Below are positions 1 to 47,585 of a stretch of 47,585 bases of DNA, in pieces. Under the pieces are notes generated by a model. That model made no database searches. It was given only the letters and a program-made list of their open reading frames with translations, and was not told the DNA's origin. The translations under genes and the position numbers were made by a program. Positions within the stretch are counted from its first letter, which is position 1; each line of letters begins with the position of its first letter. Origin of the DNA: Actinomycetota bacterium (GTDB lineage: Bacteria > Actinomycetota > Acidimicrobiia > Acidimicrobiales > Poriferisodalaceae); assembly GCA_002724355.1 (NCBI GenBank), contig PBOM01000057.1, positions 75,894-123,478 of the forward strand. Direction: 5' to 3'.

Positions 1-94
1 CAGTGTCTTTGCCAATTCGTGGGAGCTTGACCATCGGCGTCTTGCCAATGAGATCAAGCACGGAGTCAGCTATATCCAGGTCCTGATGATCCAT
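1..94 (-). CDS. cysteine synthase / cystathionine beta-synthase family (PLP-dependent) protein, N-terminal fragment running off the window edge
   Basis: Reverse-strand ATG at 94..92 opens MDHQDLDIADSVLDLIGKTPMVKLPRIGKDT. This matches the conserved N-terminal SxLDxIGxTPxVxLxRI block of CysK/CysM/CBS enzymes. Only 31 codons are visible, and the ORF is absent from the track because it is truncated by the window. Confidence 0.5.
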   Translation of the reverse strand, partial: MDHQDLDIADSVLDLIGKTPMVKLPRIGKDT

Positions 95-230
95 GCTCCC
101 AGTCTGCTTGTTCCCAGTCGCATTCGCACCGTTAACTGCAAGAACTGGCAGGGGTAGCCAGGCTATTTATCTGACGATCCGTCTTACCACTCGGCAGCTG
201 AGAGAATTTAACTGCGAGTCCGGGCGTCTA

Positions 231-3200
231 TTAGTTCAATATTTCTTTCGCAGCTTGTCTAAATTTTTCGACGTTGGCTTCTTTGACACCTTCGTAGCCG
301 CGAATCATGTCGGGCAACTCAGCTATGCGTAACGCCTTGTCGTAACTGTCTAGGTGAAGATCTGCTACCACTGCTTCGATCATCCCCTGGTATTCGTCTA
401 CCAAGCCTCGTTCCATCTTGCGATGAGCGGTATTGCCGAAGATATCTAGCGGAGTTCCGCGCAGGAACTTCATTCGGCGAAGTACGGCGAATGCAACGTC
501 GCCCGAGCGGCCAAGCCCGATTTTTTGTTCAAGTCCGAGTCGCTTCATAGAGGGGGGATGCAGCTTGTAGGTGACTTTGCTTCGATCTCCGAACTGGTCG
601 CGGACTGCTTGTTGGAATGCCTTGGACCGGTGAAGTCGTGCGACTTCGTATTCGTCTTTATAGGCCATCAACTTGTAGAGGTAACGGGCATAAGCTTCAG
701 ACAATCGCGTATCTTGTCCGACGCTCGCTTCAGCCGTTCTCACTGCACTGACTCTTTCTACGTAGACCTTTGCATATTTAATGTTTTGGTACTCAACAAG
801 GTCTGGCACTCGGATTCGCAGCAGTCGTTCAAGTTCTTCAGATGGTTCCGGAACGGAGTCGATGAGAACCTGAAGGGCTTCGGACACATTGTTTTTCCGG
901 CTGACTTTCCCGACCCGTTCAATCCCTAATTTCTCGATGAAGCCAGGCTCAAGCACTATTTGGCGGCCGATTCGAAACGCTTGGGTGTTCATTTCGACTG
1001 CAACGCCATTGAGTTCGATGGCGCGTTCTATCGCTGCTGAACTAATGGGTACTACTCCGCTCTGGTAAGCAGAGCCGAGGACGATGATGTTTGCAGGCAT
1101 GTGTGACCGGAACAGGTTGTCTGACAGGTTGCCAGCGTCGTAGTAGACATTTTTTTCGGGCACCGTAGCGCTATCGATTGATTGCTGTAGCGCTGACCAT
1201 TCTGGGTAGTCAGCTGAGGTGTCGCGAACCATCGCTCCCGTAGGAACTTTGCTGGAAGATACAAGTGCGACGGTGCGTCCCGGCATTGCCTTCTCAAGGT
1301 TGGCTGGGTTTGTGCCGCTCAACAGGTCGAACACAATGTACGCGTCTGCTTCTCCTGTGGCGATTTTGTTGGCTTCTCCTAGCTCTAGTTCACTGTCTGG
1401 ACGTCGAATCTTGAGGTTGGACACAACTGGGCCGCCTTTCTGAGCAAGGCCAGTTTGGTCAAGTCCGTGCGCTTCTTTGCCATCCAAAAGAGCTGCTGTA
1501 GCTAGTAGTTGGTTGACCGTAACGACACCGGTTCCGCCAATGCCGATCATCAAAACATTGCCTTCGTCAAGGCGGTTGGGTTCGGGTTGGTCGTCTTTGA
1601 TTTCGGCTACTGCCAGCGTCGACTTCTCAGGAACGACGCCAGCGGGCTCCACTTCTATAAATGCCGGGCAGTCGCCGTCAAGACAGGTGAAGTCCTTGTT
1701 GCAAGAAGATTGGTGGATAGCTGTCTTTCTACCGAACTCGGTTTCTACTGGCTGTACTGAAAGGCAGCTAGATTTTTCTCCGCAGTCTCCGCAACCTTCG
1801 CACACGGCTTCGTTGATGAACACCGCCATTGTTGGTTCGGCGACTTTGCCTCGTTTGCGATCGCGTCGTAATTCTGCTGCACATGGTTGGTCATATATCA
1901 AAACTGTGCATCCTGGCGTGTCGCGAAGGATTCGTTGTGCTTCGTCGAGACGGTCGCGATGCCACACTTCGGTACCTTCGGCGAAGTGTGGGTTTTCTCC
2001 ATATTTTTCGGTGTCATGGGTTAGGACCATGACCTTTGTGACTCCTTCGGCCTCAAGCGAACGAGTCAATTCTGGGACTGTCATTCCGCCGTCGACGTCC
2101 TGTCCACCGGTCATTGCAACGGCTGCGTTATAGAGGATTTTGTATGTGACGTTGGTGCCTGCAGCAACAGCTTGCCGAACGGCGAGCGATCCAGAGTGGT
2201 GGAATGTTCCGTCGCCAATGTTTTGGAATCGGTGCTCCATGGTGACAAACGGTGCAGCGCCGACCCATTGAACGCCTTCTCCTCCCATCTGGGTGGTGCC
2301 TTTCACGTTGCGGGTCGGTGTCATCGATGCCATGCCGTGACAGCCAATTCCCCCGCCAGCTTCAGAGCCTTCTGGGACCCAGGTGGAGCGGTTGTGGGGG
2401 CAGCCTGAACAGAAATTGGGTGTTCGGTTCGATTGTTTCTTGTCGTCGGGTTCACCAAGTGCCACCGGTATGGTGACGCGTTCACGTACGGCTGGGCCTA
2501 CTGCGTCTTCTCCCAACCGACCCACAAGGAATGGCCGAATTTTGCGTGCGATGAGGTCCGCGTCCATCTCGCCATGGCCGGGGAACCAGAACGAGTTTTC
2601 TGCGTCGCGTTTTCCAAGAATGGTTGGCGCGTCAGTAGTTCCATAAAGAATTTCGCGCATGAACATCTCGATGAAGGCTCGCTTTTCTTCGACTACGACA
2701 ATGGTGTCGAGACCTCGAGCGAATTCGCGGACGCCGTTGGCTTCAAGGGGCCAGACAACAGCTGGTTTGTAGAGCCTTACCCCGCGTTGTCTCAGGGCGG
2801 CTTCGTCAAGACCCATTCGATCCAGCGCTTCACGGAGGTCGTAATAAGTCTTCCCGGCTGCTACGAGGCCTATCCGGGCGTCGGAGGTAGCTCCGCATAC
2901 GGTGTCGAGTTGGTTGAGACGAGTGAATGCGTCGGTTGCCTCCATTCGACCTTCATGAATTTCCAGTTCTTGACGGACGGCGAAGGGTCCAAATAAGGCG
3001 TCCTGTTGGGTGTGTTGCCAGGGAGTGCCGTCCCATTCGAAGTCTGGGCGTTGCATCTGGACTCGACCGGGGCCTACCTTGATGGTTGAGTAGCCATCTG
3101 CCACGTTTGTCACAATTTTCAGTGACACCCATAGGCCGCTGTAACGCGAGAGTTCGTAACCAATGCGGCCGTAATCGGCCACCTCTTGAACGGTTCCCGG

Positions 3201-3716
3201 GTACAGGATGGGTGTTTGAAAATGAAGCAGCGCGAACTCAGATTCGGACGCCAGAGTTGATGATTTAGATGCGGGATCATCGCCCGCTACTAGTAGTACG
3301 CCGCCTTTAGGGTCAACTCCACATACGTTGGCGTGCCGGATAGCGTCACCGGAGCGATCCACACCGGGGGCTTTTCCGTACCACATCCCCAACACACCAT
3401 CGAATTTTCCATCGAAGTTGCGATTGGCTAATTGTGAGCCCCAAACGGTGGTAGCGCCAAGATCTTCGTTAAGGCCAGGAACGAACTGAATGTTGTTTTC
3501 GGCTAGTTCGTCAGCATTGCCGAGCATGAGGGAGTCGATGCCTCCCAAAGGGGAACCTCGGTAACCAGACACCATGGCAGCATTGTTCAGACCATCTCGT
3601 TTATCGGCGCGCAACTGGTCCAAAAGAACCCTCAGAAGCGCCTGAACTCCCGACATAGCGACGTCTCCCTCGCTACGTGTGAATCGATCCTCTAGTTTGA
3701 AGTCAGCTAACGCCAT
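231..3716 (-). CDS. indolepyruvate/2-oxoacid:ferredoxin oxidoreductase family protein, fused alpha-beta form
   Basis: Single 1161-aa ORF. It has a TPP-binding GDGTFHHSG...NAAVAMTGGQ block, a ferredoxin-type CEGCGDCGEKSSC cluster and the N-terminal YRGSPLGG block typical of fused IorA/IorB proteins. An AGGAGG-type SD lies just upstream of ATG 3716. Confidence 0.9.
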   Translation of the reverse strand: MALADFKLEDRFTRSEGDVAMSGVQALLRVLLDQLRADKRDGLNNAAMVSGYRGSPLGGIDSLMLGNADELAENNIQFVPGLNEDLGATTVWGSQLANRNFDGKFDGVLGMWYGKAPGVDRSGDAIRHANVCGVDPKGGVLLVAGDDPASKSSTLASESEFALLHFQTPILYPGTVQEVADYGRIGYELSRYSGLWVSLKIVTNVADGYSTIKVGPGRVQMQRPDFEWDGTPWQHTQQDALFGPFAVRQELEIHEGRMEATDAFTRLNQLDTVCGATSDARIGLVAAGKTYYDLREALDRMGLDEAALRQRGVRLYKPAVVWPLEANGVREFARGLDTIVVVEEKRAFIEMFMREILYGTTDAPTILGKRDAENSFWFPGHGEMDADLIARKIRPFLVGRLGEDAVGPAVRERVTIPVALGEPDDKKQSNRTPNFCSGCPHNRSTWVPEGSEAGGGIGCHGMASMTPTRNVKGTTQMGGEGVQWVGAAPFVTMEHRFQNIGDGTFHHSGSLAVRQAVAAGTNVTYKILYNAAVAMTGGQDVDGGMTVPELTRSLEAEGVTKVMVLTHDTEKYGENPHFAEGTEVWHRDRLDEAQRILRDTPGCTVLIYDQPCAAELRRDRKRGKVAEPTMAVFINEAVCEGCGDCGEKSSCLSVQPVETEFGRKTAIHQSSCNKDFTCLDGDCPAFIEVEPAGVVPEKSTLAVAEIKDDQPEPNRLDEGNVLMIGIGGTGVVTVNQLLATAALLDGKEAHGLDQTGLAQKGGPVVSNLKIRRPDSELELGEANKIATGEADAYIVFDLLSGTNPANLEKAMPGRTVALVSSSKVPTGAMVRDTSADYPEWSALQQSIDSATVPEKNVYYDAGNLSDNLFRSHMPANIIVLGSAYQSGVVPISSAAIERAIELNGVAVEMNTQAFRIGRQIVLEPGFIEKLGIERVGKVSRKNNVSEALQVLIDSVPEPSEELERLLRIRVPDLVEYQNIKYAKVYVERVSAVRTAEASVGQDTRLSEAYARYLYKLMAYKDEYEVARLHRSKAFQQAVRDQFGDRSKVTYKLHPPSMKRLGLEQKIGLGRSGDVAFAVLRRMKFLRGTPLDIFGNTAHRKMERGLVDEYQGMIEAVVADLHLDSYDKALRIAELPDMIRGYEGVKEANVEKFRQAAKEILN

Positions 3717-3793
3717 CGTGTCCCCTCCTGCGTCGAAAACAGATTACTAGCGGCAGAGTGTCATCGCCTCCCCATAGCTAAGAGATCAGTGAA

Positions 3794-5029
3794 TCAAGCT
3801 CGATTGTTGTTACTGGGTAAGCGCGTCGCTAGCAGCAATGCAAGCCCGTTTGCTATGCCTGAAAGCAAGAAAGCCCATCTGTAGTTGCCCAAAGCGTCCC
3901 GCAATACCTGGGCTGTATAAGGACCAATAGCGGCCATAGTTCCCGCTGTGGCGAAGATTCTTCCGACGATAGAACCTGCGTGGGCGCGCCCAAAGAAGTC
4001 TGCGACGAGTGGGGGGAAGACCACCACTCCCCCTCCATAGGCAAATCCAAACGTTGCTGCCGATAGATACAGCAACCACAGCGAGTTAGCGCCAGCCATC
4101 CCGAGAAAAGAGGCTGTCTCTAAGAATAAGGCCAACATGACTGCATTTTTTCTGCCAATGCGATCGGAGACCGGCCCCATTACCAGGCGGCCGATGAGCC
4201 CTCCAATTCCTATCGCTGAGATCACAGTTGAGGCTGTTTGCAATGACGCGCCGAGGCTCTGAGCGAATTGCACGCCATGAACAAACGGAACGAAGACCGC
4301 AACGAAAGTAAGTGCGTACATCCCAAAAATTTTCCAATAGGTGCGACTCCTCCATGCTTCAGCAGGAGTCATCCCTTCTTCGAGATCCTCAGTTAGGCCA
4401 CCAGTTGGCTCAATTCGACCATCTGGTTTTTGGCCTACTCCTTCTGGGTCTCGTTCGAGAACAATCGAGCTCAGCAACATACAGACACCGCCCGTCAGCG
4501 ACATCGCCAGAATCGCAACCCGCCATCCATACGCTGATACGAGAACGGCTGCAATCGGGGGAACCAGGATGTTGGCAAGACTCCCGCCTGCGGTTGCTAT
4601 TGCTGTCGCGAATCCTCGTCTCACTACAAACCAGCGCACAACCGTTGCGTTGCATGGCACCCAAGAACAACTCATTCCAAGAGGAGCGACGATGGCCATT
4701 CCTATTGCGACGACGATGATGTTGTTTGCGGTAGCCCACAACAAGTACCCACTTGTGAGGAGGACCGCTCCCACTGCTACGACGGGCCTTGGCCCCATAC
4801 GGTCGGTCAGCCATCCGCTTATGGCAGATAATGCGCTGTATAGACCTATGTAGATAGCGAAGATCAGTTGGAGCCGATTTTCGGACCATCCCGTGTCATG
4901 AACCACGTCTCCCACGAAGGTGCCGAAGCTGAACTGGATTCCGTAAACGACGAACAGGACGGTGAATGCTGCGCCAACGATGCGCCACCCGAAGAATTTC
5001 TGTTCGACTGGCTTAACGGAGAAGATCAC
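3794..5029 (-). CDS. MFS transporter (oxalate/formate antiporter-like subfamily)
   Basis: 411 aa and hydrophobic throughout, with about 12 TM segments. It has an N-terminal WRIVGAAF...YGIQFSFGTF block and a GWLTDRMGPR loop (MFS motif A). GTG start lies 8 nt after the upstream stop. Confidence 0.85.
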   Translation of the reverse strand: MIFSVKPVEQKFFGWRIVGAAFTVLFVVYGIQFSFGTFVGDVVHDTGWSENRLQLIFAIYIGLYSALSAISGWLTDRMGPRPVVAVGAVLLTSGYLLWATANNIIVVAIGMAIVAPLGMSCSWVPCNATVVRWFVVRRGFATAIATAGGSLANILVPPIAAVLVSAYGWRVAILAMSLTGGVCMLLSSIVLERDPEGVGQKPDGRIEPTGGLTEDLEEGMTPAEAWRSRTYWKIFGMYALTFVAVFVPFVHGVQFAQSLGASLQTASTVISAIGIGGLIGRLVMGPVSDRIGRKNAVMLALFLETASFLGMAGANSLWLLYLSAATFGFAYGGGVVVFPPLVADFFGRAHAGSIVGRIFATAGTMAAIGPYTAQVLRDALGNYRWAFLLSGIANGLALLLATRLPSNNNRA

Positions 5030-5037
5030 GACGCCGA

Positions 5038-6183
5038 CTAGCGATCCCCCGGAGCCATATAAAACCAGATCGGATTATTTTCTCCAGCGTCGGCCATGGC
5101 TTGCCTCGCCGCCATGACTACTTTGCCAGCTTCAGTGTGATCTAGGAACCATCGGGTTCCCGCCCACGCTGACGGGGCGTGGTCTGATAACGCTAGAGCC
5201 GCTGTTTCGTAATATCCGCGAATGTCCTGACTCACTCGTGACGGAATTCCCGGTATCCCGGCCTCTTTCCATGAAGTACCTTCAGCAACTCTCACGAACG
5301 CTTCTATTGCGGTTGTTATGTCGTCAACTTGAACAGCTCTCCCGGCGCCAACTCGGTTCCCGTATTTGGCGATCGCGCGTTCATAGGCGGGCCTCAGCCC
5401 GTTGGCCTCGTCCACCGCTGGGTGAGCGTCGGGGTCATGGCGGGGAGGCATCGGGCACGCCAGAACTTCGCTTTCGTCGTCGGGAATAATGACGTCATAT
5501 TCAGCAAAGATGGGTTCTGGACTCTGCAGCATTTCGAATGCGGTTGCTAGGACCCGATGTTGAAATTCTGGATCGCCTGGAACTCCTAAGGGCCTACCCA
5601 GGGGAAAATCACACCAAAGACCGCGTGGCGGCGCGGTGCTCTCTATCTGATTCTTAATGGAGCCAAGGGCGACAGTGGCGATGCCTTCAGCTTCGAAAAT
5701 GTGGGCGAGCGTACTCACGGTACGCGTGCACAAGGGTCAAACAGGAGTTAACAGAACGATGTCAACACCCTGTTCTTTTAGGAATTTGGCTCCTGCGGGA
5801 CCGCTGTCCATTTTTATTGCAGATAGCTCAAATTGATTGCCCGCGTAGGCGAGATGTTCGTCTGCTACAGAGCCGATCACTCCTTGGGCAGCTAGTTCAT
5901 CTAAGCGGTCGATCGGAAAAACTGTATTGATATCTAGTGCGAATCCTGTTGCGTCGAAGTTAGGACTCCAATGCCCCATTACGTAGTCTCTTGTTTCAGA
6001 TTGCAGTACCCGATACCCCGTATCCGTCGGCGAGAAATCTTCGTCGTCGGGGTGATGTAGGGAGGCCGAAGTGACTATCGCCACCTTGGCCTCAGAGAGT
6101 GGTACAGGTTCGGTAAACGCTGTTTCGTCAAATTCGACTGCGTCGAGGTTCGCTGTCATCGCTTTAATATCGCTGTCGGCCAT
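5038..6183 (-). CDS. PrdB/GrdB-family (glycine/sarcosine/betaine/D-proline reductase component B-like) selenoprotein; UGA 5739..5737 decoded as Sec (148 aa + U + 232 aa = 381 aa)
   Basis: Track ORFs 5737..6183 and 5038..5733 are in the same frame and separated only by TGA. The joined sequence reads ...GVDIVLLTPV-U-PLCTRTVSTLAHIFEAEGIATVAL...PPRGLWCDFPLGRPLGVPGDP. The downstream half has no ATG or SD of its own. It carries a UxxC motif plus GrdB/PrdB-like blocks (INTVFPIDRLDELAAQGVIGS, EAEGIATV, PLGRPLG), and a hairpin follows the UGA. Confidence 0.7.
5701..5733 (-). other. putative bacterial SECIS-like hairpin immediately 3' of the in-frame UGA
   Basis: On the mRNA strand the core is GCGUAC(5725..5720)-CGUGA-GUACGC(5714..5709), a perfect 6-bp stem with a 5-nt loop containing GU. 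A possible lower GUG/CAC stem flanks it. The apical loop starts 17 nt after the UGA, within the spacing range used for bacterial SECIS elements. Confidence 0.4.
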
Positions 6184-6225
6184 GGTGCCGAGCCTAGGCC
6201 AGTCGTAACTCCATTGCAGATTCCA

Positions 6226-7137
6226 CTATCGGCGGTCGACCGATAGCAGGGCGACACCTGTAACAACTAGTGCACCGCCAAGCATCTCGAAAGTTCCGAG
6301 CCGGTCACCGACGAGTAGCCAACTGAAGAGCACTCCGAAGAACGGTGTTAAGTACGCGACTGCAGCGCCTTGGATCGCGGGGGCACGTCGAAGCACACTT
6401 GCGAACAGGTAGAAGGTGACTGCAAGGGATGGGATACCTGCATAAAGCAAGGGCAGCGCTAGCCCCCATCCCATGGAGGTATCAGACCAGTCTTCTACGA
6501 ATGGAACAGCTAGGTGAAGACATATTGCAGAAAAGGTGATCTGAAGCGCGACCAACATCAATGGGCTGATTTCTAAGGCGCCGGGTAATCGTTTGTTGAG
6601 CACTGCTCCTGCTGCCCAACTGATACTAGAAATTAATGAAAAGACGATACCTAAGGTGGTGTTGCCAGACCCAAAGGCTGGGATAGCGAGGCATACCGCC
6701 CCGAACAGGCCGATTAGTAATCCGAAATAGCCCCGGCGTCCTGGTAGCTCAGTAAGAACTATCACTGCGATTATCGCTGTAAACAGCGGCATAGTTGCCG
6801 AAAGCATCGCTGCTAGGCCCGGCGAAAGACGCGAAATCCCGAGAACAAGGAAACCACTTGACACCGTCGTTATAGCAAGGGAGATCCACCAAACAGCCAT
6901 CCACTGTTGACGGTTTTGGGGCAACTTTTCTCCGCGAAGCATGGCTATTGCCAATAGAAAGGGAGCGCCCACAGATGTTCGAAGCGCGGCCAAAGCGAGT
7001 GGCGTGGTGTGGTCTAGAGCCCACTTCATCACGGTGTAGTTGAGTCCTATAAGTAGCGCTGTGAGTACGACCAGAGCAACTGTTATGGAACTAGAGGAGG
7101 CGGCAATTTTGGGTTCGAGCCCGCCCTGCTTCTTCAC
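6226..7137 (-). CDS. EamA/DMT-family transporter
   Basis: 303 aa with about 10 TM segments arranged as two EamA-like repeats. GTGA start/stop overlap with the upstream SDR gene. Confidence 0.85.
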   Translation of the reverse strand: MKKQGGLEPKIAASSSSITVALVVLTALLIGLNYTVMKWALDHTTPLALAALRTSVGAPFLLAIAMLRGEKLPQNRQQWMAVWWISLAITTVSSGFLVLGISRLSPGLAAMLSATMPLFTAIIAVIVLTELPGRRGYFGLLIGLFGAVCLAIPAFGSGNTTLGIVFSLISSISWAAGAVLNKRLPGALEISPLMLVALQITFSAICLHLAVPFVEDWSDTSMGWGLALPLLYAGIPSLAVTFYLFASVLRRAPAIQGAAVAYLTPFFGVLFSWLLVGDRLGTFEMLGGALVVTGVALLSVDRR

Positions 7138-7910
7138 GCTCCCTCTAAAAGATCGAGAGATCTTCTACGAAGTCGTCGCATCCCATTTAGCCACCGATCA
7201 GGGTCCGAAGCTTTGCGTTCTGTGTAGGTTTGGACTTCCGGGTGAGACAGGATCAGGAACTCTTCGTTACGCATCGCTTGCGTGATTTTGTCCGCGACGA
7301 AATCAGCTTCAACTATCCCATCGGTTCCACCGTCGCCCAGTTGTCGAGGCGCCATAGCGGTGTTGACTCCCTGAGGACATAGAACTGACACTCGGATACC
7401 GTCATCGCCGTGAGTTATAGCAAGGGTCTCAGCCAATTTGATGCATGCAGCTTTGGTGACTGAGTAAGGGGCTGAACCAACTGCTGCGAGAAGACCCGCT
7501 GCGCTCGCGGTGTGAACCAAATAGCCCTCTCCTTGTGCCGTCATGGAAGGCAACACAGCGCGAGCGGCATACACATGAGACATTACGTGCAGTTCCCATT
7601 GTGACTGCCAAGCCTCGTTGGAAGCCTCTACGCCTCCTTCTGCCCCTGCGCCGGCATTCGAAAAGAAGATGTCGACCGGGCCGTTTGCGGTTTCAGTATC
7701 GTCAACGAGTTGACTTACAGCCTCTTCATTGGTGACGTCTAGACCCACGCCAACGCATCCAAGTTCTTCAGCTACTTGAAGTGCTGCTGCTTCGTTGTAG
7801 TCAGCCACCACTACTTGCCTAGCGCCCTCTGACATCCATTTGCGGGCTGTTGCCGATCCAATGCCGCCACCGCCGCCGGTGATAATTGCTACACGATCTT
7901 TAATTTCCAT
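7134..7910 (-). CDS. SDR-family oxidoreductase
   Basis: Rossmann motif ITGGGGGIGSA, NAG motif (FSNAGAG) and catalytic YSVTK (YxxxK); 258 aa. Confidence 0.9.
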   Translation of the reverse strand: MEIKDRVAIITGGGGGIGSATARKWMSEGARQVVVADYNEAAALQVAEELGCVGVGLDVTNEEAVSQLVDDTETANGPVDIFFSNAGAGAEGGVEASNEAWQSQWELHVMSHVYAARAVLPSMTAQGEGYLVHTASAAGLLAAVGSAPYSVTKAACIKLAETLAITHGDDGIRVSVLCPQGVNTAMAPRQLGDGGTDGIVEADFVADKITQAMRNEEFLILSHPEVQTYTERKASDPDRWLNGMRRLRRRSLDLLEGA

Positions 7911-7944
7911 GCCTTGAACCTAGATGGAAGAAGCAACCAGTTGC

Positions 7945-8781
7945 TTAACTTTCGGCAACTCCGTTTTTGGTTCTCATCGCCGCATAGGCAACCTCATCTG
8001 ATTGCGCTGCACCTAGAAACCTGCCCGGGCTCGCCCCATCAACGTGGCCCATGATGCCTTTATACAGAGTGAACCCACACAAAGAAGCCAAACGCTCAGG
8101 CATCTCTTTCACATCTTGAGGGGAAAGGCTGTAGTACTGGTTTTGTTGCTGACGCATATACCCCTGGCAGTATTGAACGCTGATTCCTAATCTCCAGTCA
8201 TCTTGTGTGGTGTTGGCACCACCGCAATGCCAAGTTCCGCCGTTGACAATCAGAATTGACCCGGCTTCCATCTCCGCGGGTATGTGTTGCACCTCTTCCC
8301 CTTTGCGGGGTTCGTGGTCAAATTTATGGGAGCCGGGGACTATGCGAGTGGCTCCATTGTCAGCCGTAAAGTCGGTAAAGGCCCAAATGGTGGTCACCAT
8401 GAATGGAATCCGAGGCCTACTCACGCTTACCAGACCATCGTCGCTGTGCAACCCCTGGTGGACTTCTCCAGGACCTATATGCATGCACGTGGTTCCAGAC
8501 AGGAGACACTCCTCATCTAGCAAGTGTTCGGCGAAGGGAAGCACGTTGTGATGAACGGGAAGCTTCCAGAACACCCGGTCCTTAGCTAACAAGTTGTACA
8601 TGCGCTTAGTAGCGAAGCCCTCCGCTCGGTTTCCTCGGGGTTGCACATCATGTTCTTTTTCCAACTGAGTTACCGAGTTTCTGACCTCTTCGAGCAAATC
8701 TTGGTCGATGGCATTTTTTACGATGCAGTAGCCCTGTTCTTCTATGAGGTCGAGATAACCAGACAGTGTCGCTGAATCCAT
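7945..8781 (-). CDS. phytanoyl-CoA dioxygenase (PhyH) family Fe(II)/2-oxoglutarate oxygenase
   Basis: HxD (GLHSDDG) plus a distal His (GTWHCGGAN) form the facial triad, and length and sequence are PhyH-like. The start is placed at ATG 8781 (MDSATLSGYL...) because the track's longer ORF (to 8943) would overlap the divergent gene. Confidence 0.8.
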   Translation of the reverse strand: MDSATLSGYLDLIEEQGYCIVKNAIDQDLLEEVRNSVTQLEKEHDVQPRGNRAEGFATKRMYNLLAKDRVFWKLPVHHNVLPFAEHLLDEECLLSGTTCMHIGPGEVHQGLHSDDGLVSVSRPRIPFMVTTIWAFTDFTADNGATRIVPGSHKFDHEPRKGEEVQHIPAEMEAGSILIVNGGTWHCGGANTTQDDWRLGISVQYCQGYMRQQQNQYYSLSPQDVKEMPERLASLCGFTLYKGIMGHVDGASPGRFLGAAQSDEVAYAAMRTKNGVAES

Positions 8782-8838
8782 GCACCGATTCTTACAGCTT
8801 GGGGACACCGTTCGCACTTTCCTGCGAGACTGATCCTT

Positions 8839-10197
8839 ATGAGTGCCCTGTCGCCACCTAGGCGGATGATTTTGAACGCATTCACTATGAACTGTGTGAG
8901 CCACATCCAACAAGGGATGTGGAGCAGAAATGACACTCGCCAAACCGAGTTCAATTCTTTGGAACCGTGGTTAGAGTTAGCCCGCATTGCCGAGAAGGGT
9001 TGTCTAGACACCATTTTTCTTGCTGATGTTATGGGTCTGTACGACAACTACGAGGACGGAGCCGATACGTCTTTTAGGGAAGCCATGCAGGTCCCCGTTA
9101 ACGACCCCATGCTTCTTATTCCGGCCATGGCTTCAGTCACTCGACATCTAGGGTTTGCGTTCACAAGTTCCGTCTTGCAAGCCCATCCGTTTACCTTTGC
9201 TCGCCAGTTGTCGACTTTGGACCACTTGACAGAAGGCCGAGTGGCATGGAATGTCGTTACCTCCTATCTACCGAACGCTGGCAGCAACCTCGGTTTTGAT
9301 GGTTTGCCGCCACACGATGAACGTTATGAGCGAGCCGAAGAATATTTAGAGGTCGTGTACAAGCTCCTTGAGGGAAGCTGGGCCGACGATGCCGTGGTCC
9401 ATGACCGAGATCGGCGCGTTTACGCAGAGCCCGACCGTGTTCGCGCGATCAATCATCGCGGCCCTTACTTCCAGGTGGCTGGGCCCCACCTTTCCTCACC
9501 GTCTCCTCAACGAACGCCGGTGCTTTTCCAGGCTGGTATGTCCGAACGAGGCCGGACGTTCGCGGCTCAGCACGCAGAATGCATTTTTGTTGTGGGGTCA
9601 TCTCGTAGCGCAGCAACCTTGGCACAGGATTTACATAAGCGAGCTCACCTTCAAGGGCGGTCAAACACCGACATGAGACTTATTGGAGGGGTAGCGCCCA
9701 TTGTCGGAGGAACAGAGAGTGAAGCTTTAGATAAGCAAGCTGATTATGAAGAAAGTCTTTCTATCGAGGCAGGATTGGCTCATATCAGCGGGAACCTCGG
9801 GGTTGATCTGGGCGGTATCGACCCAGATCAACCTCTAGAGAGCTTTCGAACCGAACGAGTTCAAGGATTCATCAAGAACCTGCTCGACTCAGCACCGGCT
9901 GGCACTAGGACTATGGGCGATTTGATCAAGTCAAATTTAGCTGGAGCCTGGCTTACGGGATCCGTTGAGCAAGTGGCAGACGAATTGGAGCGACGATTTC
10001 ACAGCGGCTTGGACGGGTTTAACCTCACCTATACGGTGACCCCAGGAACCTTTGTTGACTTCATAGAAGGGGTAGTGCCAATCCTCCAGGAAAGAGATTT
10101 AGTTCAACGCGAATACGCGTCAGGCACACTCCGAAAAAAACTATTCGGACAAGATCGTCTTCCCTCGAGCCACCCTGCGGCCGCTGTTCGCTTTTAA
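8839..10197 (+). CDS. LLM-class flavin-dependent monooxygenase, NtaA/SnaA/DszA (group C) family
   Basis: 452 aa. The N-terminal LNAFTMNCVSHIQQGMW block is characteristic of NtaA/DszA-type monooxygenases. The real start may be the ATG at 8866 (MILNAF...). Confidence 0.85.
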   Translation: MSALSPPRRMILNAFTMNCVSHIQQGMWSRNDTRQTEFNSLEPWLELARIAEKGCLDTIFLADVMGLYDNYEDGADTSFREAMQVPVNDPMLLIPAMASVTRHLGFAFTSSVLQAHPFTFARQLSTLDHLTEGRVAWNVVTSYLPNAGSNLGFDGLPPHDERYERAEEYLEVVYKLLEGSWADDAVVHDRDRRVYAEPDRVRAINHRGPYFQVAGPHLSSPSPQRTPVLFQAGMSERGRTFAAQHAECIFVVGSSRSAATLAQDLHKRAHLQGRSNTDMRLIGGVAPIVGGTESEALDKQADYEESLSIEAGLAHISGNLGVDLGGIDPDQPLESFRTERVQGFIKNLLDSAPAGTRTMGDLIKSNLAGAWLTGSVEQVADELERRFHSGLDGFNLTYTVTPGTFVDFIEGVVPILQERDLVQREYASGTLRKKLFGQDRLPSSHPAAAVRF

Positions 10198-10205
10198 CCC
10201 ATGGG

Positions 10206-11375
10206 TTAACTGAATCGCGCTTTTCCGCTCTGCCAAGCCAAAAAGGTTGCTATTAACGAGAGAAGAAGCAATGAGGCCCAGGCCGTTCCGTAGGACCCGG
10301 TGACATCAGCGACTAAGCCAGTCAAAAATCCACCAACGGTCAGACCAGTCATGAACCCCATTACAACACGACCGCTAGCGCGACCAGAAGCTTGTTGGGG
10401 TACACCGATGATCACATACAGCATTGCTACGGCGTTCCAGGCGTTTAGACCAACTGCGGAAATTACAGCCACAGGCCACATAATCCAAGATCCCACCGCC
10501 ACCGCTATGCACAGCATTGCCATGACTAAAGCTGTCAACGATGATTGAACAGCAAGCGCAACCGGCGGTCTTATTCGGTGCTCTGCTAGGTGGGCCCAAA
10601 TGATTCGCGTGCCAATAGCAATTCCCCCAGGAAGACCTGCCACTAGTCCGGCAGCTACGTTCGACATATTCAACGCGTTTTCTGCGAATAGGACTGTGTA
10701 GCGTCCAACTCCCCCTACTACACAGCCCATACACAGGGCGTACAGCGCGATTAGCGAAACTGACCTGGGAAGCTGCAAGGTTGAAGACTTTCCATCGATA
10801 GGAAAGCTTGATTGAGTTCGATCTCGGCTGTCAGGGAGGGCTACCGCTGTCAGAGCAGCCACCAAGATAGCCAGCACAGCGTATAGCCCTATCGCTACAC
10901 GCCAGTTAAGCCAGATACTCAAAGCTGGAAGCGTGAACCCACCTAATAAGATGCCGAGCTGCACGCCCGATTGCTTGATGCCCGTCATTTTCCCTCGATG
11001 ACCTGGTGCAGCCCTTTCTGCTACGAGCTTGTTCGTTGCCGGGTTGCAAGCTCCCTGCCCGTAGCTGGAGACAAAGAGGCCAAATATCAATACGGAGGCA
11101 GATGGAGCGCAGGCCAAGATGAGTAGGCCGATACCCGAAGACAGTAAGACCAGAACGCATGACCACTTGCCTCCGTGTCGATCGCTCAGCCGGCCAGATA
11201 TAGGCGCGAATACTGCACCGAACGCGGTGTTAACAGCTACTCCTGCACCGAACAGCGTCAGTGACATCGTGAGGTCTTCTGCTAAGGCATTGGCTACTAC
11301 TGCTGTACCCACAATTGGAAAGGCACCGAGTGCCATGGTCAACACCAAGACGGTTATCAGCAACGCTGTGTTCAT
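10206..11375 (-). CDS. MFS transporter
   Basis: About 12 TM segments and an ISGRLSDRHGGK motif-A loop. The start is moved to M25 (MNTALLITV...) because the full ORF (to 11447) would overlap the divergent gene's start. Confidence 0.8.
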   Translation of the reverse strand: MNTALLITVLVLTMALGAFPIVGTAVVANALAEDLTMSLTLFGAGVAVNTAFGAVFAPISGRLSDRHGGKWSCVLVLLSSGIGLLILACAPSASVLIFGLFVSSYGQGACNPATNKLVAERAAPGHRGKMTGIKQSGVQLGILLGGFTLPALSIWLNWRVAIGLYAVLAILVAALTAVALPDSRDRTQSSFPIDGKSSTLQLPRSVSLIALYALCMGCVVGGVGRYTVLFAENALNMSNVAAGLVAGLPGGIAIGTRIIWAHLAEHRIRPPVALAVQSSLTALVMAMLCIAVAVGSWIMWPVAVISAVGLNAWNAVAMLYVIIGVPQQASGRASGRVVMGFMTGLTVGGFLTGLVADVTGSYGTAWASLLLLSLIATFLAWQSGKARFS

Positions 11376-11439
11376 GGGTCCCGACGAATTAGTTGGATCA
11401 TCAGACAACAGCACGGCTAGCACCCTACGCTGATCGACT

Positions 11440-12444
11440 ATGTCCAAGCGTCAAGTTCTCATTCCTATTTCTGCTTACGAAAGAATCCGTTCTCGACTCG
11501 ATAATTCCCAGCACGACTTTGAGATTCTCTGCTGGTCTGCCAACGAGGTCACTCATCCCGATGGGTCGATAGTAGCTAGGTCAGATTTCAGACCTGAGAT
11601 CGGGTGGATACCGATTGATCTACTGTTCGCTGGCATATCTGAAGGAATGAGCGTTCCCGACTTTTTGCTATTCGCTGATGCTCTGGTTGAGTGCGGGACC
11701 GTTGAGTGGGTCCAGTCTTGTCTAGCTGGAGCGGATGCTCCACCCCTGCAGAAGATTCTCTCCGCGGGAATTCGTCTCAGCAACAGCGACTCCCCCAACG
11801 CTGGGGTTGCCGAGTACACAATGGCCGCGATTATGAATGTTGTTCATGGCTGGGGCGAACGTGCTGACGATCAAAGAAGTGCTCGGTGGAATCAAAAGAG
11901 TTGGACCGAGATCAATGGCGGAACATGGTTGATTGTGGGTTTCGGTTCCATAGGAGGGGAAATAGCAAAAAGAGCACGGCCGTTTGGCGTTCATATTGTT
12001 GGGGCCCGACGAACCGCGACCGATGACGGCCGGGCGGATCGTATGGTCACCATGGATGAACTCCCGAGCGTTTTACCTTCAGCGGACGTGGTAGTCGTTG
12101 CGTGCCCGCTAACTGACCAAACACGCGGCTTGGTTGACAAACTGTTCTTAGACCAAATGCGCAACGGGTCCATTCTTGTAAATGTGTCGAGGGGGCCGGT
12201 AGTCGACACTGGTGATCTTCTTGAAGTACTTGATGCAGGAAGGTCGATAAGAGCAATCCTTGACGTGTTCGATATCGAGCCGTTGGAACCGACTAGTCCT
12301 CTTTGGAATCACGAAGCTGTCACGTTGACTTCTCACATAGCTGGAGCCGGATCTGGTATTACAAAGCGAGGTGATGACGTCTTTATTGAACAATTAGACG
12401 CTTACCTTGCCGGACGTGAACTGCGATTGGAGCTCAAGCCATGA
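11440..12444 (+). CDS. D-isomer-specific 2-hydroxyacid dehydrogenase family, NAD(P)-binding
   Basis: GFGSIGGEIAKRA Rossmann motif, VNVSRGPVVD (catalytic Arg) and TSHIAG (catalytic His). Confidence 0.85.
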   Translation: MSKRQVLIPISAYERIRSRLDNSQHDFEILCWSANEVTHPDGSIVARSDFRPEIGWIPIDLLFAGISEGMSVPDFLLFADALVECGTVEWVQSCLAGADAPPLQKILSAGIRLSNSDSPNAGVAEYTMAAIMNVVHGWGERADDQRSARWNQKSWTEINGGTWLIVGFGSIGGEIAKRARPFGVHIVGARRTATDDGRADRMVTMDELPSVLPSADVVVVACPLTDQTRGLVDKLFLDQMRNGSILVNVSRGPVVDTGDLLEVLDAGRSIRAILDVFDIEPLEPTSPLWNHEAVTLTSHIAGAGSGITKRGDDVFIEQLDAYLAGRELRLELKP

Positions 12445-13514
12445 AGTCAGAAACGATGCTGCCGCTCGGCAAAGTTGATCCAGGTTTACGAGAACCTGAT
12501 ACGCCACTCGATGTTCGAACTATCGCAGAGGGAGCGGAGCAAATTGAGTTCTTGGGATACGACGGCATCGCTGTCGAAGAATGCAAAGACGACCCGTATC
12601 AGCAATTGACTCTTGCTTCGGTCAATACCAATGAACTCGAACTGGCGACCTCCATCGCGATGGCATTTCCGCGATCACCAACGATCACTGCTATGTCTGC
12701 GTGGACCCTGCAGAAGGTGTCATCTGGCCGACTAATTCTGGGGCTCGGCTCGCAAGTGCGCGGGCATATAAAGCGTCGGTATGGAATGGAATGGACCGCG
12801 CCTGCTCCGCGGATGCGCGACTACATCTTGGCGATGAAGGCTGTGTGGCGTTGTTGGCAGGATCGCGAACCTCTGAATCACGATGGCGACCACTACAAAC
12901 TGGACCTGATGGTGCCGCTTTTTGATCCTGGACCAATCGACCATCCAGACATACCGATACATATTTCCGCTATCAACACGAATATGTGCGGGGTTGTGGG
13001 CGAGGTGGCTGATGGAATCCGGCTACACCCGGTTTGCTCGCCGAAATTCATTGCTGAAGTGATGGTTCCGGCGGTGGAGAGGGGTGCTGATAGGAGTCGA
13101 CGTAACGCTGACGATATTGACTGGTGTATGAAACCTTTGATTGCGACGGCGCCTGATGAAGCCAGCCTTCATCAGGTAGCTGAAAGCGTTCGAGCCAGAG
13201 TCGGCTTTTATCTCGCTACGCCCGCCTACAAAGCAGCGTTTGAGGTTCATGGCTGGGGTGATCAAGTGGATCAGGCAGCTTCATTTTCTAGGGAACAGCG
13301 CTGGGATGAGATTCCTGCGTTGGTGAGCGACGAAATGTTTCACACAATCGCGACTGTTGGCACGTACGACAGAATTGCTTCATTGTTGAACGAACGATTC
13401 GGGAGTCTGATAGACCGAATTGAATTCAGCATTCCGGTCAACAACTCCGACGATGCAGATTTGTTGACCTCGATGCTTAAGGAACTACGCGAGAGCGACA
13501 GCTTGAGACCTTGA
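12441..13514 (+). CDS. LLM-class (luciferase-like) oxidoreductase, probably F420-dependent
   Basis: 357 aa with luciferase-like TIM-barrel sequence character (LILGLGSQVRGHIKRRYG). ATGA start/stop overlap with the upstream dehydrogenase. Cofactor assignment is by family resemblance only. Confidence 0.7.
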   Translation: MKSETMLPLGKVDPGLREPDTPLDVRTIAEGAEQIEFLGYDGIAVEECKDDPYQQLTLASVNTNELELATSIAMAFPRSPTITAMSAWTLQKVSSGRLILGLGSQVRGHIKRRYGMEWTAPAPRMRDYILAMKAVWRCWQDREPLNHDGDHYKLDLMVPLFDPGPIDHPDIPIHISAINTNMCGVVGEVADGIRLHPVCSPKFIAEVMVPAVERGADRSRRNADDIDWCMKPLIATAPDEASLHQVAESVRARVGFYLATPAYKAAFEVHGWGDQVDQAASFSREQRWDEIPALVSDEMFHTIATVGTYDRIASLLNERFGSLIDRIEFSIPVNNSDDADLLTSMLKELRESDSLRP

Positions 13515-13552
13515 ACGAAACGTGACGATGTAGTTTTCGCGGCCTAACAGGG

Positions 13553-14860
13553 TCATCCCGCTTCAGAATGAGTTACGGCTTCTTCGCCCATCCATTCCCG
13601 AAGCGTGTTCTTTAGTTTGGTTTGTTGTATGAAGATGTCATGTTCGGGACCTGAGGCGTTGGCTGACTGCGGGGCCTTCAGATAGAACGACAACCACTCC
13701 TGCACTCCAGATTCACCAGCTCGTTGGGCCAAATCGAGGAACAGTGCCAGGTCTAGGACGATGGGTGCAGCCAATATGGAGTCTCGACAGAGGAAATCAA
13801 TTTTGATCTGCATTGGGTAACCAAGCCATCCAAAGATGTCGATGTTGTCCCAGCCTTCTTTATTGTCTCCCCGGGGCGGGTAGTAATTTATTCGGACTAC
13901 ATGGTCGATGTTGCCGTACAAGTCCGGATAAACCGACGGCTGCAATATGGTGTCCAAGACTCCTAGTTTCGATACTTCTTTGGTTTTGAAGTTTTCTGGA
14001 TCGTCTAATACTTCTCCGTCTCGATTGCCAAGAATGTTGGTGCTGTACCACCCTCTGAGGCCCAACATCCTCGCCTTTAAGCCTGGCGCTACAAGTGTTT
14101 TCATGAGAGTTTGCCCGGTCTTGAAATCTTTCCCGGCGATAGGAACGCCGCGGCGTTCCGCTAGCTCAATCATGCACGGCAAGTCGACACTGAGGTTGGG
14201 TGCTCCGTTGGCAAATGGAACGTCGCTCATTAGAGCTGCATATGCGTAGATTTGGCTGGGAGAAATATTCTCATCGTTTGCGGCCAGCGCATCTTCGAAA
14301 GCTTCGAGAGTGTCGTGGATTGAAGTTGCCTCTTGATAGGCCTCGGTGGAGCCGCACCAGACCATGACAAGTCGGTCGCAATCATTGTCGATTCGAAAAC
14401 GTTCGATGTCGGCCATCAGAGCTTGTGCTTGATCTAATTTTGAATCCAGTGCTTTGACCCGATTCCCGTCGAGCTTCTTGACCCATCTTTGGTCAAACAC
14501 GGCGTCCATCGCGACAATGCCTTCCAACTCAGCGGAAATAGCTGCAAGATCTCGGTCTTCTAAGACTCCTGCAGCCTGGGCTCCTTCTAGGGCGTTGGGG
14601 GTAATTGGGTCCCATCCACCAAACACAAGGTCATCTAGACCCGCTAGAGGAACAAAATCTTTAATCAAGGGGTTGCGCTCATCGTCTTTTTTGCCGAGTC
14701 GAATGTGCGCCATTTGTGACACTGAACCAATGGGGGCAGCTAGCCCTTGTCGTGCTGCGAGAACTCCAGCGATAAAGGTGGTCGCTACGGCGCCCATTCC
14801 GGGCGTAAGCACTCCTAGCTTTCCGGTGGCTGGTGCGATGTTGATTGTGGTCATACTCAA
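13553..14860 (-). CDS. inositol-3-phosphate synthase (myo-inositol-1-phosphate synthase), long bacterial form
   Basis: 435 aa. N-terminal GKLGVLTPGMGAVATTFIAGV...PIGSVSQMAHIRLGKK...IKDFVPLAGLDDLVFGGWD matches the long MIPS family. The track start is TTG 14860, and ATG 14854 (MTTINIAP...) is equally possible. Confidence 0.75.
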   Translation of the reverse strand: MSMTTINIAPATGKLGVLTPGMGAVATTFIAGVLAARQGLAAPIGSVSQMAHIRLGKKDDERNPLIKDFVPLAGLDDLVFGGWDPITPNALEGAQAAGVLEDRDLAAISAELEGIVAMDAVFDQRWVKKLDGNRVKALDSKLDQAQALMADIERFRIDNDCDRLVMVWCGSTEAYQEATSIHDTLEAFEDALAANDENISPSQIYAYAALMSDVPFANGAPNLSVDLPCMIELAERRGVPIAGKDFKTGQTLMKTLVAPGLKARMLGLRGWYSTNILGNRDGEVLDDPENFKTKEVSKLGVLDTILQPSVYPDLYGNIDHVVRINYYPPRGDNKEGWDNIDIFGWLGYPMQIKIDFLCRDSILAAPIVLDLALFLDLAQRAGESGVQEWLSFYLKAPQSANASGPEHDIFIQQTKLKNTLREWMGEEAVTHSEAG

Positions 14861-14933
14861 ATCATAAGTATTTATATACTTTTATGTTCTTATATTAAGA
14901 TATTCTTATCTTTATATTGATGATGGTGATCTA
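14861..14933. promoter_or_regulatory. AT-rich divergent control region between the ino1-like gene and the LysR regulator, with repeated TTATAT / TTCTTAT boxes
   Basis: 73 nt at very low GC within an otherwise moderate-GC window. TTATAT occurs 3 times (14872, 14890, 14912), TTCTTAT twice (14887, 14903), and there is an inverted repeat TCTTA-TAT-TAAGA (14888..14900). This layout is typical of LysR autoregulated divergent promoters. Confidence 0.4.
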
Positions 14934-15848
14934 ATGGCTCCAACCCGTATCGGCCTCCCCGACATCTCGATGACCCAGATGGAATATTTAGTTGCGGTTC
15001 AAGAAACTTCGACTTGGGCTAACGCAGCTCAAGCATTAGGAGTTAGCCAATCGGCATTGTCTCAGGGGCTAGCTGAGCTTCAGCGTCGGCTGGGTATCGA
15101 ACTCTTCACTTGGGACGGTCGCAGACGATCGCCTACCTCCGCTGCAACAGAAGTTACCGAACACTTTCGCCGGATATTGGCACTCACGAGTGACCTGTCT
15201 AGATGGACCGATCTAGTTCGCGCCGGGTCTGCCGGAAAATTGAGAGTCGGGATGATCGACGCAGCCGCTGTGGATCATTTCGGTGATGCGTTGAAAGAAT
15301 TTCGTGAAAACTCCCCTGAATTGGATTTGCACATAACTGTGGGCCCCTCAGGGCAACTACTTGAAGATCTCGCTAAAGGAGATCTCGATGTCTCAGTATG
15401 TGTGGGAGCTGACCGGACCGGCTTCGCCCAAGTGTCTCTCTTGGAAGAGGATCTGTACATCTACGCCCCACCTGAAACAAAAGCTTGTGCATCGGAGAAT
15501 TGGGGGCCTTGGGTCACGTTCCCAAGAGGTTCCGTAACCAGAGATCTTATTGAGAATGCACTTCGTTCCGCTGGCGCCCCGTTCAGCGTCGTCGCGGAGT
15601 CAAACCAGCCCGAAGTGCTCAGTGAATTGGTACACATTGGAATGGGATGGACAGTCCTCCCTCGCATGCAAGCTGAGCGTCCTCCCGCTTCTCTAATCCC
15701 AATCCATAAGACTCCGCTCCTAAAACGAACACTCTCCGCAACAACTCGTGAAACTGGCCTGACCAACCCAGCAGCATCGGATCTCATAGCCAAGCTGCAG
15801 CAAGAAGCTAAAAACTTGACTCTAAAGCAACGGAAGTCGGGCCCGTAA
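14934..15848 (+). CDS. LysR-family transcriptional regulator
   Basis: N-terminal wHTH (MEYLVAVQETSTWANAAQALGVSQSALSQGLAELQRRLGIELF) plus a C-terminal substrate-binding domain. The start could be ATG 14970 (MTQMEYL...). Confidence 0.9.
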   Translation: MAPTRIGLPDISMTQMEYLVAVQETSTWANAAQALGVSQSALSQGLAELQRRLGIELFTWDGRRRSPTSAATEVTEHFRRILALTSDLSRWTDLVRAGSAGKLRVGMIDAAAVDHFGDALKEFRENSPELDLHITVGPSGQLLEDLAKGDLDVSVCVGADRTGFAQVSLLEEDLYIYAPPETKACASENWGPWVTFPRGSVTRDLIENALRSAGAPFSVVAESNQPEVLSELVHIGMGWTVLPRMQAERPPASLIPIHKTPLLKRTLSATTRETGLTNPAASDLIAKLQQEAKNLTLKQRKSGP

Positions 15849-15862
15849 GCCGCGTCTGCGGG

Positions 15863-16747
15863 TCACCTACTTGTTGAGTTCCTTAAGTGACTATGTATCG
15901 CGTCAATCACGACAGGCCACAAAGGCTCAGGCATGTCATGGCCCATATCGCTCATAAGTAGATAGTTCGCTCCAGGAATAACGTCGGCCGTCCGCTCTCC
16001 GAGCTCCGGTAACAGCAGGCGATCGTCGCGTCCGTGGATCACCAACGTCGGTACCTTCATCTCTGCCAAGGCCGGTTCCCGGTCGCCACTAGCCAACATT
16101 GCTGCTATCTGTCGCCCAGAGCCATCCGGGTAGTTGCAACGGTCATACGAAATTGCGGCATGCTCTTTGGCAAGTTCAGGGTCAAAGTATTTCTTACTAG
16201 ACCAAATTGAATACTCCGTAGCGTAGGCAATGTGCCCAGCTCTATCTGTAGGTGTTGGAGCCAACAACAGCGCAAGCGACTCGTCGGGGATACCAATCAC
16301 TTCTCGGGTACCCGTAGCGGACATGATTGACGTGAGGGAAAGCACTCGATCGGGCCGATCAATAGCCATGGTTTGCGCAATCATGCCCCCTAGAGATGCC
16401 CCCACAATGTGAGCCGCTTCGATGCCAAGCTCGTCTAAAACACCGAAAGCATCGTTAGCCATGTCAGATAGGTCATAAGGGGTGCCGGAAACCTCTTTCC
16501 CATCAAGCGCTGCCGCAACTAAGGAAAGAAAGTCAACTTCAACCCCATCTAATTTGGTTGAGAGCCCAGCATCGCGGTTATCGAACCTAATGATTCGGAA
16601 ACCACCATCGGCGAGCCTCTGACAAAAGTCCTCATGCCAATGAATGAGCTGAGCCCCCAAGCCCATCACCAAAAGGATCGCCGGATCATCTTGCGCCCCA
16701 ATAGTTTCGTACTCCAGCTCTATCTCCCCAACGATGGCGCGAGGCAT
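15863..16747 (-). CDS. alpha/beta-fold hydrolase
   Basis: Nucleophile elbow GASLGG, HGRDD (acid) and C-terminal GHDMP (His). TAATG stop/start overlap with the upstream P450. Confidence 0.85.
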   Translation of the reverse strand: MPRAIVGEIELEYETIGAQDDPAILLVMGLGAQLIHWHEDFCQRLADGGFRIIRFDNRDAGLSTKLDGVEVDFLSLVAAALDGKEVSGTPYDLSDMANDAFGVLDELGIEAAHIVGASLGGMIAQTMAIDRPDRVLSLTSIMSATGTREVIGIPDESLALLLAPTPTDRAGHIAYATEYSIWSSKKYFDPELAKEHAAISYDRCNYPDGSGRQIAAMLASGDREPALAEMKVPTLVIHGRDDRLLLPELGERTADVIPGANYLLMSDMGHDMPEPLWPVVIDAIHSHLRNSTSR

Positions 16748-18012
16748 TAATGACCACCTACCGGGGTAAATCGCGCCTGGAGGTGTTTCACCCCATGGAT
16801 AAATGATGATTGAAGTGGATCGGGCTCACCAACAGCATGAATATCCGGCAATCTGCGGAAAAGCTCTCGGAACATAACCGTAATTTCTCGCCGCGCGAGG
16901 TGAGCCCCCAAACAAAAGTGCGGGCCGGGTCCCCCGAATCCGCACTGAGAGTTGGGGGCGCGTTCGATGTTAAATCTGTAGGGATCTTCAAAGACAGCGG
17001 GGTCGCGGTTGGCGGCAAGGTAAAACATTGCGACCTTGTCACCCGCCGAGAGTTCTTGCTCCCCCAACACCGTGTCTTGAGTCACCGTACGACGCATATA
17101 TGTAACCGGACTCGCCAACCTGACTATTTCCTCAACCGCTGTCGGAGCGAGAGTTTCGAAATCACTCGCCCACATGGCTTTCTGCTCCGGGTTGTCAGTC
17201 AGGTACTTCAACCCCCAAGAGATTGCGTTTCGAGTTGTTTCATTACCTGCAACAACGAGCAAAACAAAGAAACTCGCCAAATCAGCTTGATCTAAGTGGT
17301 CCCCATCAAGTTCTGCATTGACAAGCACGCTGGTCAAATCGGTGCCGTCCCCTCCCCTTTTCGCTTCGGCTACTTCAGTCATTAATTCAGCAAGTTCAGC
17401 TCCGGCGTTGAGGAGTGCCGTAATAAAGTCCACTCCTTCGGGAGCAAACTCAGGGTCACCAACCCCCAAGATGATGTTCGTGTTTTTGAACACCATGTCG
17501 TATTCCGAGTCAGGTACTCCCATTAAGTCGCACACAATTTTGAGTGGCAAAGCAGCTGCGACGTCCGTGACGAAATCACATTCACCTCGTTCGGAGATTT
17601 CGTCAACGATGTTCCCTGCAACCGTTTGTACCGATCCCTCTAGAGCGCCGAGCATCTTGGGTGTGAAGCCTTTGGAGACAATCCGGCGCAGCCGAGCGTG
17701 TCGGGGATCATCCATCGCAATCATCGAACTGAAAAACTCCAAAAACTCTGGCGGTAAATCAGTAATAGTGATTCCATGAGCGGAGCTAAAAATCTCGGCG
17801 TTCCGAGAGACTGCGGCTATATCCTCATGGCGCGTAACACACCAATAGCCCGGTCCTGGTTGCAAATATGGATTATCAGGAAGAGGCTCTTCAAACCAGT
17901 CAAGGGGTGCTTCAGCATGCAACCGAGCGATACCCGCGTCGCAGTCTTCAGCAGATTGCAACCAATACAACGGCTCCATCAGGTTGGGGTGGGTCGTATT
18001 CCAATTCCGCAT
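16747..18012 (-). CDS. cytochrome P450
   Basis: Heme-thiolate loop FGGPGPHFCLGAHLAR, I-helix AGNETT and K-helix EEIVR (ExxR). Confidence 0.93.
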   Translation of the reverse strand: MRNWNTTHPNLMEPLYWLQSAEDCDAGIARLHAEAPLDWFEEPLPDNPYLQPGPGYWCVTRHEDIAAVSRNAEIFSSAHGITITDLPPEFLEFFSSMIAMDDPRHARLRRIVSKGFTPKMLGALEGSVQTVAGNIVDEISERGECDFVTDVAAALPLKIVCDLMGVPDSEYDMVFKNTNIILGVGDPEFAPEGVDFITALLNAGAELAELMTEVAEAKRGGDGTDLTSVLVNAELDGDHLDQADLASFFVLLVVAGNETTRNAISWGLKYLTDNPEQKAMWASDFETLAPTAVEEIVRLASPVTYMRRTVTQDTVLGEQELSAGDKVAMFYLAANRDPAVFEDPYRFNIERAPNSQCGFGGPGPHFCLGAHLARREITVMFRELFRRLPDIHAVGEPDPLQSSFIHGVKHLQARFTPVGGH

Positions 18013-18052
18013 GCAGTGACGCTAACACCCGCAATTCTGAAAGCATGAAACC

Positions 18053-18433
18053 GTGACCGTATCTAACCTAAGTCCTGCCGAAATTGTCGACCGATACACA
18101 GAAAAGATCTACCACCAACGCGATCTGAGCGCCTTGGAGGCTTTAGTCGCTGACCCCATGATCCGGCACGAGCCTGACGGCACCCGAATAGCGATGACTC
18201 TTGCGGAAGCCACTCATCGCATTGCGTCATTTCATCAACAGTTCCGATCGATGCGATTCACGAATAGGAAACTCATTGAGGACGACCAATCAGTTGCATC
18301 GGCCTACGAGGCAGACTTAGTTGATGAGAACGGCGAAGTCTCTACTATCTGCGGGATAGAAATTTTTACTGTTCGGGAGGGGCGAATCATAGAAGTCTGG
18401 AACGCTCCTGCAGGCAATGGGTCTTGGGGATGA
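18053..18433 (+). CDS. SnoaL-like / NTF2-fold protein
   Basis: 126 aa with the sequence character of a small alpha+beta barrel (YTEKIYHQRDLSALEALVADPMIRHEP...IFTVREGRIIEVW). GTG start. Confidence 0.6.
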   Translation: MTVSNLSPAEIVDRYTEKIYHQRDLSALEALVADPMIRHEPDGTRIAMTLAEATHRIASFHQQFRSMRFTNRKLIEDDQSVASAYEADLVDENGEVSTICGIEIFTVREGRIIEVWNAPAGNGSWG

Positions 18434-19434
18434 CACTTCACAACTACATAATCCATGGAGCGGGAGGCATTGGCTCTGTCATCGCAGCCCGTCTAGCTAG
18501 CGCTGGCAAGCGGGTCCAATTAGTCGCCCGAGGAGCACATCTTCAAGCTCTCCAAAGACAGGGGCTGATACTTATTCAGAACACTGTCGGAACATGGGAT
18601 CTTCCAGCTGAAGAAACAGCTGATCGTCTTGAGGTCGATCAAAACACGGTGGTTCTCCTCGCAATGAAAACTGATGACACATTCGAGGCTGTCAATCAGC
18701 ACTCTTCTCTTTACAGCGACCTACCGATGGTGTGCTGCCAAAATGGGGTCACTAACGAGGAGTGGCTGTCGACTCAGGGTTACAAAACCTATGGCTGCAC
18801 GGTAATGGTGGGCGCGGGCATAGTTGAACCTGGGACCGTCCGACATTCCGGGGGAACACTATTAGAGATTGGTTGTTGGCCCCAGGGCAGCGACGCGGTA
18901 TGCGAAATTCTCGTATCAGATCTGGTGGAAGGCGGAATGAACGCATCAATCGATGAGCAAGTTGTTGACGGCAAGTGGGGAAAATTAGTCAGAAACCTAG
19001 CTAACGCGTATCTAGCTCTGACCAACCTCTCGGTTCAAGAGGCCTCCTGCGAACCCGAAGACCGTCGCTTTATAGCAGACGTGAATGAAGAGGCAGCAAA
19101 CGTTCTCGAGGCAGCAGCTATTTCAGCTCGGATGGTAGGTAAACGAAATTTGAGAGAGCAGATTACGCGACTAAGGGAACCGGGCTACTGGGCTACGAAG
19201 GAACCAGTCACGGACGAAACGCGGTCTTATCCAAGCACTTGGCAAGATCTAATGTCCCAACGAGGAAACGTAGAAGTGGATCATTTCAACGGTGCAATAG
19301 TTCGGCTCGGTGAGCAACACGGGGTCACTACTCCTCTCAACCGGGTGCTGAGAGATCGTTGTCTGTCAGCAGCCGAGCAGCGTTTACTTCCAGGAACCGA
19401 GACGGCGGAATCGCTCCGGTCGGCCGCTTCGTAA
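18430..19434 (+). CDS. 2-dehydropantoate 2-reductase (ApbA/PanE) family oxidoreductase
   Basis: N-terminal Rossmann GAGGIGSVIAARL. ATG 18430 forms an ATGA overlap with the upstream stop, whereas the track starts at TTG 18424. Confidence 0.75.
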   Translation: MTLHNYIIHGAGGIGSVIAARLASAGKRVQLVARGAHLQALQRQGLILIQNTVGTWDLPAEETADRLEVDQNTVVLLAMKTDDTFEAVNQHSSLYSDLPMVCCQNGVTNEEWLSTQGYKTYGCTVMVGAGIVEPGTVRHSGGTLLEIGCWPQGSDAVCEILVSDLVEGGMNASIDEQVVDGKWGKLVRNLANAYLALTNLSVQEASCEPEDRRFIADVNEEAANVLEAAAISARMVGKRNLREQITRLREPGYWATKEPVTDETRSYPSTWQDLMSQRGNVEVDHFNGAIVRLGEQHGVTTPLNRVLRDRCLSAAEQRLLPGTETAESLRSAAS

Positions 19435-19436
19435 TG

Positions 19437-19521
19437 TGCCCGGAGTGGGATTCGAACCCACACGCCCCGTTAAGAGCCGAGGGGTTTAAGCCCTCTGCGT
19501 CTGCCATTCCGCCATCCGGGC
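19437..19521 (-). tRNA. tRNA-Leu (anticodon UAA), class II with long variable arm
   Basis: Reverse complement is GCCCGGA-TG-GCGGAATGGCAGACGC-A-GAGGG-CUUAAAC-CCCUC-(17-nt variable arm)-GUGGG-UUCGAAU-CCCAC-UCCGGGC-A. It has a 7-bp acceptor stem, GTTCGAAT T-loop and UAA anticodon flanked by U33/A37. No encoded CCA. Confidence 0.9.
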
Positions 19522-19574
19522 CGATTTAGTTCGGCGCTTTCAGCCTAAGCCCTGAGAGCAGCAAGGACGCCCTC

Positions 19575-20021
19575 TTAGGCCGCTTCGACTTTACCGTTGA
19601 CTGGCAGCCGATGGACGACCGCAGTTGGCTTATGTCTTAGTTCAGGCGCAACGCCGGGTCCTGCCTGTATCGCTGTTCGCCACAAGAGATCGCGCAGTTC
19701 GCCGGATCGAGGGCCTGGCAGCCCATTGCAGACAACGACTCCCTCGATCATGTCCGCAATTACTGCTTCAAAAGGCCTGTCTTTGATACGAACAGCAACG
19801 ACACTTCCAGAACTGTCCCTTCGTATAGCTCTATCTGTTTGTCTGGAACGGGGAGGACTTCGAAAGCCGGGAACGGCAAAACCTGCTTGAGCTCCTAGAT
19901 GACCAAAGGCCTGAGCAACCATGGAGAACCGCACGGACGGAGCACTTTCAATATTAGAAACGGGGCGACTGTGTGCGTCAGCACTCGAAAGAACGGATCT
20001 GTCAATGTTGTTTTCCATCAA
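19575..20021 (-). CDS. hypothetical protein (Arg/Pro-rich, 148 aa)
   Basis: ORF only. The central block FAVPGFRSPPRSRQTDRAIRR...VVAVRIKDRPFEAVIADMIEGVVVCNGL looks protein-like, but I do not recognise a family. The start is uncertain (ATG 20021 or ATG 19922). An antisense 97-aa ORF is judged a shadow. Confidence 0.4.
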   Translation of the reverse strand: MMENNIDRSVLSSADAHSRPVSNIESAPSVRFSMVAQAFGHLGAQAGFAVPGFRSPPRSRQTDRAIRRDSSGSVVAVRIKDRPFEAVIADMIEGVVVCNGLPGPRSGELRDLLWRTAIQAGPGVAPELRHKPTAVVHRLPVNGKVEAA

Positions 20022-20130
20022 GTAAAGGTTCTAATAGGGGTGTGACATCCACCCACGTTCGGACAAAAGCGTCGACGACCAGGCTCTCCACTTGAACTAA
20101 GGCCATGCCAAGCGGGGCTAGGTTGGGTCC

Positions 20131-21105
20131 GTGACAAGCAGCGATCAAGTCTCCAAAGAGCTAGGGTCCGCAGACTCAGCATTGACTCCTGCTCAACAAG
20201 AAACACTTGGGTTAATCCGTTTACCAGCCGACCAGCGAACGACTTATGAGGCCACGTTGCGGCACGAATTGCATGCGGCGTTGGAGGCAGCTACGGCAGA
20301 TCTAGTTGGTTCCATAGACGAGCCGTTGTGGATTTCTAAACGTCAACTGCAAGCGGTTAACGGTTGCGAAGCGCTATATGAGGCCCAGCAAGCCGAACCT
20401 TTCGAATGGCGTATACCTATGACACGCGGCCAGATCTTTCATAAGTGCGTTGAGTTGTCTATCCATCTGTTCCCTAAGAGAACCGCTTCTGAACTAGTTG
20501 ACGAGGCACTATCAAGCATGATGAATCGGGGAGATGGTCTTGCTGACTTTTTGTTTACCTTGACCGAAGTCGAGCGTGCGGAAATACGAAGCGACGTAGC
20601 GTCGCTATTACAAACTTTTTTCGACACGTTCCCACCCCTGAAGAAAGCTTGGGGTCCTACTACCGAATTGCCTCGCAAGGTAGTCCTCCATCAAGGGAAG
20701 GTCGTTTTTCAAGGTCGGTTCGATCTAACGATTGGGCAGCCGAGCGAGTTGACCGCTGGTCGTGTGCTGGTCGAGTTAAAGACTGGTAGAGCGGTCCCCC
20801 ACCATTTAGATGATTTACGTTTTTACGCTTTGTTGGAAACACTTGTTGTAGGTGTTCCCCCGGCTCTGTTGGCAAGTTTTTATGTTGATGCGGGCCGTGT
20901 GCAGGTCGAACACGTTGACGAAGACACAGTGCGCTCGGCGCTAAGGCGCGCCTCCGACGCCGCAGAGCGACTACTTCATTTACGACTAGAAAAAACCCGT
21001 GCTGCGGTGCGCCCGAACACCTCGTGCCGTTGGTGCCCTATCGCCAACCAATGCGAACCCGGCCAAGCTTGGCTTGAGGAAGCAAACGACGGAAGTGCCT
21101 GGTAG
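20131..21105 (+). CDS. PD-(D/E)XK nuclease family protein with Cas4/AddB-like Fe-S cysteine cluster
   Basis: Nuclease core GRFDL...VELKTG (D...ExK) followed by YALLE. Four Cys are arranged as in Cas4-type nucleases: one N-terminal (NGCEALY) and C-terminal CRWCPIANQC (CxxCx5C). GTG start. Confidence 0.7.
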   Translation: MTSSDQVSKELGSADSALTPAQQETLGLIRLPADQRTTYEATLRHELHAALEAATADLVGSIDEPLWISKRQLQAVNGCEALYEAQQAEPFEWRIPMTRGQIFHKCVELSIHLFPKRTASELVDEALSSMMNRGDGLADFLFTLTEVERAEIRSDVASLLQTFFDTFPPLKKAWGPTTELPRKVVLHQGKVVFQGRFDLTIGQPSELTAGRVLVELKTGRAVPHHLDDLRFYALLETLVVGVPPALLASFYVDAGRVQVEHVDEDTVRSALRRASDAAERLLHLRLEKTRAAVRPNTSCRWCPIANQCEPGQAWLEEANDGSAW

Positions 21106-21125
21106 CGGGACTCCGAGCTAGTTCG

Positions 21126-21752
21126 TCAGACCGTAACCGCCGCGTCAGAGACAAACTGCCAAAGGTCTTCTCTTCTTTGGGTCCATTCCTCTGATGTAAT
21201 CCCGAAACGCATGTGGTCTTCCCAGACCCCTGCGATTCTCAAATAACCCTCTGCCAGGCCTTCGTATCGGATACCAAGTTTTTCGACCACACGCCGACTT
21301 GAATGATTTCTCGGAATTATCGATATTTCGAGTCGGTGCAAACCCGCGCGGTCGAAAGCATGACCGAAAACAGCCACTAGAGCTTCCGGTATAAAACCTT
21401 GACCGGCCCATCGCTCATCCACCCAGTAACCCACATGCCCACTTTGAAATGCTCCGCGAGCCACGTTATTCACGTTGATCTCGCCGCAGAAATGCCCGCG
21501 ATGCCACATCGACCATGCAAATCCGGTCCCTAGTTGCCTCTCCCTATCCCTTGCATTACATCGAGCCGCAAATGCCGCAGGGTCTTGAGATGGGTCGGGA
21601 GCCCCTACCGTTGCTTCTGGTTCCCATTTGGTAAGCCAACTTGCACAGCGCTTCCTGACTTCGCTCCACTGAGCGAAGTCATGTGGCTGCAAACCTCGTA
21701 GCAACAATCTGGGGGTGTGAAGATCGTTCACGGTCGGAACACTAGCGTGCAA
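21126..21752 (-). CDS. GNAT-family N-acetyltransferase (RimJ/RimL-like)
   Basis: 208 aa with an N-terminal RLLLRGLQPHDF...W block and a GNAT core (GYWVDERWAGQGFIPEAL). Confidence 0.8.
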   Translation of the reverse strand: MHASVPTVNDLHTPRLLLRGLQPHDFAQWSEVRKRCASWLTKWEPEATVGAPDPSQDPAAFAARCNARDRERQLGTGFAWSMWHRGHFCGEINVNNVARGAFQSGHVGYWVDERWAGQGFIPEALVAVFGHAFDRAGLHRLEISIIPRNHSSRRVVEKLGIRYEGLAEGYLRIAGVWEDHMRFGITSEEWTQRREDLWQFVSDAAVTV

Positions 21753-21761
21753 TAGCGTCGG

Positions 21762-22682
21762 CTATTCATGCCCAAGCATCTCATCTGCTACCCCATCAAG
21801 TAAATCCCGTTCGCGCACCAAGCATTCCTCGAGTTCCCAGTGACGCATAATCGCTACCAGGATGCAACATCCCGCCACGATCACATCTGCGCGAGCTGGT
21901 TCGAGACCAGGGTTATGTTGACGATCCGAGAGCGACTCCGTCGCCAAAGTTCTGAAAACGTCTTCGGCGGCTTGCCGGGTGAGACGGAATCCATCAATTA
22001 CCTCTGGGTCATAGGGTTCAAGTCCTATTTCGACCGCAGCGATAGTTGTGATGGTTCCGGCCACTCCTACAAGTGAATTGGCCTTTCCTATTAGGGGAAG
22101 TTCTCGGTCGATGTCATCTAAATGCAGACGAGCGACTTGAATTGCTGCGCTGAGCTCTTCAGGCTTGGGAGGATCGTTCAGCAAGAACTTTTCAAAAAAG
22201 CGGACCGATCCCATGTCTACCGATCGGTACATCTCAGCTACGTCGGTCCCCAACGAGAATTCGGTTGAACCCCCACCAATGTCGACAACCAGGAAGGGTG
22301 CGGCCGTGCGGTCAAGGTCTGCTGTTGCGCCTAGAAATCCGTACCGAGCTTCTTCTTCTCCCGATAAGAGTTCAAGTGGGTGATTTAAGGACGCAGATGC
22401 AGCACCTATGAAGTCATCTCGATTCCTTGCATCTCGCGCTGCGCTAGTCGTTACCGCTCTAATTGTTTCCACTTCGTGCTGTGCAATCAGAAGGTTGAAT
22501 TCTTCAATCGCTTCCAAGACACGGCTAATTCCTTCCTTACTCAGCTGGCCCGAGGCAGACAGGCCTCTACCCAATCCAGTGATTCGGTGCGTTCGAACAT
22601 CAAGCGATTCGCCATCGGTAATCAACAAGCGGCTGGTGTTCGTGCCGAAATCTAATACCGCTACTGGCGTCGGTTTAGACAA
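21762..22682 (-). CDS. ppx: Ppx/GppA-family exopolyphosphatase
   Basis: ASKHA phosphate-binding motifs VLDFGTNTSRLLI and VDIGGGSTEF. Its position after DUF501 matches actinobacterial ppx2 synteny. Confidence 0.9.
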   Translation of the reverse strand: MSKPTPVAVLDFGTNTSRLLITDGESLDVRTHRITGLGRGLSASGQLSKEGISRVLEAIEEFNLLIAQHEVETIRAVTTSAARDARNRDDFIGAASASLNHPLELLSGEEEARYGFLGATADLDRTAAPFLVVDIGGGSTEFSLGTDVAEMYRSVDMGSVRFFEKFLLNDPPKPEELSAAIQVARLHLDDIDRELPLIGKANSLVGVAGTITTIAAVEIGLEPYDPEVIDGFRLTRQAAEDVFRTLATESLSDRQHNPGLEPARADVIVAGCCILVAIMRHWELEECLVRERDLLDGVADEMLGHE

Positions 22683-23166
22683 AGCGAGTCATTTCTAATT
22701 GTTGTACCACCCATGCTCCAACGGGATCATCGCCGGTCACCAAGTGGTTGGCGAGGTGAGTGTGCAGACATTTGACTCCCCTACGCGTGCCTCCAACTCC
22801 ACCCTGAGGTCGCGGACCGTCATGGCTGGAAGGAATATGGGCGTCGCGTTCCTTGGCATAACGCGTATGAGTCCTTTCCAGCTCGATGGGATCCACCGCT
22901 TCTTCGGCAGCTTTAACTCCGCCATTTCCTTCTAAGCGGGCTACTAAGCGACACAACTCGCGGTCGACCAACCAGTAACGAGTCGGCATTGGTCGACCGT
23001 TGTTCATTATCGGCCCGTTGCGGATAACTACCGGTTCTCCCGCACTGTCCACCACTACAACTTCAAAGCCGCCTTCTGGGGAACGGCCCAGTAACGCGGC
23101 GACCTTGTCGACTTCTTCGGAGGTCGGGTAGTCGATCGCAGACACTTTCGCGGCGTCGATAACCAT
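22675..23166 (-). CDS. DUF501-domain protein
   Basis: RPMPTRYWLVDRELCRLVARLEGNGGVK and GGVGGTRRGVKCLHTHLANHLVTGDDPVGAW blocks, as in Rv1025-type proteins. 8-nt overlap with ppx. Confidence 0.75.
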   Translation of the reverse strand: MVIDAAKVSAIDYPTSEEVDKVAALLGRSPEGGFEVVVVDSAGEPVVIRNGPIMNNGRPMPTRYWLVDRELCRLVARLEGNGGVKAAEEAVDPIELERTHTRYAKERDAHIPSSHDGPRPQGGVGGTRRGVKCLHTHLANHLVTGDDPVGAWVVQQLEMTRFV

Positions 23167-23182
23167 GACTCAGATTTAGTCC

Positions 23183-23845
23183 TTATCGTTTACGGCGACG
23201 CAGCAGAACCAACACCAAAGCTACGAGAGCAAAGGGGCCGAACCTTTTGAATAAAGGTGCGCCGGCGGTATCGAGCAAATCAACAGGTTCCGGTTCTGGC
23301 ATGTCTATCTTTCGTGGACCGTTCTGATTCGTTTCGGTCTCACCGCCAGAAGAAGAGTTCGCTGGTTCACTCGCTGTTTGCTGTTCTGCATTATCGGGAG
23401 AGGATTCGAGCAGTTTCTGTTCGAGACTCTCGACAAATTGGCCAATCAGTTTTTCGGAAACGTCAGCCATAACGCCTCTGCCGAACTGAGCGACTTTTCC
23501 GGTTACTTTCAGTTCGGTGGTGATTACGATTTTTGTTCCGTCACCATCTTCAGTCATCTCCGCTGTGACCTCAGCAGCTGCGTTGCCAGCTCCGCGTGTG
23601 TCACGCCCGCTCGCGTCGAGAACTACTCGGTAGTCACTTTCGTTCTTTTCTTTGAACTTAGCTACACCTTTATATTGAGCAGTAATTGGTCCTACTTTGA
23701 CCTTTACTTGGCCCTTGAATTCTTCGCCGTCAATTTCCGTGAGCTGGGCTCCTGGCATACAGGGAGCTATGTATTCAACATCTGTCAGTGTCGCCCACGC
23801 TCGTTCGATAGGAACACCCACTCGGAATTCGTTTTTCAATTCCAT
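23183..23845 (-). CDS. coxG: CoxG-like SRPBCC protein with acidic linker and C-terminal membrane anchor
   Basis: N-terminal 145 aa show the CoxG/SRPBCC pattern (FRVGVPIERAWATLTDVEYIAPCMPGAQL...VGPITAQYKG). A low-complexity acidic/Ser-rich tail follows, ending in the hydrophobic segment FALVALVLVLL followed by RRRKR. Confidence 0.75.
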   Translation of the reverse strand: MELKNEFRVGVPIERAWATLTDVEYIAPCMPGAQLTEIDGEEFKGQVKVKVGPITAQYKGVAKFKEKNESDYRVVLDASGRDTRGAGNAAAEVTAEMTEDGDGTKIVITTELKVTGKVAQFGRGVMADVSEKLIGQFVESLEQKLLESSPDNAEQQTASEPANSSSGGETETNQNGPRKIDMPEPEPVDLLDTAGAPLFKRFGPFALVALVLVLLRRRKR

Positions 23846-24426
23846 CGTCTGAGATCCTCCACAGTATCTACGTCATCAGAAGAGCCTTCGCAGGCTACCT
23901 GCTTAACCAAGTCCGGCCTAGCACGGATCAAAACTCGAGCCCCTTCATCTCCTGTGGAAGGAAGCGAAGACCATACGGACTTTTCTAAACGCACAGGATT
24001 TCCTGGTTTCCCGTCATAGGTGGCTACCGCTATCGGCGAATTCGTCTGCGCCAGGAGACCCCAAGCAGAACTCGGGACCCCGGGCTGATCCCCTAATCCA
24101 ACTACCAAGGCGTCGAAATCATGGGCCAGGGCCCATGCGGTCGCAGCGTTGAGAGATGTTGCGATCCCTTGATCAAATTGCGGATTTTCAACAATTTGGA
24201 GTTCCGTAAACTGGGTTAGAGCTTTACTTAACTCAACCGCTCCGGTTACGACCGCGTAGCCGTCCAGAGTCGACTCTGTCATCGATCGAGCCGCGTGGGT
24301 TACTAGTGGTTCGCCACGCAGGTTGGTTAGGAGCTTGTGTTCAGGATCAATGAATCGTGATCCGGTTCCGGCCGCGAGTAGAACGCCTGCTACTTTCACG
24401 GACTCAGTACGAGCGAGGCAAGCCAA
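23836..24426 (-). CDS. MobA-like NTP-transferase (molybdenum cofactor cytidylyltransferase MocA-like)
   Basis: GVLLAAGTGSRF nucleotide-binding loop, about 190 aa. The start is uncertain: TTG 24426 overlaps the ACAD 3' end by 23 nt, and GTG 24399 is the alternative. Confidence 0.75.
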   Translation of the reverse strand: MACLARTESVKVAGVLLAAGTGSRFIDPEHKLLTNLRGEPLVTHAARSMTESTLDGYAVVTGAVELSKALTQFTELQIVENPQFDQGIATSLNAATAWALAHDFDALVVGLGDQPGVPSSAWGLLAQTNSPIAVATYDGKPGNPVRLEKSVWSSLPSTGDEGARVLIRARPDLVKQVACEGSSDDVDTVEDLRRWN

Positions 24427-25570
24427 GAACTTTGTTCGAGACGTAGTTCAGTACCATTTCTTGGCTTACGGGAGCGATTTTCATGAGACGGCTTTCACGC
24501 CAGTACCGTTCGACGTCGTACTCTTTCGCATAGCCGAATCCCCCGTGGGTCTGCATGGCCCGATCCGCACATTCAAATGCTGCTTCTGAGGCTAGATACT
24601 TCGCGAGATTCGCCTGGGCGCCGCAATCTAGGCCGCTGTCATAGCGCCATGAAGCTTCTCTAATTACGAGTTCGGCTGCGTGAAGTCGCGCATGACTATC
24701 AGCAAGAGGGAATGCCAAGCCCTGGTTCTGACCAATAGGTCGCCCGAATATGACTCGGTCATTGGCATAGTCAACGGCTTTCCTCAGCGCTGCCCTACCT
24801 ATTCCTAGCGCTTCTGCGGAGATGAGAATGCGTTCCGGGTTTAAGCCGTCCAGGATGTAACGGAAGCCTTCGCCTTCCTCGCCAACCCTACGGCTCACGG
24901 GTACCCGCAAACCGTCGTAACGAACTTCACATGAAACGACTGCGTTTCGCCCAACTTTGGGAATCGGTGTTATGTCAACGCTTGGATCCTTGAGGTCAAC
25001 AAGTAGGAGAGTCATTCCCTGCGTCGGACCATCACAGAGCTCTTTGGGGGTAGTTCGAACTAGCAGCAAACAAACGTCGCAGTAGGGAGCCTTTGTGGTC
25101 CAAACTTTCGCTCCAGTTATGACGTATTCATCTCCGTCTCGCTCAGCTCGGGTTCTAATCGAAGTAGTGTCAGTGCCTGCGTCGGGTTCTGTCACACCAA
25201 AAGCTGCGTGAAGTGAACCGTCGGCAACTTTGGGGAGTATTTCGTTTGCTAGCTCCGGGGAACCATATTTTCGGATCGGCTCCATGCCAAAGATCGACAA
25301 GTGGATTGCTGAGCAGCCATTCATCGCAGCTCCACTAGCAGCAACTTCTTCTAGGACTATCGAAGCTTCGGTAATACCTTGGCCTCCGCCTCCGAATTCC
25401 TCCGGGATGGCAATACCTACCCATCCTCCATCAGCCATTGCCTGGTAGAAATCCCATGGAAATTCGTGTTGTTCGTCTTTTTCTCGCCAGTACTCGTCAG
25501 GGAACTGTGCGCAAACACGCCTTACGCCTTCTCGGATGGCTTCGTGGTCTTCAGCTACGGAAAAGTCCAT
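24404..25570 (-). CDS. acyl-CoA dehydrogenase
   Basis: 388 aa with the ACAD signature AFGVTEPDAGTD and a C-terminal helical domain ending ...RYWRESRLMKIAPVSQEM. Confidence 0.9.
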   Translation of the reverse strand: MDFSVAEDHEAIREGVRRVCAQFPDEYWREKDEQHEFPWDFYQAMADGGWVGIAIPEEFGGGGQGITEASIVLEEVAASGAAMNGCSAIHLSIFGMEPIRKYGSPELANEILPKVADGSLHAAFGVTEPDAGTDTTSIRTRAERDGDEYVITGAKVWTTKAPYCDVCLLLVRTTPKELCDGPTQGMTLLLVDLKDPSVDITPIPKVGRNAVVSCEVRYDGLRVPVSRRVGEEGEGFRYILDGLNPERILISAEALGIGRAALRKAVDYANDRVIFGRPIGQNQGLAFPLADSHARLHAAELVIREASWRYDSGLDCGAQANLAKYLASEAAFECADRAMQTHGGFGYAKEYDVERYWRESRLMKIAPVSQEMVLNYVSNKVLGLPRSY

Positions 25571-25604
25571 ATCAAGAAAGGTAGTGGGCGCTGAGCGAAT
25601 TGGC

Positions 25605-26390
25605 TCAGTGAATCGAACCTTTGGCGTCGCTCAAGCTTGGAGCGTTGCGACCCGTTCGCAGCGCGATGATCTCCGCGACGATTGACACTGCTGTTTCTTC
25701 AGGTGTTCTACCCCCGATATCTAGACCAATAGGAGATTTGACTCGTTGTAGTTCCTCGGCCGTGGCCCCCTCCTCTAGGAGCCTTTCGAGCCTCTTTTCG
25801 TGCGTTTGACGCGATCCCATAGCACCGAGATAACCCACGCGTGTTGGTAATGAGCTCATAATCGCTGGAACGTCGAATTTTGCATCGTGGGTTAAGACAC
25901 ACACTGCATCTCTAGGGCCCAGGTCGTTGCCGATACGAGCCAGCAAACGATCGGGCCAGTCCACGACGACTTCATCTGCCATTGGAAAACGACGGCGGGT
26001 CGCAAATACTTCTCTTGCGTCGCACACAGTCACCCGAAAGCCGAGCAGTTTTCCCTGGCTCGCCAAAGCACGAGTGAAGTCAACTGCTCCGAATATCACG
26101 AGGTGGGGGCGTCGGGCATGACATTCGATAAACACACTTAAGTCGTGTTGGCGAGCTTCTCCCTGGGACCCATAGTGACGGACTTCGCTTGTGCCGGCTT
26201 CAAGCATGGCTATTGCATCGCGTCGCACTACTCGGTCTAGCTCTTCTCCCCCGAGGCTGCCCAGCGAGAATCCTGATTCTTCTACCAGGAGCTTCGCTCC
26301 TAGGTTCGGCCCCTCAACGAGTGTCGCGAGGGCTACTGGAATTTCAGCGCGGATCGAGTCTCGAAATCGTTCGTAAATGGGCGTTACCAA
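25605..26390 (-). CDS. XdhC/CoxF-family molybdoenzyme maturation protein, C-terminal two-thirds (second XdhC_CoxI-like segment plus Rossmann domain)
   Basis: ALATLVEGPNLGAKLLV...GSLG...VFIECHARRPHLVIFGAVDF...GFRVTVCDAR. The TTG start is embedded in the AATTGGTAA stop region of the upstream ORF. Confidence 0.8.
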   Translation of the reverse strand: MVTPIYERFRDSIRAEIPVALATLVEGPNLGAKLLVEESGFSLGSLGGEELDRVVRRDAIAMLEAGTSEVRHYGSQGEARQHDLSVFIECHARRPHLVIFGAVDFTRALASQGKLLGFRVTVCDAREVFATRRRFPMADEVVVDWPDRLLARIGNDLGPRDAVCVLTHDAKFDVPAIMSSLPTRVGYLGAMGSRQTHEKRLERLLEEGATAEELQRVKSPIGLDIGGRTPEETAVSIVAEIIALRTGRNAPSLSDAKGSIH

Positions 26391-26701
26391 TTGAGTTCCT
26401 CAATGAAGAGGTGGATAGTTCCACCACAAGTCAATCCCACTGCAAAGGCCTCGTCGTCGCTGTAGCCGAACGTGGTAATTCCAGCTGTTCTGCGTCCCTC
26501 GAGGAGTTCGATTGCTTCGCCGACGACAGCTCCCTCGACGCAACCTCCTGAGACGGAACCGGCTACTTCGCCAGCCTCATTGACCGCCATCGCGGCGCCA
26601 GGATCTCTCGGACCGCTCCCTTCAATGTCCACCACACGTGCAACAGCAACTTTTTGTCCTTTGGTAAGCCATCGCTCGATGTCGTCGAAAATCTCATCCA
26701 T
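26384..26701 (-). CDS. XdhC/CoxI N-terminal domain protein (105 aa)
   Basis: VAVARVVDIEGSGPRDPGAAMAVNEAGEVAGSVSGGCVEGAV...GLTCGGTIHLFIE is the canonical N-terminal XdhC_CoxI domain. Confidence 0.75.
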   Translation of the reverse strand: MDEIFDDIERWLTKGQKVAVARVVDIEGSGPRDPGAAMAVNEAGEVAGSVSGGCVEGAVVGEAIELLEGRRTAGITTFGYSDDEAFAVGLTCGGTIHLFIEELNW

Positions 26702-26719
26702 ACCGTAATGCTCCCATGT

Positions 26720-27856
26720 TTACGCCGATACGGCTTCTGCAAGTCGCTCTAAGGATTCGAAAGAGTGTCCTTCTATGAAATCATCCGTATGCGGCAAAGC
26801 CGCGGCCATTCCACCCGCTAGAGGCGCATAGCCCGGTGTGTGCTTGAGCGGATTAACCCAAACCTGTCGGTGGCTTACACGATGTAGGCGCTGCATCTGT
26901 TCGCCAAGAAGCTCTGGCTCGCCCCGATCCCAGCCGTCGGACAAAAGCACGACGATCGCTCCTCTAGCCATGCCCCTGAGGCCCCAAAGTTCGTTGAATT
27001 CTTTCAGGGTCGCACCGAGCCGCGTCCCTCCCGACCAGTCGGTGACAGCTCCTGACGCGGCTCGAAGAGCAGCATCAGGGTCTCGTGAGGAAAGTTCTCT
27101 GGTAATTCGAGTCAGTCGCGTACCTATTGCAAAGGCTTCCACCCGGGTTCTTCCAACTACGGTTGCATGAGCGAACCTAATTAGAGCTCGAGCGTACGGC
27201 TCCATCGAGCCTGAAACATCGATTAGCAACACCAGACGACGTGGACGGCGATCTCTTTGAACGAACTTTCGGTGTATTGGTTCACCACCCATCGATATTG
27301 CGCTTCTAAGGGTTCTCCGCATATCTGGGTGCCGAGTCTGATACTTGGTAGGTAACCGCCGTCGCGATGGACGCAGACTTGATGTAAATCGGAGACTCCC
27401 CATCAAACGTCTAAGTTCGTCTAATTCTTGCTCGTCGCATTCAGCGAAGTCTTTGTCCTTTAGCGTTTCAGTCGGGCTGTATCGAAGTTGAAGGGTCGGT
27501 CCGTGGTCTTCGTCAATTTGAGGGTCGACATCAGCCGCTTCTTCGTCACTGTCCGTCGCAATCGATACCGAAATTGCAGGCAGCTCAACATCGAGACCTG
27601 ACGGACGTTTTCTTTCCCAAAAAACTTCAAAAGCCCTGTTATACAATTCGATGTCTTCAGGATCTGAAATCAAGGTAGCTCGTCCAGCCCAGTAGACGGA
27701 GTGGCGTTCGCTCAACCCAACCCAACCAAGGGCCTGCACAAACGACATCACTCTGCTCAGCGGGACTTCTATCCCCAGTCCGCGCAACAGCTGACTAAAG
27801 CCGGCGGCTATTCGCGCCGGGTTAGAGATCAGTTCGTCATTCGGAGTTTCATCCAT
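26720..27856 (-). CDS. coxE: VWA-domain protein CoxE
   Basis: MIDAS motif LLIDVSGSM, about 378 aa. It lies immediately downstream of, and overlaps, the MoxR ATPase gene. Confidence 0.85.
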   Translation of the reverse strand: MDETPNDELISNPARIAAGFSQLLRGLGIEVPLSRVMSFVQALGWVGLSERHSVYWAGRATLISDPEDIELYNRAFEVFWERKRPSGLDVELPAISVSIATDSDEEAADVDPQIDEDHGPTLQLRYSPTETLKDKDFAECDEQELDELRRLMGSLRFTSSLRPSRRRLPTKYQTRHPDMRRTLRSAISMGGEPIHRKFVQRDRRPRRLVLLIDVSGSMEPYARALIRFAHATVVGRTRVEAFAIGTRLTRITRELSSRDPDAALRAASGAVTDWSGGTRLGATLKEFNELWGLRGMARGAIVVLLSDGWDRGEPELLGEQMQRLHRVSHRQVWVNPLKHTPGYAPLAGGMAAALPHTDDFIEGHSFESLERLAEAVSA

Positions 27857-28754
27857 TTGCTGCAGCAGCCATGATCATTTCTATCCCCTGCCCTGAAACC
27901 CGTTCTTGATCTTCTCGGTATTTCAGCACAGTGCCCAGCGTTGCTTTGATGGTCTCTTCAGTCAGTATTGACTCCCCCAGTTTCCCCAGCGCAGTTGACC
28001 AATCAATGGTTTCGGCGACTCCTGGTGGTTTGTACAAACCCATTCCTCTCATTGCCTGAACGGCAAGCGCTACCTGGCGCGCGAGCGCCGCATCGGCCTC
28101 TGGTGATTTAAGGCGAATAATTTCGATTTCTCGTTCGAGGTCTGGATGGTTGACCCAGTGGTACAGGCAACGTCTTTTGAGCGCATCGTGTACGTCTCGC
28201 GTTCGATTTGATGTCACAACAACAAGGGGCGGTTTTCCACTGCCTAAAGTTCCTAATTCAGGGATCGTGACTGAGTGGTCCGAGAGAACTTCCAGCAAGA
28301 AGGCTTCAAACTCGTCGTCTGCTCGGTCGACTTCATCGACCAGAAGCACCGGCCTATGTTCCCCGCTGTAATCGATGGCCTGAAGTAACGGACGGCGGAT
28401 GAGAAAACGATCGGAGTACAACTCATCTTCGATCGCCTCCGAGTCGCTTTCGGCTCTTCCTGAGGCTTCCGCTGTTCTGAGATGCAGTAGTTGGCGGGTG
28501 TAGTCCCACTCGTACAGCGCTTGAGAAGCATCGATACCTTCATAGCATTGGAGTCGGATCAGCTCTCCCCCAGTCCAAGCAGCCAAAACTTTCGCTAGTT
28601 CGGTTTTTCCTACTCCCGCATCGCCTTCAAGAAATAGGGGGCGTTGCATCGTCATTGCTAAGTAGACCACTGTAGATAGACCTTCGTCGGTCAAGTAGTT
28701 GTGGTCGCTTAACGCTGCGGACACTGCTGCGGGTGAGTCGGGAAAGTTAAACAT
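27849..28754 (-). CDS. coxD: MoxR-type AAA+ ATPase CoxD
   Basis: Walker A GDAGVGKTELAK and Walker B LLVDEVDRA; 301 aa. Confidence 0.9.
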   Translation of the reverse strand: MFNFPDSPAAVSAALSDHNYLTDEGLSTVVYLAMTMQRPLFLEGDAGVGKTELAKVLAAWTGGELIRLQCYEGIDASQALYEWDYTRQLLHLRTAEASGRAESDSEAIEDELYSDRFLIRRPLLQAIDYSGEHRPVLLVDEVDRADDEFEAFLLEVLSDHSVTIPELGTLGSGKPPLVVVTSNRTRDVHDALKRRCLYHWVNHPDLEREIEIIRLKSPEADAALARQVALAVQAMRGMGLYKPPGVAETIDWSTALGKLGESILTEETIKATLGTVLKYREDQERVSGQGIEMIMAAAANG

Positions 28755-28864
28755 GCGCCAATCAGAATACGGGCTGTGACCGATTTAGCTCCTATTGGTA
28801 GTTCATTCGACACAACGCTCCTATTTGGAGATATGTTGCCGCCAAGGATTTGAAGGGAACAAAA

Positions 28865-29611
28865 ATGGATCTTGGGATCAGTGGACGAACGGCAGCCATA
28901 GCAGCGGGATCTGCAGGCCTGGGTCTTGGCGCCGCCAAAGCTTTATCCGCGGAGGGAGTTCGAGTTGCTATTTGCGGTCGTGATAGCGCAAAACTCGAAG
29001 AAGCTGCAGTTGCTATCGGTGGTGATGTCATCGCCCTTGAAGCAGATCTGTCGACACCTAGTTCAGGACGCGATTTTGTTGAACAGGCCACTTCAGAGCT
29101 AGGGCAACTAGACATTCTCGTAACGAACGCTGGTGGTCCTCCGCCGGGGACGTTCGAGAACACTGATCTCGACGCTTATCAGGCGGCGTTCGATATGAAT
29201 TGCAGAGCAATGATCGAGATGTGCCGCACAGCAATTCCCGCTATGCGCGAACGCGGTTGGGGCAGGGTATGCGCGATAACGAGCGTCGGGGTTAAACAAC
29301 CAATCGAATACCTGATGGCGAGTTCAGTTGCTCGTGCGGGCCTGACCAGCTTTCTGAAAATCACGGCTCGGGAGGTTGCCGCTGACGGAGTCACGATCAA
29401 CTCGGCGCAGCCTGGAACTCATTGGACTGACAGGGTCGCGAAAATAGTTCCGAACAAAGAGACAGCGGCTTCTACGGTTCCTGCGCGTATCACAGGCGAT
29501 GCAGACGATTTTGGCTCCGCTGTCGCGTTCCTGTGCTCTGAACAAGCAAAGTTCATCACGGGGACCGGCTTGCTCATTGACGGAGGACAAGCATCCGGAC
29601 TCCTTGATTAA
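28865..29611 (+). CDS. SDR-family oxidoreductase
   Basis: AAGSAGLGLG Rossmann variant and NAGGPP. ATG 28865 is preceded by AAGGGA at about 8 nt, whereas the track starts at TTG 28850. Confidence 0.85.
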   Translation: MDLGISGRTAAIAAGSAGLGLGAAKALSAEGVRVAICGRDSAKLEEAAVAIGGDVIALEADLSTPSSGRDFVEQATSELGQLDILVTNAGGPPPGTFENTDLDAYQAAFDMNCRAMIEMCRTAIPAMRERGWGRVCAITSVGVKQPIEYLMASSVARAGLTSFLKITAREVAADGVTINSAQPGTHWTDRVAKIVPNKETAASTVPARITGDADDFGSAVAFLCSEQAKFITGTGLLIDGGQASGLLD

Positions 29612-29669
29612 GACAAGGTTCTGATGACCGTCAGCCTAGGTAAGGGCTGGTTGGTTCAATTTCTCGGAG

Positions 29670-30497
29670 CTACGAAACCCCGCCAGCTTCCAATGCTCTT
29701 CGAGTCAGCACCCGAGCTAAATGAGACCGATACTCCGGCGATGCGTTTAAATCGGTAGGAGGTTCGGTGCCTTCGGCTGCGGCTTCGGCAGCCTCGGCTG
29801 CCGATGCTCCTCCGGCCAATGCAGCTTCAACAGCTGAGGCCCGTAGCGGCGTCGAACCCATATTGACGAGTGAAACCTGGGTCGCTCCTTGAACCTCTAC
29901 CGCCGCAACTCCGACGATGGCCCAGTCTTGCGCTCGGCGGTTGAACTTTTGGTAGTTCCAATTTGACCCCGGCGCTTTGGGGATTCTGACCTCCGTGAGC
30001 ATTTCGTCTTCGGCAAGAGCCGATTCGAAATATCCCGTGAAGAAATCAGCTACAGCGATTTCACGTTCACCGTTAGGTCCTTGCGCTACAAGCGATCCCC
30101 CCAATGCCAAGACTGCAGCGGGAAGGTCAGATGCAGGGTCGGAGTGAGCCAGCGAGCCGCCGAGCGTCCCGCGATGCCTGACCTGCGGGTCGCCGACTTT
30201 GCTAGCAATATGTGCGAGTAGCGGGCATTCTGAAATAAGCAAGTCGCTTGTCTCAAGGCTGCGGTGTTTGGCAAGAGCGCCTATGGCAATGTGATCATCA
30301 CGGTCATCGATATAGCTCAGATCGTTGACGCCTGCGATATCTACCAAGACACTCGGAACTGCAAGCCGCAGTTTCATCATGGGAATGAGGGAGTGCCCTC
30401 CTGCGAGCAATTTTGCTTCATCACCGTGTTCGGCGATAAGCGCAATCGCTTCCTCAGCTGAGTCAGCTTTTTTGTAGTCAAAGGCTGCTGGAATCAT
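29670..30497 (-). CDS. FAD-binding medium subunit of a CODH/xanthine dehydrogenase-family molybdoenzyme (CoxM-like)
   Basis: AGGHSLIPMMKLR FAD motif and GTLGGSLAH; 275 aa. Confidence 0.9.
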   Translation of the reverse strand: MIPAAFDYKKADSAEEAIALIAEHGDEAKLLAGGHSLIPMMKLRLAVPSVLVDIAGVNDLSYIDDRDDHIAIGALAKHRSLETSDLLISECPLLAHIASKVGDPQVRHRGTLGGSLAHSDPASDLPAAVLALGGSLVAQGPNGEREIAVADFFTGYFESALAEDEMLTEVRIPKAPGSNWNYQKFNRRAQDWAIVGVAAVEVQGATQVSLVNMGSTPLRASAVEAALAGGASAAEAAEAAAEGTEPPTDLNASPEYRSHLARVLTRRALEAGGVS

Positions 30498-30509
30498 CTA
30501 TTTGGCCTT

Positions 30510-30977
30510 TCAACTCACGTCTTGGCCGCTACATGCCAAGACTGCTTTAACGATGTTGTGATAGCCAGTGCACCGGCAGAGATTTCCTTCAAGGCCTTCT
30601 CGTACTTCGGCTTCACTGGGAGAGGGATTTTCGTCTAGTAACGAACATGCAGCCATAACCATGCCAGGCGTGCAATAGCCACATTGAAGGCCATGGTTGT
30701 CCTGGAAGCTTTGCTGCATGGGGTGTAGCTCATCAGCGGAGGGAGCTAAGCCCTCGATGGTTGTCACTTCCTGCCCGTCGGCTTGCACAGCAAGCATCGT
30801 GCAGGACTTCACTGATTCTCCGTTGACGTGAACGGTGCATGCGCCACAAGAAGATGTATCGCATCCCACGTTCGTGCCTGTGAGCCCTAATTCATCGCGT
30901 AAGTAATAGACGAGCAAAGTTCGCGGTTCGACTTCACTTGACTGGTTGGCACCATTTACGGTGACGCTGATTTCCAC
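30510..30977 (-). CDS. [2Fe-2S] small subunit of a CODH/xanthine dehydrogenase-family molybdoenzyme (CoxS-like)
   Basis: Two cluster motifs: [11 protein letters not shown] and CGYCTPGM...CRCTGY. The start is set at GTG 30977 (MEISVTVNG), preceded by GGAGGAAGGGG. Confidence 0.92.
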
Positions 30978-31228
30978 AGTTGTCCCCTTCCTCCAACAGT
31001 AGGGCGGCAATTAGCCGGCCCCAATCATGCCCTATGAAAGGACACAGTGCCTCACTGAATGCAGGACTTCTTTGGTCGATTCCACCTATTTATTTTTTTG
31101 CAGGGTTTGGGCATGGGGACATGTCGTTCCGACGCTGAATAGAAGGCCAGTCGCCACTCAGAAAAATTTTGTTGATTTCGTTGGCTATGACCATCTATTT
31201 CGAATCACATTTAGATAAGTTTTGGGGG

Positions 31229-31786
31229 ATGCCGACAGTGCAAACAGAGAACAAACAGTCAGTCGATACCAAGGCGCAAATTCTGGAAAATGCGCGCAAA
31301 CTTTTTGCGACCCATGGCTACGACGGGACTTCGATTCGTCAATTAACAGCGAGTCTCGATATAACTCCGGCAGCTCTCTATTACCACTTCGCCTCTAAGA
31401 ACGATGTCCTAGAGGGCTTAGCGGAACGACTTCACGACGGCAGCGATGCTCTGCTGCAACGTATACGCGAGTTCGATCAGAGCACGGAATCGATGCGCGA
31501 GGCGCTTTGCCAGTATTACGACTTGTTGGCCGACGATATTCATGTGTTTCGTCTGGTGTACAACGATGCTGCTATTCAACATAGCCCTATAGGCCAGCGG
31601 TTAAGGGGCCAGGCGCGTGAGTTCTACGCGTACCTCGTAGGTCCTGACCCTTCAGTTGAAGACCGAATGCGAGCGGCGGGCGCCGTTGGAATAATCAGGT
31701 TGTCTCTGGAGCAACGTGGCGTTGACCCTTCTAAATATAGAGAAGTCATTGTCGAACGAGCTTTTCGAGTAATGACCGACGTCTAA
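31229..31786 (+). CDS. TetR-family transcriptional regulator
   Basis: HTH block ILENARKLFATHGYDGTSIRQLTASLDITPAALYYHFASK. The start is ATG 31229, or GTG 31238. Confidence 0.9.
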   Translation: MPTVQTENKQSVDTKAQILENARKLFATHGYDGTSIRQLTASLDITPAALYYHFASKNDVLEGLAERLHDGSDALLQRIREFDQSTESMREALCQYYDLLADDIHVFRLVYNDAAIQHSPIGQRLRGQAREFYAYLVGPDPSVEDRMRAAGAVGIIRLSLEQRGVDPSKYREVIVERAFRVMTDV

Positions 31787-31810
31787 CGGCCTTAGTGCTG
31801 TGGAGGGCGT

Positions 31811-33581
<1,771 letters not shown>

Positions 33582-33627
33582 TCAAATTGATGGTAGCTGC
33601 GAAGAGAGACAATATCGAAGGCCCAGT

Positions 33628-34680
33628 TCAAGCTTGGTTTCCCTCGGCGGCCTTTATGGCTTTCCATTGTTCGGCCAGCTCTTCTTTGGTCGGCATGGGA
33701 GTACCAGGGTCTCGATTGAAAATATGAGGATGTCGGCGCACCATTTTTCCGTGAATTTCTGTGGCAACGTCCGCTAGGTCAAAGGTCCCTTCTTCTTCGC
33801 CAATAGCGCATTGGAGAACGATATGGAACAGTAAGTCCCCCAGTTCTTCGACGAGTGCGTCGCTCCCTGCCCCTTTGGTCTCCATCAGCTCAATGGCTTC
33901 TACGACTTCATTCGCCTCTTCGAGTAATCCCGAAATCAAGCTGTGGTGGGTTTGCTCTTGGTCCCAGGGACATTCTCTCCGAAGTCGACCGACGACATTG
34001 TGAAGTTGCGTGACTGCATCTGTTGTTAGTGACGCAGGTAACTCGGATATCCAGAGGCATGTCAGGTGGTCGGGATTGACTTCGCGGTCCAAGTCGTCCC
34101 AGTTCACTTCGAAGACACTTTCGTTGTCGAGCCCTAAGCGTTGAAGAACCGTGACGGTGGGTGGCTCGTTGGTATTTATCGACAGCTTGATGTCTGATAA
34201 GACGAACCGATCGTCACACTGAGCGACTAGTACAGATCCTGTGAGCCCCATAGTTTCTTTTTCAAAATTTTGACCGTTGACGATAGTGACCCGCTTCGCT
34301 ATGGGATCAACATGCAATCTTTCCCATGCTAAGTCCAGGAACGAAACACTCGGAATTACCTCTACGGCAACCTTTGTCTGCTTCCGCAAAAGGTCAACAG
34401 TGTGTTCGGCGACTAGAGGTGAGCCCGGCACGAGATATCCGATAGTTCCATGGCGATTCGCTTCGCTCAGAAGGCTCTCAACTATCGCTATATATACGGT
34501 TTCCAATGAGTCGCTGGAATCGTATATTTCGTCAAACGACTGCTCTGCGTTGAACAAATGTGCGCAGGGGTGCTGTCGAGTTCGGAGGAAGGTGCGGTGA
34601 TCTCTCGCTAATTTGAGCGACGTCTCCGGGACGAGACTTTCAGTTCCAGGCCCAAGGCCACCGACAACAATCAGGGGCAT
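33628..34680 (-). CDS. mazG: MazG nucleoside-triphosphate pyrophosphohydrolase fused to an N-terminal tetrapyrrole-methylase-like domain
   Basis: C-terminal MazG motif (LLEEANEVVEAIE...EELGDLLFHIV). The N-terminal ~220 aa are YabN-like (IVVGGLGPG...RTRQHP). Confidence 0.85.
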   Translation of the reverse strand: MPLIVVGGLGPGTESLVPETSLKLARDHRTFLRTRQHPCAHLFNAEQSFDEIYDSSDSLETVYIAIVESLLSEANRHGTIGYLVPGSPLVAEHTVDLLRKQTKVAVEVIPSVSFLDLAWERLHVDPIAKRVTIVNGQNFEKETMGLTGSVLVAQCDDRFVLSDIKLSINTNEPPTVTVLQRLGLDNESVFEVNWDDLDREVNPDHLTCLWISELPASLTTDAVTQLHNVVGRLRRECPWDQEQTHHSLISGLLEEANEVVEAIELMETKGAGSDALVEELGDLLFHIVLQCAIGEEEGTFDLADVATEIHGKMVRRHPHIFNRDPGTPMPTKEELAEQWKAIKAAEGNQA

Positions 34681-34687
34681 TGTGGAT

Positions 34688-35650
34688 CTAACTGGCAGAC
34701 ATCACTGAAAGGCCGGCGGCATCCCAAGCACCGATTCCATCGTCAATGACTACGTCGTAGTTCACGACAAGGTCAGCCAGAATGCCCTGTGCGAATGGGC
34801 CTAGTAAAGCAAGGTTCTTCTCTTCGTGGCGTAGCTCGCGAACATAAAAAATCATCCACAAACGACCGGTCGGACTGTAATCAGACGCCATCGACACCAC
34901 GTCTGAGATGTCACCTGCATTCATGTCTCCTAGAGGAGCCGCTGTATCACCAAATGCATTGGCCCAAGTGAGCAGATCGGCGCATCCAACATCTCCGTTT
35001 GGTGATGGCGTGGTGCCCGCCAAGTTGACCTCTGAGGCTACTACTGCAGCTGAGTCTCCGGATTCGAGCCTCAGTTTCGCCGCCCTGGCTTCAGTTTCGG
35101 TTCCTGTAGCAATGACAGTGACGCAGTGGGGTGTTGCGAACTTCTCTAACCGGGGATCCGCTTTGACGGCTTCTTCTTGAGCCCAGTCTTCAAATCCACC
35201 CGACAGGTGAGTCTGAACCTGCGAGTTCAAGAGCTCGTCATCCACATCAAAGTCAATGTTAAATCCGGCCTCGTCAATCGCTACTGCTGCGAGACGAAGC
35301 CGAAGCATGGAGGTTAAACGTGCCCGAAAAACTTCAACGGAGGGATTCTCCGGTTCCACCAAATTACTCGGTGGGGAATCTTTCAGACTTTCGAGGACAG
35401 TCTCGATACTGACGTTACCGCCAGGGTAAAACGCAATTACCTTGGTCCGATCGCTGAGGGTAAGCAATGTTTCATAATCAGCGCGCAAAGCTATGCCGTC
35501 GCCGTCTTGATCAATACGGTCGAAGATTTCGTCACGATCCAGCACCTCCACCTGTTCGGCGCTGGAGCTACAGCCGGCGACTAAGGCGACCAACAGGACC
35601 GCTAAGGCTGTGCTTGGGACCTTGAGATTCTTAAACCAATTGAGTGTCAC
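34688..35650 (-). CDS. lipoprotein with degenerate parvulin/SurA-like PPIase region
   Basis: Signal peptide plus lipobox LVAGC. The C-terminal region weakly resembles a PpiC-type rotamase, and there is an EF-hand-like loop DQDGDGIALRAD. The functional call is weak. Confidence 0.55.
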   Translation of the reverse strand: MTLNWFKNLKVPSTALAVLLVALVAGCSSSAEQVEVLDRDEIFDRIDQDGDGIALRADYETLLTLSDRTKVIAFYPGGNVSIETVLESLKDSPPSNLVEPENPSVEVFRARLTSMLRLRLAAVAIDEAGFNIDFDVDDELLNSQVQTHLSGGFEDWAQEEAVKADPRLEKFATPHCVTVIATGTETEARAAKLRLESGDSAAVVASEVNLAGTTPSPNGDVGCADLLTWANAFGDTAAPLGDMNAGDISDVVSMASDYSPTGRLWMIFYVRELRHEEKNLALLGPFAQGILADLVVNYDVVIDDGIGAWDAAGLSVMSAS

Positions 35651-35676
35651 GAAGGAAATGGTACGGGTTCAGTGCG

Positions 35677-38600
35677 CTATTTGGTGGGTCGAAGCTCGCG
35701 GAGAAAATTAAATACTTCGCCAGGAAGTTTCGGTCCCACTTCGCGCACGTGGATTGTTAGCTCGGCGACCTCCTCTTTATAGGTTCCGCCGTTGAAAGTT
35801 TCGTCGTTGAGGAGCCTTTGGTATCGGATCTGTTCACTTTGAGTCAATTCGATCGGGGAGACTCGCACGCGGTTACGGTTCGTCACACTGATGTCCTCCA
35901 CTCCGAGGCTTACACACTCTGCTCGAAGTAAGCCCACATGGAGCAACGTTTGAGCTACTTCAGGTACGGGGCCGTATCTATCGATCCACTCCGCTTCGAT
36001 ATCGGCTACCTCTACGAGTTCACTGACGGCAGCCAGTTTCCGGTATGCCTCGAGTCGCTGTTCTTCCGCTTCAACATAGCTGTTAGGTAGAAACGCTTTG
36101 ATAGGCAAGTCGATGTTGACCTCGGGGGTCCGATTGATGGGGTCACCCTTGAGTTCAGCTACCGCTTCGGTCACCATCTCACAGTAAAGGTCGTAACCAA
36201 CAGCTGCTATATGGCCTGATTGGGCGCCTCCGAGTAGGTTGCCTGCTCCACGGATTTCAAGGTCACGCATTGCGATTCGAAAGCCTGAACCAAGTTGTGT
36301 GGCCTCACCTATGGTTCTGAGTCTTTCGAAAGCTTTCTCAGTCAGCGCTCTTGTGGGTGGGTAGAAGAGGTAGGCGTAGGCTCGCTGTTCTGAGCGCCCC
36401 ACTCGCCCACGCAGCTGATGTAGTTGTCCCAGTCCCATGAGGTCAGCTCGATCAACCACGAGGGTATTTACGCTGGGCATATCAATGCCAGATTCGATAA
36501 TCGTGGTGCATACGAGAACGTCGTACGATCGTTCCCAGAAATCTATAACGACCTGCTCTAGGGACCCTTCGTCCATTTGGCCGTGCGCTACCCCGATCCG
36601 AGCTTCGGGGACCATCTCTTGCAGCCGCGCTGCGACTTCAGTGATGTCTTCTACTTTGTTGTGAACGAAGAATACTTGTCCCTCACGCAGTAGCTCCCTT
36701 CTGATCGCTTCAGCCGTAGCCCGTTCATCGTATTCGCCCACATGGGTCAAGATGGGTTGTCGTTCTGCTGGTGGGGTGTGAAGCAACGACAGATCTCTGA
36801 TCCCGGTAAGACTCATCTCTAATGTTCGGGGAATAGGGGTTGCGCTCAGAGTGAGCACGTCTATATCGGTTTTGAATTTTTTGATGGATTCCTTGTGAGT
36901 AACCCCGAATCGTTGTTCTTCGTCAACGATCAAGAGTCCTAGGTTTTTGAATGTCACATCTTCCGACAACAGCCGATGGGTTCCGATAAGCACATCGACT
37001 TCGCCAGCAATAGTTTCGGCAATTACCTGTCGTTGTTGCGAAGGAGTTAGAAAGCGACTCAGGGCCGCCACGCGCACTGGGTGGCCAGCAAATCGTTCTT
37101 CAAAGGTTTGATGATGTTGTTGTGCCAAAAGTGTGGTCGGTACAAGAACAGCCACCTGCTTCCCTTCAGCTATAGCGCTAAAGGCGGCTCGCATTGCCAC
37201 TTCGGTTTTGCCAAAGCCAACGTCGCCACATATCAAGCGATCCATGGGGTGCGGTGACTCCATGTCAGAGAGAACTTCTTCGATGGCAGTTAGCTGGTCT
37301 GGGGTTTCTTCAAATAGAAACGATTCTGAAAGTTCTTTCATCCACTGTGTGTCGGCGGGAAAGGAGTGTCCGGCGGTTTGCAGACGTGATTGATATAGGA
37401 CTACTAGCTCTTGTGCTATTTCGGAGACAGCACTTCGGACGCGCTGCTTTTGCTTTGCAAATTCAGTGCCTCCCATTCGACTGAGCGAAGGTGTCTCACC
37501 ACCGATATAAGGGCGAATGAACTCGATTTGATCGCTAGGCAGGTAAAGCTTGTCGGTACCTTTGAAGTCGAGTACCAGATAATCACGCTCTGAACCCATG
37601 AGAGTCCGGTGTTCCATGCCGACGTAGCGGGCGACTCCGTGGTGGTGGTGAACTACGTAGTCGCCGGCCTGCAGATCTTCGAAATGTCGTTGGACATTCT
37701 TCTTCGGGCGGCTGACGCGGTGGGTTCTTCGACGGCCTGTTAAGTCTCTCTCTGTTAACACCGCTAGTGACAAAGTTGGTGCTATGAAACCGTGCTCAAG
37801 TGGCGCGGCAACGATTTGTCCGCCCGGGCTGTCTTCGTACCTTTCGCTTTGATTCAGAGTTAGATCAATGTTTTCAGCACGCAGCGCGTCGGCCATTCTT
37901 TGAGCCGAGCCATGGCCATCCGCTGCAACAAGTAATCGGTGGTCCGGTCGCTGGGATAAATCCCTTATCTGATCGAGAAGACGATCGGGGCCTCCCGCTG
38001 CAGTTTCCCAGGGTTGACTTTCAAAGGAAGGCTCATCTGGGTTTGATGCGGTGTGGGTAATCGTCCACACGTCGGACGCACAACTTTTCAGCGCACGTTC
38101 AAACGGAACGTGAAGCCCCGGGAAAGTTCGGGGTTCGCCTCCAGGCTCCAGAGCTTTCCATGTAGTCGCCAACGACTGTGCCAAATCTTGTTCTTCGGCG
38201 ACTATCTCCGACGCACGGTCCTTCAGTCTTTTGGGGTCAAACAAAAGAATTAGTGATCTTGGTGCTAGCAAATCTGCGAGGATCACTTCTTCATCAACTA
38301 ACCACGGAAGCCAGGATTCCATCCCGTCATAGAATTCACCAGACGCGAGTCGATCCCATTGTTCCTTACCCCATGGTTCAGTGGTCATTAGTTCTTGTGC
38401 GCATTGACGCACTCGAGTGGTGGGGGTCAGTTCCCGCGCTGGGGTGATAGTGATTGACTGAATTTCGGCAGTTGATCGCTGGTCGGAAATTGAGAATTCA
38501 CTCAAACGGTCGATTCGGTCACCCCAAAGGTCCAATCTGATTGGAGATGCACTTGTTGGGGGGAAGACATCGAGAATTCCACCGCGAATCGAGAATTCAC

Positions 38601-39117
38601 CTCGGCCTTCGACTTGGAGTTCGCGTCTATAGCCCTGAAGTACCAGGGCATCGGCTAATTCGGAGAGGTCGGCTTCGGCTCCGCGTTCGAATTTGAGCGG
38701 TTGGATATCACGAGCTTCAGGATTAATCCGCTGTAGGAGGGCTCTGATTGGGCTCACGATGACTTTCGGAGCGCGTCCCTCTTGGATTTTGTTTATCAGT
38801 TCGAGACGCTTTCCCATGGTCGCCGTGGTGGGGCTGACTCTTTCGAAGGGCAATGTCTCCCATGCCGGGAAAGTCTCGACTTCATCTTCGGTCAGCCAGA
38901 TTCGAAGATCGTTGGCCAGCATCTCGGCTTCATTAATGGTGGAGGTCACAGCCACGATCGGGCTGCGCTCACTTAAGTTTGTTACACCCGCCAGGAAGAA
39001 AGCTCGGGCTGCCTGCGCTACTGCTACTTGCGCATTGCTTTTGCCTAACAGATGTTGGAGAACTTGGTCAGTGGCAAGTCGTCGAGGCAACTCCGATAAG
39101 GCACCCTCCGGGTTCAC
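35677..39117 (-). CDS. mfd: transcription-repair coupling factor
   Basis: 1146 aa with Walker A GDVGFGKTEVAMRAAF, the DEEQRFG box, a superfamily-2 helicase C-terminal domain and a TRG motif region. Confidence 0.96.
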   Translation of the reverse strand: MNPEGALSELPRRLATDQVLQHLLGKSNAQVAVAQAARAFFLAGVTNLSERSPIVAVTSTINEAEMLANDLRIWLTEDEVETFPAWETLPFERVSPTTATMGKRLELINKIQEGRAPKVIVSPIRALLQRINPEARDIQPLKFERGAEADLSELADALVLQGYRRELQVEGRGEFSIRGGILDVFPPTSASPIRLDLWGDRIDRLSEFSISDQRSTAEIQSITITPARELTPTTRVRQCAQELMTTEPWGKEQWDRLASGEFYDGMESWLPWLVDEEVILADLLAPRSLILLFDPKRLKDRASEIVAEEQDLAQSLATTWKALEPGGEPRTFPGLHVPFERALKSCASDVWTITHTASNPDEPSFESQPWETAAGGPDRLLDQIRDLSQRPDHRLLVAADGHGSAQRMADALRAENIDLTLNQSERYEDSPGGQIVAAPLEHGFIAPTLSLAVLTERDLTGRRRTHRVSRPKKNVQRHFEDLQAGDYVVHHHHGVARYVGMEHRTLMGSERDYLVLDFKGTDKLYLPSDQIEFIRPYIGGETPSLSRMGGTEFAKQKQRVRSAVSEIAQELVVLYQSRLQTAGHSFPADTQWMKELSESFLFEETPDQLTAIEEVLSDMESPHPMDRLICGDVGFGKTEVAMRAAFSAIAEGKQVAVLVPTTLLAQQHHQTFEERFAGHPVRVAALSRFLTPSQQRQVIAETIAGEVDVLIGTHRLLSEDVTFKNLGLLIVDEEQRFGVTHKESIKKFKTDIDVLTLSATPIPRTLEMSLTGIRDLSLLHTPPAERQPILTHVGEYDERATAEAIRRELLREGQVFFVHNKVEDITEVAARLQEMVPEARIGVAHGQMDEGSLEQVVIDFWERSYDVLVCTTIIESGIDMPSVNTLVVDRADLMGLGQLHQLRGRVGRSEQRAYAYLFYPPTRALTEKAFERLRTIGEATQLGSGFRIAMRDLEIRGAGNLLGGAQSGHIAAVGYDLYCEMVTEAVAELKGDPINRTPEVNIDLPIKAFLPNSYVEAEEQRLEAYRKLAAVSELVEVADIEAEWIDRYGPVPEVAQTLLHVGLLRAECVSLGVEDISVTNRNRVRVSPIELTQSEQIRYQRLLNDETFNGGTYKEEVAELTIHVREVGPKLPGEVFNFLRELRPTK

Positions 39118-39734
39118 GGTTGGCGACCATTTACTTCATTCATTGCTTGTTCCACGCCGCTAGCCATGACTGTCTTCACAGCCTCAACTCCAACATGTAC
39201 AGCGGAGTCGAGTAAGGCACGATCCGTAGGCGATGGTCTCCTCAGAACCCAGTCTCTACCGTTTTGAGGGTCGGGAGGCTTACCTACGCCCATGCGGATC
39301 CGAACAAAGTCATCTGTACCTATGTGTTGTCGGATCGACTTCAGTCCGTTGTGTCCGGCGGTTGAGCCGCCCTGTTTTATCTTGATCCGACCGGGTTCTA
39401 GGTCTAACTCGTCGTGGACTACCAGCACGCGAGATGATTGTTCAATCCCGTTGCGTCGAACTAACAACGAAACCGCTTCTCCGCTGAGGTTCATGAAGGT
39501 CGTGGGACAGGCAAGAACAATTCGGTTTTCATCTTGGGTAATCAAGGCGATTCGAGCTAAGTCACGTTTCGACGCGTCAAGCGACGACATAGAGCCTTGG
39601 GCTATCGCTTCTATGACTTCGTAGCCAAGATTGTGTCGCGTTCCCAGGTATTTGTCTCCTGGGTTACCTAGCCCGACTACGAGGTAATCAGCCGGGGTGC
39701 CGCGCCGTCGGGCGGCCCGGCGAAATACTGACAC
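39114..39734 (-). CDS. pth: peptidyl-tRNA hydrolase
   Basis: LVVGLGNPGDKYLGTRHNLG N-terminal signature. GTGA overlap with mfd. Confidence 0.93.
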   Translation of the reverse strand: MSVFRRAARRRGTPADYLVVGLGNPGDKYLGTRHNLGYEVIEAIAQGSMSSLDASKRDLARIALITQDENRIVLACPTTFMNLSGEAVSLLVRRNGIEQSSRVLVVHDELDLEPGRIKIKQGGSTAGHNGLKSIRQHIGTDDFVRIRMGVGKPPDPQNGRDWVLRRPSPTDRALLDSAVHVGVEAVKTVMASGVEQAMNEVNGRQP

Positions 39735-39745
39735 TGGCCGTCAAC

Positions 39746-40432
39746 TTAACTGTTGTCGCCAGCATCTTCGCCGGCGTCAGCGTCATCTGCTGCGTCTTCT
39801 CCAGCCTCTGCACCTTCACCGAGCTCATCTGATTCTTCACCCTCGACGTCAGCTTCTTCTTCCGCGGCGATGGAAGCTCTACTGCGCTGCCCGATCGCTA
39901 TGAGGGCGTCCTCTTCCGCTTGAGGAACTACTCCGCTACCAAATGCAATATCGGATACGCGGACCGGGTTGTCGATCGACATTTCGGAGATATCAACTTC
40001 AAACTGTTGAGGGATATTGCCAGCGGGCGCTTCGACGGTCAGGGTCATCATTTGCTGTTGAACGACAGCTCCCTCTTGGCGAACCACTGCGGCATCGCCC
40101 ACCAATGAAATCGGCACATCGACTGTCAAGCGTTGGTCTATGTCGATCAACATGAAATCAACATGGGTAACCCGATTGGCTATGGGATCGCGTTGCATAT
40201 TCTTGACAATGGTTAGGTAGTCAGTTCCATCAACGTCGAGAGTGATCACTGCGTTAGGGCCAGCAGCGTTAAGTGTCGCCCTGAACTTAAGGCGATCTAA
40301 AGTGACCGAAAGCGGTTCGGAGCCCTGTCCGTACAGGATTGCAGGAATTTTGTCGCTGCGACGCAGACGTCGCGCTGACCGGCTGCCGTGATCACGTCCT
40401 GTTTCGGCCTCAAGCTTCAGTTCTGACGACAT
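39746..40432 (-). CDS. rplY: 50S ribosomal protein bL25, long Ctc form with acidic tail
   Basis: RRLRRSDKIPAILYG N-terminus, two-domain Ctc length and a D/E/A/G-rich C-terminal tail. AGGAG lies 10 nt upstream of the ATG. Confidence 0.9.
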   Translation of the reverse strand: MSSELKLEAETGRDHGSRSARRLRRSDKIPAILYGQGSEPLSVTLDRLKFRATLNAAGPNAVITLDVDGTDYLTIVKNMQRDPIANRVTHVDFMLIDIDQRLTVDVPISLVGDAAVVRQEGAVVQQQMMTLTVEAPAGNIPQQFEVDISEMSIDNPVRVSDIAFGSGVVPQAEEDALIAIGQRSRASIAAEEEADVEGEESDELGEGAEAGEDAADDADAGEDAGDNS

Positions 40433-40550
40433 CGCCGGTAACTCCTACAAGGTAAGTACTGTTTGGCCGATCCTTAGGGAAGGGCTTAACGGGGTGACCA
40501 TTGTAGGGTGCAGGCCTTGTCATCACTCACCCGAACTAGGACCTAATTCA

Positions 40551-41534
40551 CTACGAGTGGTTTTCTCCGTCGAAGATTTCAGATACCGAGGTATCTTCAA
40601 AAACAGATTCAAGGGCGTCTGCAAGGATCCCTGCGGCGCTCAGCACTTCTAGTTTGTCGAACCGTTTCGAGTCAGGTAACGGCACTGTGTCGGTGACGAT
40701 CACTCTGCTTAGGGCTGAGTTCTTGAGCCGATCAATTGCGGGTCCCGAGAAAACGGCGTGAGTTGTGGCACACAGAACGTCTGACGCTCCACCGGCCACC
40801 AAAGTGTCTACGGCCGAACAGATTGTTCCAGCGGTATCGACCATGTCGTCGATAATGACGCAGGTTCGACCGTCTACGTCGCCCATAACTCCTAGGGCTT
40901 CAACTTCATTGGCGGATTGCAAGGATCGACGTTTGTAGATGGTCGCTACTTCGCAGTCGAGTCGCTTCGCGTAGCGCTCCGCCACCTTTACTCGGCCAGT
41001 GTCCGGGGAAACAATTACCGAACCTTGCGGGATGAATGAACGCAGATGGTCGATAAGGACCGGTGCCGCTGTCAGGTGGTCGACAGGGCCTTCGAAGAAG
41101 CCTTGGATTTGGCCGCTATGTAAATCGATACTTACCAAACGGTCCGCCCCTGCCTGTCGCAGAAGATCTGAAACTAGTCGCGCTGTTATAGGTTCACGAC
41201 CCTGCGCTTTTCGATCTTGTCGGGCATAGCCATAAAAGGGAGCTACGGCTGTGATGCGTTTGGCGGACGCGCGTCGAGCGGCGTCGACCATGATCAGATG
41301 TTCCATGATCGCGTCGTTGACGCTCATACCTTCGGTCGCAGCGTGAGATTGGATAATGAACACATCCCCACCACGAACGGATTCTTCGAATCGACATTTA
41401 ATCTCACCGTTTGCAAAGTCAATGAGCCCTGGGTCACCCAGTTCGATGCCGAGGTGTTGAGAAATTTCATGTGCAAGGGCAGGGTTCGCTCTGCCTGTGA
41501 ACAGATGCAATCGCTTTTTGGTTACGAGTTCCAT
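40551..41534 (-). CDS. prs: ribose-phosphate pyrophosphokinase
   Basis: DLHSGQIQGFF and the PRPP-binding loop VIIDDMVDTAGT. Confidence 0.95.
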   Translation of the reverse strand: MELVTKKRLHLFTGRANPALAHEISQHLGIELGDPGLIDFANGEIKCRFEESVRGGDVFIIQSHAATEGMSVNDAIMEHLIMVDAARRASAKRITAVAPFYGYARQDRKAQGREPITARLVSDLLRQAGADRLVSIDLHSGQIQGFFEGPVDHLTAAPVLIDHLRSFIPQGSVIVSPDTGRVKVAERYAKRLDCEVATIYKRRSLQSANEVEALGVMGDVDGRTCVIIDDMVDTAGTICSAVDTLVAGGASDVLCATTHAVFSGPAIDRLKNSALSRVIVTDTVPLPDSKRFDKLEVLSAAGILADALESVFEDTSVSEIFDGENHS

Positions 41535-41603
41535 CGCTTCGCCTGATGTAGAAGAGTTGTAGAGCGGTCACGTGACAGTACCCGACGCGACATCTCCTGT
41601 GGG

Positions 41604-42371
41604 CTATTTGGCATCAGATCGGTCCATTAGCAATGACTCACATTCGGCTAGTTGTTTCGAGTCGTTTACTCCGCGCACTTCGTCCGGGTCGTCGACGGTG
41701 ACCGCTCGGACGGTATTACCCTTCGTGTTGAGGAGCTCGATGACGTCGGTTAGGTAGTACTCATTTTGCGAGTTCTCGCTGCGTACGTCTTGGAGGGCTG
41801 TTAACAACATCTTCGATCGGAAGCAATAAACCGAAGTGTTGACTTCAGAAATATTGAGTTCTTCTCGCGAGGCATCGGCATGTTCGACAACTCGATCGAC
41901 TTGGCCAGATTGATTGCGGACGATTCGGCCGTAGCCCGCAGCGTCTCTGAATTCTGCCGTGAGCAGTGTTGCAGCGGCTCCAGAATTGAAGTGGTGCTCT
42001 TGTAAATGGGCCAGCGTGGCTGTCGTCAGAAGCGGCATATCTGCGGGCAGCACCATCATGTTGCCGTCGTCTGTTTCGAACTCCTCTTGATCGAATGCGT
42101 CCAGGGCAATTCGGACAGCTTCTGCGGTGCCGTTTTGTATCTCTTGTTCAACAAATTCTAGTGATTCGCCAGCATTGGTCGCTTGGGTCAGAGTGTCGCG
42201 GACCAACGAACCCTGATGTCCCACCACCACGATCGTGCGTTCAACCCCCAGTCCAGCAATCGCATCGACGACATAGCTAACCATTGGTCGCTCATTAACG
42301 GGCTGCAGTGGTTTCGGCAGCGTTGAGCGCATTCGCGATCCCTTGCCCGCTGCTAGGACGATCGCATTCAT
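41604..42371 (-). CDS. GlmU-like sugar-1-phosphate nucleotidyltransferase lacking the C-terminal LbH acetyltransferase domain
   Basis: LAAGKGSRMRSTLPKPL signature, GTAEAV and YYLTDVI. The protein ends right after the linker helix (GVNDSKQLAECESLLMDR). It occupies the glmU position (tRNA-Gln / glmU / prs) but is only 255 aa from ATG 42371, or 273 aa from TTG 42425. Confidence 0.75.
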   Translation of the reverse strand: MNAIVLAAGKGSRMRSTLPKPLQPVNERPMVSYVVDAIAGLGVERTIVVVGHQGSLVRDTLTQATNAGESLEFVEQEIQNGTAEAVRIALDAFDQEEFETDDGNMMVLPADMPLLTTATLAHLQEHHFNSGAAATLLTAEFRDAAGYGRIVRNQSGQVDRVVEHADASREELNISEVNTSVYCFRSKMLLTALQDVRSENSQNEYYLTDVIELLNTKGNTVRAVTVDDPDEVRGVNDSKQLAECESLLMDRSDAK

Positions 42372-42461
42372 ACGACGACCATGAGGATCTCGGTTCACGT
42401 CGATAGGTTCCGTTCTTTGCGGCAAAGTCCGCCTAACGAAAATCTAGTCGTAGCTGGTCTG

Positions 42462-42533
42462 TTCGGGGAGGAGGGCTCGAACCTCCATTGTCGGGACCAA
42501 AACCCGATGTCCTGCCAGTTGAACGATCCCCGA
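42462..42533 (-). tRNA. tRNA-Gln (anticodon UUG)
   Basis: Reverse complement is UCGGGGA-UC-GUUC-AACUGGCA-GGAC-A-UCGGG-UUUUGGU-CCCGA-CAAU-GGAGG-UUCGAGC-CCUCC-UCCCCGA-A. All four stems pair; 72 nt. Confidence 0.9.
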
Positions 42534-42670
42534 CCATCGGAGCACCTAAGTGCTCGGTCGATACTTCTAGCCTAACGACGCGCGCTAGGGGAAATCGGCC
42601 CCTTCCGAGAACATTGTCCTCAATTGCTACGTTGGCTCTGGCCGATGGTTCGGCTACCCTGCAGTTTCTC

Positions 42671-42766
42671 ATGGGATCACTTGTCAAAAAGCGTCGTAAG
42701 CGCATGCGCAAAAAGAAGCACAAGAAGATGCTTCGACGGACGCGTTATCAACGCCGCAACAAGTAA
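42671..42766 (+). CDS. small ribosomal subunit protein bS22 (31 aa)
   Basis: MGSLVKKRRKRMRKKKHKKMLRRTRYQRRNK closely matches the actinobacterial bS22 consensus (MGSVIKKRRKRM.KKKH.KLL..TR.QRR). It is the last 31 codons of a spurious 92-aa track ORF that overlaps tRNA-Gln. Confidence 0.8.
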   Translation: MGSLVKKRRKRMRKKKHKKMLRRTRYQRRNK

Positions 42767-42807
42767 CCCTCGGGTTCACTCATATAGTCCTCGGATCCTG
42801 TTAATGC

Positions 42808-43545
42808 CTAATGGTGTTGGGCAGGAACTGTGACGACGTTTACCGACGTGGTTCCGCGGTAGGTGAATGGGTCGTGAGTACCTTCAACGAACCAAGTTCC
42901 TCCGCTACCAGCGAGTCGAGCCGTTTGTCCAGTTGCGTCACTAAGAGCATCACGCCACTCGGCTAGTTGCGGCTCAACGGTTAGGGCTGCCGCTTCGAGG
43001 TCGTTGCCATTTTCGCCGGCAGGACCATCTAATTCATCCCATGCACGGTAGACGTCAGGTGTAGACAATCCGATCGGGGGTGTTAGGAGGGTCATCTCTT
43101 GGCGGCGATATGGGAGGTGCTCAAGTGTTTCTCCAATTCCAGTTACGCGCGCTCGACCGCCGTTAAGACAAAAAGCTACGTCAGCTCCTAGTTTCGAAGC
43201 AGCTATCGGATCTTTGAATTCAGCCCAACGAAGAATCCCAGCTGCGTTAGTTGATCCCCCACCTAACCCTGCCCCAGCAGGGATTTTTTTGATGAGTGTC
43301 ACATCGGCGGTTCTATTGACAAACTTCAGTGCCTGGTTGATGAGGTTGCTGGCGCCGACTGGCACTTCGAAGCCTGAATTGGGTGATCGAACAGTGAGTC
43401 CAGAGCCTTCAGTGATTAAGAGTTCATCGCAAAGATCTACCGATACCATTTCGGCGTCAATCAGGTGGTACCCATCTTGACGTCGTCCCTTCACCTTCAG
43501 CGAGAGAGTCAACTTGGCAGGACAAAGAACTTGGACGGCATTCAT
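42808..43545 (-). CDS. ispE: 4-diphosphocytidyl-2-C-methyl-D-erythritol kinase
   Basis: PAKLTLSLKV N-terminus and GHMP-kinase loop KKIPAGAGLGGGSTNAA. ATG 43545 forms an ATGA overlap with the rsmA stop. Confidence 0.9.
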   Translation of the reverse strand: MNAVQVLCPAKLTLSLKVKGRRQDGYHLIDAEMVSVDLCDELLITEGSGLTVRSPNSGFEVPVGASNLINQALKFVNRTADVTLIKKIPAGAGLGGGSTNAAGILRWAEFKDPIAASKLGADVAFCLNGGRARVTGIGETLEHLPYRRQEMTLLTPPIGLSTPDVYRAWDELDGPAGENGNDLEAAALTVEPQLAEWRDALSDATGQTARLAGSGGTWFVEGTHDPFTYRGTTSVNVVTVPAQHH

Positions 43546-44360
43546 GGCTTGATCAACGAAGATAGTTGAGCGAGTGTGACCCATTGGTTTAAGTCAAGTT
43601 CTTCAGGTCGTGAGGTCGGCGCAATGTTTGCTGTCTCCAAGGTCGTTTGTTCGACACGGCCTTTGAGGCTTCTGCGAAGCATCTTTCGCCTGTGGGTAAA
43701 GGCGATGCGTAGAAGTTCGATCAGCTCATTTTCGATTTTTGCGTCGACGGTCTTTGGTGCACGCTCTATCGCTACAAGCACAGAGTTAACCCTGGGTCTC
43801 GGGAAAAAAACTGAGGGTGGAACGTGGCCAACAATCGTTGCGCTACCTCGTAAGGCGACGCGGACTGAGACTGCGCCGTATGCCGGGTCTCCTACAGAAG
43901 CCGCTATCCGCTCCCCGGCTTCTTGTTGAACCATGACTAACAAACGGTTGATGTTGGGTACTTCATCTAAAACTGTCAGGACCAATGATGTGGCTATGTT
44001 GTAGGGAAGGTTCGCGACAAGGTTCCAACCTGGTGTCGACACAACGTCGCTCCAAGCAAGGTCGCGGGCGTCAGCTTGAATGATCGTTGCGTTCGCTCCT
44101 ACCGTGTTCTCAAGGAGCGGAATCAATGCTCTATCCGTCTCTATTGCTGTGACCTGGGCCCCTGTTTCTGCCAGAGCAAGCGTTAGGGACCCTAACCCGG
44201 CCCCTATCTCCAGAACACGACTCCCCTCCCCCACTTCTGCTAGGCGAGCGATCTTGCGGACGGTGTTCGGATCAATCACAAAATTTTGTCCGAGGCTTTT
44301 CTTCGGAGCTATTCCAGCGCTTTCGAGCAGGCGTTGGATTTCGTTAATTGACAGGGTCAT
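43542..44360 (-). CDS. rsmA: 16S rRNA (adenine1518/1519-N6)-dimethyltransferase
   Basis: SAM loop VLEIGAGLGSLT and NLPYNI. ATG 44360 forms an ATGA overlap with the rpf stop; the alternative start is 44375. Confidence 0.92.
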   Translation of the reverse strand: MTLSINEIQRLLESAGIAPKKSLGQNFVIDPNTVRKIARLAEVGEGSRVLEIGAGLGSLTLALAETGAQVTAIETDRALIPLLENTVGANATIIQADARDLAWSDVVSTPGWNLVANLPYNIATSLVLTVLDEVPNINRLLVMVQQEAGERIAASVGDPAYGAVSVRVALRGSATIVGHVPPSVFFPRPRVNSVLVAIERAPKTVDAKIENELIELLRIAFTHRRKMLRRSLKGRVEQTTLETANIAPTSRPEELDLNQWVTLAQLSSLIKP

Positions 44361-45253
44361 TGCGATATCTGCCATCTAGACCATCCGAAATATGCTTTGC
44401 ACCCGGGCCATCCATTCCAGCCTTGGGCCTGCCATAGCAAATTTGCTCGATAGATCTGCTCTGCTTTTGTTGCATCAGCGGGGCTTCCTTCTCCGCCCAT
44501 CCATTGCCAAGAACCCAATGCAAATTGGAGGCCTCCGTAGTATCCGTTGCCGGTGTCGACATCCCAGGTATTTCGTGATTCGCACCAGGCCATTCGTTCC
44601 CACATTTCTAGCGTGGGCCAAGTAGCGAGATAAGGCTGTCCGAAGATCATGAGACTTTTCTCTGGTTCCAGTGATTCTTCCAAAGGTTCATCACTTACCG
44701 GAGGCGAGTCGGTCGTGGCGGTTAAGGGCACTTGTTTGATTGTGGTGGTAGGCGCGATTGAAGTAGTTGTAGGCGTAACAACGACGGTCGAAGTTGAATT
44801 GCTGCTATCTGGCTGGGTGCTACTGGTCGAACTGCTGGCAATGGTCGCTGCTGGTTGTGCATAGGAGGTGGTCGTCGGAACTTTGGGTGGAGGCGCTGTG
44901 GTATCGGTGCTTACTTCGACCGTTGTGGTTGTGGCGTTAGCGGTTTGATTATCAGCAAGCGTCTGAGTTGGTTCGATGGTTGCAGCCGAAGCATCGGAGA
45001 CATTGAGAAGAGTTCTGGTGCTGGAAAACAAGTTGTTCACTAACGAGACAGCGAGGGATCCGACTCGGAAACCTGAAACGGATAGATCTGGTACTTCAAG
45101 GTCTGAAATTGTTCTATTGGCTGGCGGCGGGGCGGCGTTATTGACGGCTTGCCTAGTGTCGCTAACAGCCATTGCCGCGACCACGACGACGGCGATCGCT
45201 AACAACGCCAAGATGGCATTTCCTTGCCAACTCTTTTGCTTCAAAGAGTGCAC
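44357..45253 (-). CDS. rpf: resuscitation-promoting factor (Rpf) with N-terminal membrane anchor and Thr/Ser/Pro-rich linker
   Basis: C-terminal Rpf transglycosylase-like domain WERMAWCESRNTWDVDTGNGYYGGLQFALGSW. N-terminal TM segment ILALLAIAVVVVAAMAV and a linker of about 170 low-complexity residues. GTG start. Confidence 0.85.
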   Translation of the reverse strand: MHSLKQKSWQGNAILALLAIAVVVVAAMAVSDTRQAVNNAAPPPANRTISDLEVPDLSVSGFRVGSLAVSLVNNLFSSTRTLLNVSDASAATIEPTQTLADNQTANATTTTVEVSTDTTAPPPKVPTTTSYAQPAATIASSSTSSTQPDSSNSTSTVVVTPTTTSIAPTTTIKQVPLTATTDSPPVSDEPLEESLEPEKSLMIFGQPYLATWPTLEMWERMAWCESRNTWDVDTGNGYYGGLQFALGSWQWMGGEGSPADATKAEQIYRANLLWQAQGWNGWPGCKAYFGWSRWQISQ

Positions 45254-45317
45254 CCCGAACCACCATTTTCTCGTGCCGCTTGAGGGAGCCTACTGATGGA
45301 GGAGTGTTATCTGATTC

Positions 45318-46076
45318 TTAGGACAGACCGTAAAAGTTTTCGGCATTGTTCCATGTCTCTGTCGCTACGACTGCAAGTTGTACCCCTCGGGCCTCTGCGA
45401 CACCTTGCCCAACCAGCGTCACCCAGCCTGGTCGATTTTGTTTTCCTCTGTTGGGAACCGGTGCGAGATAGGGGGCATCGGTTTCAACCATGTAGCGATT
45501 GGATGGAGTGAGGGCCGCGGCGGCGCGCAATTCCGGCGCACTCGGAAAGGTAACTATCCCGCTGAATGAGAGGTATGCCCCACGTTCTATTGCAGCGGTT
45601 GCTTCGTCGGGGCCTCCTGTGAAGCAGTGAAAAACAGTCTTCGGAGGTATTCCTTCTTTGTCCAACAAGTCAAAGGTGTCTGACCACGCGTCTCTTGTGT
45701 GGATCACCAGTGGCAATTTGAATTGATGAGCTAATTGGATTTGTTGAGCAAAGACAGCTCTTTGTATGTCACGAGGCGAATGGTCGTAGTAATAATCAAG
45801 TCCGCACTCACCTACTGCCACTGTTTTTGGGTGAGGTAGTAACTCCTCAAGACCCTCAATGCCGTCTTTTGCGTCATGAGGGTGGACCCCTGCTGTAGCC
45901 CACACTCCGTCAAGTTGCTCTGCTCGTGCGATGCACTCACCACTCCGTATCACTGAGGTGCCCACGTCGATGAGGCGGTGCACACCCATTTCCTTGGCAT
46001 CTTCGACTACATGTGACGCTTCGTTCAAGTCGTCAGGCAAGTGGCAGTGGTTATCGGTCCAATTCATCGTGATCAC
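45318..46076 (-). CDS. tatD: TatD-family metal-dependent hydrolase
   Basis: DNHCHL N-terminal metal motif, HTRDA, and FHCFTG. GTGA overlap with the metG stop; ATG 46067 is an alternative start. Confidence 0.9.
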   Translation of the reverse strand: MITMNWTDNHCHLPDDLNEASHVVEDAKEMGVHRLIDVGTSVIRSGECIARAEQLDGVWATAGVHPHDAKDGIEGLEELLPHPKTVAVGECGLDYYYDHSPRDIQRAVFAQQIQLAHQFKLPLVIHTRDAWSDTFDLLDKEGIPPKTVFHCFTGGPDEATAAIERGAYLSFSGIVTFPSAPELRAAAALTPSNRYMVETDAPYLAPVPNRGKQNRPGWVTLVGQGVAEARGVQLAVVATETWNNAENFYGLS

Positions 46077-47581
46077 TTGAGGCGAGGGAAAAGTGGGTCG
46101 CCTTTAAGGACCGCAAGTCCGGCAGGGTACTGTCCCCACTGAATGCTTTCGGGAAGTTGTTGTTCTAGGTCGTCTCCGATTCCAATTCGACGTCGAATTT
46201 CTTTACATGCGTCGGGCACTGCTGGGGATGCGAGCACGGAGATAATTCTCAGAACTTCCAAGGCGTTGCCCAAAACAGCGTCCACTTCCGGTCCGGGGTC
46301 TGACTTCCAAGGCTCTGCTTGTTCCAGGTAAGCGTTTGTTTCTCGAATGATTCTCCATGTTGAGTCGAGGGCTTCGGATGGAGCAATTCGTTCCCAGGCA
46401 TCGGCTATATGCCCATATTCCTCTTCCACGATGCTGGCGAGTGGGCTTTCTTGTTCTGGAGCCGGTCCAATCCCATCACATTTTGATGCGACCACGGTTG
46501 TTACTCGGCTCAGCAAGTTACCCAAATTGTTGGCAAGGTCAGCGTTGTATCGAGCCGTCATCCCTTCATGGCTGAAGTCTCCATCTGGCCCAAAAGCTTG
46601 GTCATGCAGGAAATGGTGTCGAACTCCATCAACGCCGAACTCGTCAACTAAATCTGATGGGGCTATTTGATTAAGTCGGGTTTTCGACATCTTTTCTCCA
46701 CCTACCAGTAAAAACCCATGCACATGTACGCGTTCGGGGGGCGCTAGGCCAGCGCTCATCAACATCGCTGGCCAGTACACGCAGTGAAACCTGAGAATGT
46801 CTTTCCCAATGAGATGGACCCCAGGCCACCACCTGTCGAATTCTTGTGGATTGTCAACGTATCCGGCAGCAGTGATGTAGTTCGTCAACGCATCGAACCA
46901 CACGTAGGTGACGTGTGAGGGATCCCAAGGAAGTGGTATGCCCCAATCGATGGAGGTCCTGCTAATCGAAAAGTCTTGAAGCCCTTGGTTGATGAAGCCG
47001 AGAGCTTCATTTCTTTTGGTTGCTGGGACAACGAAATCGGGGTGTGTTTCGTACCAATCTTTAAGTGCTTCTTCGTAACGGCTTAGCTTAAAAAAATAGT
47101 TCTCTTCGGTGACATGTTCTACGGGTCTGCCATGTATTGGACAGTTCCCGTTATCGAGATCACCTTCACCGAAATAAGCTTCGCAACTCACGCAATACAA
47201 ACCTTCATACGTCTGAAGATCTACGTCTCCGTTGTCATAACAAGCTTGTAGGAGTTTCTCCACTGCCGTGTAGTGGCGTTGTTCACTAGTTCGAATGAAA
47301 TCGTCGTTAGATATCCCCAGCTGTCGCCAAGCATCTTGAAACCTGACAACTGTTTGATCTGCCCATTCGATTGGTGAGCAGTTGTTTTCTTCGGCGGCTC
47401 GTTGCACCTTCAGCCCGTGCTCATCGGTTCCTGTAAGAAAGCGCACGTCGCGACCAAGGAGCCGGTTCCACCTCGCGACGGCATCTGCCGTGATGGTCGT
47501 GTAGGCGTGGCCGATGTGGGGCGCGTCGTTCACGTAATAGATCGGAGTGGTGACGTAGTAAGGCGTGGTCACGGTTGACAT
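46073..47581 (-). CDS. metG: methionine--tRNA ligase (short form without C-terminal tRNA-binding appendix)
   Basis: HIGH motif (APHIGHAYT), KMSKS motif (EKMSKT) and a zinc knuckle (CVSCEAYF...CPIHG); 502 aa. Confidence 0.96.
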   Translation of the reverse strand: MSTVTTPYYVTTPIYYVNDAPHIGHAYTTITADAVARWNRLLGRDVRFLTGTDEHGLKVQRAAEENNCSPIEWADQTVVRFQDAWRQLGISNDDFIRTSEQRHYTAVEKLLQACYDNGDVDLQTYEGLYCVSCEAYFGEGDLDNGNCPIHGRPVEHVTEENYFFKLSRYEEALKDWYETHPDFVVPATKRNEALGFINQGLQDFSISRTSIDWGIPLPWDPSHVTYVWFDALTNYITAAGYVDNPQEFDRWWPGVHLIGKDILRFHCVYWPAMLMSAGLAPPERVHVHGFLLVGGEKMSKTRLNQIAPSDLVDEFGVDGVRHHFLHDQAFGPDGDFSHEGMTARYNADLANNLGNLLSRVTTVVASKCDGIGPAPEQESPLASIVEEEYGHIADAWERIAPSEALDSTWRIIRETNAYLEQAEPWKSDPGPEVDAVLGNALEVLRIISVLASPAVPDACKEIRRRIGIGDDLEQQLPESIQWGQYPAGLAVLKGDPLFPRLK

Positions 47582-47585
47582 GGTA

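What the first reader, a model, noticed from the sequence alone, without database searches (positions are those of the whole stretch)
3794..8781. Orphan component-B-like selenoprotein in a dioxygenase-SDR-transporter operon lacking every other glycine/proline-reductase part
The genes PhyH dioxygenase (7945..8781), SDR (7134..7910), EamA transporter (6226..7137), selenoprotein (5038..6183) and MFS transporter (3794..5029) are co-directional. Gaps or overlaps are 42 nt or less (GTGA overlap, 8-nt gap). The fused 2-oxoacid:ferredoxin oxidoreductase follows. Established Grd/Prd systems need selenoprotein A (GrdA), GrdC/D/E or a pyruvoyl PrdA, and usually thioredoxin/thioredoxin reductase. None of these is in the window. 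The selenoprotein therefore cannot work as a canonical Stickland reductase. By inference, this may be an undescribed uptake-plus-redox pathway for a small polar substrate such as an osmolyte or amino-acid derivative. The low-potential electron source might be the adjacent IOR-family enzyme.
Basis: inference. Interest (0 to 1): 0.6.

Follow-up and report, generated by a model that had tools for sequence, protein, structure and literature searches.

The report
Stand-alone PrdB-like selenoprotein in lineage-specific cluster
A real selenocysteine enzyme gene, related to subunit B of clostridial proline/glycine reductases but without their partner subunits, sits in a small gene cluster that only one family of marine actinobacteria shares; the enzyme family has been catalogued since 2005 and its job is still unknown.

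Summary
Five co-directional genes lie at the stated coordinates and spacings: PhyH dioxygenase, SDR, EamA transporter, a 381-aa selenoprotein and an MFS transporter. An IOR-family gene follows.

The selenoprotein is genuine:
- U149 lies in a U-P-L-C motif, and TGA is kept in 80 of 80 related loci.
- A 6-bp hairpin follows the UGA and shows compensatory changes.
- selA, selB and selD are present.

It is orphan. GrdA and GrdE/PrdA families were not found in any of 61 genomes of its family. Both searches ring in other Actinomycetota, so the method detects them.

The operon reading is only partly supported. The full cluster occurs only where the selenoprotein is at least 78% identical. A reduced PhyH-SDR-Sel-MFS-IOR form occurs in Poriferisodalis. 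About 60 other orthologous loci (Acidimicrobiia, Gammaproteobacteria, Binatia, Entotheonella, Acidobacteriota) share none of these neighbours.

So the enzyme is most likely self-sufficient, with Sec149/Cys152 chemistry re-reduced by thioredoxin. It was probably recruited locally behind a hydroxylase and a dehydrogenase. Nothing points to IOR as electron donor.

The family is the marine 'PrdB' UxxC group of the 2005/2008 ocean selenoproteomes. This scan has met it before on other DNA.

The parts
7945..8781 (-). PhyH-family Fe(II)/2-oxoglutarate dioxygenase, first gene of the cluster
   Evidence: Pfam PhyH E 1.5e-26. Closest solved relatives are secondary-metabolite dioxygenases DhiD and SptF, E about 1e-22. 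Orthologues (>=71% id) were found in 38 of 61 family genomes. In 33 of 34 same-contig cases they lie 0.9-2.6 kb upstream of the selenoprotein gene.
7134..7910 (-). Short-chain dehydrogenase/reductase (SDR), 4-nt GTGA overlap with the next gene
   Evidence: Pfam adh_short E 4.5e-39. Junction read. The orthologue (80-81% id) lies immediately upstream of the selenoprotein gene also in Poriferisodalis/Poriferisodalaceae loci L105-L107, L112, L117.
6226..7137 (-). EamA (DMT-superfamily) transporter
   Evidence: Pfam EamA E 8.6e-41. Present at this position only in the window's own clade; absent from the Poriferisodalis form of the cluster.
5038..6183 (-). 381-aa PrdB-like selenoprotein (P0001). An N-terminal PrdB-like Rossmann-type domain (about 27-234) carries U149-P-L-C152. 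A family-specific six-helix domain (about 255-376) forms the C-terminus.
   Evidence: Translation with TGA=U. NCBIfam PrdB TIGR04483 E 5e-34, 117.7 bits against a cut-off of 300; Pfam GRDB 26.4 bits against 22. AF2 model pLDDT 92, pTM 0.91. The N-domain gives only generic alpha/beta matches, Z <= 8.4. The C-domain alone has pLDDT 88, best PDB representative Z 4.3, and no Pfam hit at E 10.
5737..5739 (-). In-frame UGA read as selenocysteine (U149)
   Evidence: Sequence. TGA at the homologous codon in 80 of 80 best loci from genome contigs and in all relatives' copies. selD (itself with an in-frame TGA), selA and selB are present.
5709..5725 (-). SECIS-type apical hairpin: 6-bp stem (5720-5725 with 5709-5714), 5-nt loop with G-U, loop starting 20 nt after the U of UGA
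   Evidence: The helix is 100% paired in 27 sequences from several phyla. Two pairs show changes on both sides: U-A to C-G in 5 sequences and A-U to G-C in 2.
3794..5029 (-). MFS transporter of the oxalate/formate-antiporter / monocarboxylate-transporter type, 8 nt after the selenoprotein stop
   Evidence: Pfam MFS_1 E 6e-49. NCBIfam L-lactate MFS transporter SfMCT 221.7 bits (cut-off 320) and OFA family TIGR00890 134.6 bits. Junction read. Follows the selenoprotein gene in both linked clades. A 40%-identical MFS lies two genes downstream in one Binatia locus, L121.
231..3716 (-). Fused indolepyruvate/2-oxoacid:ferredoxin oxidoreductase family gene. It is adjacent, but probably belongs to the next syntenic block rather than to the pathway.
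   Evidence: NCBIfam PRK13030 1418 bits. A 77-nt gap precedes it. In relatives it is followed by cystathionine beta-synthase, a Cys/Met PLP enzyme and an ammonium transporter.
8782..8838 (.). 57-nt divergent intergenic region between the PhyH start and the NtaA/DmoA-type monooxygenase start; likely promoter region of the cluster
   Evidence: Coordinates. No sigma-70-like match was found. Function inferred only.

Best explanation
The gene encodes a self-sufficient selenocysteine enzyme of the marine 'PrdB-like' UxxC family, not a subunit of a Grd/Prd complex.

Shown:
- It is a real Sec gene: UGA, SECIS hairpin and the sel genes are present.
- It has a PrdB-like alpha/beta domain. U149 sits at the N-terminus of a helix directly after a beta-strand, and C152 lies one turn later.
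- It carries an extra conserved helical domain.
- Its whole taxonomic family lacks GrdA and GrdE/PrdA.
- The gene has spread alone between phyla.

Inferred mechanism, by analogy with protein B chemistry:
1. The Sec149 selenolate attacks an electrophilic carbon next to a carbonyl or carboxyl group of a small substrate and displaces a heteroatom substituent.
2. Cys152 resolves the Se-C adduct to a selenenylsulfide and releases the reduced product.
3. The Se-S bond is re-reduced by the cell's thioredoxin system. A trxA-trxB pair is present elsewhere in the genome.

In this Acidimicrobiia family the gene was recruited behind a PhyH hydroxylase and an SDR. Together these could turn a C-H into the activating carbonyl. 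It sits next to a monocarboxylate-type MFS transporter, and in the window's clade also next to an EamA transporter. The result would be a lineage-specific route for an imported small polar compound. The substrate is unknown. IOR is a neighbour by synteny, not a demonstrated partner.
For: Sec decoding:
- TGA is conserved in 80/80 loci.
- The hairpin is 100% paired, with 2 compensatory pairs.
- selD, selA and selB are present.

Stand-alone status:
- PF04723 and PF09338 gave 0/61 in the family.
- Positive controls: 14/401 and 5/5.
- No fused longer forms were found (weak evidence).
- Orthologues of 55-67% identity occur in Gammaproteobacteria, Binatia, Entotheonella and Acidobacteriota with unrelated neighbours.

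Active-site motif:
- P147, U149, P150 and C152 are invariant across three paralogue classes.
- The secondary-structure position comes from the AF2 model, pLDDT 92.

Local recruitment:
- A PhyH orthologue occurs only in genomes that have the selenoprotein (38 with both, 0 with PhyH alone, 13 with the selenoprotein alone).
- It lies 0.9-2.6 kb upstream in 33 of 34 same-contig cases.
- SDR is immediately upstream in both linked clades.
- A distant PhyH-family gene lies directly upstream in one gammaproteobacterial locus, L120.

Other support:
- The thioredoxin system is available.
- A published parallel: a GrdB-like selenoprotein paired with an OFA-family MFS antiporter in the Synergistota fluoroacetate operon (PMC10838667).
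Against: - No substrate, activity or transcript data exist.
- The chemistry is an analogy with protein B enzymes, which use a pyruvoyl partner for amine substrates. That partner is missing here.
- Linkage with PhyH/SDR/MFS is confined to kin that also keep surrounding synteny (LLM genes, IOR-CBS-CGL), so it may be inheritance rather than selection.
- L120's PhyH is only 29% identical over 140 aa, and L121's MFS only 40%.
- tRNA-Sec was not found in this 75%-complete assembly.
- The coordinates of the model could not be inspected, so the pocket geometry is not tested.
Confidence: 0.5

Rival explanations
1. First reader's reading. All five genes plus the adjacent IOR form one dedicated uptake-plus-redox pathway. 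The IOR-family enzyme supplies low-potential electrons to the selenoprotein.
For: - Tight spacing and co-direction.
- No intergenic terminator-like site.
- The full six-gene order is kept in every locus where the selenoprotein is >=78% identical and the contig extends far enough.
- IOR stays next to the gene in all 13 linked loci where the sequence reaches that far.
Against: - IOR is followed by cystathionine beta-synthase, a Cys/Met PLP enzyme and an ammonium transporter in a conserved block, so its adjacency looks like plain synteny.
- EamA, PhyH, SDR and MFS each drop out in some linked loci: SDR-Sel-IOR in L105/L117 and Sel-MFS-IOR in L103.
- About 60 orthologous loci have none of these genes nearby.
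- The selenoprotein has no recognisable ferredoxin-binding or Fe-S motif (C191 is not kept in paralogue classes B and C).
Confidence: 0.12
2. The neighbours are irrelevant. The protein is a general thiol/selenol oxidoreductase (redox buffering, peroxide or electrophile defence). It happens to sit in a catabolic island in this lineage.
For: - The UxxC motif is typical of thiol-disulfide oxidoreductases, and the family was classed among thiol-dependent redox selenoproteins (PMC1088965).
- The family is very abundant in oxic surface-ocean metagenomes (PMC2398784).
- Neighbourhoods are not conserved across phyla, and the gene is often flanked by opposite-strand genes.
Against: - Relatives hold 2-6 diverged paralogues per genome, each in a different enzyme context: alpha/beta hydrolase, NUDIX, FMO, DUF1326. 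This fits substrate-specialised enzymes better than one housekeeping reductant.
- The conserved 150-aa helical domain is rich in invariant Arg, Tyr and Trp, which suggests a specific ligand pocket.
- The PhyH orthologue is never found without the selenoprotein.
Confidence: 0.3
3. It is a canonical proline or glycine/betaine reductase subunit. Its partners (PrdA or GrdE, GrdA, GrdC/D) are encoded elsewhere or lie in the unassembled quarter of the genome.
For: - The best family match is PrdB.
- The assembly is only 75% complete.
Against: - Scores are far below all equivalog cut-offs: 117.7 against 300, and 35-45 against 600-800.
- GrdA and GrdE/PrdA families gave 0/61 in the family, including closed genomes. 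The same searches ring in other Actinomycetota.
- The protein is 381 aa and has an extra domain.
Confidence: 0.02
4. It is not a selenoprotein. The TGA is a true stop, giving two separate small genes or a pseudogene.
For: - Public gene calls split it. Most database homologues are 226-aa post-TGA fragments.
- tRNA-Sec was not found in this assembly.
Against: - TGA is conserved at one codon in 80/80 loci across phyla, with both halves under conservation.
- Cys-containing full-length homologues align through the site.
- The hairpin shows covariation.
- selA, selB and selD are present.
Confidence: 0.02

Closest known systems
Marine 'Proline reductase PrdB' UxxC selenoprotein group of the Sargasso Sea and GOS selenoproteomes (Zhang, Fomenko & Gladyshev 2005, PMC1088965; Zhang & Gladyshev 2008, PMC2398784)
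   Same: - UxxC Sec motif and pfam07355 similarity.
- Marine microbial origin.
- Sec forms far outnumber Cys forms (42 against 1 in the Sargasso Sea, 235 against 110 in GOS).

This gene is a member of that catalogued group.
   Different: Those papers filed the group under proline reductase and did not examine partners, domain architecture or gene context. Here it is shown to be orphan, to carry an extra helical domain, to be multi-paralogous in Acidimicrobiia, and to sit in a lineage-specific cluster.
D-proline reductase subunit PrdB (NCBIfam TIGR04483; Clostridium sticklandii, Clostridioides difficile)
   Same: - Best profile match, E 5e-34, covering residues 27-220 against profile positions 25-219 of 238.
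- Sec in a UxxC motif at a comparable position.
- Presumed Sec-nucleophile / Cys-resolving chemistry.
   Different: - 117.7 bits against a cut-off of 300.
- 381 aa rather than about 240 aa.
- No PrdA pyruvoyl proprotein in the family's genomes.
- Likely aerobic marine hosts (not tested here) rather than Stickland fermenters.
Glycine/sarcosine/betaine reductase protein B selenoproteins GrdB/GrdF/GrdH (Pfam PF07355; TIGR01917, NF040794, NF040795)
   Same: - Homologous over the C-terminal half of those proteins (profile 205-380).
- Betaine reductase shows that the chemistry can displace a quaternary amine without Schiff-base activation.
   Different: - 35-45 bits against cut-offs of 600-800.
- Lacks the N-terminal half of GrdB.
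- The motif is U-P-L-C-T-R-T, not UxxCxxC.
- No GrdA, GrdE/GrdI or GrdC/D.
FarB, the GrdB-like selenoprotein of the Synergistota fluoroacetate operon farACEB (PMC10838667)
   Same: A protein-B-like selenoprotein encoded next to an oxalate/formate-antiporter-family MFS transporter. The proposed Sec attack on the alpha-carbon of a substituted acetate has a non-amine leaving group.
   Different: FarB is proposed to work with FarE (GrdE-like) and to feed GrdA/GrdC. It occurs in an anaerobe with a full Grd system. Here no such partners exist.

Membership tests
D-proline reductase PrdB (TIGR04483) | Whole-protein score above the curated equivalog cut-off (300 bits) | tested here: not met
   117.7 bits, E 5.1e-34
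D-proline reductase PrdB (TIGR04483) | Selenocysteine (or Cys) in a UxxC motif | tested here: met
   U149-P-L-C152. Invariant in 33 aligned homologues of three classes.
D-proline reductase PrdB (TIGR04483) | Pyruvoyl-forming PrdA proprotein encoded in the genome | tested here: not met
   PF09338 not found in G000 or in any of 61 family genomes. The same search rings 5/5 in GrdA-positive Actinomycetota.
D-proline reductase PrdB (TIGR04483) | Single-domain protein of about 240 aa | tested here: not met
   381 aa. An extra conserved helical domain spans 255-376.
Glycine/sarcosine/betaine reductase protein B (GrdB/F/H) | Score above the equivalog/exception cut-offs (602-800 bits), or above the subfamily TIGR01918 cut-off (65.45) | tested here: not met
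   35.4-44.7 bits; TIGR01918 gives 37.1 bits. Only Pfam GRDB passes, marginally: 26.4 against 22, on profile positions 205-345.
Glycine/sarcosine/betaine reductase protein B (GrdB/F/H) | Selenoprotein A (GrdA) present as carboxymethyl acceptor | tested here: not met
   PF04723 gave 0/61 family genomes. Positive control: 14 full-length hits, each with one TGA, among 401 Actinomycetota (two of the 14 are unpublished genomes and are not needed for the control).
Glycine/sarcosine/betaine reductase protein B (GrdB/F/H) | UxxCxxC motif (as described in PMC13188914) | tested here: not met
   The motif here is U-P-L-C-T-R-T, with no third Cys.
Marine 'PrdB' UxxC selenoprotein group (Zhang et al. 2005/2008) | In-frame UGA in a UxxC motif, pfam07355 similarity, and a SECIS-like element downstream | tested here: met
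Bacterial Sec-decoding trait | selA, selB, selD and tRNA-Sec in the genome | tested here: inconclusive
   selD 348 bits, selA 402 bits and selB 301 bits, all above cut-off. tRNA-Sec was not found in an assembly that is 75% complete and has only 24 tRNAs.
Conserved operon (functional gene cluster) | Linkage kept among distant orthologues beyond general synteny | tested here: not met
   Linked in only 2 clades of one family (15 of 78 loci carry at least part of the cluster). Surrounding synteny is also kept there. Linkage is absent from about 60 loci, apart from one distant PhyH (L120) and one 40%-identical MFS (L121).

The most novel reading that the evidence does not exclude
The PrdB-like protein would be a self-contained, partner-free selenocysteine C-X reductase. 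Its own conserved helical domain would take over substrate binding. In this lineage it would close a three-step aerobic route on an imported osmolyte-like compound such as a quaternary ammonium or sulfonium carboxylate:
1. Fe/2OG hydroxylation by PhyH.
2. Oxidation to a carbonyl by the SDR.
3. Sec-mediated reductive removal of the heteroatom group.

That would mean 'Stickland-type' selenium chemistry operating in oxic surface-ocean and sponge-associated bacteria. It would also explain why this is one of the most abundant ocean selenoprotein families.
Probability: 0.2. Interest if true: 0.8.

Novelty: new variant of a known kind. Interest (0 to 1): 0.45.

Why it matters
'PrdB' has ranked among the most abundant selenoprotein families in ocean metagenomes since 2005. 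It has simply been labelled proline reductase since then.

This work shows three things for a whole family of marine Acidimicrobiia:
- No PrdA or GrdA exists. The same family searches did find both genes in other Actinomycetota genomes, so the blank is meaningful.
- The protein carries an extra domain with no detectable structural relative.
- The gene moves alone between phyla.

The label therefore becomes a concrete open question: what does a partner-free protein-B-like selenoenzyme reduce in oxic seawater?

The PhyH-SDR-selenoprotein-MFS module offers a testable starting point for substrate discovery. It also gives selenium-limitation studies a candidate metabolic function.

Tried and rejected
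Neighbourhoods were instead built from the genome search, the fetch from genomes and related-loci loci with my own ORF calling and clustering. The ORF caller is crude: a first version lost PhyH to an overlap, and spurious same-strand ORFs overlapping the selenoprotein gene had to be filtered out.
- **PDB by sequence**: no relative of the selenoprotein.
- **Foldseek against PDB**: nothing at E <= 1e-3.
- **VIA-wide, whole model**: only generic Rossmann-like matches, Z <= 8.4.
- **VIA-wide, C-domain alone**: best Z 4.3.
- **Pfam on the C-terminal part** at E 10: nothing.
- **Longer or fused forms**: none found (weak evidence).
- **Single-sequence fold of the post-UGA RNA**: not better than shuffles, z 0.06. 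The evidence for the hairpin comes from the comparative analysis instead.
- **Promoter/terminator scan**: uninformative.
- **PDB relatives of PhyH and SDR**: too distant to name a substrate.
- **Idea that L120's TauD-family neighbour is a gamma-butyrobetaine-hydroxylase type**: NCBIfam gives only a sub-threshold taurine-dioxygenase match, so the idea was dropped.
- **A deep conserved partner** among class B/C paralogue neighbours and non-actinobacterial loci: none emerged. Oxygenases recur in a general way (LLM, Fe/2OG, P450, FMO), but these families are abundant in such genomes.
- **Careful IQ-TREE run**: did not finish, so the quick tree was used.

Full report
**1. The observation**

Table-11 ORFs reproduce the stated genes on the minus strand.
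- Reading TGA at 5737-5739 as Sec joins ORFs 5737..6183 and 5038..5733 into one 381-aa protein with the motif T-P-V-U149-P-L-C152-T-R-T.
- The junctions were read directly. The SDR stop and the EamA start overlap as GTGA. The EamA stop TAG is followed by 42 nt and then the ATG at 6183. The selenoprotein stop TAG is followed by 8 nt and then the MFS GTG at 5029. A 77-nt gap precedes IOR.
- The PhyH start at 8781 is supported, because orthologues align from that Met and one open frame is only 279 aa long.
- Pfam and NCBIfam give PhyH, adh_short, EamA, MFS_1 and the IOR family PRK13030 at 1418 bits. The MFS is closest to the L-lactate/monocarboxylate and oxalate/formate antiporter families.
- No terminator-like site falls between the genes, but the scan has little power.

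**2. It is a real selenoprotein**

- The assembly is G000: 2.08 Mb, 98 contigs, 75% complete. It carries selD (itself with an in-frame TGA), selA and selB above their curated cut-offs.
- tRNA-Sec was not found, but only 24 tRNAs are assembled.
- All 80 best related loci from 185,579 species genomes have TGA at the homologous codon.
- Full-length Cys homologues at about 50% identity align straight through the site.
- A 6-bp helix lies after the UGA, with its 5-nt G-U-containing loop starting 20 nt after the U. It is paired in 100% of cells across 27 sequences from several phyla. U-A becomes C-G in five sequences and A-U becomes G-C in two.

**3. What family**

- The best profile is PrdB (TIGR04483): E 5e-34 but 117.7 bits against a cut-off of 300. 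The match covers residues 27-220.
- GrdB/F/H models give 35-45 bits against cut-offs of 600-800. Pfam GRDB passes marginally.
- The AF2 model is confident (pLDDT 92, pTM 0.91). It shows a Rossmann-like alpha/beta domain, with U149 at the start of helix 150-165 directly after strand 142-146. A six-helix C-terminal domain follows.
- The conserved motifs (SxSLHH, HWSPNFD, GNQ, PVUPxC, C/V-x-FPLGRPLG) all follow beta-strands, which fits a single active-site crater. This is an inference from sequence and predicted secondary structure.
- The PDB holds no sequence relative and only generic fold matches to the N-domain.
- The C-domain modelled alone (pLDDT 88) has no PDB representative above Z 4.3 and no Pfam match.
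- The literature catalogued this group as 'proline reductase PrdB, UxxC'. It was the third most abundant selenoprotein family in the Sargasso Sea and among the top families in GOS (PMC1088965, PMC2398784). Recent reviews still list only the clostridial function.
- Earlier follow-ups in this scan reached the same identification on other genomes.

**4. Orphan status**

- PF04723 (GrdA) and PF09338 (GrdE/PrdA) give nothing in G000.
- They also give nothing in 61 genomes of the same family. Forty of these are at least 90% complete, and several are single-contig.
- The built-in controls cannot ring for these families, so I made positive controls.
  - PF04723 finds 14 full-length GrdA genes, each with one TGA, among 401 Actinomycetota. 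Two of these, G410 and G223, are unpublished genomes; the control stands on the other 12.
  - PF09338 rings in 5 of 5 of those genomes, a few kb from grdA.
- A trxA-trxB pair lies on contig C42.

**5. Is the cluster a functional unit?**

Within the family:
- tblastn of the window's proteins on +-9 kb around 20 orthologues shows the complete order PhyH-SDR-EamA-Sel-MFS-IOR, plus the divergent LLM/MFS/2-HADH/LLM genes, in every locus with at least 78% selenoprotein identity.
- At 69-75% identity only parts remain (Sel-MFS-IOR, or SDR-Sel-IOR), or nothing at all.

In 78 usable loci from the species-genome collection:
- 8 have the full cluster.
- 7 Poriferisodalis/Poriferisodalaceae loci have (PhyH-)SDR-Sel(-MFS)-IOR.
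- About 60 share none of these genes. They come from Ilumatobacteraceae and other Acidimicrobiia, Gammaproteobacteria, Pseudomonadales, Azotimanducaceae, Binatia, Entotheonella and Acidobacteriota.
- The exceptions are a 40%-identical MFS two genes downstream in one Binatia locus and a distant PhyH-family gene directly upstream in one gammaproteobacterial locus.

On a quick ML tree, the linked loci form two clades (9 of 10 and 7 of 7 linked). Everything else is unlinked.

In the 61-genome family sample:
- A PhyH orthologue (>=71% id) occurs in 38 genomes, all of which also have the selenoprotein.
- 13 genomes have the selenoprotein without PhyH, and none has PhyH without it.
- In 33 of 34 same-contig cases the two genes are 0.9-2.6 kb apart.

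These genomes are kin and keep the surrounding synteny too. IOR is followed by cystathionine beta-synthase, a Cys/Met PLP enzyme and an ammonium transporter. The linkage is therefore compatible with a real lineage-specific module, but does not prove one.

**6. What this implies**

- The gene crossed phylum boundaries alone (55-67% identity between phyla) and lands in unrelated contexts. Its product must therefore work without dedicated neighbours.
- Relatives carry 2-6 Sec-containing paralogues, each next to different enzymes:
  - class B, about 33% identical, next to DUF1326, a PpoB2 copper chaperone and an FMO;
  - class C, N-domain only plus a short tail, followed by an alpha/beta hydrolase or a NUDIX protein.
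- This pattern argues for a radiation of substrate-specific enzymes.
- Oxygenases recur around these genes: Fe/2OG, LLM, P450 and FMO. Those families are abundant in such genomes, so I do not weigh this.

**7. Proposed mechanism (inferred)**

- By analogy with protein B enzymes, the Sec149 selenolate attacks a carbon alpha to a carbonyl or carboxyl group and expels a heteroatom substituent.
- Cys152 then resolves the adduct.
- Thioredoxin re-reduces the Se-S bond.
- Betaine reductase, and the proposed fluoroacetate-specific FarB (PMC10838667), show that non-Schiff-base leaving groups are feasible for this chemistry.
- In the window's lineage, PhyH (hydroxylation) and SDR (oxidation to a carbonyl) could create the activating carbonyl. 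The monocarboxylate-type MFS and EamA would move substrate and product.
- Nothing specific links IOR to this scheme.

**8. Verdict**

- The operon-as-pathway reading is partly supported, and only for one family.
- The IOR donor idea is unsupported.
- The protein family is already catalogued but biochemically unknown. Relative to characterised Grd/Prd systems it is a stand-alone variant with an extra domain.

Noticed in passing
relatives' loci L061-L068 (class B) and L069-L080 (class C): Genomes of the same family carry 2-6 further PrdB-like genes, each with one in-frame TGA. Class B (413-430 aa, about 33% id, keeps the helical domain) sits beside divergent DUF1326 and PpoB2 copper-chaperone genes and an FMO-like monooxygenase. 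Class C (313-345 aa) is followed by an alpha/beta hydrolase or a NUDIX gene. G000 itself shows only the class A copy, but it is 75% complete.
   Followed up: partly
G000:C78:66136-67077 (locus L002): The selD gene of this genome has an in-frame TGA, so selenophosphate synthetase is itself a selenoprotein here.
   Followed up: no
window 8839-13514: Divergent from the cluster lie an NtaA/DmoA-type FMN monooxygenase, a second MFS, a D-2-hydroxyacid dehydrogenase and a TIGR03617 F420-type LLM oxidoreductase. This block is co-conserved with the cluster in the window's clade, and the NtaA-type gene also stays nearby in Poriferisodalis loci.
   Followed up: partly
L120:5685-9143 (Gammaproteobacteria MAG): A TauD/TfdA-family dioxygenase, then a PhyH-family dioxygenase, then the selenoprotein gene, all co-directional. 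This is an independent case of Fe/2OG dioxygenases directly upstream of an orthologue (66% id).
   Followed up: partly
L121:8001-11786 (Binatia MAG): The selenoprotein gene is followed co-directionally by a small cupin, an OFA-like MFS (40% id to the window's MFS) and a GST-family gene.
   Followed up: partly
loci L103, L105-L107, L112, L115, L121-L123, L128, L132, L146, L148: Many hosts of close orthologues are sponge-associated lineages (Poriferisodalis, Entotheonella, Binatia, Azotimanducaceae, Multivorans). Identities of 58-67% across phyla suggest horizontal spread within that habitat.
   Followed up: no
window 231-3716 and relatives (L041:147-4117): The fused IOR-family gene is followed in relatives by cystathionine beta-synthase (PALP+CBS), a Cys/Met-metabolism PLP enzyme and an ammonium transporter. 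This conserved block reaches beyond the left edge of the window.
   Followed up: partly

Follow-up and report, generated by a model that had tools for sequence, protein, structure and literature searches.

Selenoproteins named 'Proline reductase PrdB' were described in the selenoproteomes of the Sargasso Sea (2005) and GOS (2008) as an abundant ocean group with a UxxC motif and pfam07355, comprising 42 Sargasso Sea genes and, in GOS, 235 selenocysteine (Sec) versus 110 Cys forms (PMC1088965, PMC2398784). Both the family and its Sec position are therefore already known from published work. The name is that of a D-proline reductase protein of Clostridium sticklandii and Clostridioides difficile, and in C. 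difficile PrdB the Sec is carried at position 151 (PMC11229817). PrdB is about 240 aa long (238 positions in the NCBIfam model TIGR04483), its gene lies next to that of PrdA (with PrdH/PrdC), the pyruvoyl subunit that joins it in the enzyme, and its hosts are Stickland-fermenting anaerobes. GrdB, a larger protein of ~430 aa, carries a UxxCxxC motif and is encoded in an operon with grdA, grdC and grdE.

The gene investigated here lies in a stretch of DNA of 47,585 nt that was analysed as a whole (the window). On its minus strand, a frame running from an ATG at 6183..6181 to a TAG at 5040..5038 contains 381 sense codons, interrupted only by a TGA at 5739..5737, codon 149. The sequence around it reads ...GVDIVLLTPV-U-PLC-TRTVSTLAHIFEAEGIATV, so that the UGA (5737..5739) stands as the first residue of U-P-L-C, with the codon of the partner Cys152 at 5728..5730. 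A preliminary description had joined the two adjacent ORFs of this region into one selenoprotein of 381 residues, with the downstream ORF merely beginning at a TTG after the TGA. That ORF (5038..5733) does begin at a TTG, codon 151, and the joined reading was borne out by the single frame, the TGA found in 78 of 78 relatives, the Cys homologues and a hairpin past the UGA, each presented below. We consider it very likely that 6183..5038 forms one gene, encoding a selenoprotein of 381 residues from the PrdB-like branch of the GRDB superfamily, with UGA149 read as Sec by means of a SECIS-type hairpin.

By sequence comparison, the gene is the orthologue, from a cosmopolitan lineage of marine Acidimicrobiia, of the Sargasso Sea and GOS 'Proline reductase PrdB' selenoproteins. 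U falls at the same position and the context LTPVUPLCTRT is identical. The GOS read JCVI_READ_1332426 (...LLTPVUPLCTRTVSTLAHIFEAAG...) has 74% identity to the protein over 93 aa, a second read, JCVI_READ_1280943, has 46.5% identity over 316 aa with the C-terminal domain included, and the Sargasso entry AACY01584242 has the identical motif VVLLTPVuPLCTRT. The earlier marine data were unassigned reads for which the name PrdB was taken at face value, whereas the gene described here is full length, is assigned to genomes of marine Acidimicrobiia and comes with an operon and a SECIS, and its product fails the equivalog test for PrdB.

The predicted protein consists of a PrdB-like domain (about residues 12-220) and a family-specific C-terminal domain (about residues 225-381), both encoded within 5038..6183 on the minus strand. 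The PrdB model TIGR04483 matched residues 27-220 on model positions 25-219 with an E-value of 5e-34, in an alignment that spans the TGA, yet its score of 117.7 bits falls well short of the equivalog cut-off of 300. By this model alignment U149, in U149-P-L-C152, falls within about 2-3 positions of U151 and probably corresponds to the Sec of PrdB. Pfam GRDB (PF07355) passed its gathering cut-off (26.4 bits against 22), matching residues 12-146 on model positions 205-345 of 347 and ending just before the Sec. The score for TIGR01918 (glycine/betaine/sarcosine/D-proline reductase selenoprotein B) was 37.1 bits, below its cut-off of 65.45, and the GrdB/F/H models reached 35-45 bits against cut-offs of 600-800, over model positions of about 205-380 only. 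The protein thus resembles GrdB, GrdF and GrdH in passing the Pfam GRDB cut-off and in its UxxC-type motif, but the match covers no more than the C-terminal third of GrdB, whose N-terminal ~200 residues are missing, and the third Cys of UxxCxxC is absent (UPLCTRT). It resembles PrdB in the homologous residues 27-220 and in the Sec of UxxC, but an additional, conserved C-terminal domain of about 160 aa brings it to 381 aa rather than about 240. The protein also has two more Cys, C191 and C243, that are nearly invariant.

The rival that survives best, although we regard it as improbable, is that the protein is a true B subunit of D-proline (or glycine, sarcosine or betaine) reductase whose partners are encoded elsewhere in the genome. 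PrdB is after all its best NCBIfam match, homologues carry the JGI label 'D-proline reductase (dithiol) PrdB', and the selenoproteome papers use the name PrdB. Against this stand the scores just given, the extra C-terminal domain, absent from PrdB, and the gene's surroundings: no PrdA, PrdC, PrdH, GrdA, GrdC or GrdE domain was found in the 44 or more genes of the window, and no Prd or Grd partner domain in the scanned conserved neighbour clusters of 80 related loci or among the genes called in L084, a locus with a Cys form of the gene. No prdA, prdH or prdC adjoins the gene, and no Grd partner is nearby. Whereas PrdB is found in anaerobes, the hosts here are marine actinobacteria that we take to be aerobic heterotrophs. 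With weak model matches, no nearby partner and a C-terminal addition of ~160 residues, the protein is PrdB-like rather than a D-proline reductase. On these sequence comparisons we place it in a PrdB-like branch of the GRDB superfamily and not as an orthologue of PrdB or GrdB. The preliminary description had put the UGA in the UxxC motif of a PrdB/GrdB-like protein, at the Sec place of the component-B reductases. Both placements agree with the model alignments, as does the relationship to PrdB and GrdB at the level of the superfamily; orthology does not stand, given scores far below the equivalog cut-offs, the missing partners and the extra domain.

The same TGA, at the same codon and always in frame, was found in 78 of the 78 related species-level genomes that reach the position. 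These relatives are mostly binned as Acidimicrobiia and include complete chromosomes; NZ_OZ240249.1, NZ_OZ242363.1, NZ_OZ241975.1, NZ_OZ244781.1 and OZ220472.1 are among the chromosomes with the gene, and the MAGs DJZU01 (UBA6944), DBIA01 (UBA814) and NTLA01 (MED-G01) have it too. Some loci are binned as Gammaproteobacteria and Planctomycetaceae, through either horizontal transfer or mis-binning. The 77 full orthologous genes have 381-382 codons, a conserved ATG or GTG start and no further stop, and amino-acid conservation is strong on both sides of the UGA. The 148-aa N-terminal half recurs unchanged in 301 independent assembly blocks of a sequence index, and at all five of the places shown a separate call of 226 aa comes after it. 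An in-frame TGA conserved across 78 genomes and 301 blocks is explained neither by chance nor by error. Homologues were then compared at the UGA column, a check the preliminary description had proposed. Cys is aligned there in 61 of 73 full-length homologues and Gly, Ser or Ala in the other 12 (Gly in 9), while the second Cys of UxxC is invariant (73/73). The five closest full-length homologues read LTPV-C-Px-C-TRT. A search for representatives, run with the Cys homologue P0100 as the query, also speaks for the reading as Sec: many of the N-terminal halves that it found stop one residue short of the Cys/Sec, and many of the C-terminal ones begin about 8-10 residues past it.

Downstream of the UGA, the gene contains a 17-nt hairpin (5709..5725, minus strand) that appears, from comparison of the orthologues, to be a SECIS-type element under nucleotide-level selection. 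Its 5' arm, GCGUAC (5725..5720), begins at a distance of 11 nt from the UGA; the loop (5719..5715) consists of C-GU-G plus a bulged A, and the 3' arm is GUACGC (5714..5709). Over codons 153-159 the normalised synonymous entropy falls to 0.08, the lowest window of codons in the gene, whose median is 0.83. Across orthologues, 98.6% of hairpin cells are paired, and none of 500 shuffles matched the observed pairing values. Double changes were observed at three pairs (G-C to A-U, U-A to C-G and, in the loop, C..G to G..C, which makes it GGUC), in the loci L056, L079, L070 and L073; since most stem pairs never vary, this covariation amounts to only 3-4 events. The core CGTACCGTGAGTACG is kept in loci spanning 45% to 73% GC, and genes of the Cys form are without it. 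Folding of single sequences after the UGA also yields the hairpin, at energies no better than shuffles (z from -0.9 to +0.65), so the case for a SECIS is built on the comparative data. Scanned against Rfam at gathering thresholds, the window yielded two tRNAs only and no SECIS family.

The fdhF SECIS of E. coli offers a point of comparison; its loop is GGUC, and E. coli requires an 11-nt spacing. The hairpin here is likewise located within the coding sequence with its stem 11 nt past the UGA, it has a GU dinucleotide in a small apical loop, and in two orthologues the loop is GGUC as in fdhF. It differs in its short stem, which has 6 bp and perhaps a closing C-G pair, and in an unpaired A on the 3' side instead of a bulged U on the 5' side.

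If the UGA were an ordinary stop, it would end a 148-aa protein, with a restart at TTG or GTG giving a second protein of 226-231 aa that then associates with the first. In-frame starts are indeed close by (TTG at codon 151, GTG at codon 156), and split subunits occur elsewhere in the superfamily, where PrdA is cleaved. However, homologues of the Cys type consist of one chain of 380-460 aa, and termination would remove a residue that in all active relatives is either Cys or Sec, and split Cys152 from it. The TTG is not a conserved start either, as codon 151 is Leu (CTG, CTC or TTG) across orthologues and Met in two loci, and the conserved GU-loop hairpin would be left without a role. We therefore judge two separate polypeptides to be very unlikely.

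A single chain could also arise if the UGA were recoded to a residue other than Sec, such as Cys, Trp or Gly, through a near-cognate or suppressor tRNA. It is in favour of this that Gly occupies the column in nine homologues, as noted above, and that the machinery of Sec decoding was not found in the space searched, namely the window and 1.3 Mb of related loci (80 loci of ~20 kb each). ARAGORN found no tRNA-Sec in the window or any of the 80 loci, and tblastn with E. coli SelA, SelB and SelD found no match to selA, selB or selD in the same sequences. A scan of the window and related loci for genes with in-frame TGA returned off-frame artefacts only, so no second selenoprotein is available as independent evidence. 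On the other side, TGA is the commonest ordinary stop in the window, terminating 19 of the 44 genes examined, and codon 149 is the only internal TGA among those 44. The position is also the Sec site of PrdB (U151; PMC11229817), and the geometry of the hairpin is as expected of a SelB-binding element. Outside the window, the full set of Sec machinery is reported by a preprint for each of 84 complete genomes of Actinomarinales, another order of the class Acidimicrobiia (10.64898/2026.04.03.716425), and in a study of sponge symbionts that had two Acidimicrobiia among its bins, SelA and SelB were found together in most bins (PMC5649159). Recoding to something other than Sec seems to us slightly less probable still than two polypeptides. 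The preliminary description had called selenoproteins uncommon in Actinobacteria, which was overstated, as the phylum was counted among the selenoprotein-rich ones (PMC1794560) and the 84 Acidimicrobiia genomes are reported to carry the machinery (10.64898/2026.04.03.716425).

Finally, a pseudogene or an assembly or sequencing error, in which a Cys-type gene was broken by a change of TGC or TGT to TGA, is effectively refuted, as the preliminary description had anticipated: the TGA is a single base away from either codon and public annotations do give the halves as separate or hypothetical proteins, but the same codon is TGA in all 78 genomes with nothing else disrupted, the identical split recurs in 301 independent assembly blocks, both halves are strongly conserved in amino acids, and the hairpin is under nucleotide-level selection of its own.

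The selenoprotein gene is situated in a run of minus-strand genes. A short-chain dehydrogenase gene (SDR, 7134..7910), conserved in 31 loci, has a stop that overlaps the start of an EamA/DMT-family transporter gene (6226..7137, conserved in 24 loci), which lies 42 nt upstream of the selenoprotein gene. Directly downstream, in this window and in about 32-35 of the 80 loci, is a gene for an MFS transporter resembling oxalate/formate or lactate transporters (3794..5029). Because its start is described as overlapping the end of the selenoprotein gene, the two are probably in one operon, of which the SDR is the probable first gene. After the MFS gene comes a fused protein of the indolepyruvate/2-oxoacid:ferredoxin oxidoreductase family (231..3716; 1161 aa, with DUF6537; NF009589 at 1418 bits), and a 2-oxoacid:ferredoxin oxidoreductase gene follows the MFS gene in 34 loci. 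This synteny is kept in only about 40% of loci, and in other lineages an amidase is found near the selenoprotein gene. In the high-GC loci, greedy ORF calling took antisense shadow ORFs (cluster 10), so neighbour counts there are lower bounds. GCV_H, a lipoyl carrier, was considered as a reductant partner and rejected, as it adjoins a Cys form in L084 and was found near no Sec-form locus.

From what is established for bacterial Sec decoding, SelB with Sec-tRNA(Sec) and GTP would recognise the hairpin on the translating mRNA, and selenocysteine would be put in at UGA149 in place of termination. By analogy with PrdB and GrdB, we infer that U149 and C152 form a selenol/thiol redox pair. The selenolate would attack a carbon of the substrate and break a C-N (or similar) bond, C152 would resolve the adduct to give a selenenylsulfide, and a dithiol donor would reduce it again. 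D-proline is an unlikely substrate. The probable operon, with genes for the SDR, an EamA exporter, the selenoprotein, a carboxylate-type MFS carrier and the oxidoreductase, and with the amidase elsewhere, points loosely to the breakdown of some organic or amino acid derivative that the cell takes up. An AlphaFold model of the Cys homologue P0100 had a pLDDT of 96.3 but gave no functional lead because the PDB holds no relative, either by sequence or by fold (best E-value 4.6e-3, TM 0.26-0.29).

The gene is still split in public annotations, as had been expected of gene callers. Hundreds of assemblies list it as two pieces, a GRDB fragment of 148 aa and a 'hypothetical protein' of 226 aa, and the full-length selenoenzyme is consequently missing from protein catalogues and from reconstructions of metabolism for marine Acidimicrobiia. 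The label 'D-proline reductase' fits poorly, given the lack of a nearby PrdA, the extra domain and hosts that are presumably aerobic. We lean, by a little, towards the view that the marine 'PrdB' is a distinct, PrdA-independent selenoenzyme with its own ~160-residue C-terminal domain and the additional C191 and C243, present in cosmopolitan aerobic Acidimicrobiia and apparently in some other phyla, and acting on another marine substrate; in two lineages its gene is linked to those for an MFS transporter of the carboxylate type and for a 2-oxoacid:ferredoxin oxidoreductase. The SECIS, the full-length sequence, the homologue model and the operon context provide a starting point for tests of function. 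If this view is correct, one of the most abundant selenoprotein families of the ocean would have been misnamed for 20 years.

The gene on the minus strand at 6183..5038 very probably encodes a selenoprotein of the PrdB-like group with SECIS-directed Sec insertion. The preliminary description had read its two ORFs as one selenoprotein, and this is supported by the conservation of the TGA, by Cys at the same column in homologues, and by a SECIS-type hairpin. The frame runs from an ATG (6183..6181) to a TAG (5040..5038) with a single internal stop, the TGA at 5739..5737 (codon 149), in the protein context ...EQGVDIVLLTPV-U-PLC-TRTVSTLAHIFEAEGIATV.... When the frame was re-read, the description and coordinates of the two ORFs (5737..6183 and 5038..5733) proved correct, including the TTG start of the downstream ORF at codon 151. 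Scanning a single genome for each species gave 80 related loci, mostly from MAGs binned as Acidimicrobiia ('Ca. Microthrix sp. UBA...' bins, MED-G01, MedAcidi-G1, and Ca. Poriferisodalis among them), several of which are complete chromosomes. The TGA was found at the same codon in all 78 loci that reach the site, with the halves in frame every time, and the 77 complete orthologous genes have 381-382 codons and begin at a common position with ATG or GTG. The window's 148-residue N-terminal half has exact copies in 301 indexed assembly blocks, and a separate 226-residue call follows it in all five of the places shown among these. TGA is the commonest ordinary stop in the window (19 of 44 genes), and none of the other genes among the 44 examined contains an internal TGA. 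Together these results exclude a sequencing error, pseudogenisation, and a reassigned genetic code.

The SECIS-type hairpin (GCGUAC-C-GU-G-A-GUACGC; 5725..5709, minus strand) starts eleven nucleotides after the UGA. SelB binding to the E. coli fdhF SECIS needs an 11-nt spacing and an exposed GU in a small loop, features that the hairpin here appears to resemble. Codons 153-159 (ACG CGT ACC GTG AGT ACG CTC) are nearly frozen across the 77 orthologues while their flanks are synonymously free; at 0.08, the normalised synonymous entropy of this stretch is lower than in any other window of the gene, whose median is 0.83. The hairpin core is identical in loci spanning 45% to 73% G+C, and the Cys-form genes (L083, L084, and L085) lack it, encoding the same peptide with other codons. 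Pairing is kept in 98.6% of cells of the 80-sequence alignment; 0 of 500 shuffles attained the values observed for the hairpin, and slid controls collapse. Most stem pairs are invariant, with the outermost mismatched in seven distinct sequences. Double changes that preserve pairing were observed at three pairs, in L056 (G-C to A-U) and L079 (U-A to C-G), while in L070 and L073 the loop-closing C..G becomes G..C with pairing kept, giving a GGUC loop. RNAalifold recovered the same core stem as its consensus; single-sequence folding energies were no better than those of shuffles.

For profile searches, residue 149 of the protein was set to Cys. The Pfam GRDB cut-off was passed (26.4 bits against 22); the match aligns residues 12-146 to model positions 205-345 of 347 and thus stops just before Sec. 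The best NCBIfam match was PrdB (TIGR04483; E 5e-34, residues 27-220), which spans the TGA, yet its 117.7 bits lie far under the equivalog cut-off of 300; GrdB, GrdF, GrdH, and TIGR01918 scored 35-45 bits, each under its own cut-off. The PrdB/GrdB-like identity proposed in the preliminary description stands at the level of the superfamily; the protein is no PrdB or GrdB orthologue.

Database matches included hundreds of C-terminal fragments of ~226 aa (72-88% identity) labelled 'hypothetical protein', which are split calls of Sec forms, as anticipated for automatic callers, together with full-length proteins of 380-460 aa at ~50% identity. The five closest full-length homologues share the sequence LTPV-C-Px-C-TRT here. 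Of 73 full-length homologues, 61 have Cys in the TGA column and the others Gly (9), Ser (2), or Ala (1), and all 73 keep the second Cys of the UxxC motif. The 12 homologues with Gly, Ser, or Ala at this column (residue 150 of the Cys homologue P0100) may be non-catalytic or differently acting paralogues. In C. difficile PrdB the essential Sec is residue 151 (PMC11229817), which corresponds to U149 here, to within about 2-3 positions, through the model alignment (27-220 on 25-219).

When 50%-identity representatives were searched exhaustively, 2226 relatives emerged. Among the best 150 were many N-terminal halves ending directly before the Cys/Sec and many C-terminal halves beginning 8-10 residues after it; Sec forms are therefore no less diverse than Cys forms within the subfamily. 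In L046 a paralogue with 34% identity to the selenoprotein lies in tandem, directly downstream (about +773 from the TGA). Four loci from bins labelled Gammaproteobacteria/Pseudomonadales or Planctomycetaceae (L047, L051, L059, and L058) have the same gene with the same TGA (locus position 9995..9997) and an identical SECIS core, reflecting either horizontal transfer of gene and SECIS or mis-binning; those binned as Gammaproteobacteria/Pseudomonadales have 46-50% GC on contigs of 48-279 kb.

A D-proline or glycine reductase proper was rejected on the failed equivalog cut-offs, an extra domain, and partner domains unseen in the genes scanned, and 'proline reductase' is probably a misnomer for this family. 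The protein matches only the C-terminal third of GrdB and carries an additional conserved domain of ~160 residues (about 225-381) that has no counterpart in Pfam; C191 and C243 are among the near-invariant residues of the protein. PrdA, PrdC, PrdH, GrdA, GrdC, and GrdE domains were not seen in the window genes, the scanned conserved neighbour clusters, or the called genes of L084. Residues 656-823 of a much larger relative (P0319, 1019 aa) align to P0100 195-365, and this occurrence of the family-specific C-terminal domain suggests that it is an independent module. The AlphaFold model of P0100 was very confident (pLDDT 96.3, pTM 0.94), and no significant relatives by fold, or any by sequence, were found in the PDB copy searched, where the superfamily is without a solved structure.

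The gene lies in a co-directional, tightly spaced minus-strand block. A short-chain dehydrogenase (SDR, 7910..7134) and an EamA-type exporter (7137..6226) precede it, and an oxalate/formate-lactate type MFS transporter (5029..3794), with a start that overlaps the stop of the selenoprotein gene, and a fused indolepyruvate/2-oxoacid:ferredoxin oxidoreductase (IOR) family protein of 1161 residues (3716..231) follow. Both the window's own lineage and the distant Poriferisodalis lineage show this block repeatedly, and of the 80 loci 34 include IOR and 31 include SDR; in about half of the loci the context differs, and in the MedAcidi-G1 lineage an amidase directly follows the selenoprotein gene. A transsulfuration pair adjoins the block: PALP (cystathionine beta-synthase-like) and Cys_Met_Meta_PP (cystathionine gamma-lyase/synthase-like) genes, present in 22-28 loci, lie downstream of the IOR-family gene (L079 7340..8770, L025 17035..18225; clusters 4 and 7), and the window's equivalent would fall beyond position 1. 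The Cys-form locus L084 (9605..20856) holds EthD, the Cys-form gene, a GCV_H lipoyl-carrier protein, a Leu/Ile/Val-type ABC transporter, an amidase, an AMP-binding enzyme, and a second, short GRDB paralogue (295 aa, motif CPDCCRT); GCV_H was not found adjoining any Sec-form locus. By analogy with PrdB and GrdB chemistry (PMC11229817, PMC13188914), we tentatively suggest that the protein could be a selenol/thiol (U149/C152) reductase whose substrate would be an imported derivative of an organic or amino acid, cleaved at a C-N or similar bond.

Elsewhere in the window, a Mo-hydroxylase/CO-dehydrogenase-type accessory cluster (23183..31010, minus) comprises CoxG, MobA-like, acyl-CoA dehydrogenase, two XdhC, CoxE, and AAA_5 CoxD-like genes, with a CoxM-like FAD subunit (29670..30497, minus) and a CoxS-like 2Fe-2S subunit (30510..31010, minus) that no large molybdopterin subunit adjoins. 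The longest PhyH-family ORF (7945..8943, minus; 332 aa) overlaps a divergent NtaA/DmoA-type monooxygenase gene (8839..10197, plus) by ~100 nt; public calls of this protein have 278 aa, which makes a true start further downstream probable.

Searches of the window and of 1.3 Mb of related loci found no tRNA-Sec, selA, selB, or selD. Two publications lend indirect support: in the same class, all 84 complete Actinomarina genomes are reported to have selA, selB, selC, and selD (2026 preprint 10.64898/2026.04.03.716425), and in a sponge microbiome SelA and SelB occur together in most symbiont bins, two Acidimicrobiia being among the bins studied (PMC5649159). The earlier remark that selenoproteins are uncommon in Actinobacteria was overstated (PMC1794560; 10.64898/2026.04.03.716425).

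The gene is not novel as a selenoprotein, because direct relatives stand in published lists. 'Proline reductase PrdB' (UxxC, pfam07355) was the third most abundant Sargasso Sea selenoprotein family, with 42 genes (PMC1088965), and among the top GOS families, with 235 Sec and 110 Cys sequences (PMC2398784). In the supplementary sequence lists, JCVI_READ_1332426 (...LLTPVUPLCTRTVSTLAHIFEAAG...) is 74% identical to the window gene product, JCVI_READ_1280943 has 46.5% identity over 316 aa including the C-terminal domain, and Sargasso entry AACY01584242 has VVLLTPVuPLCTRT. What is added here is the full-length architecture, the assignment to cosmopolitan marine Acidimicrobiia, a SECIS defined and supported by comparison, the operon context, and evidence against the 'proline reductase' name. 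The remaining point of interest is the function of an abundant ocean selenoenzyme that is persistently mis-annotated.
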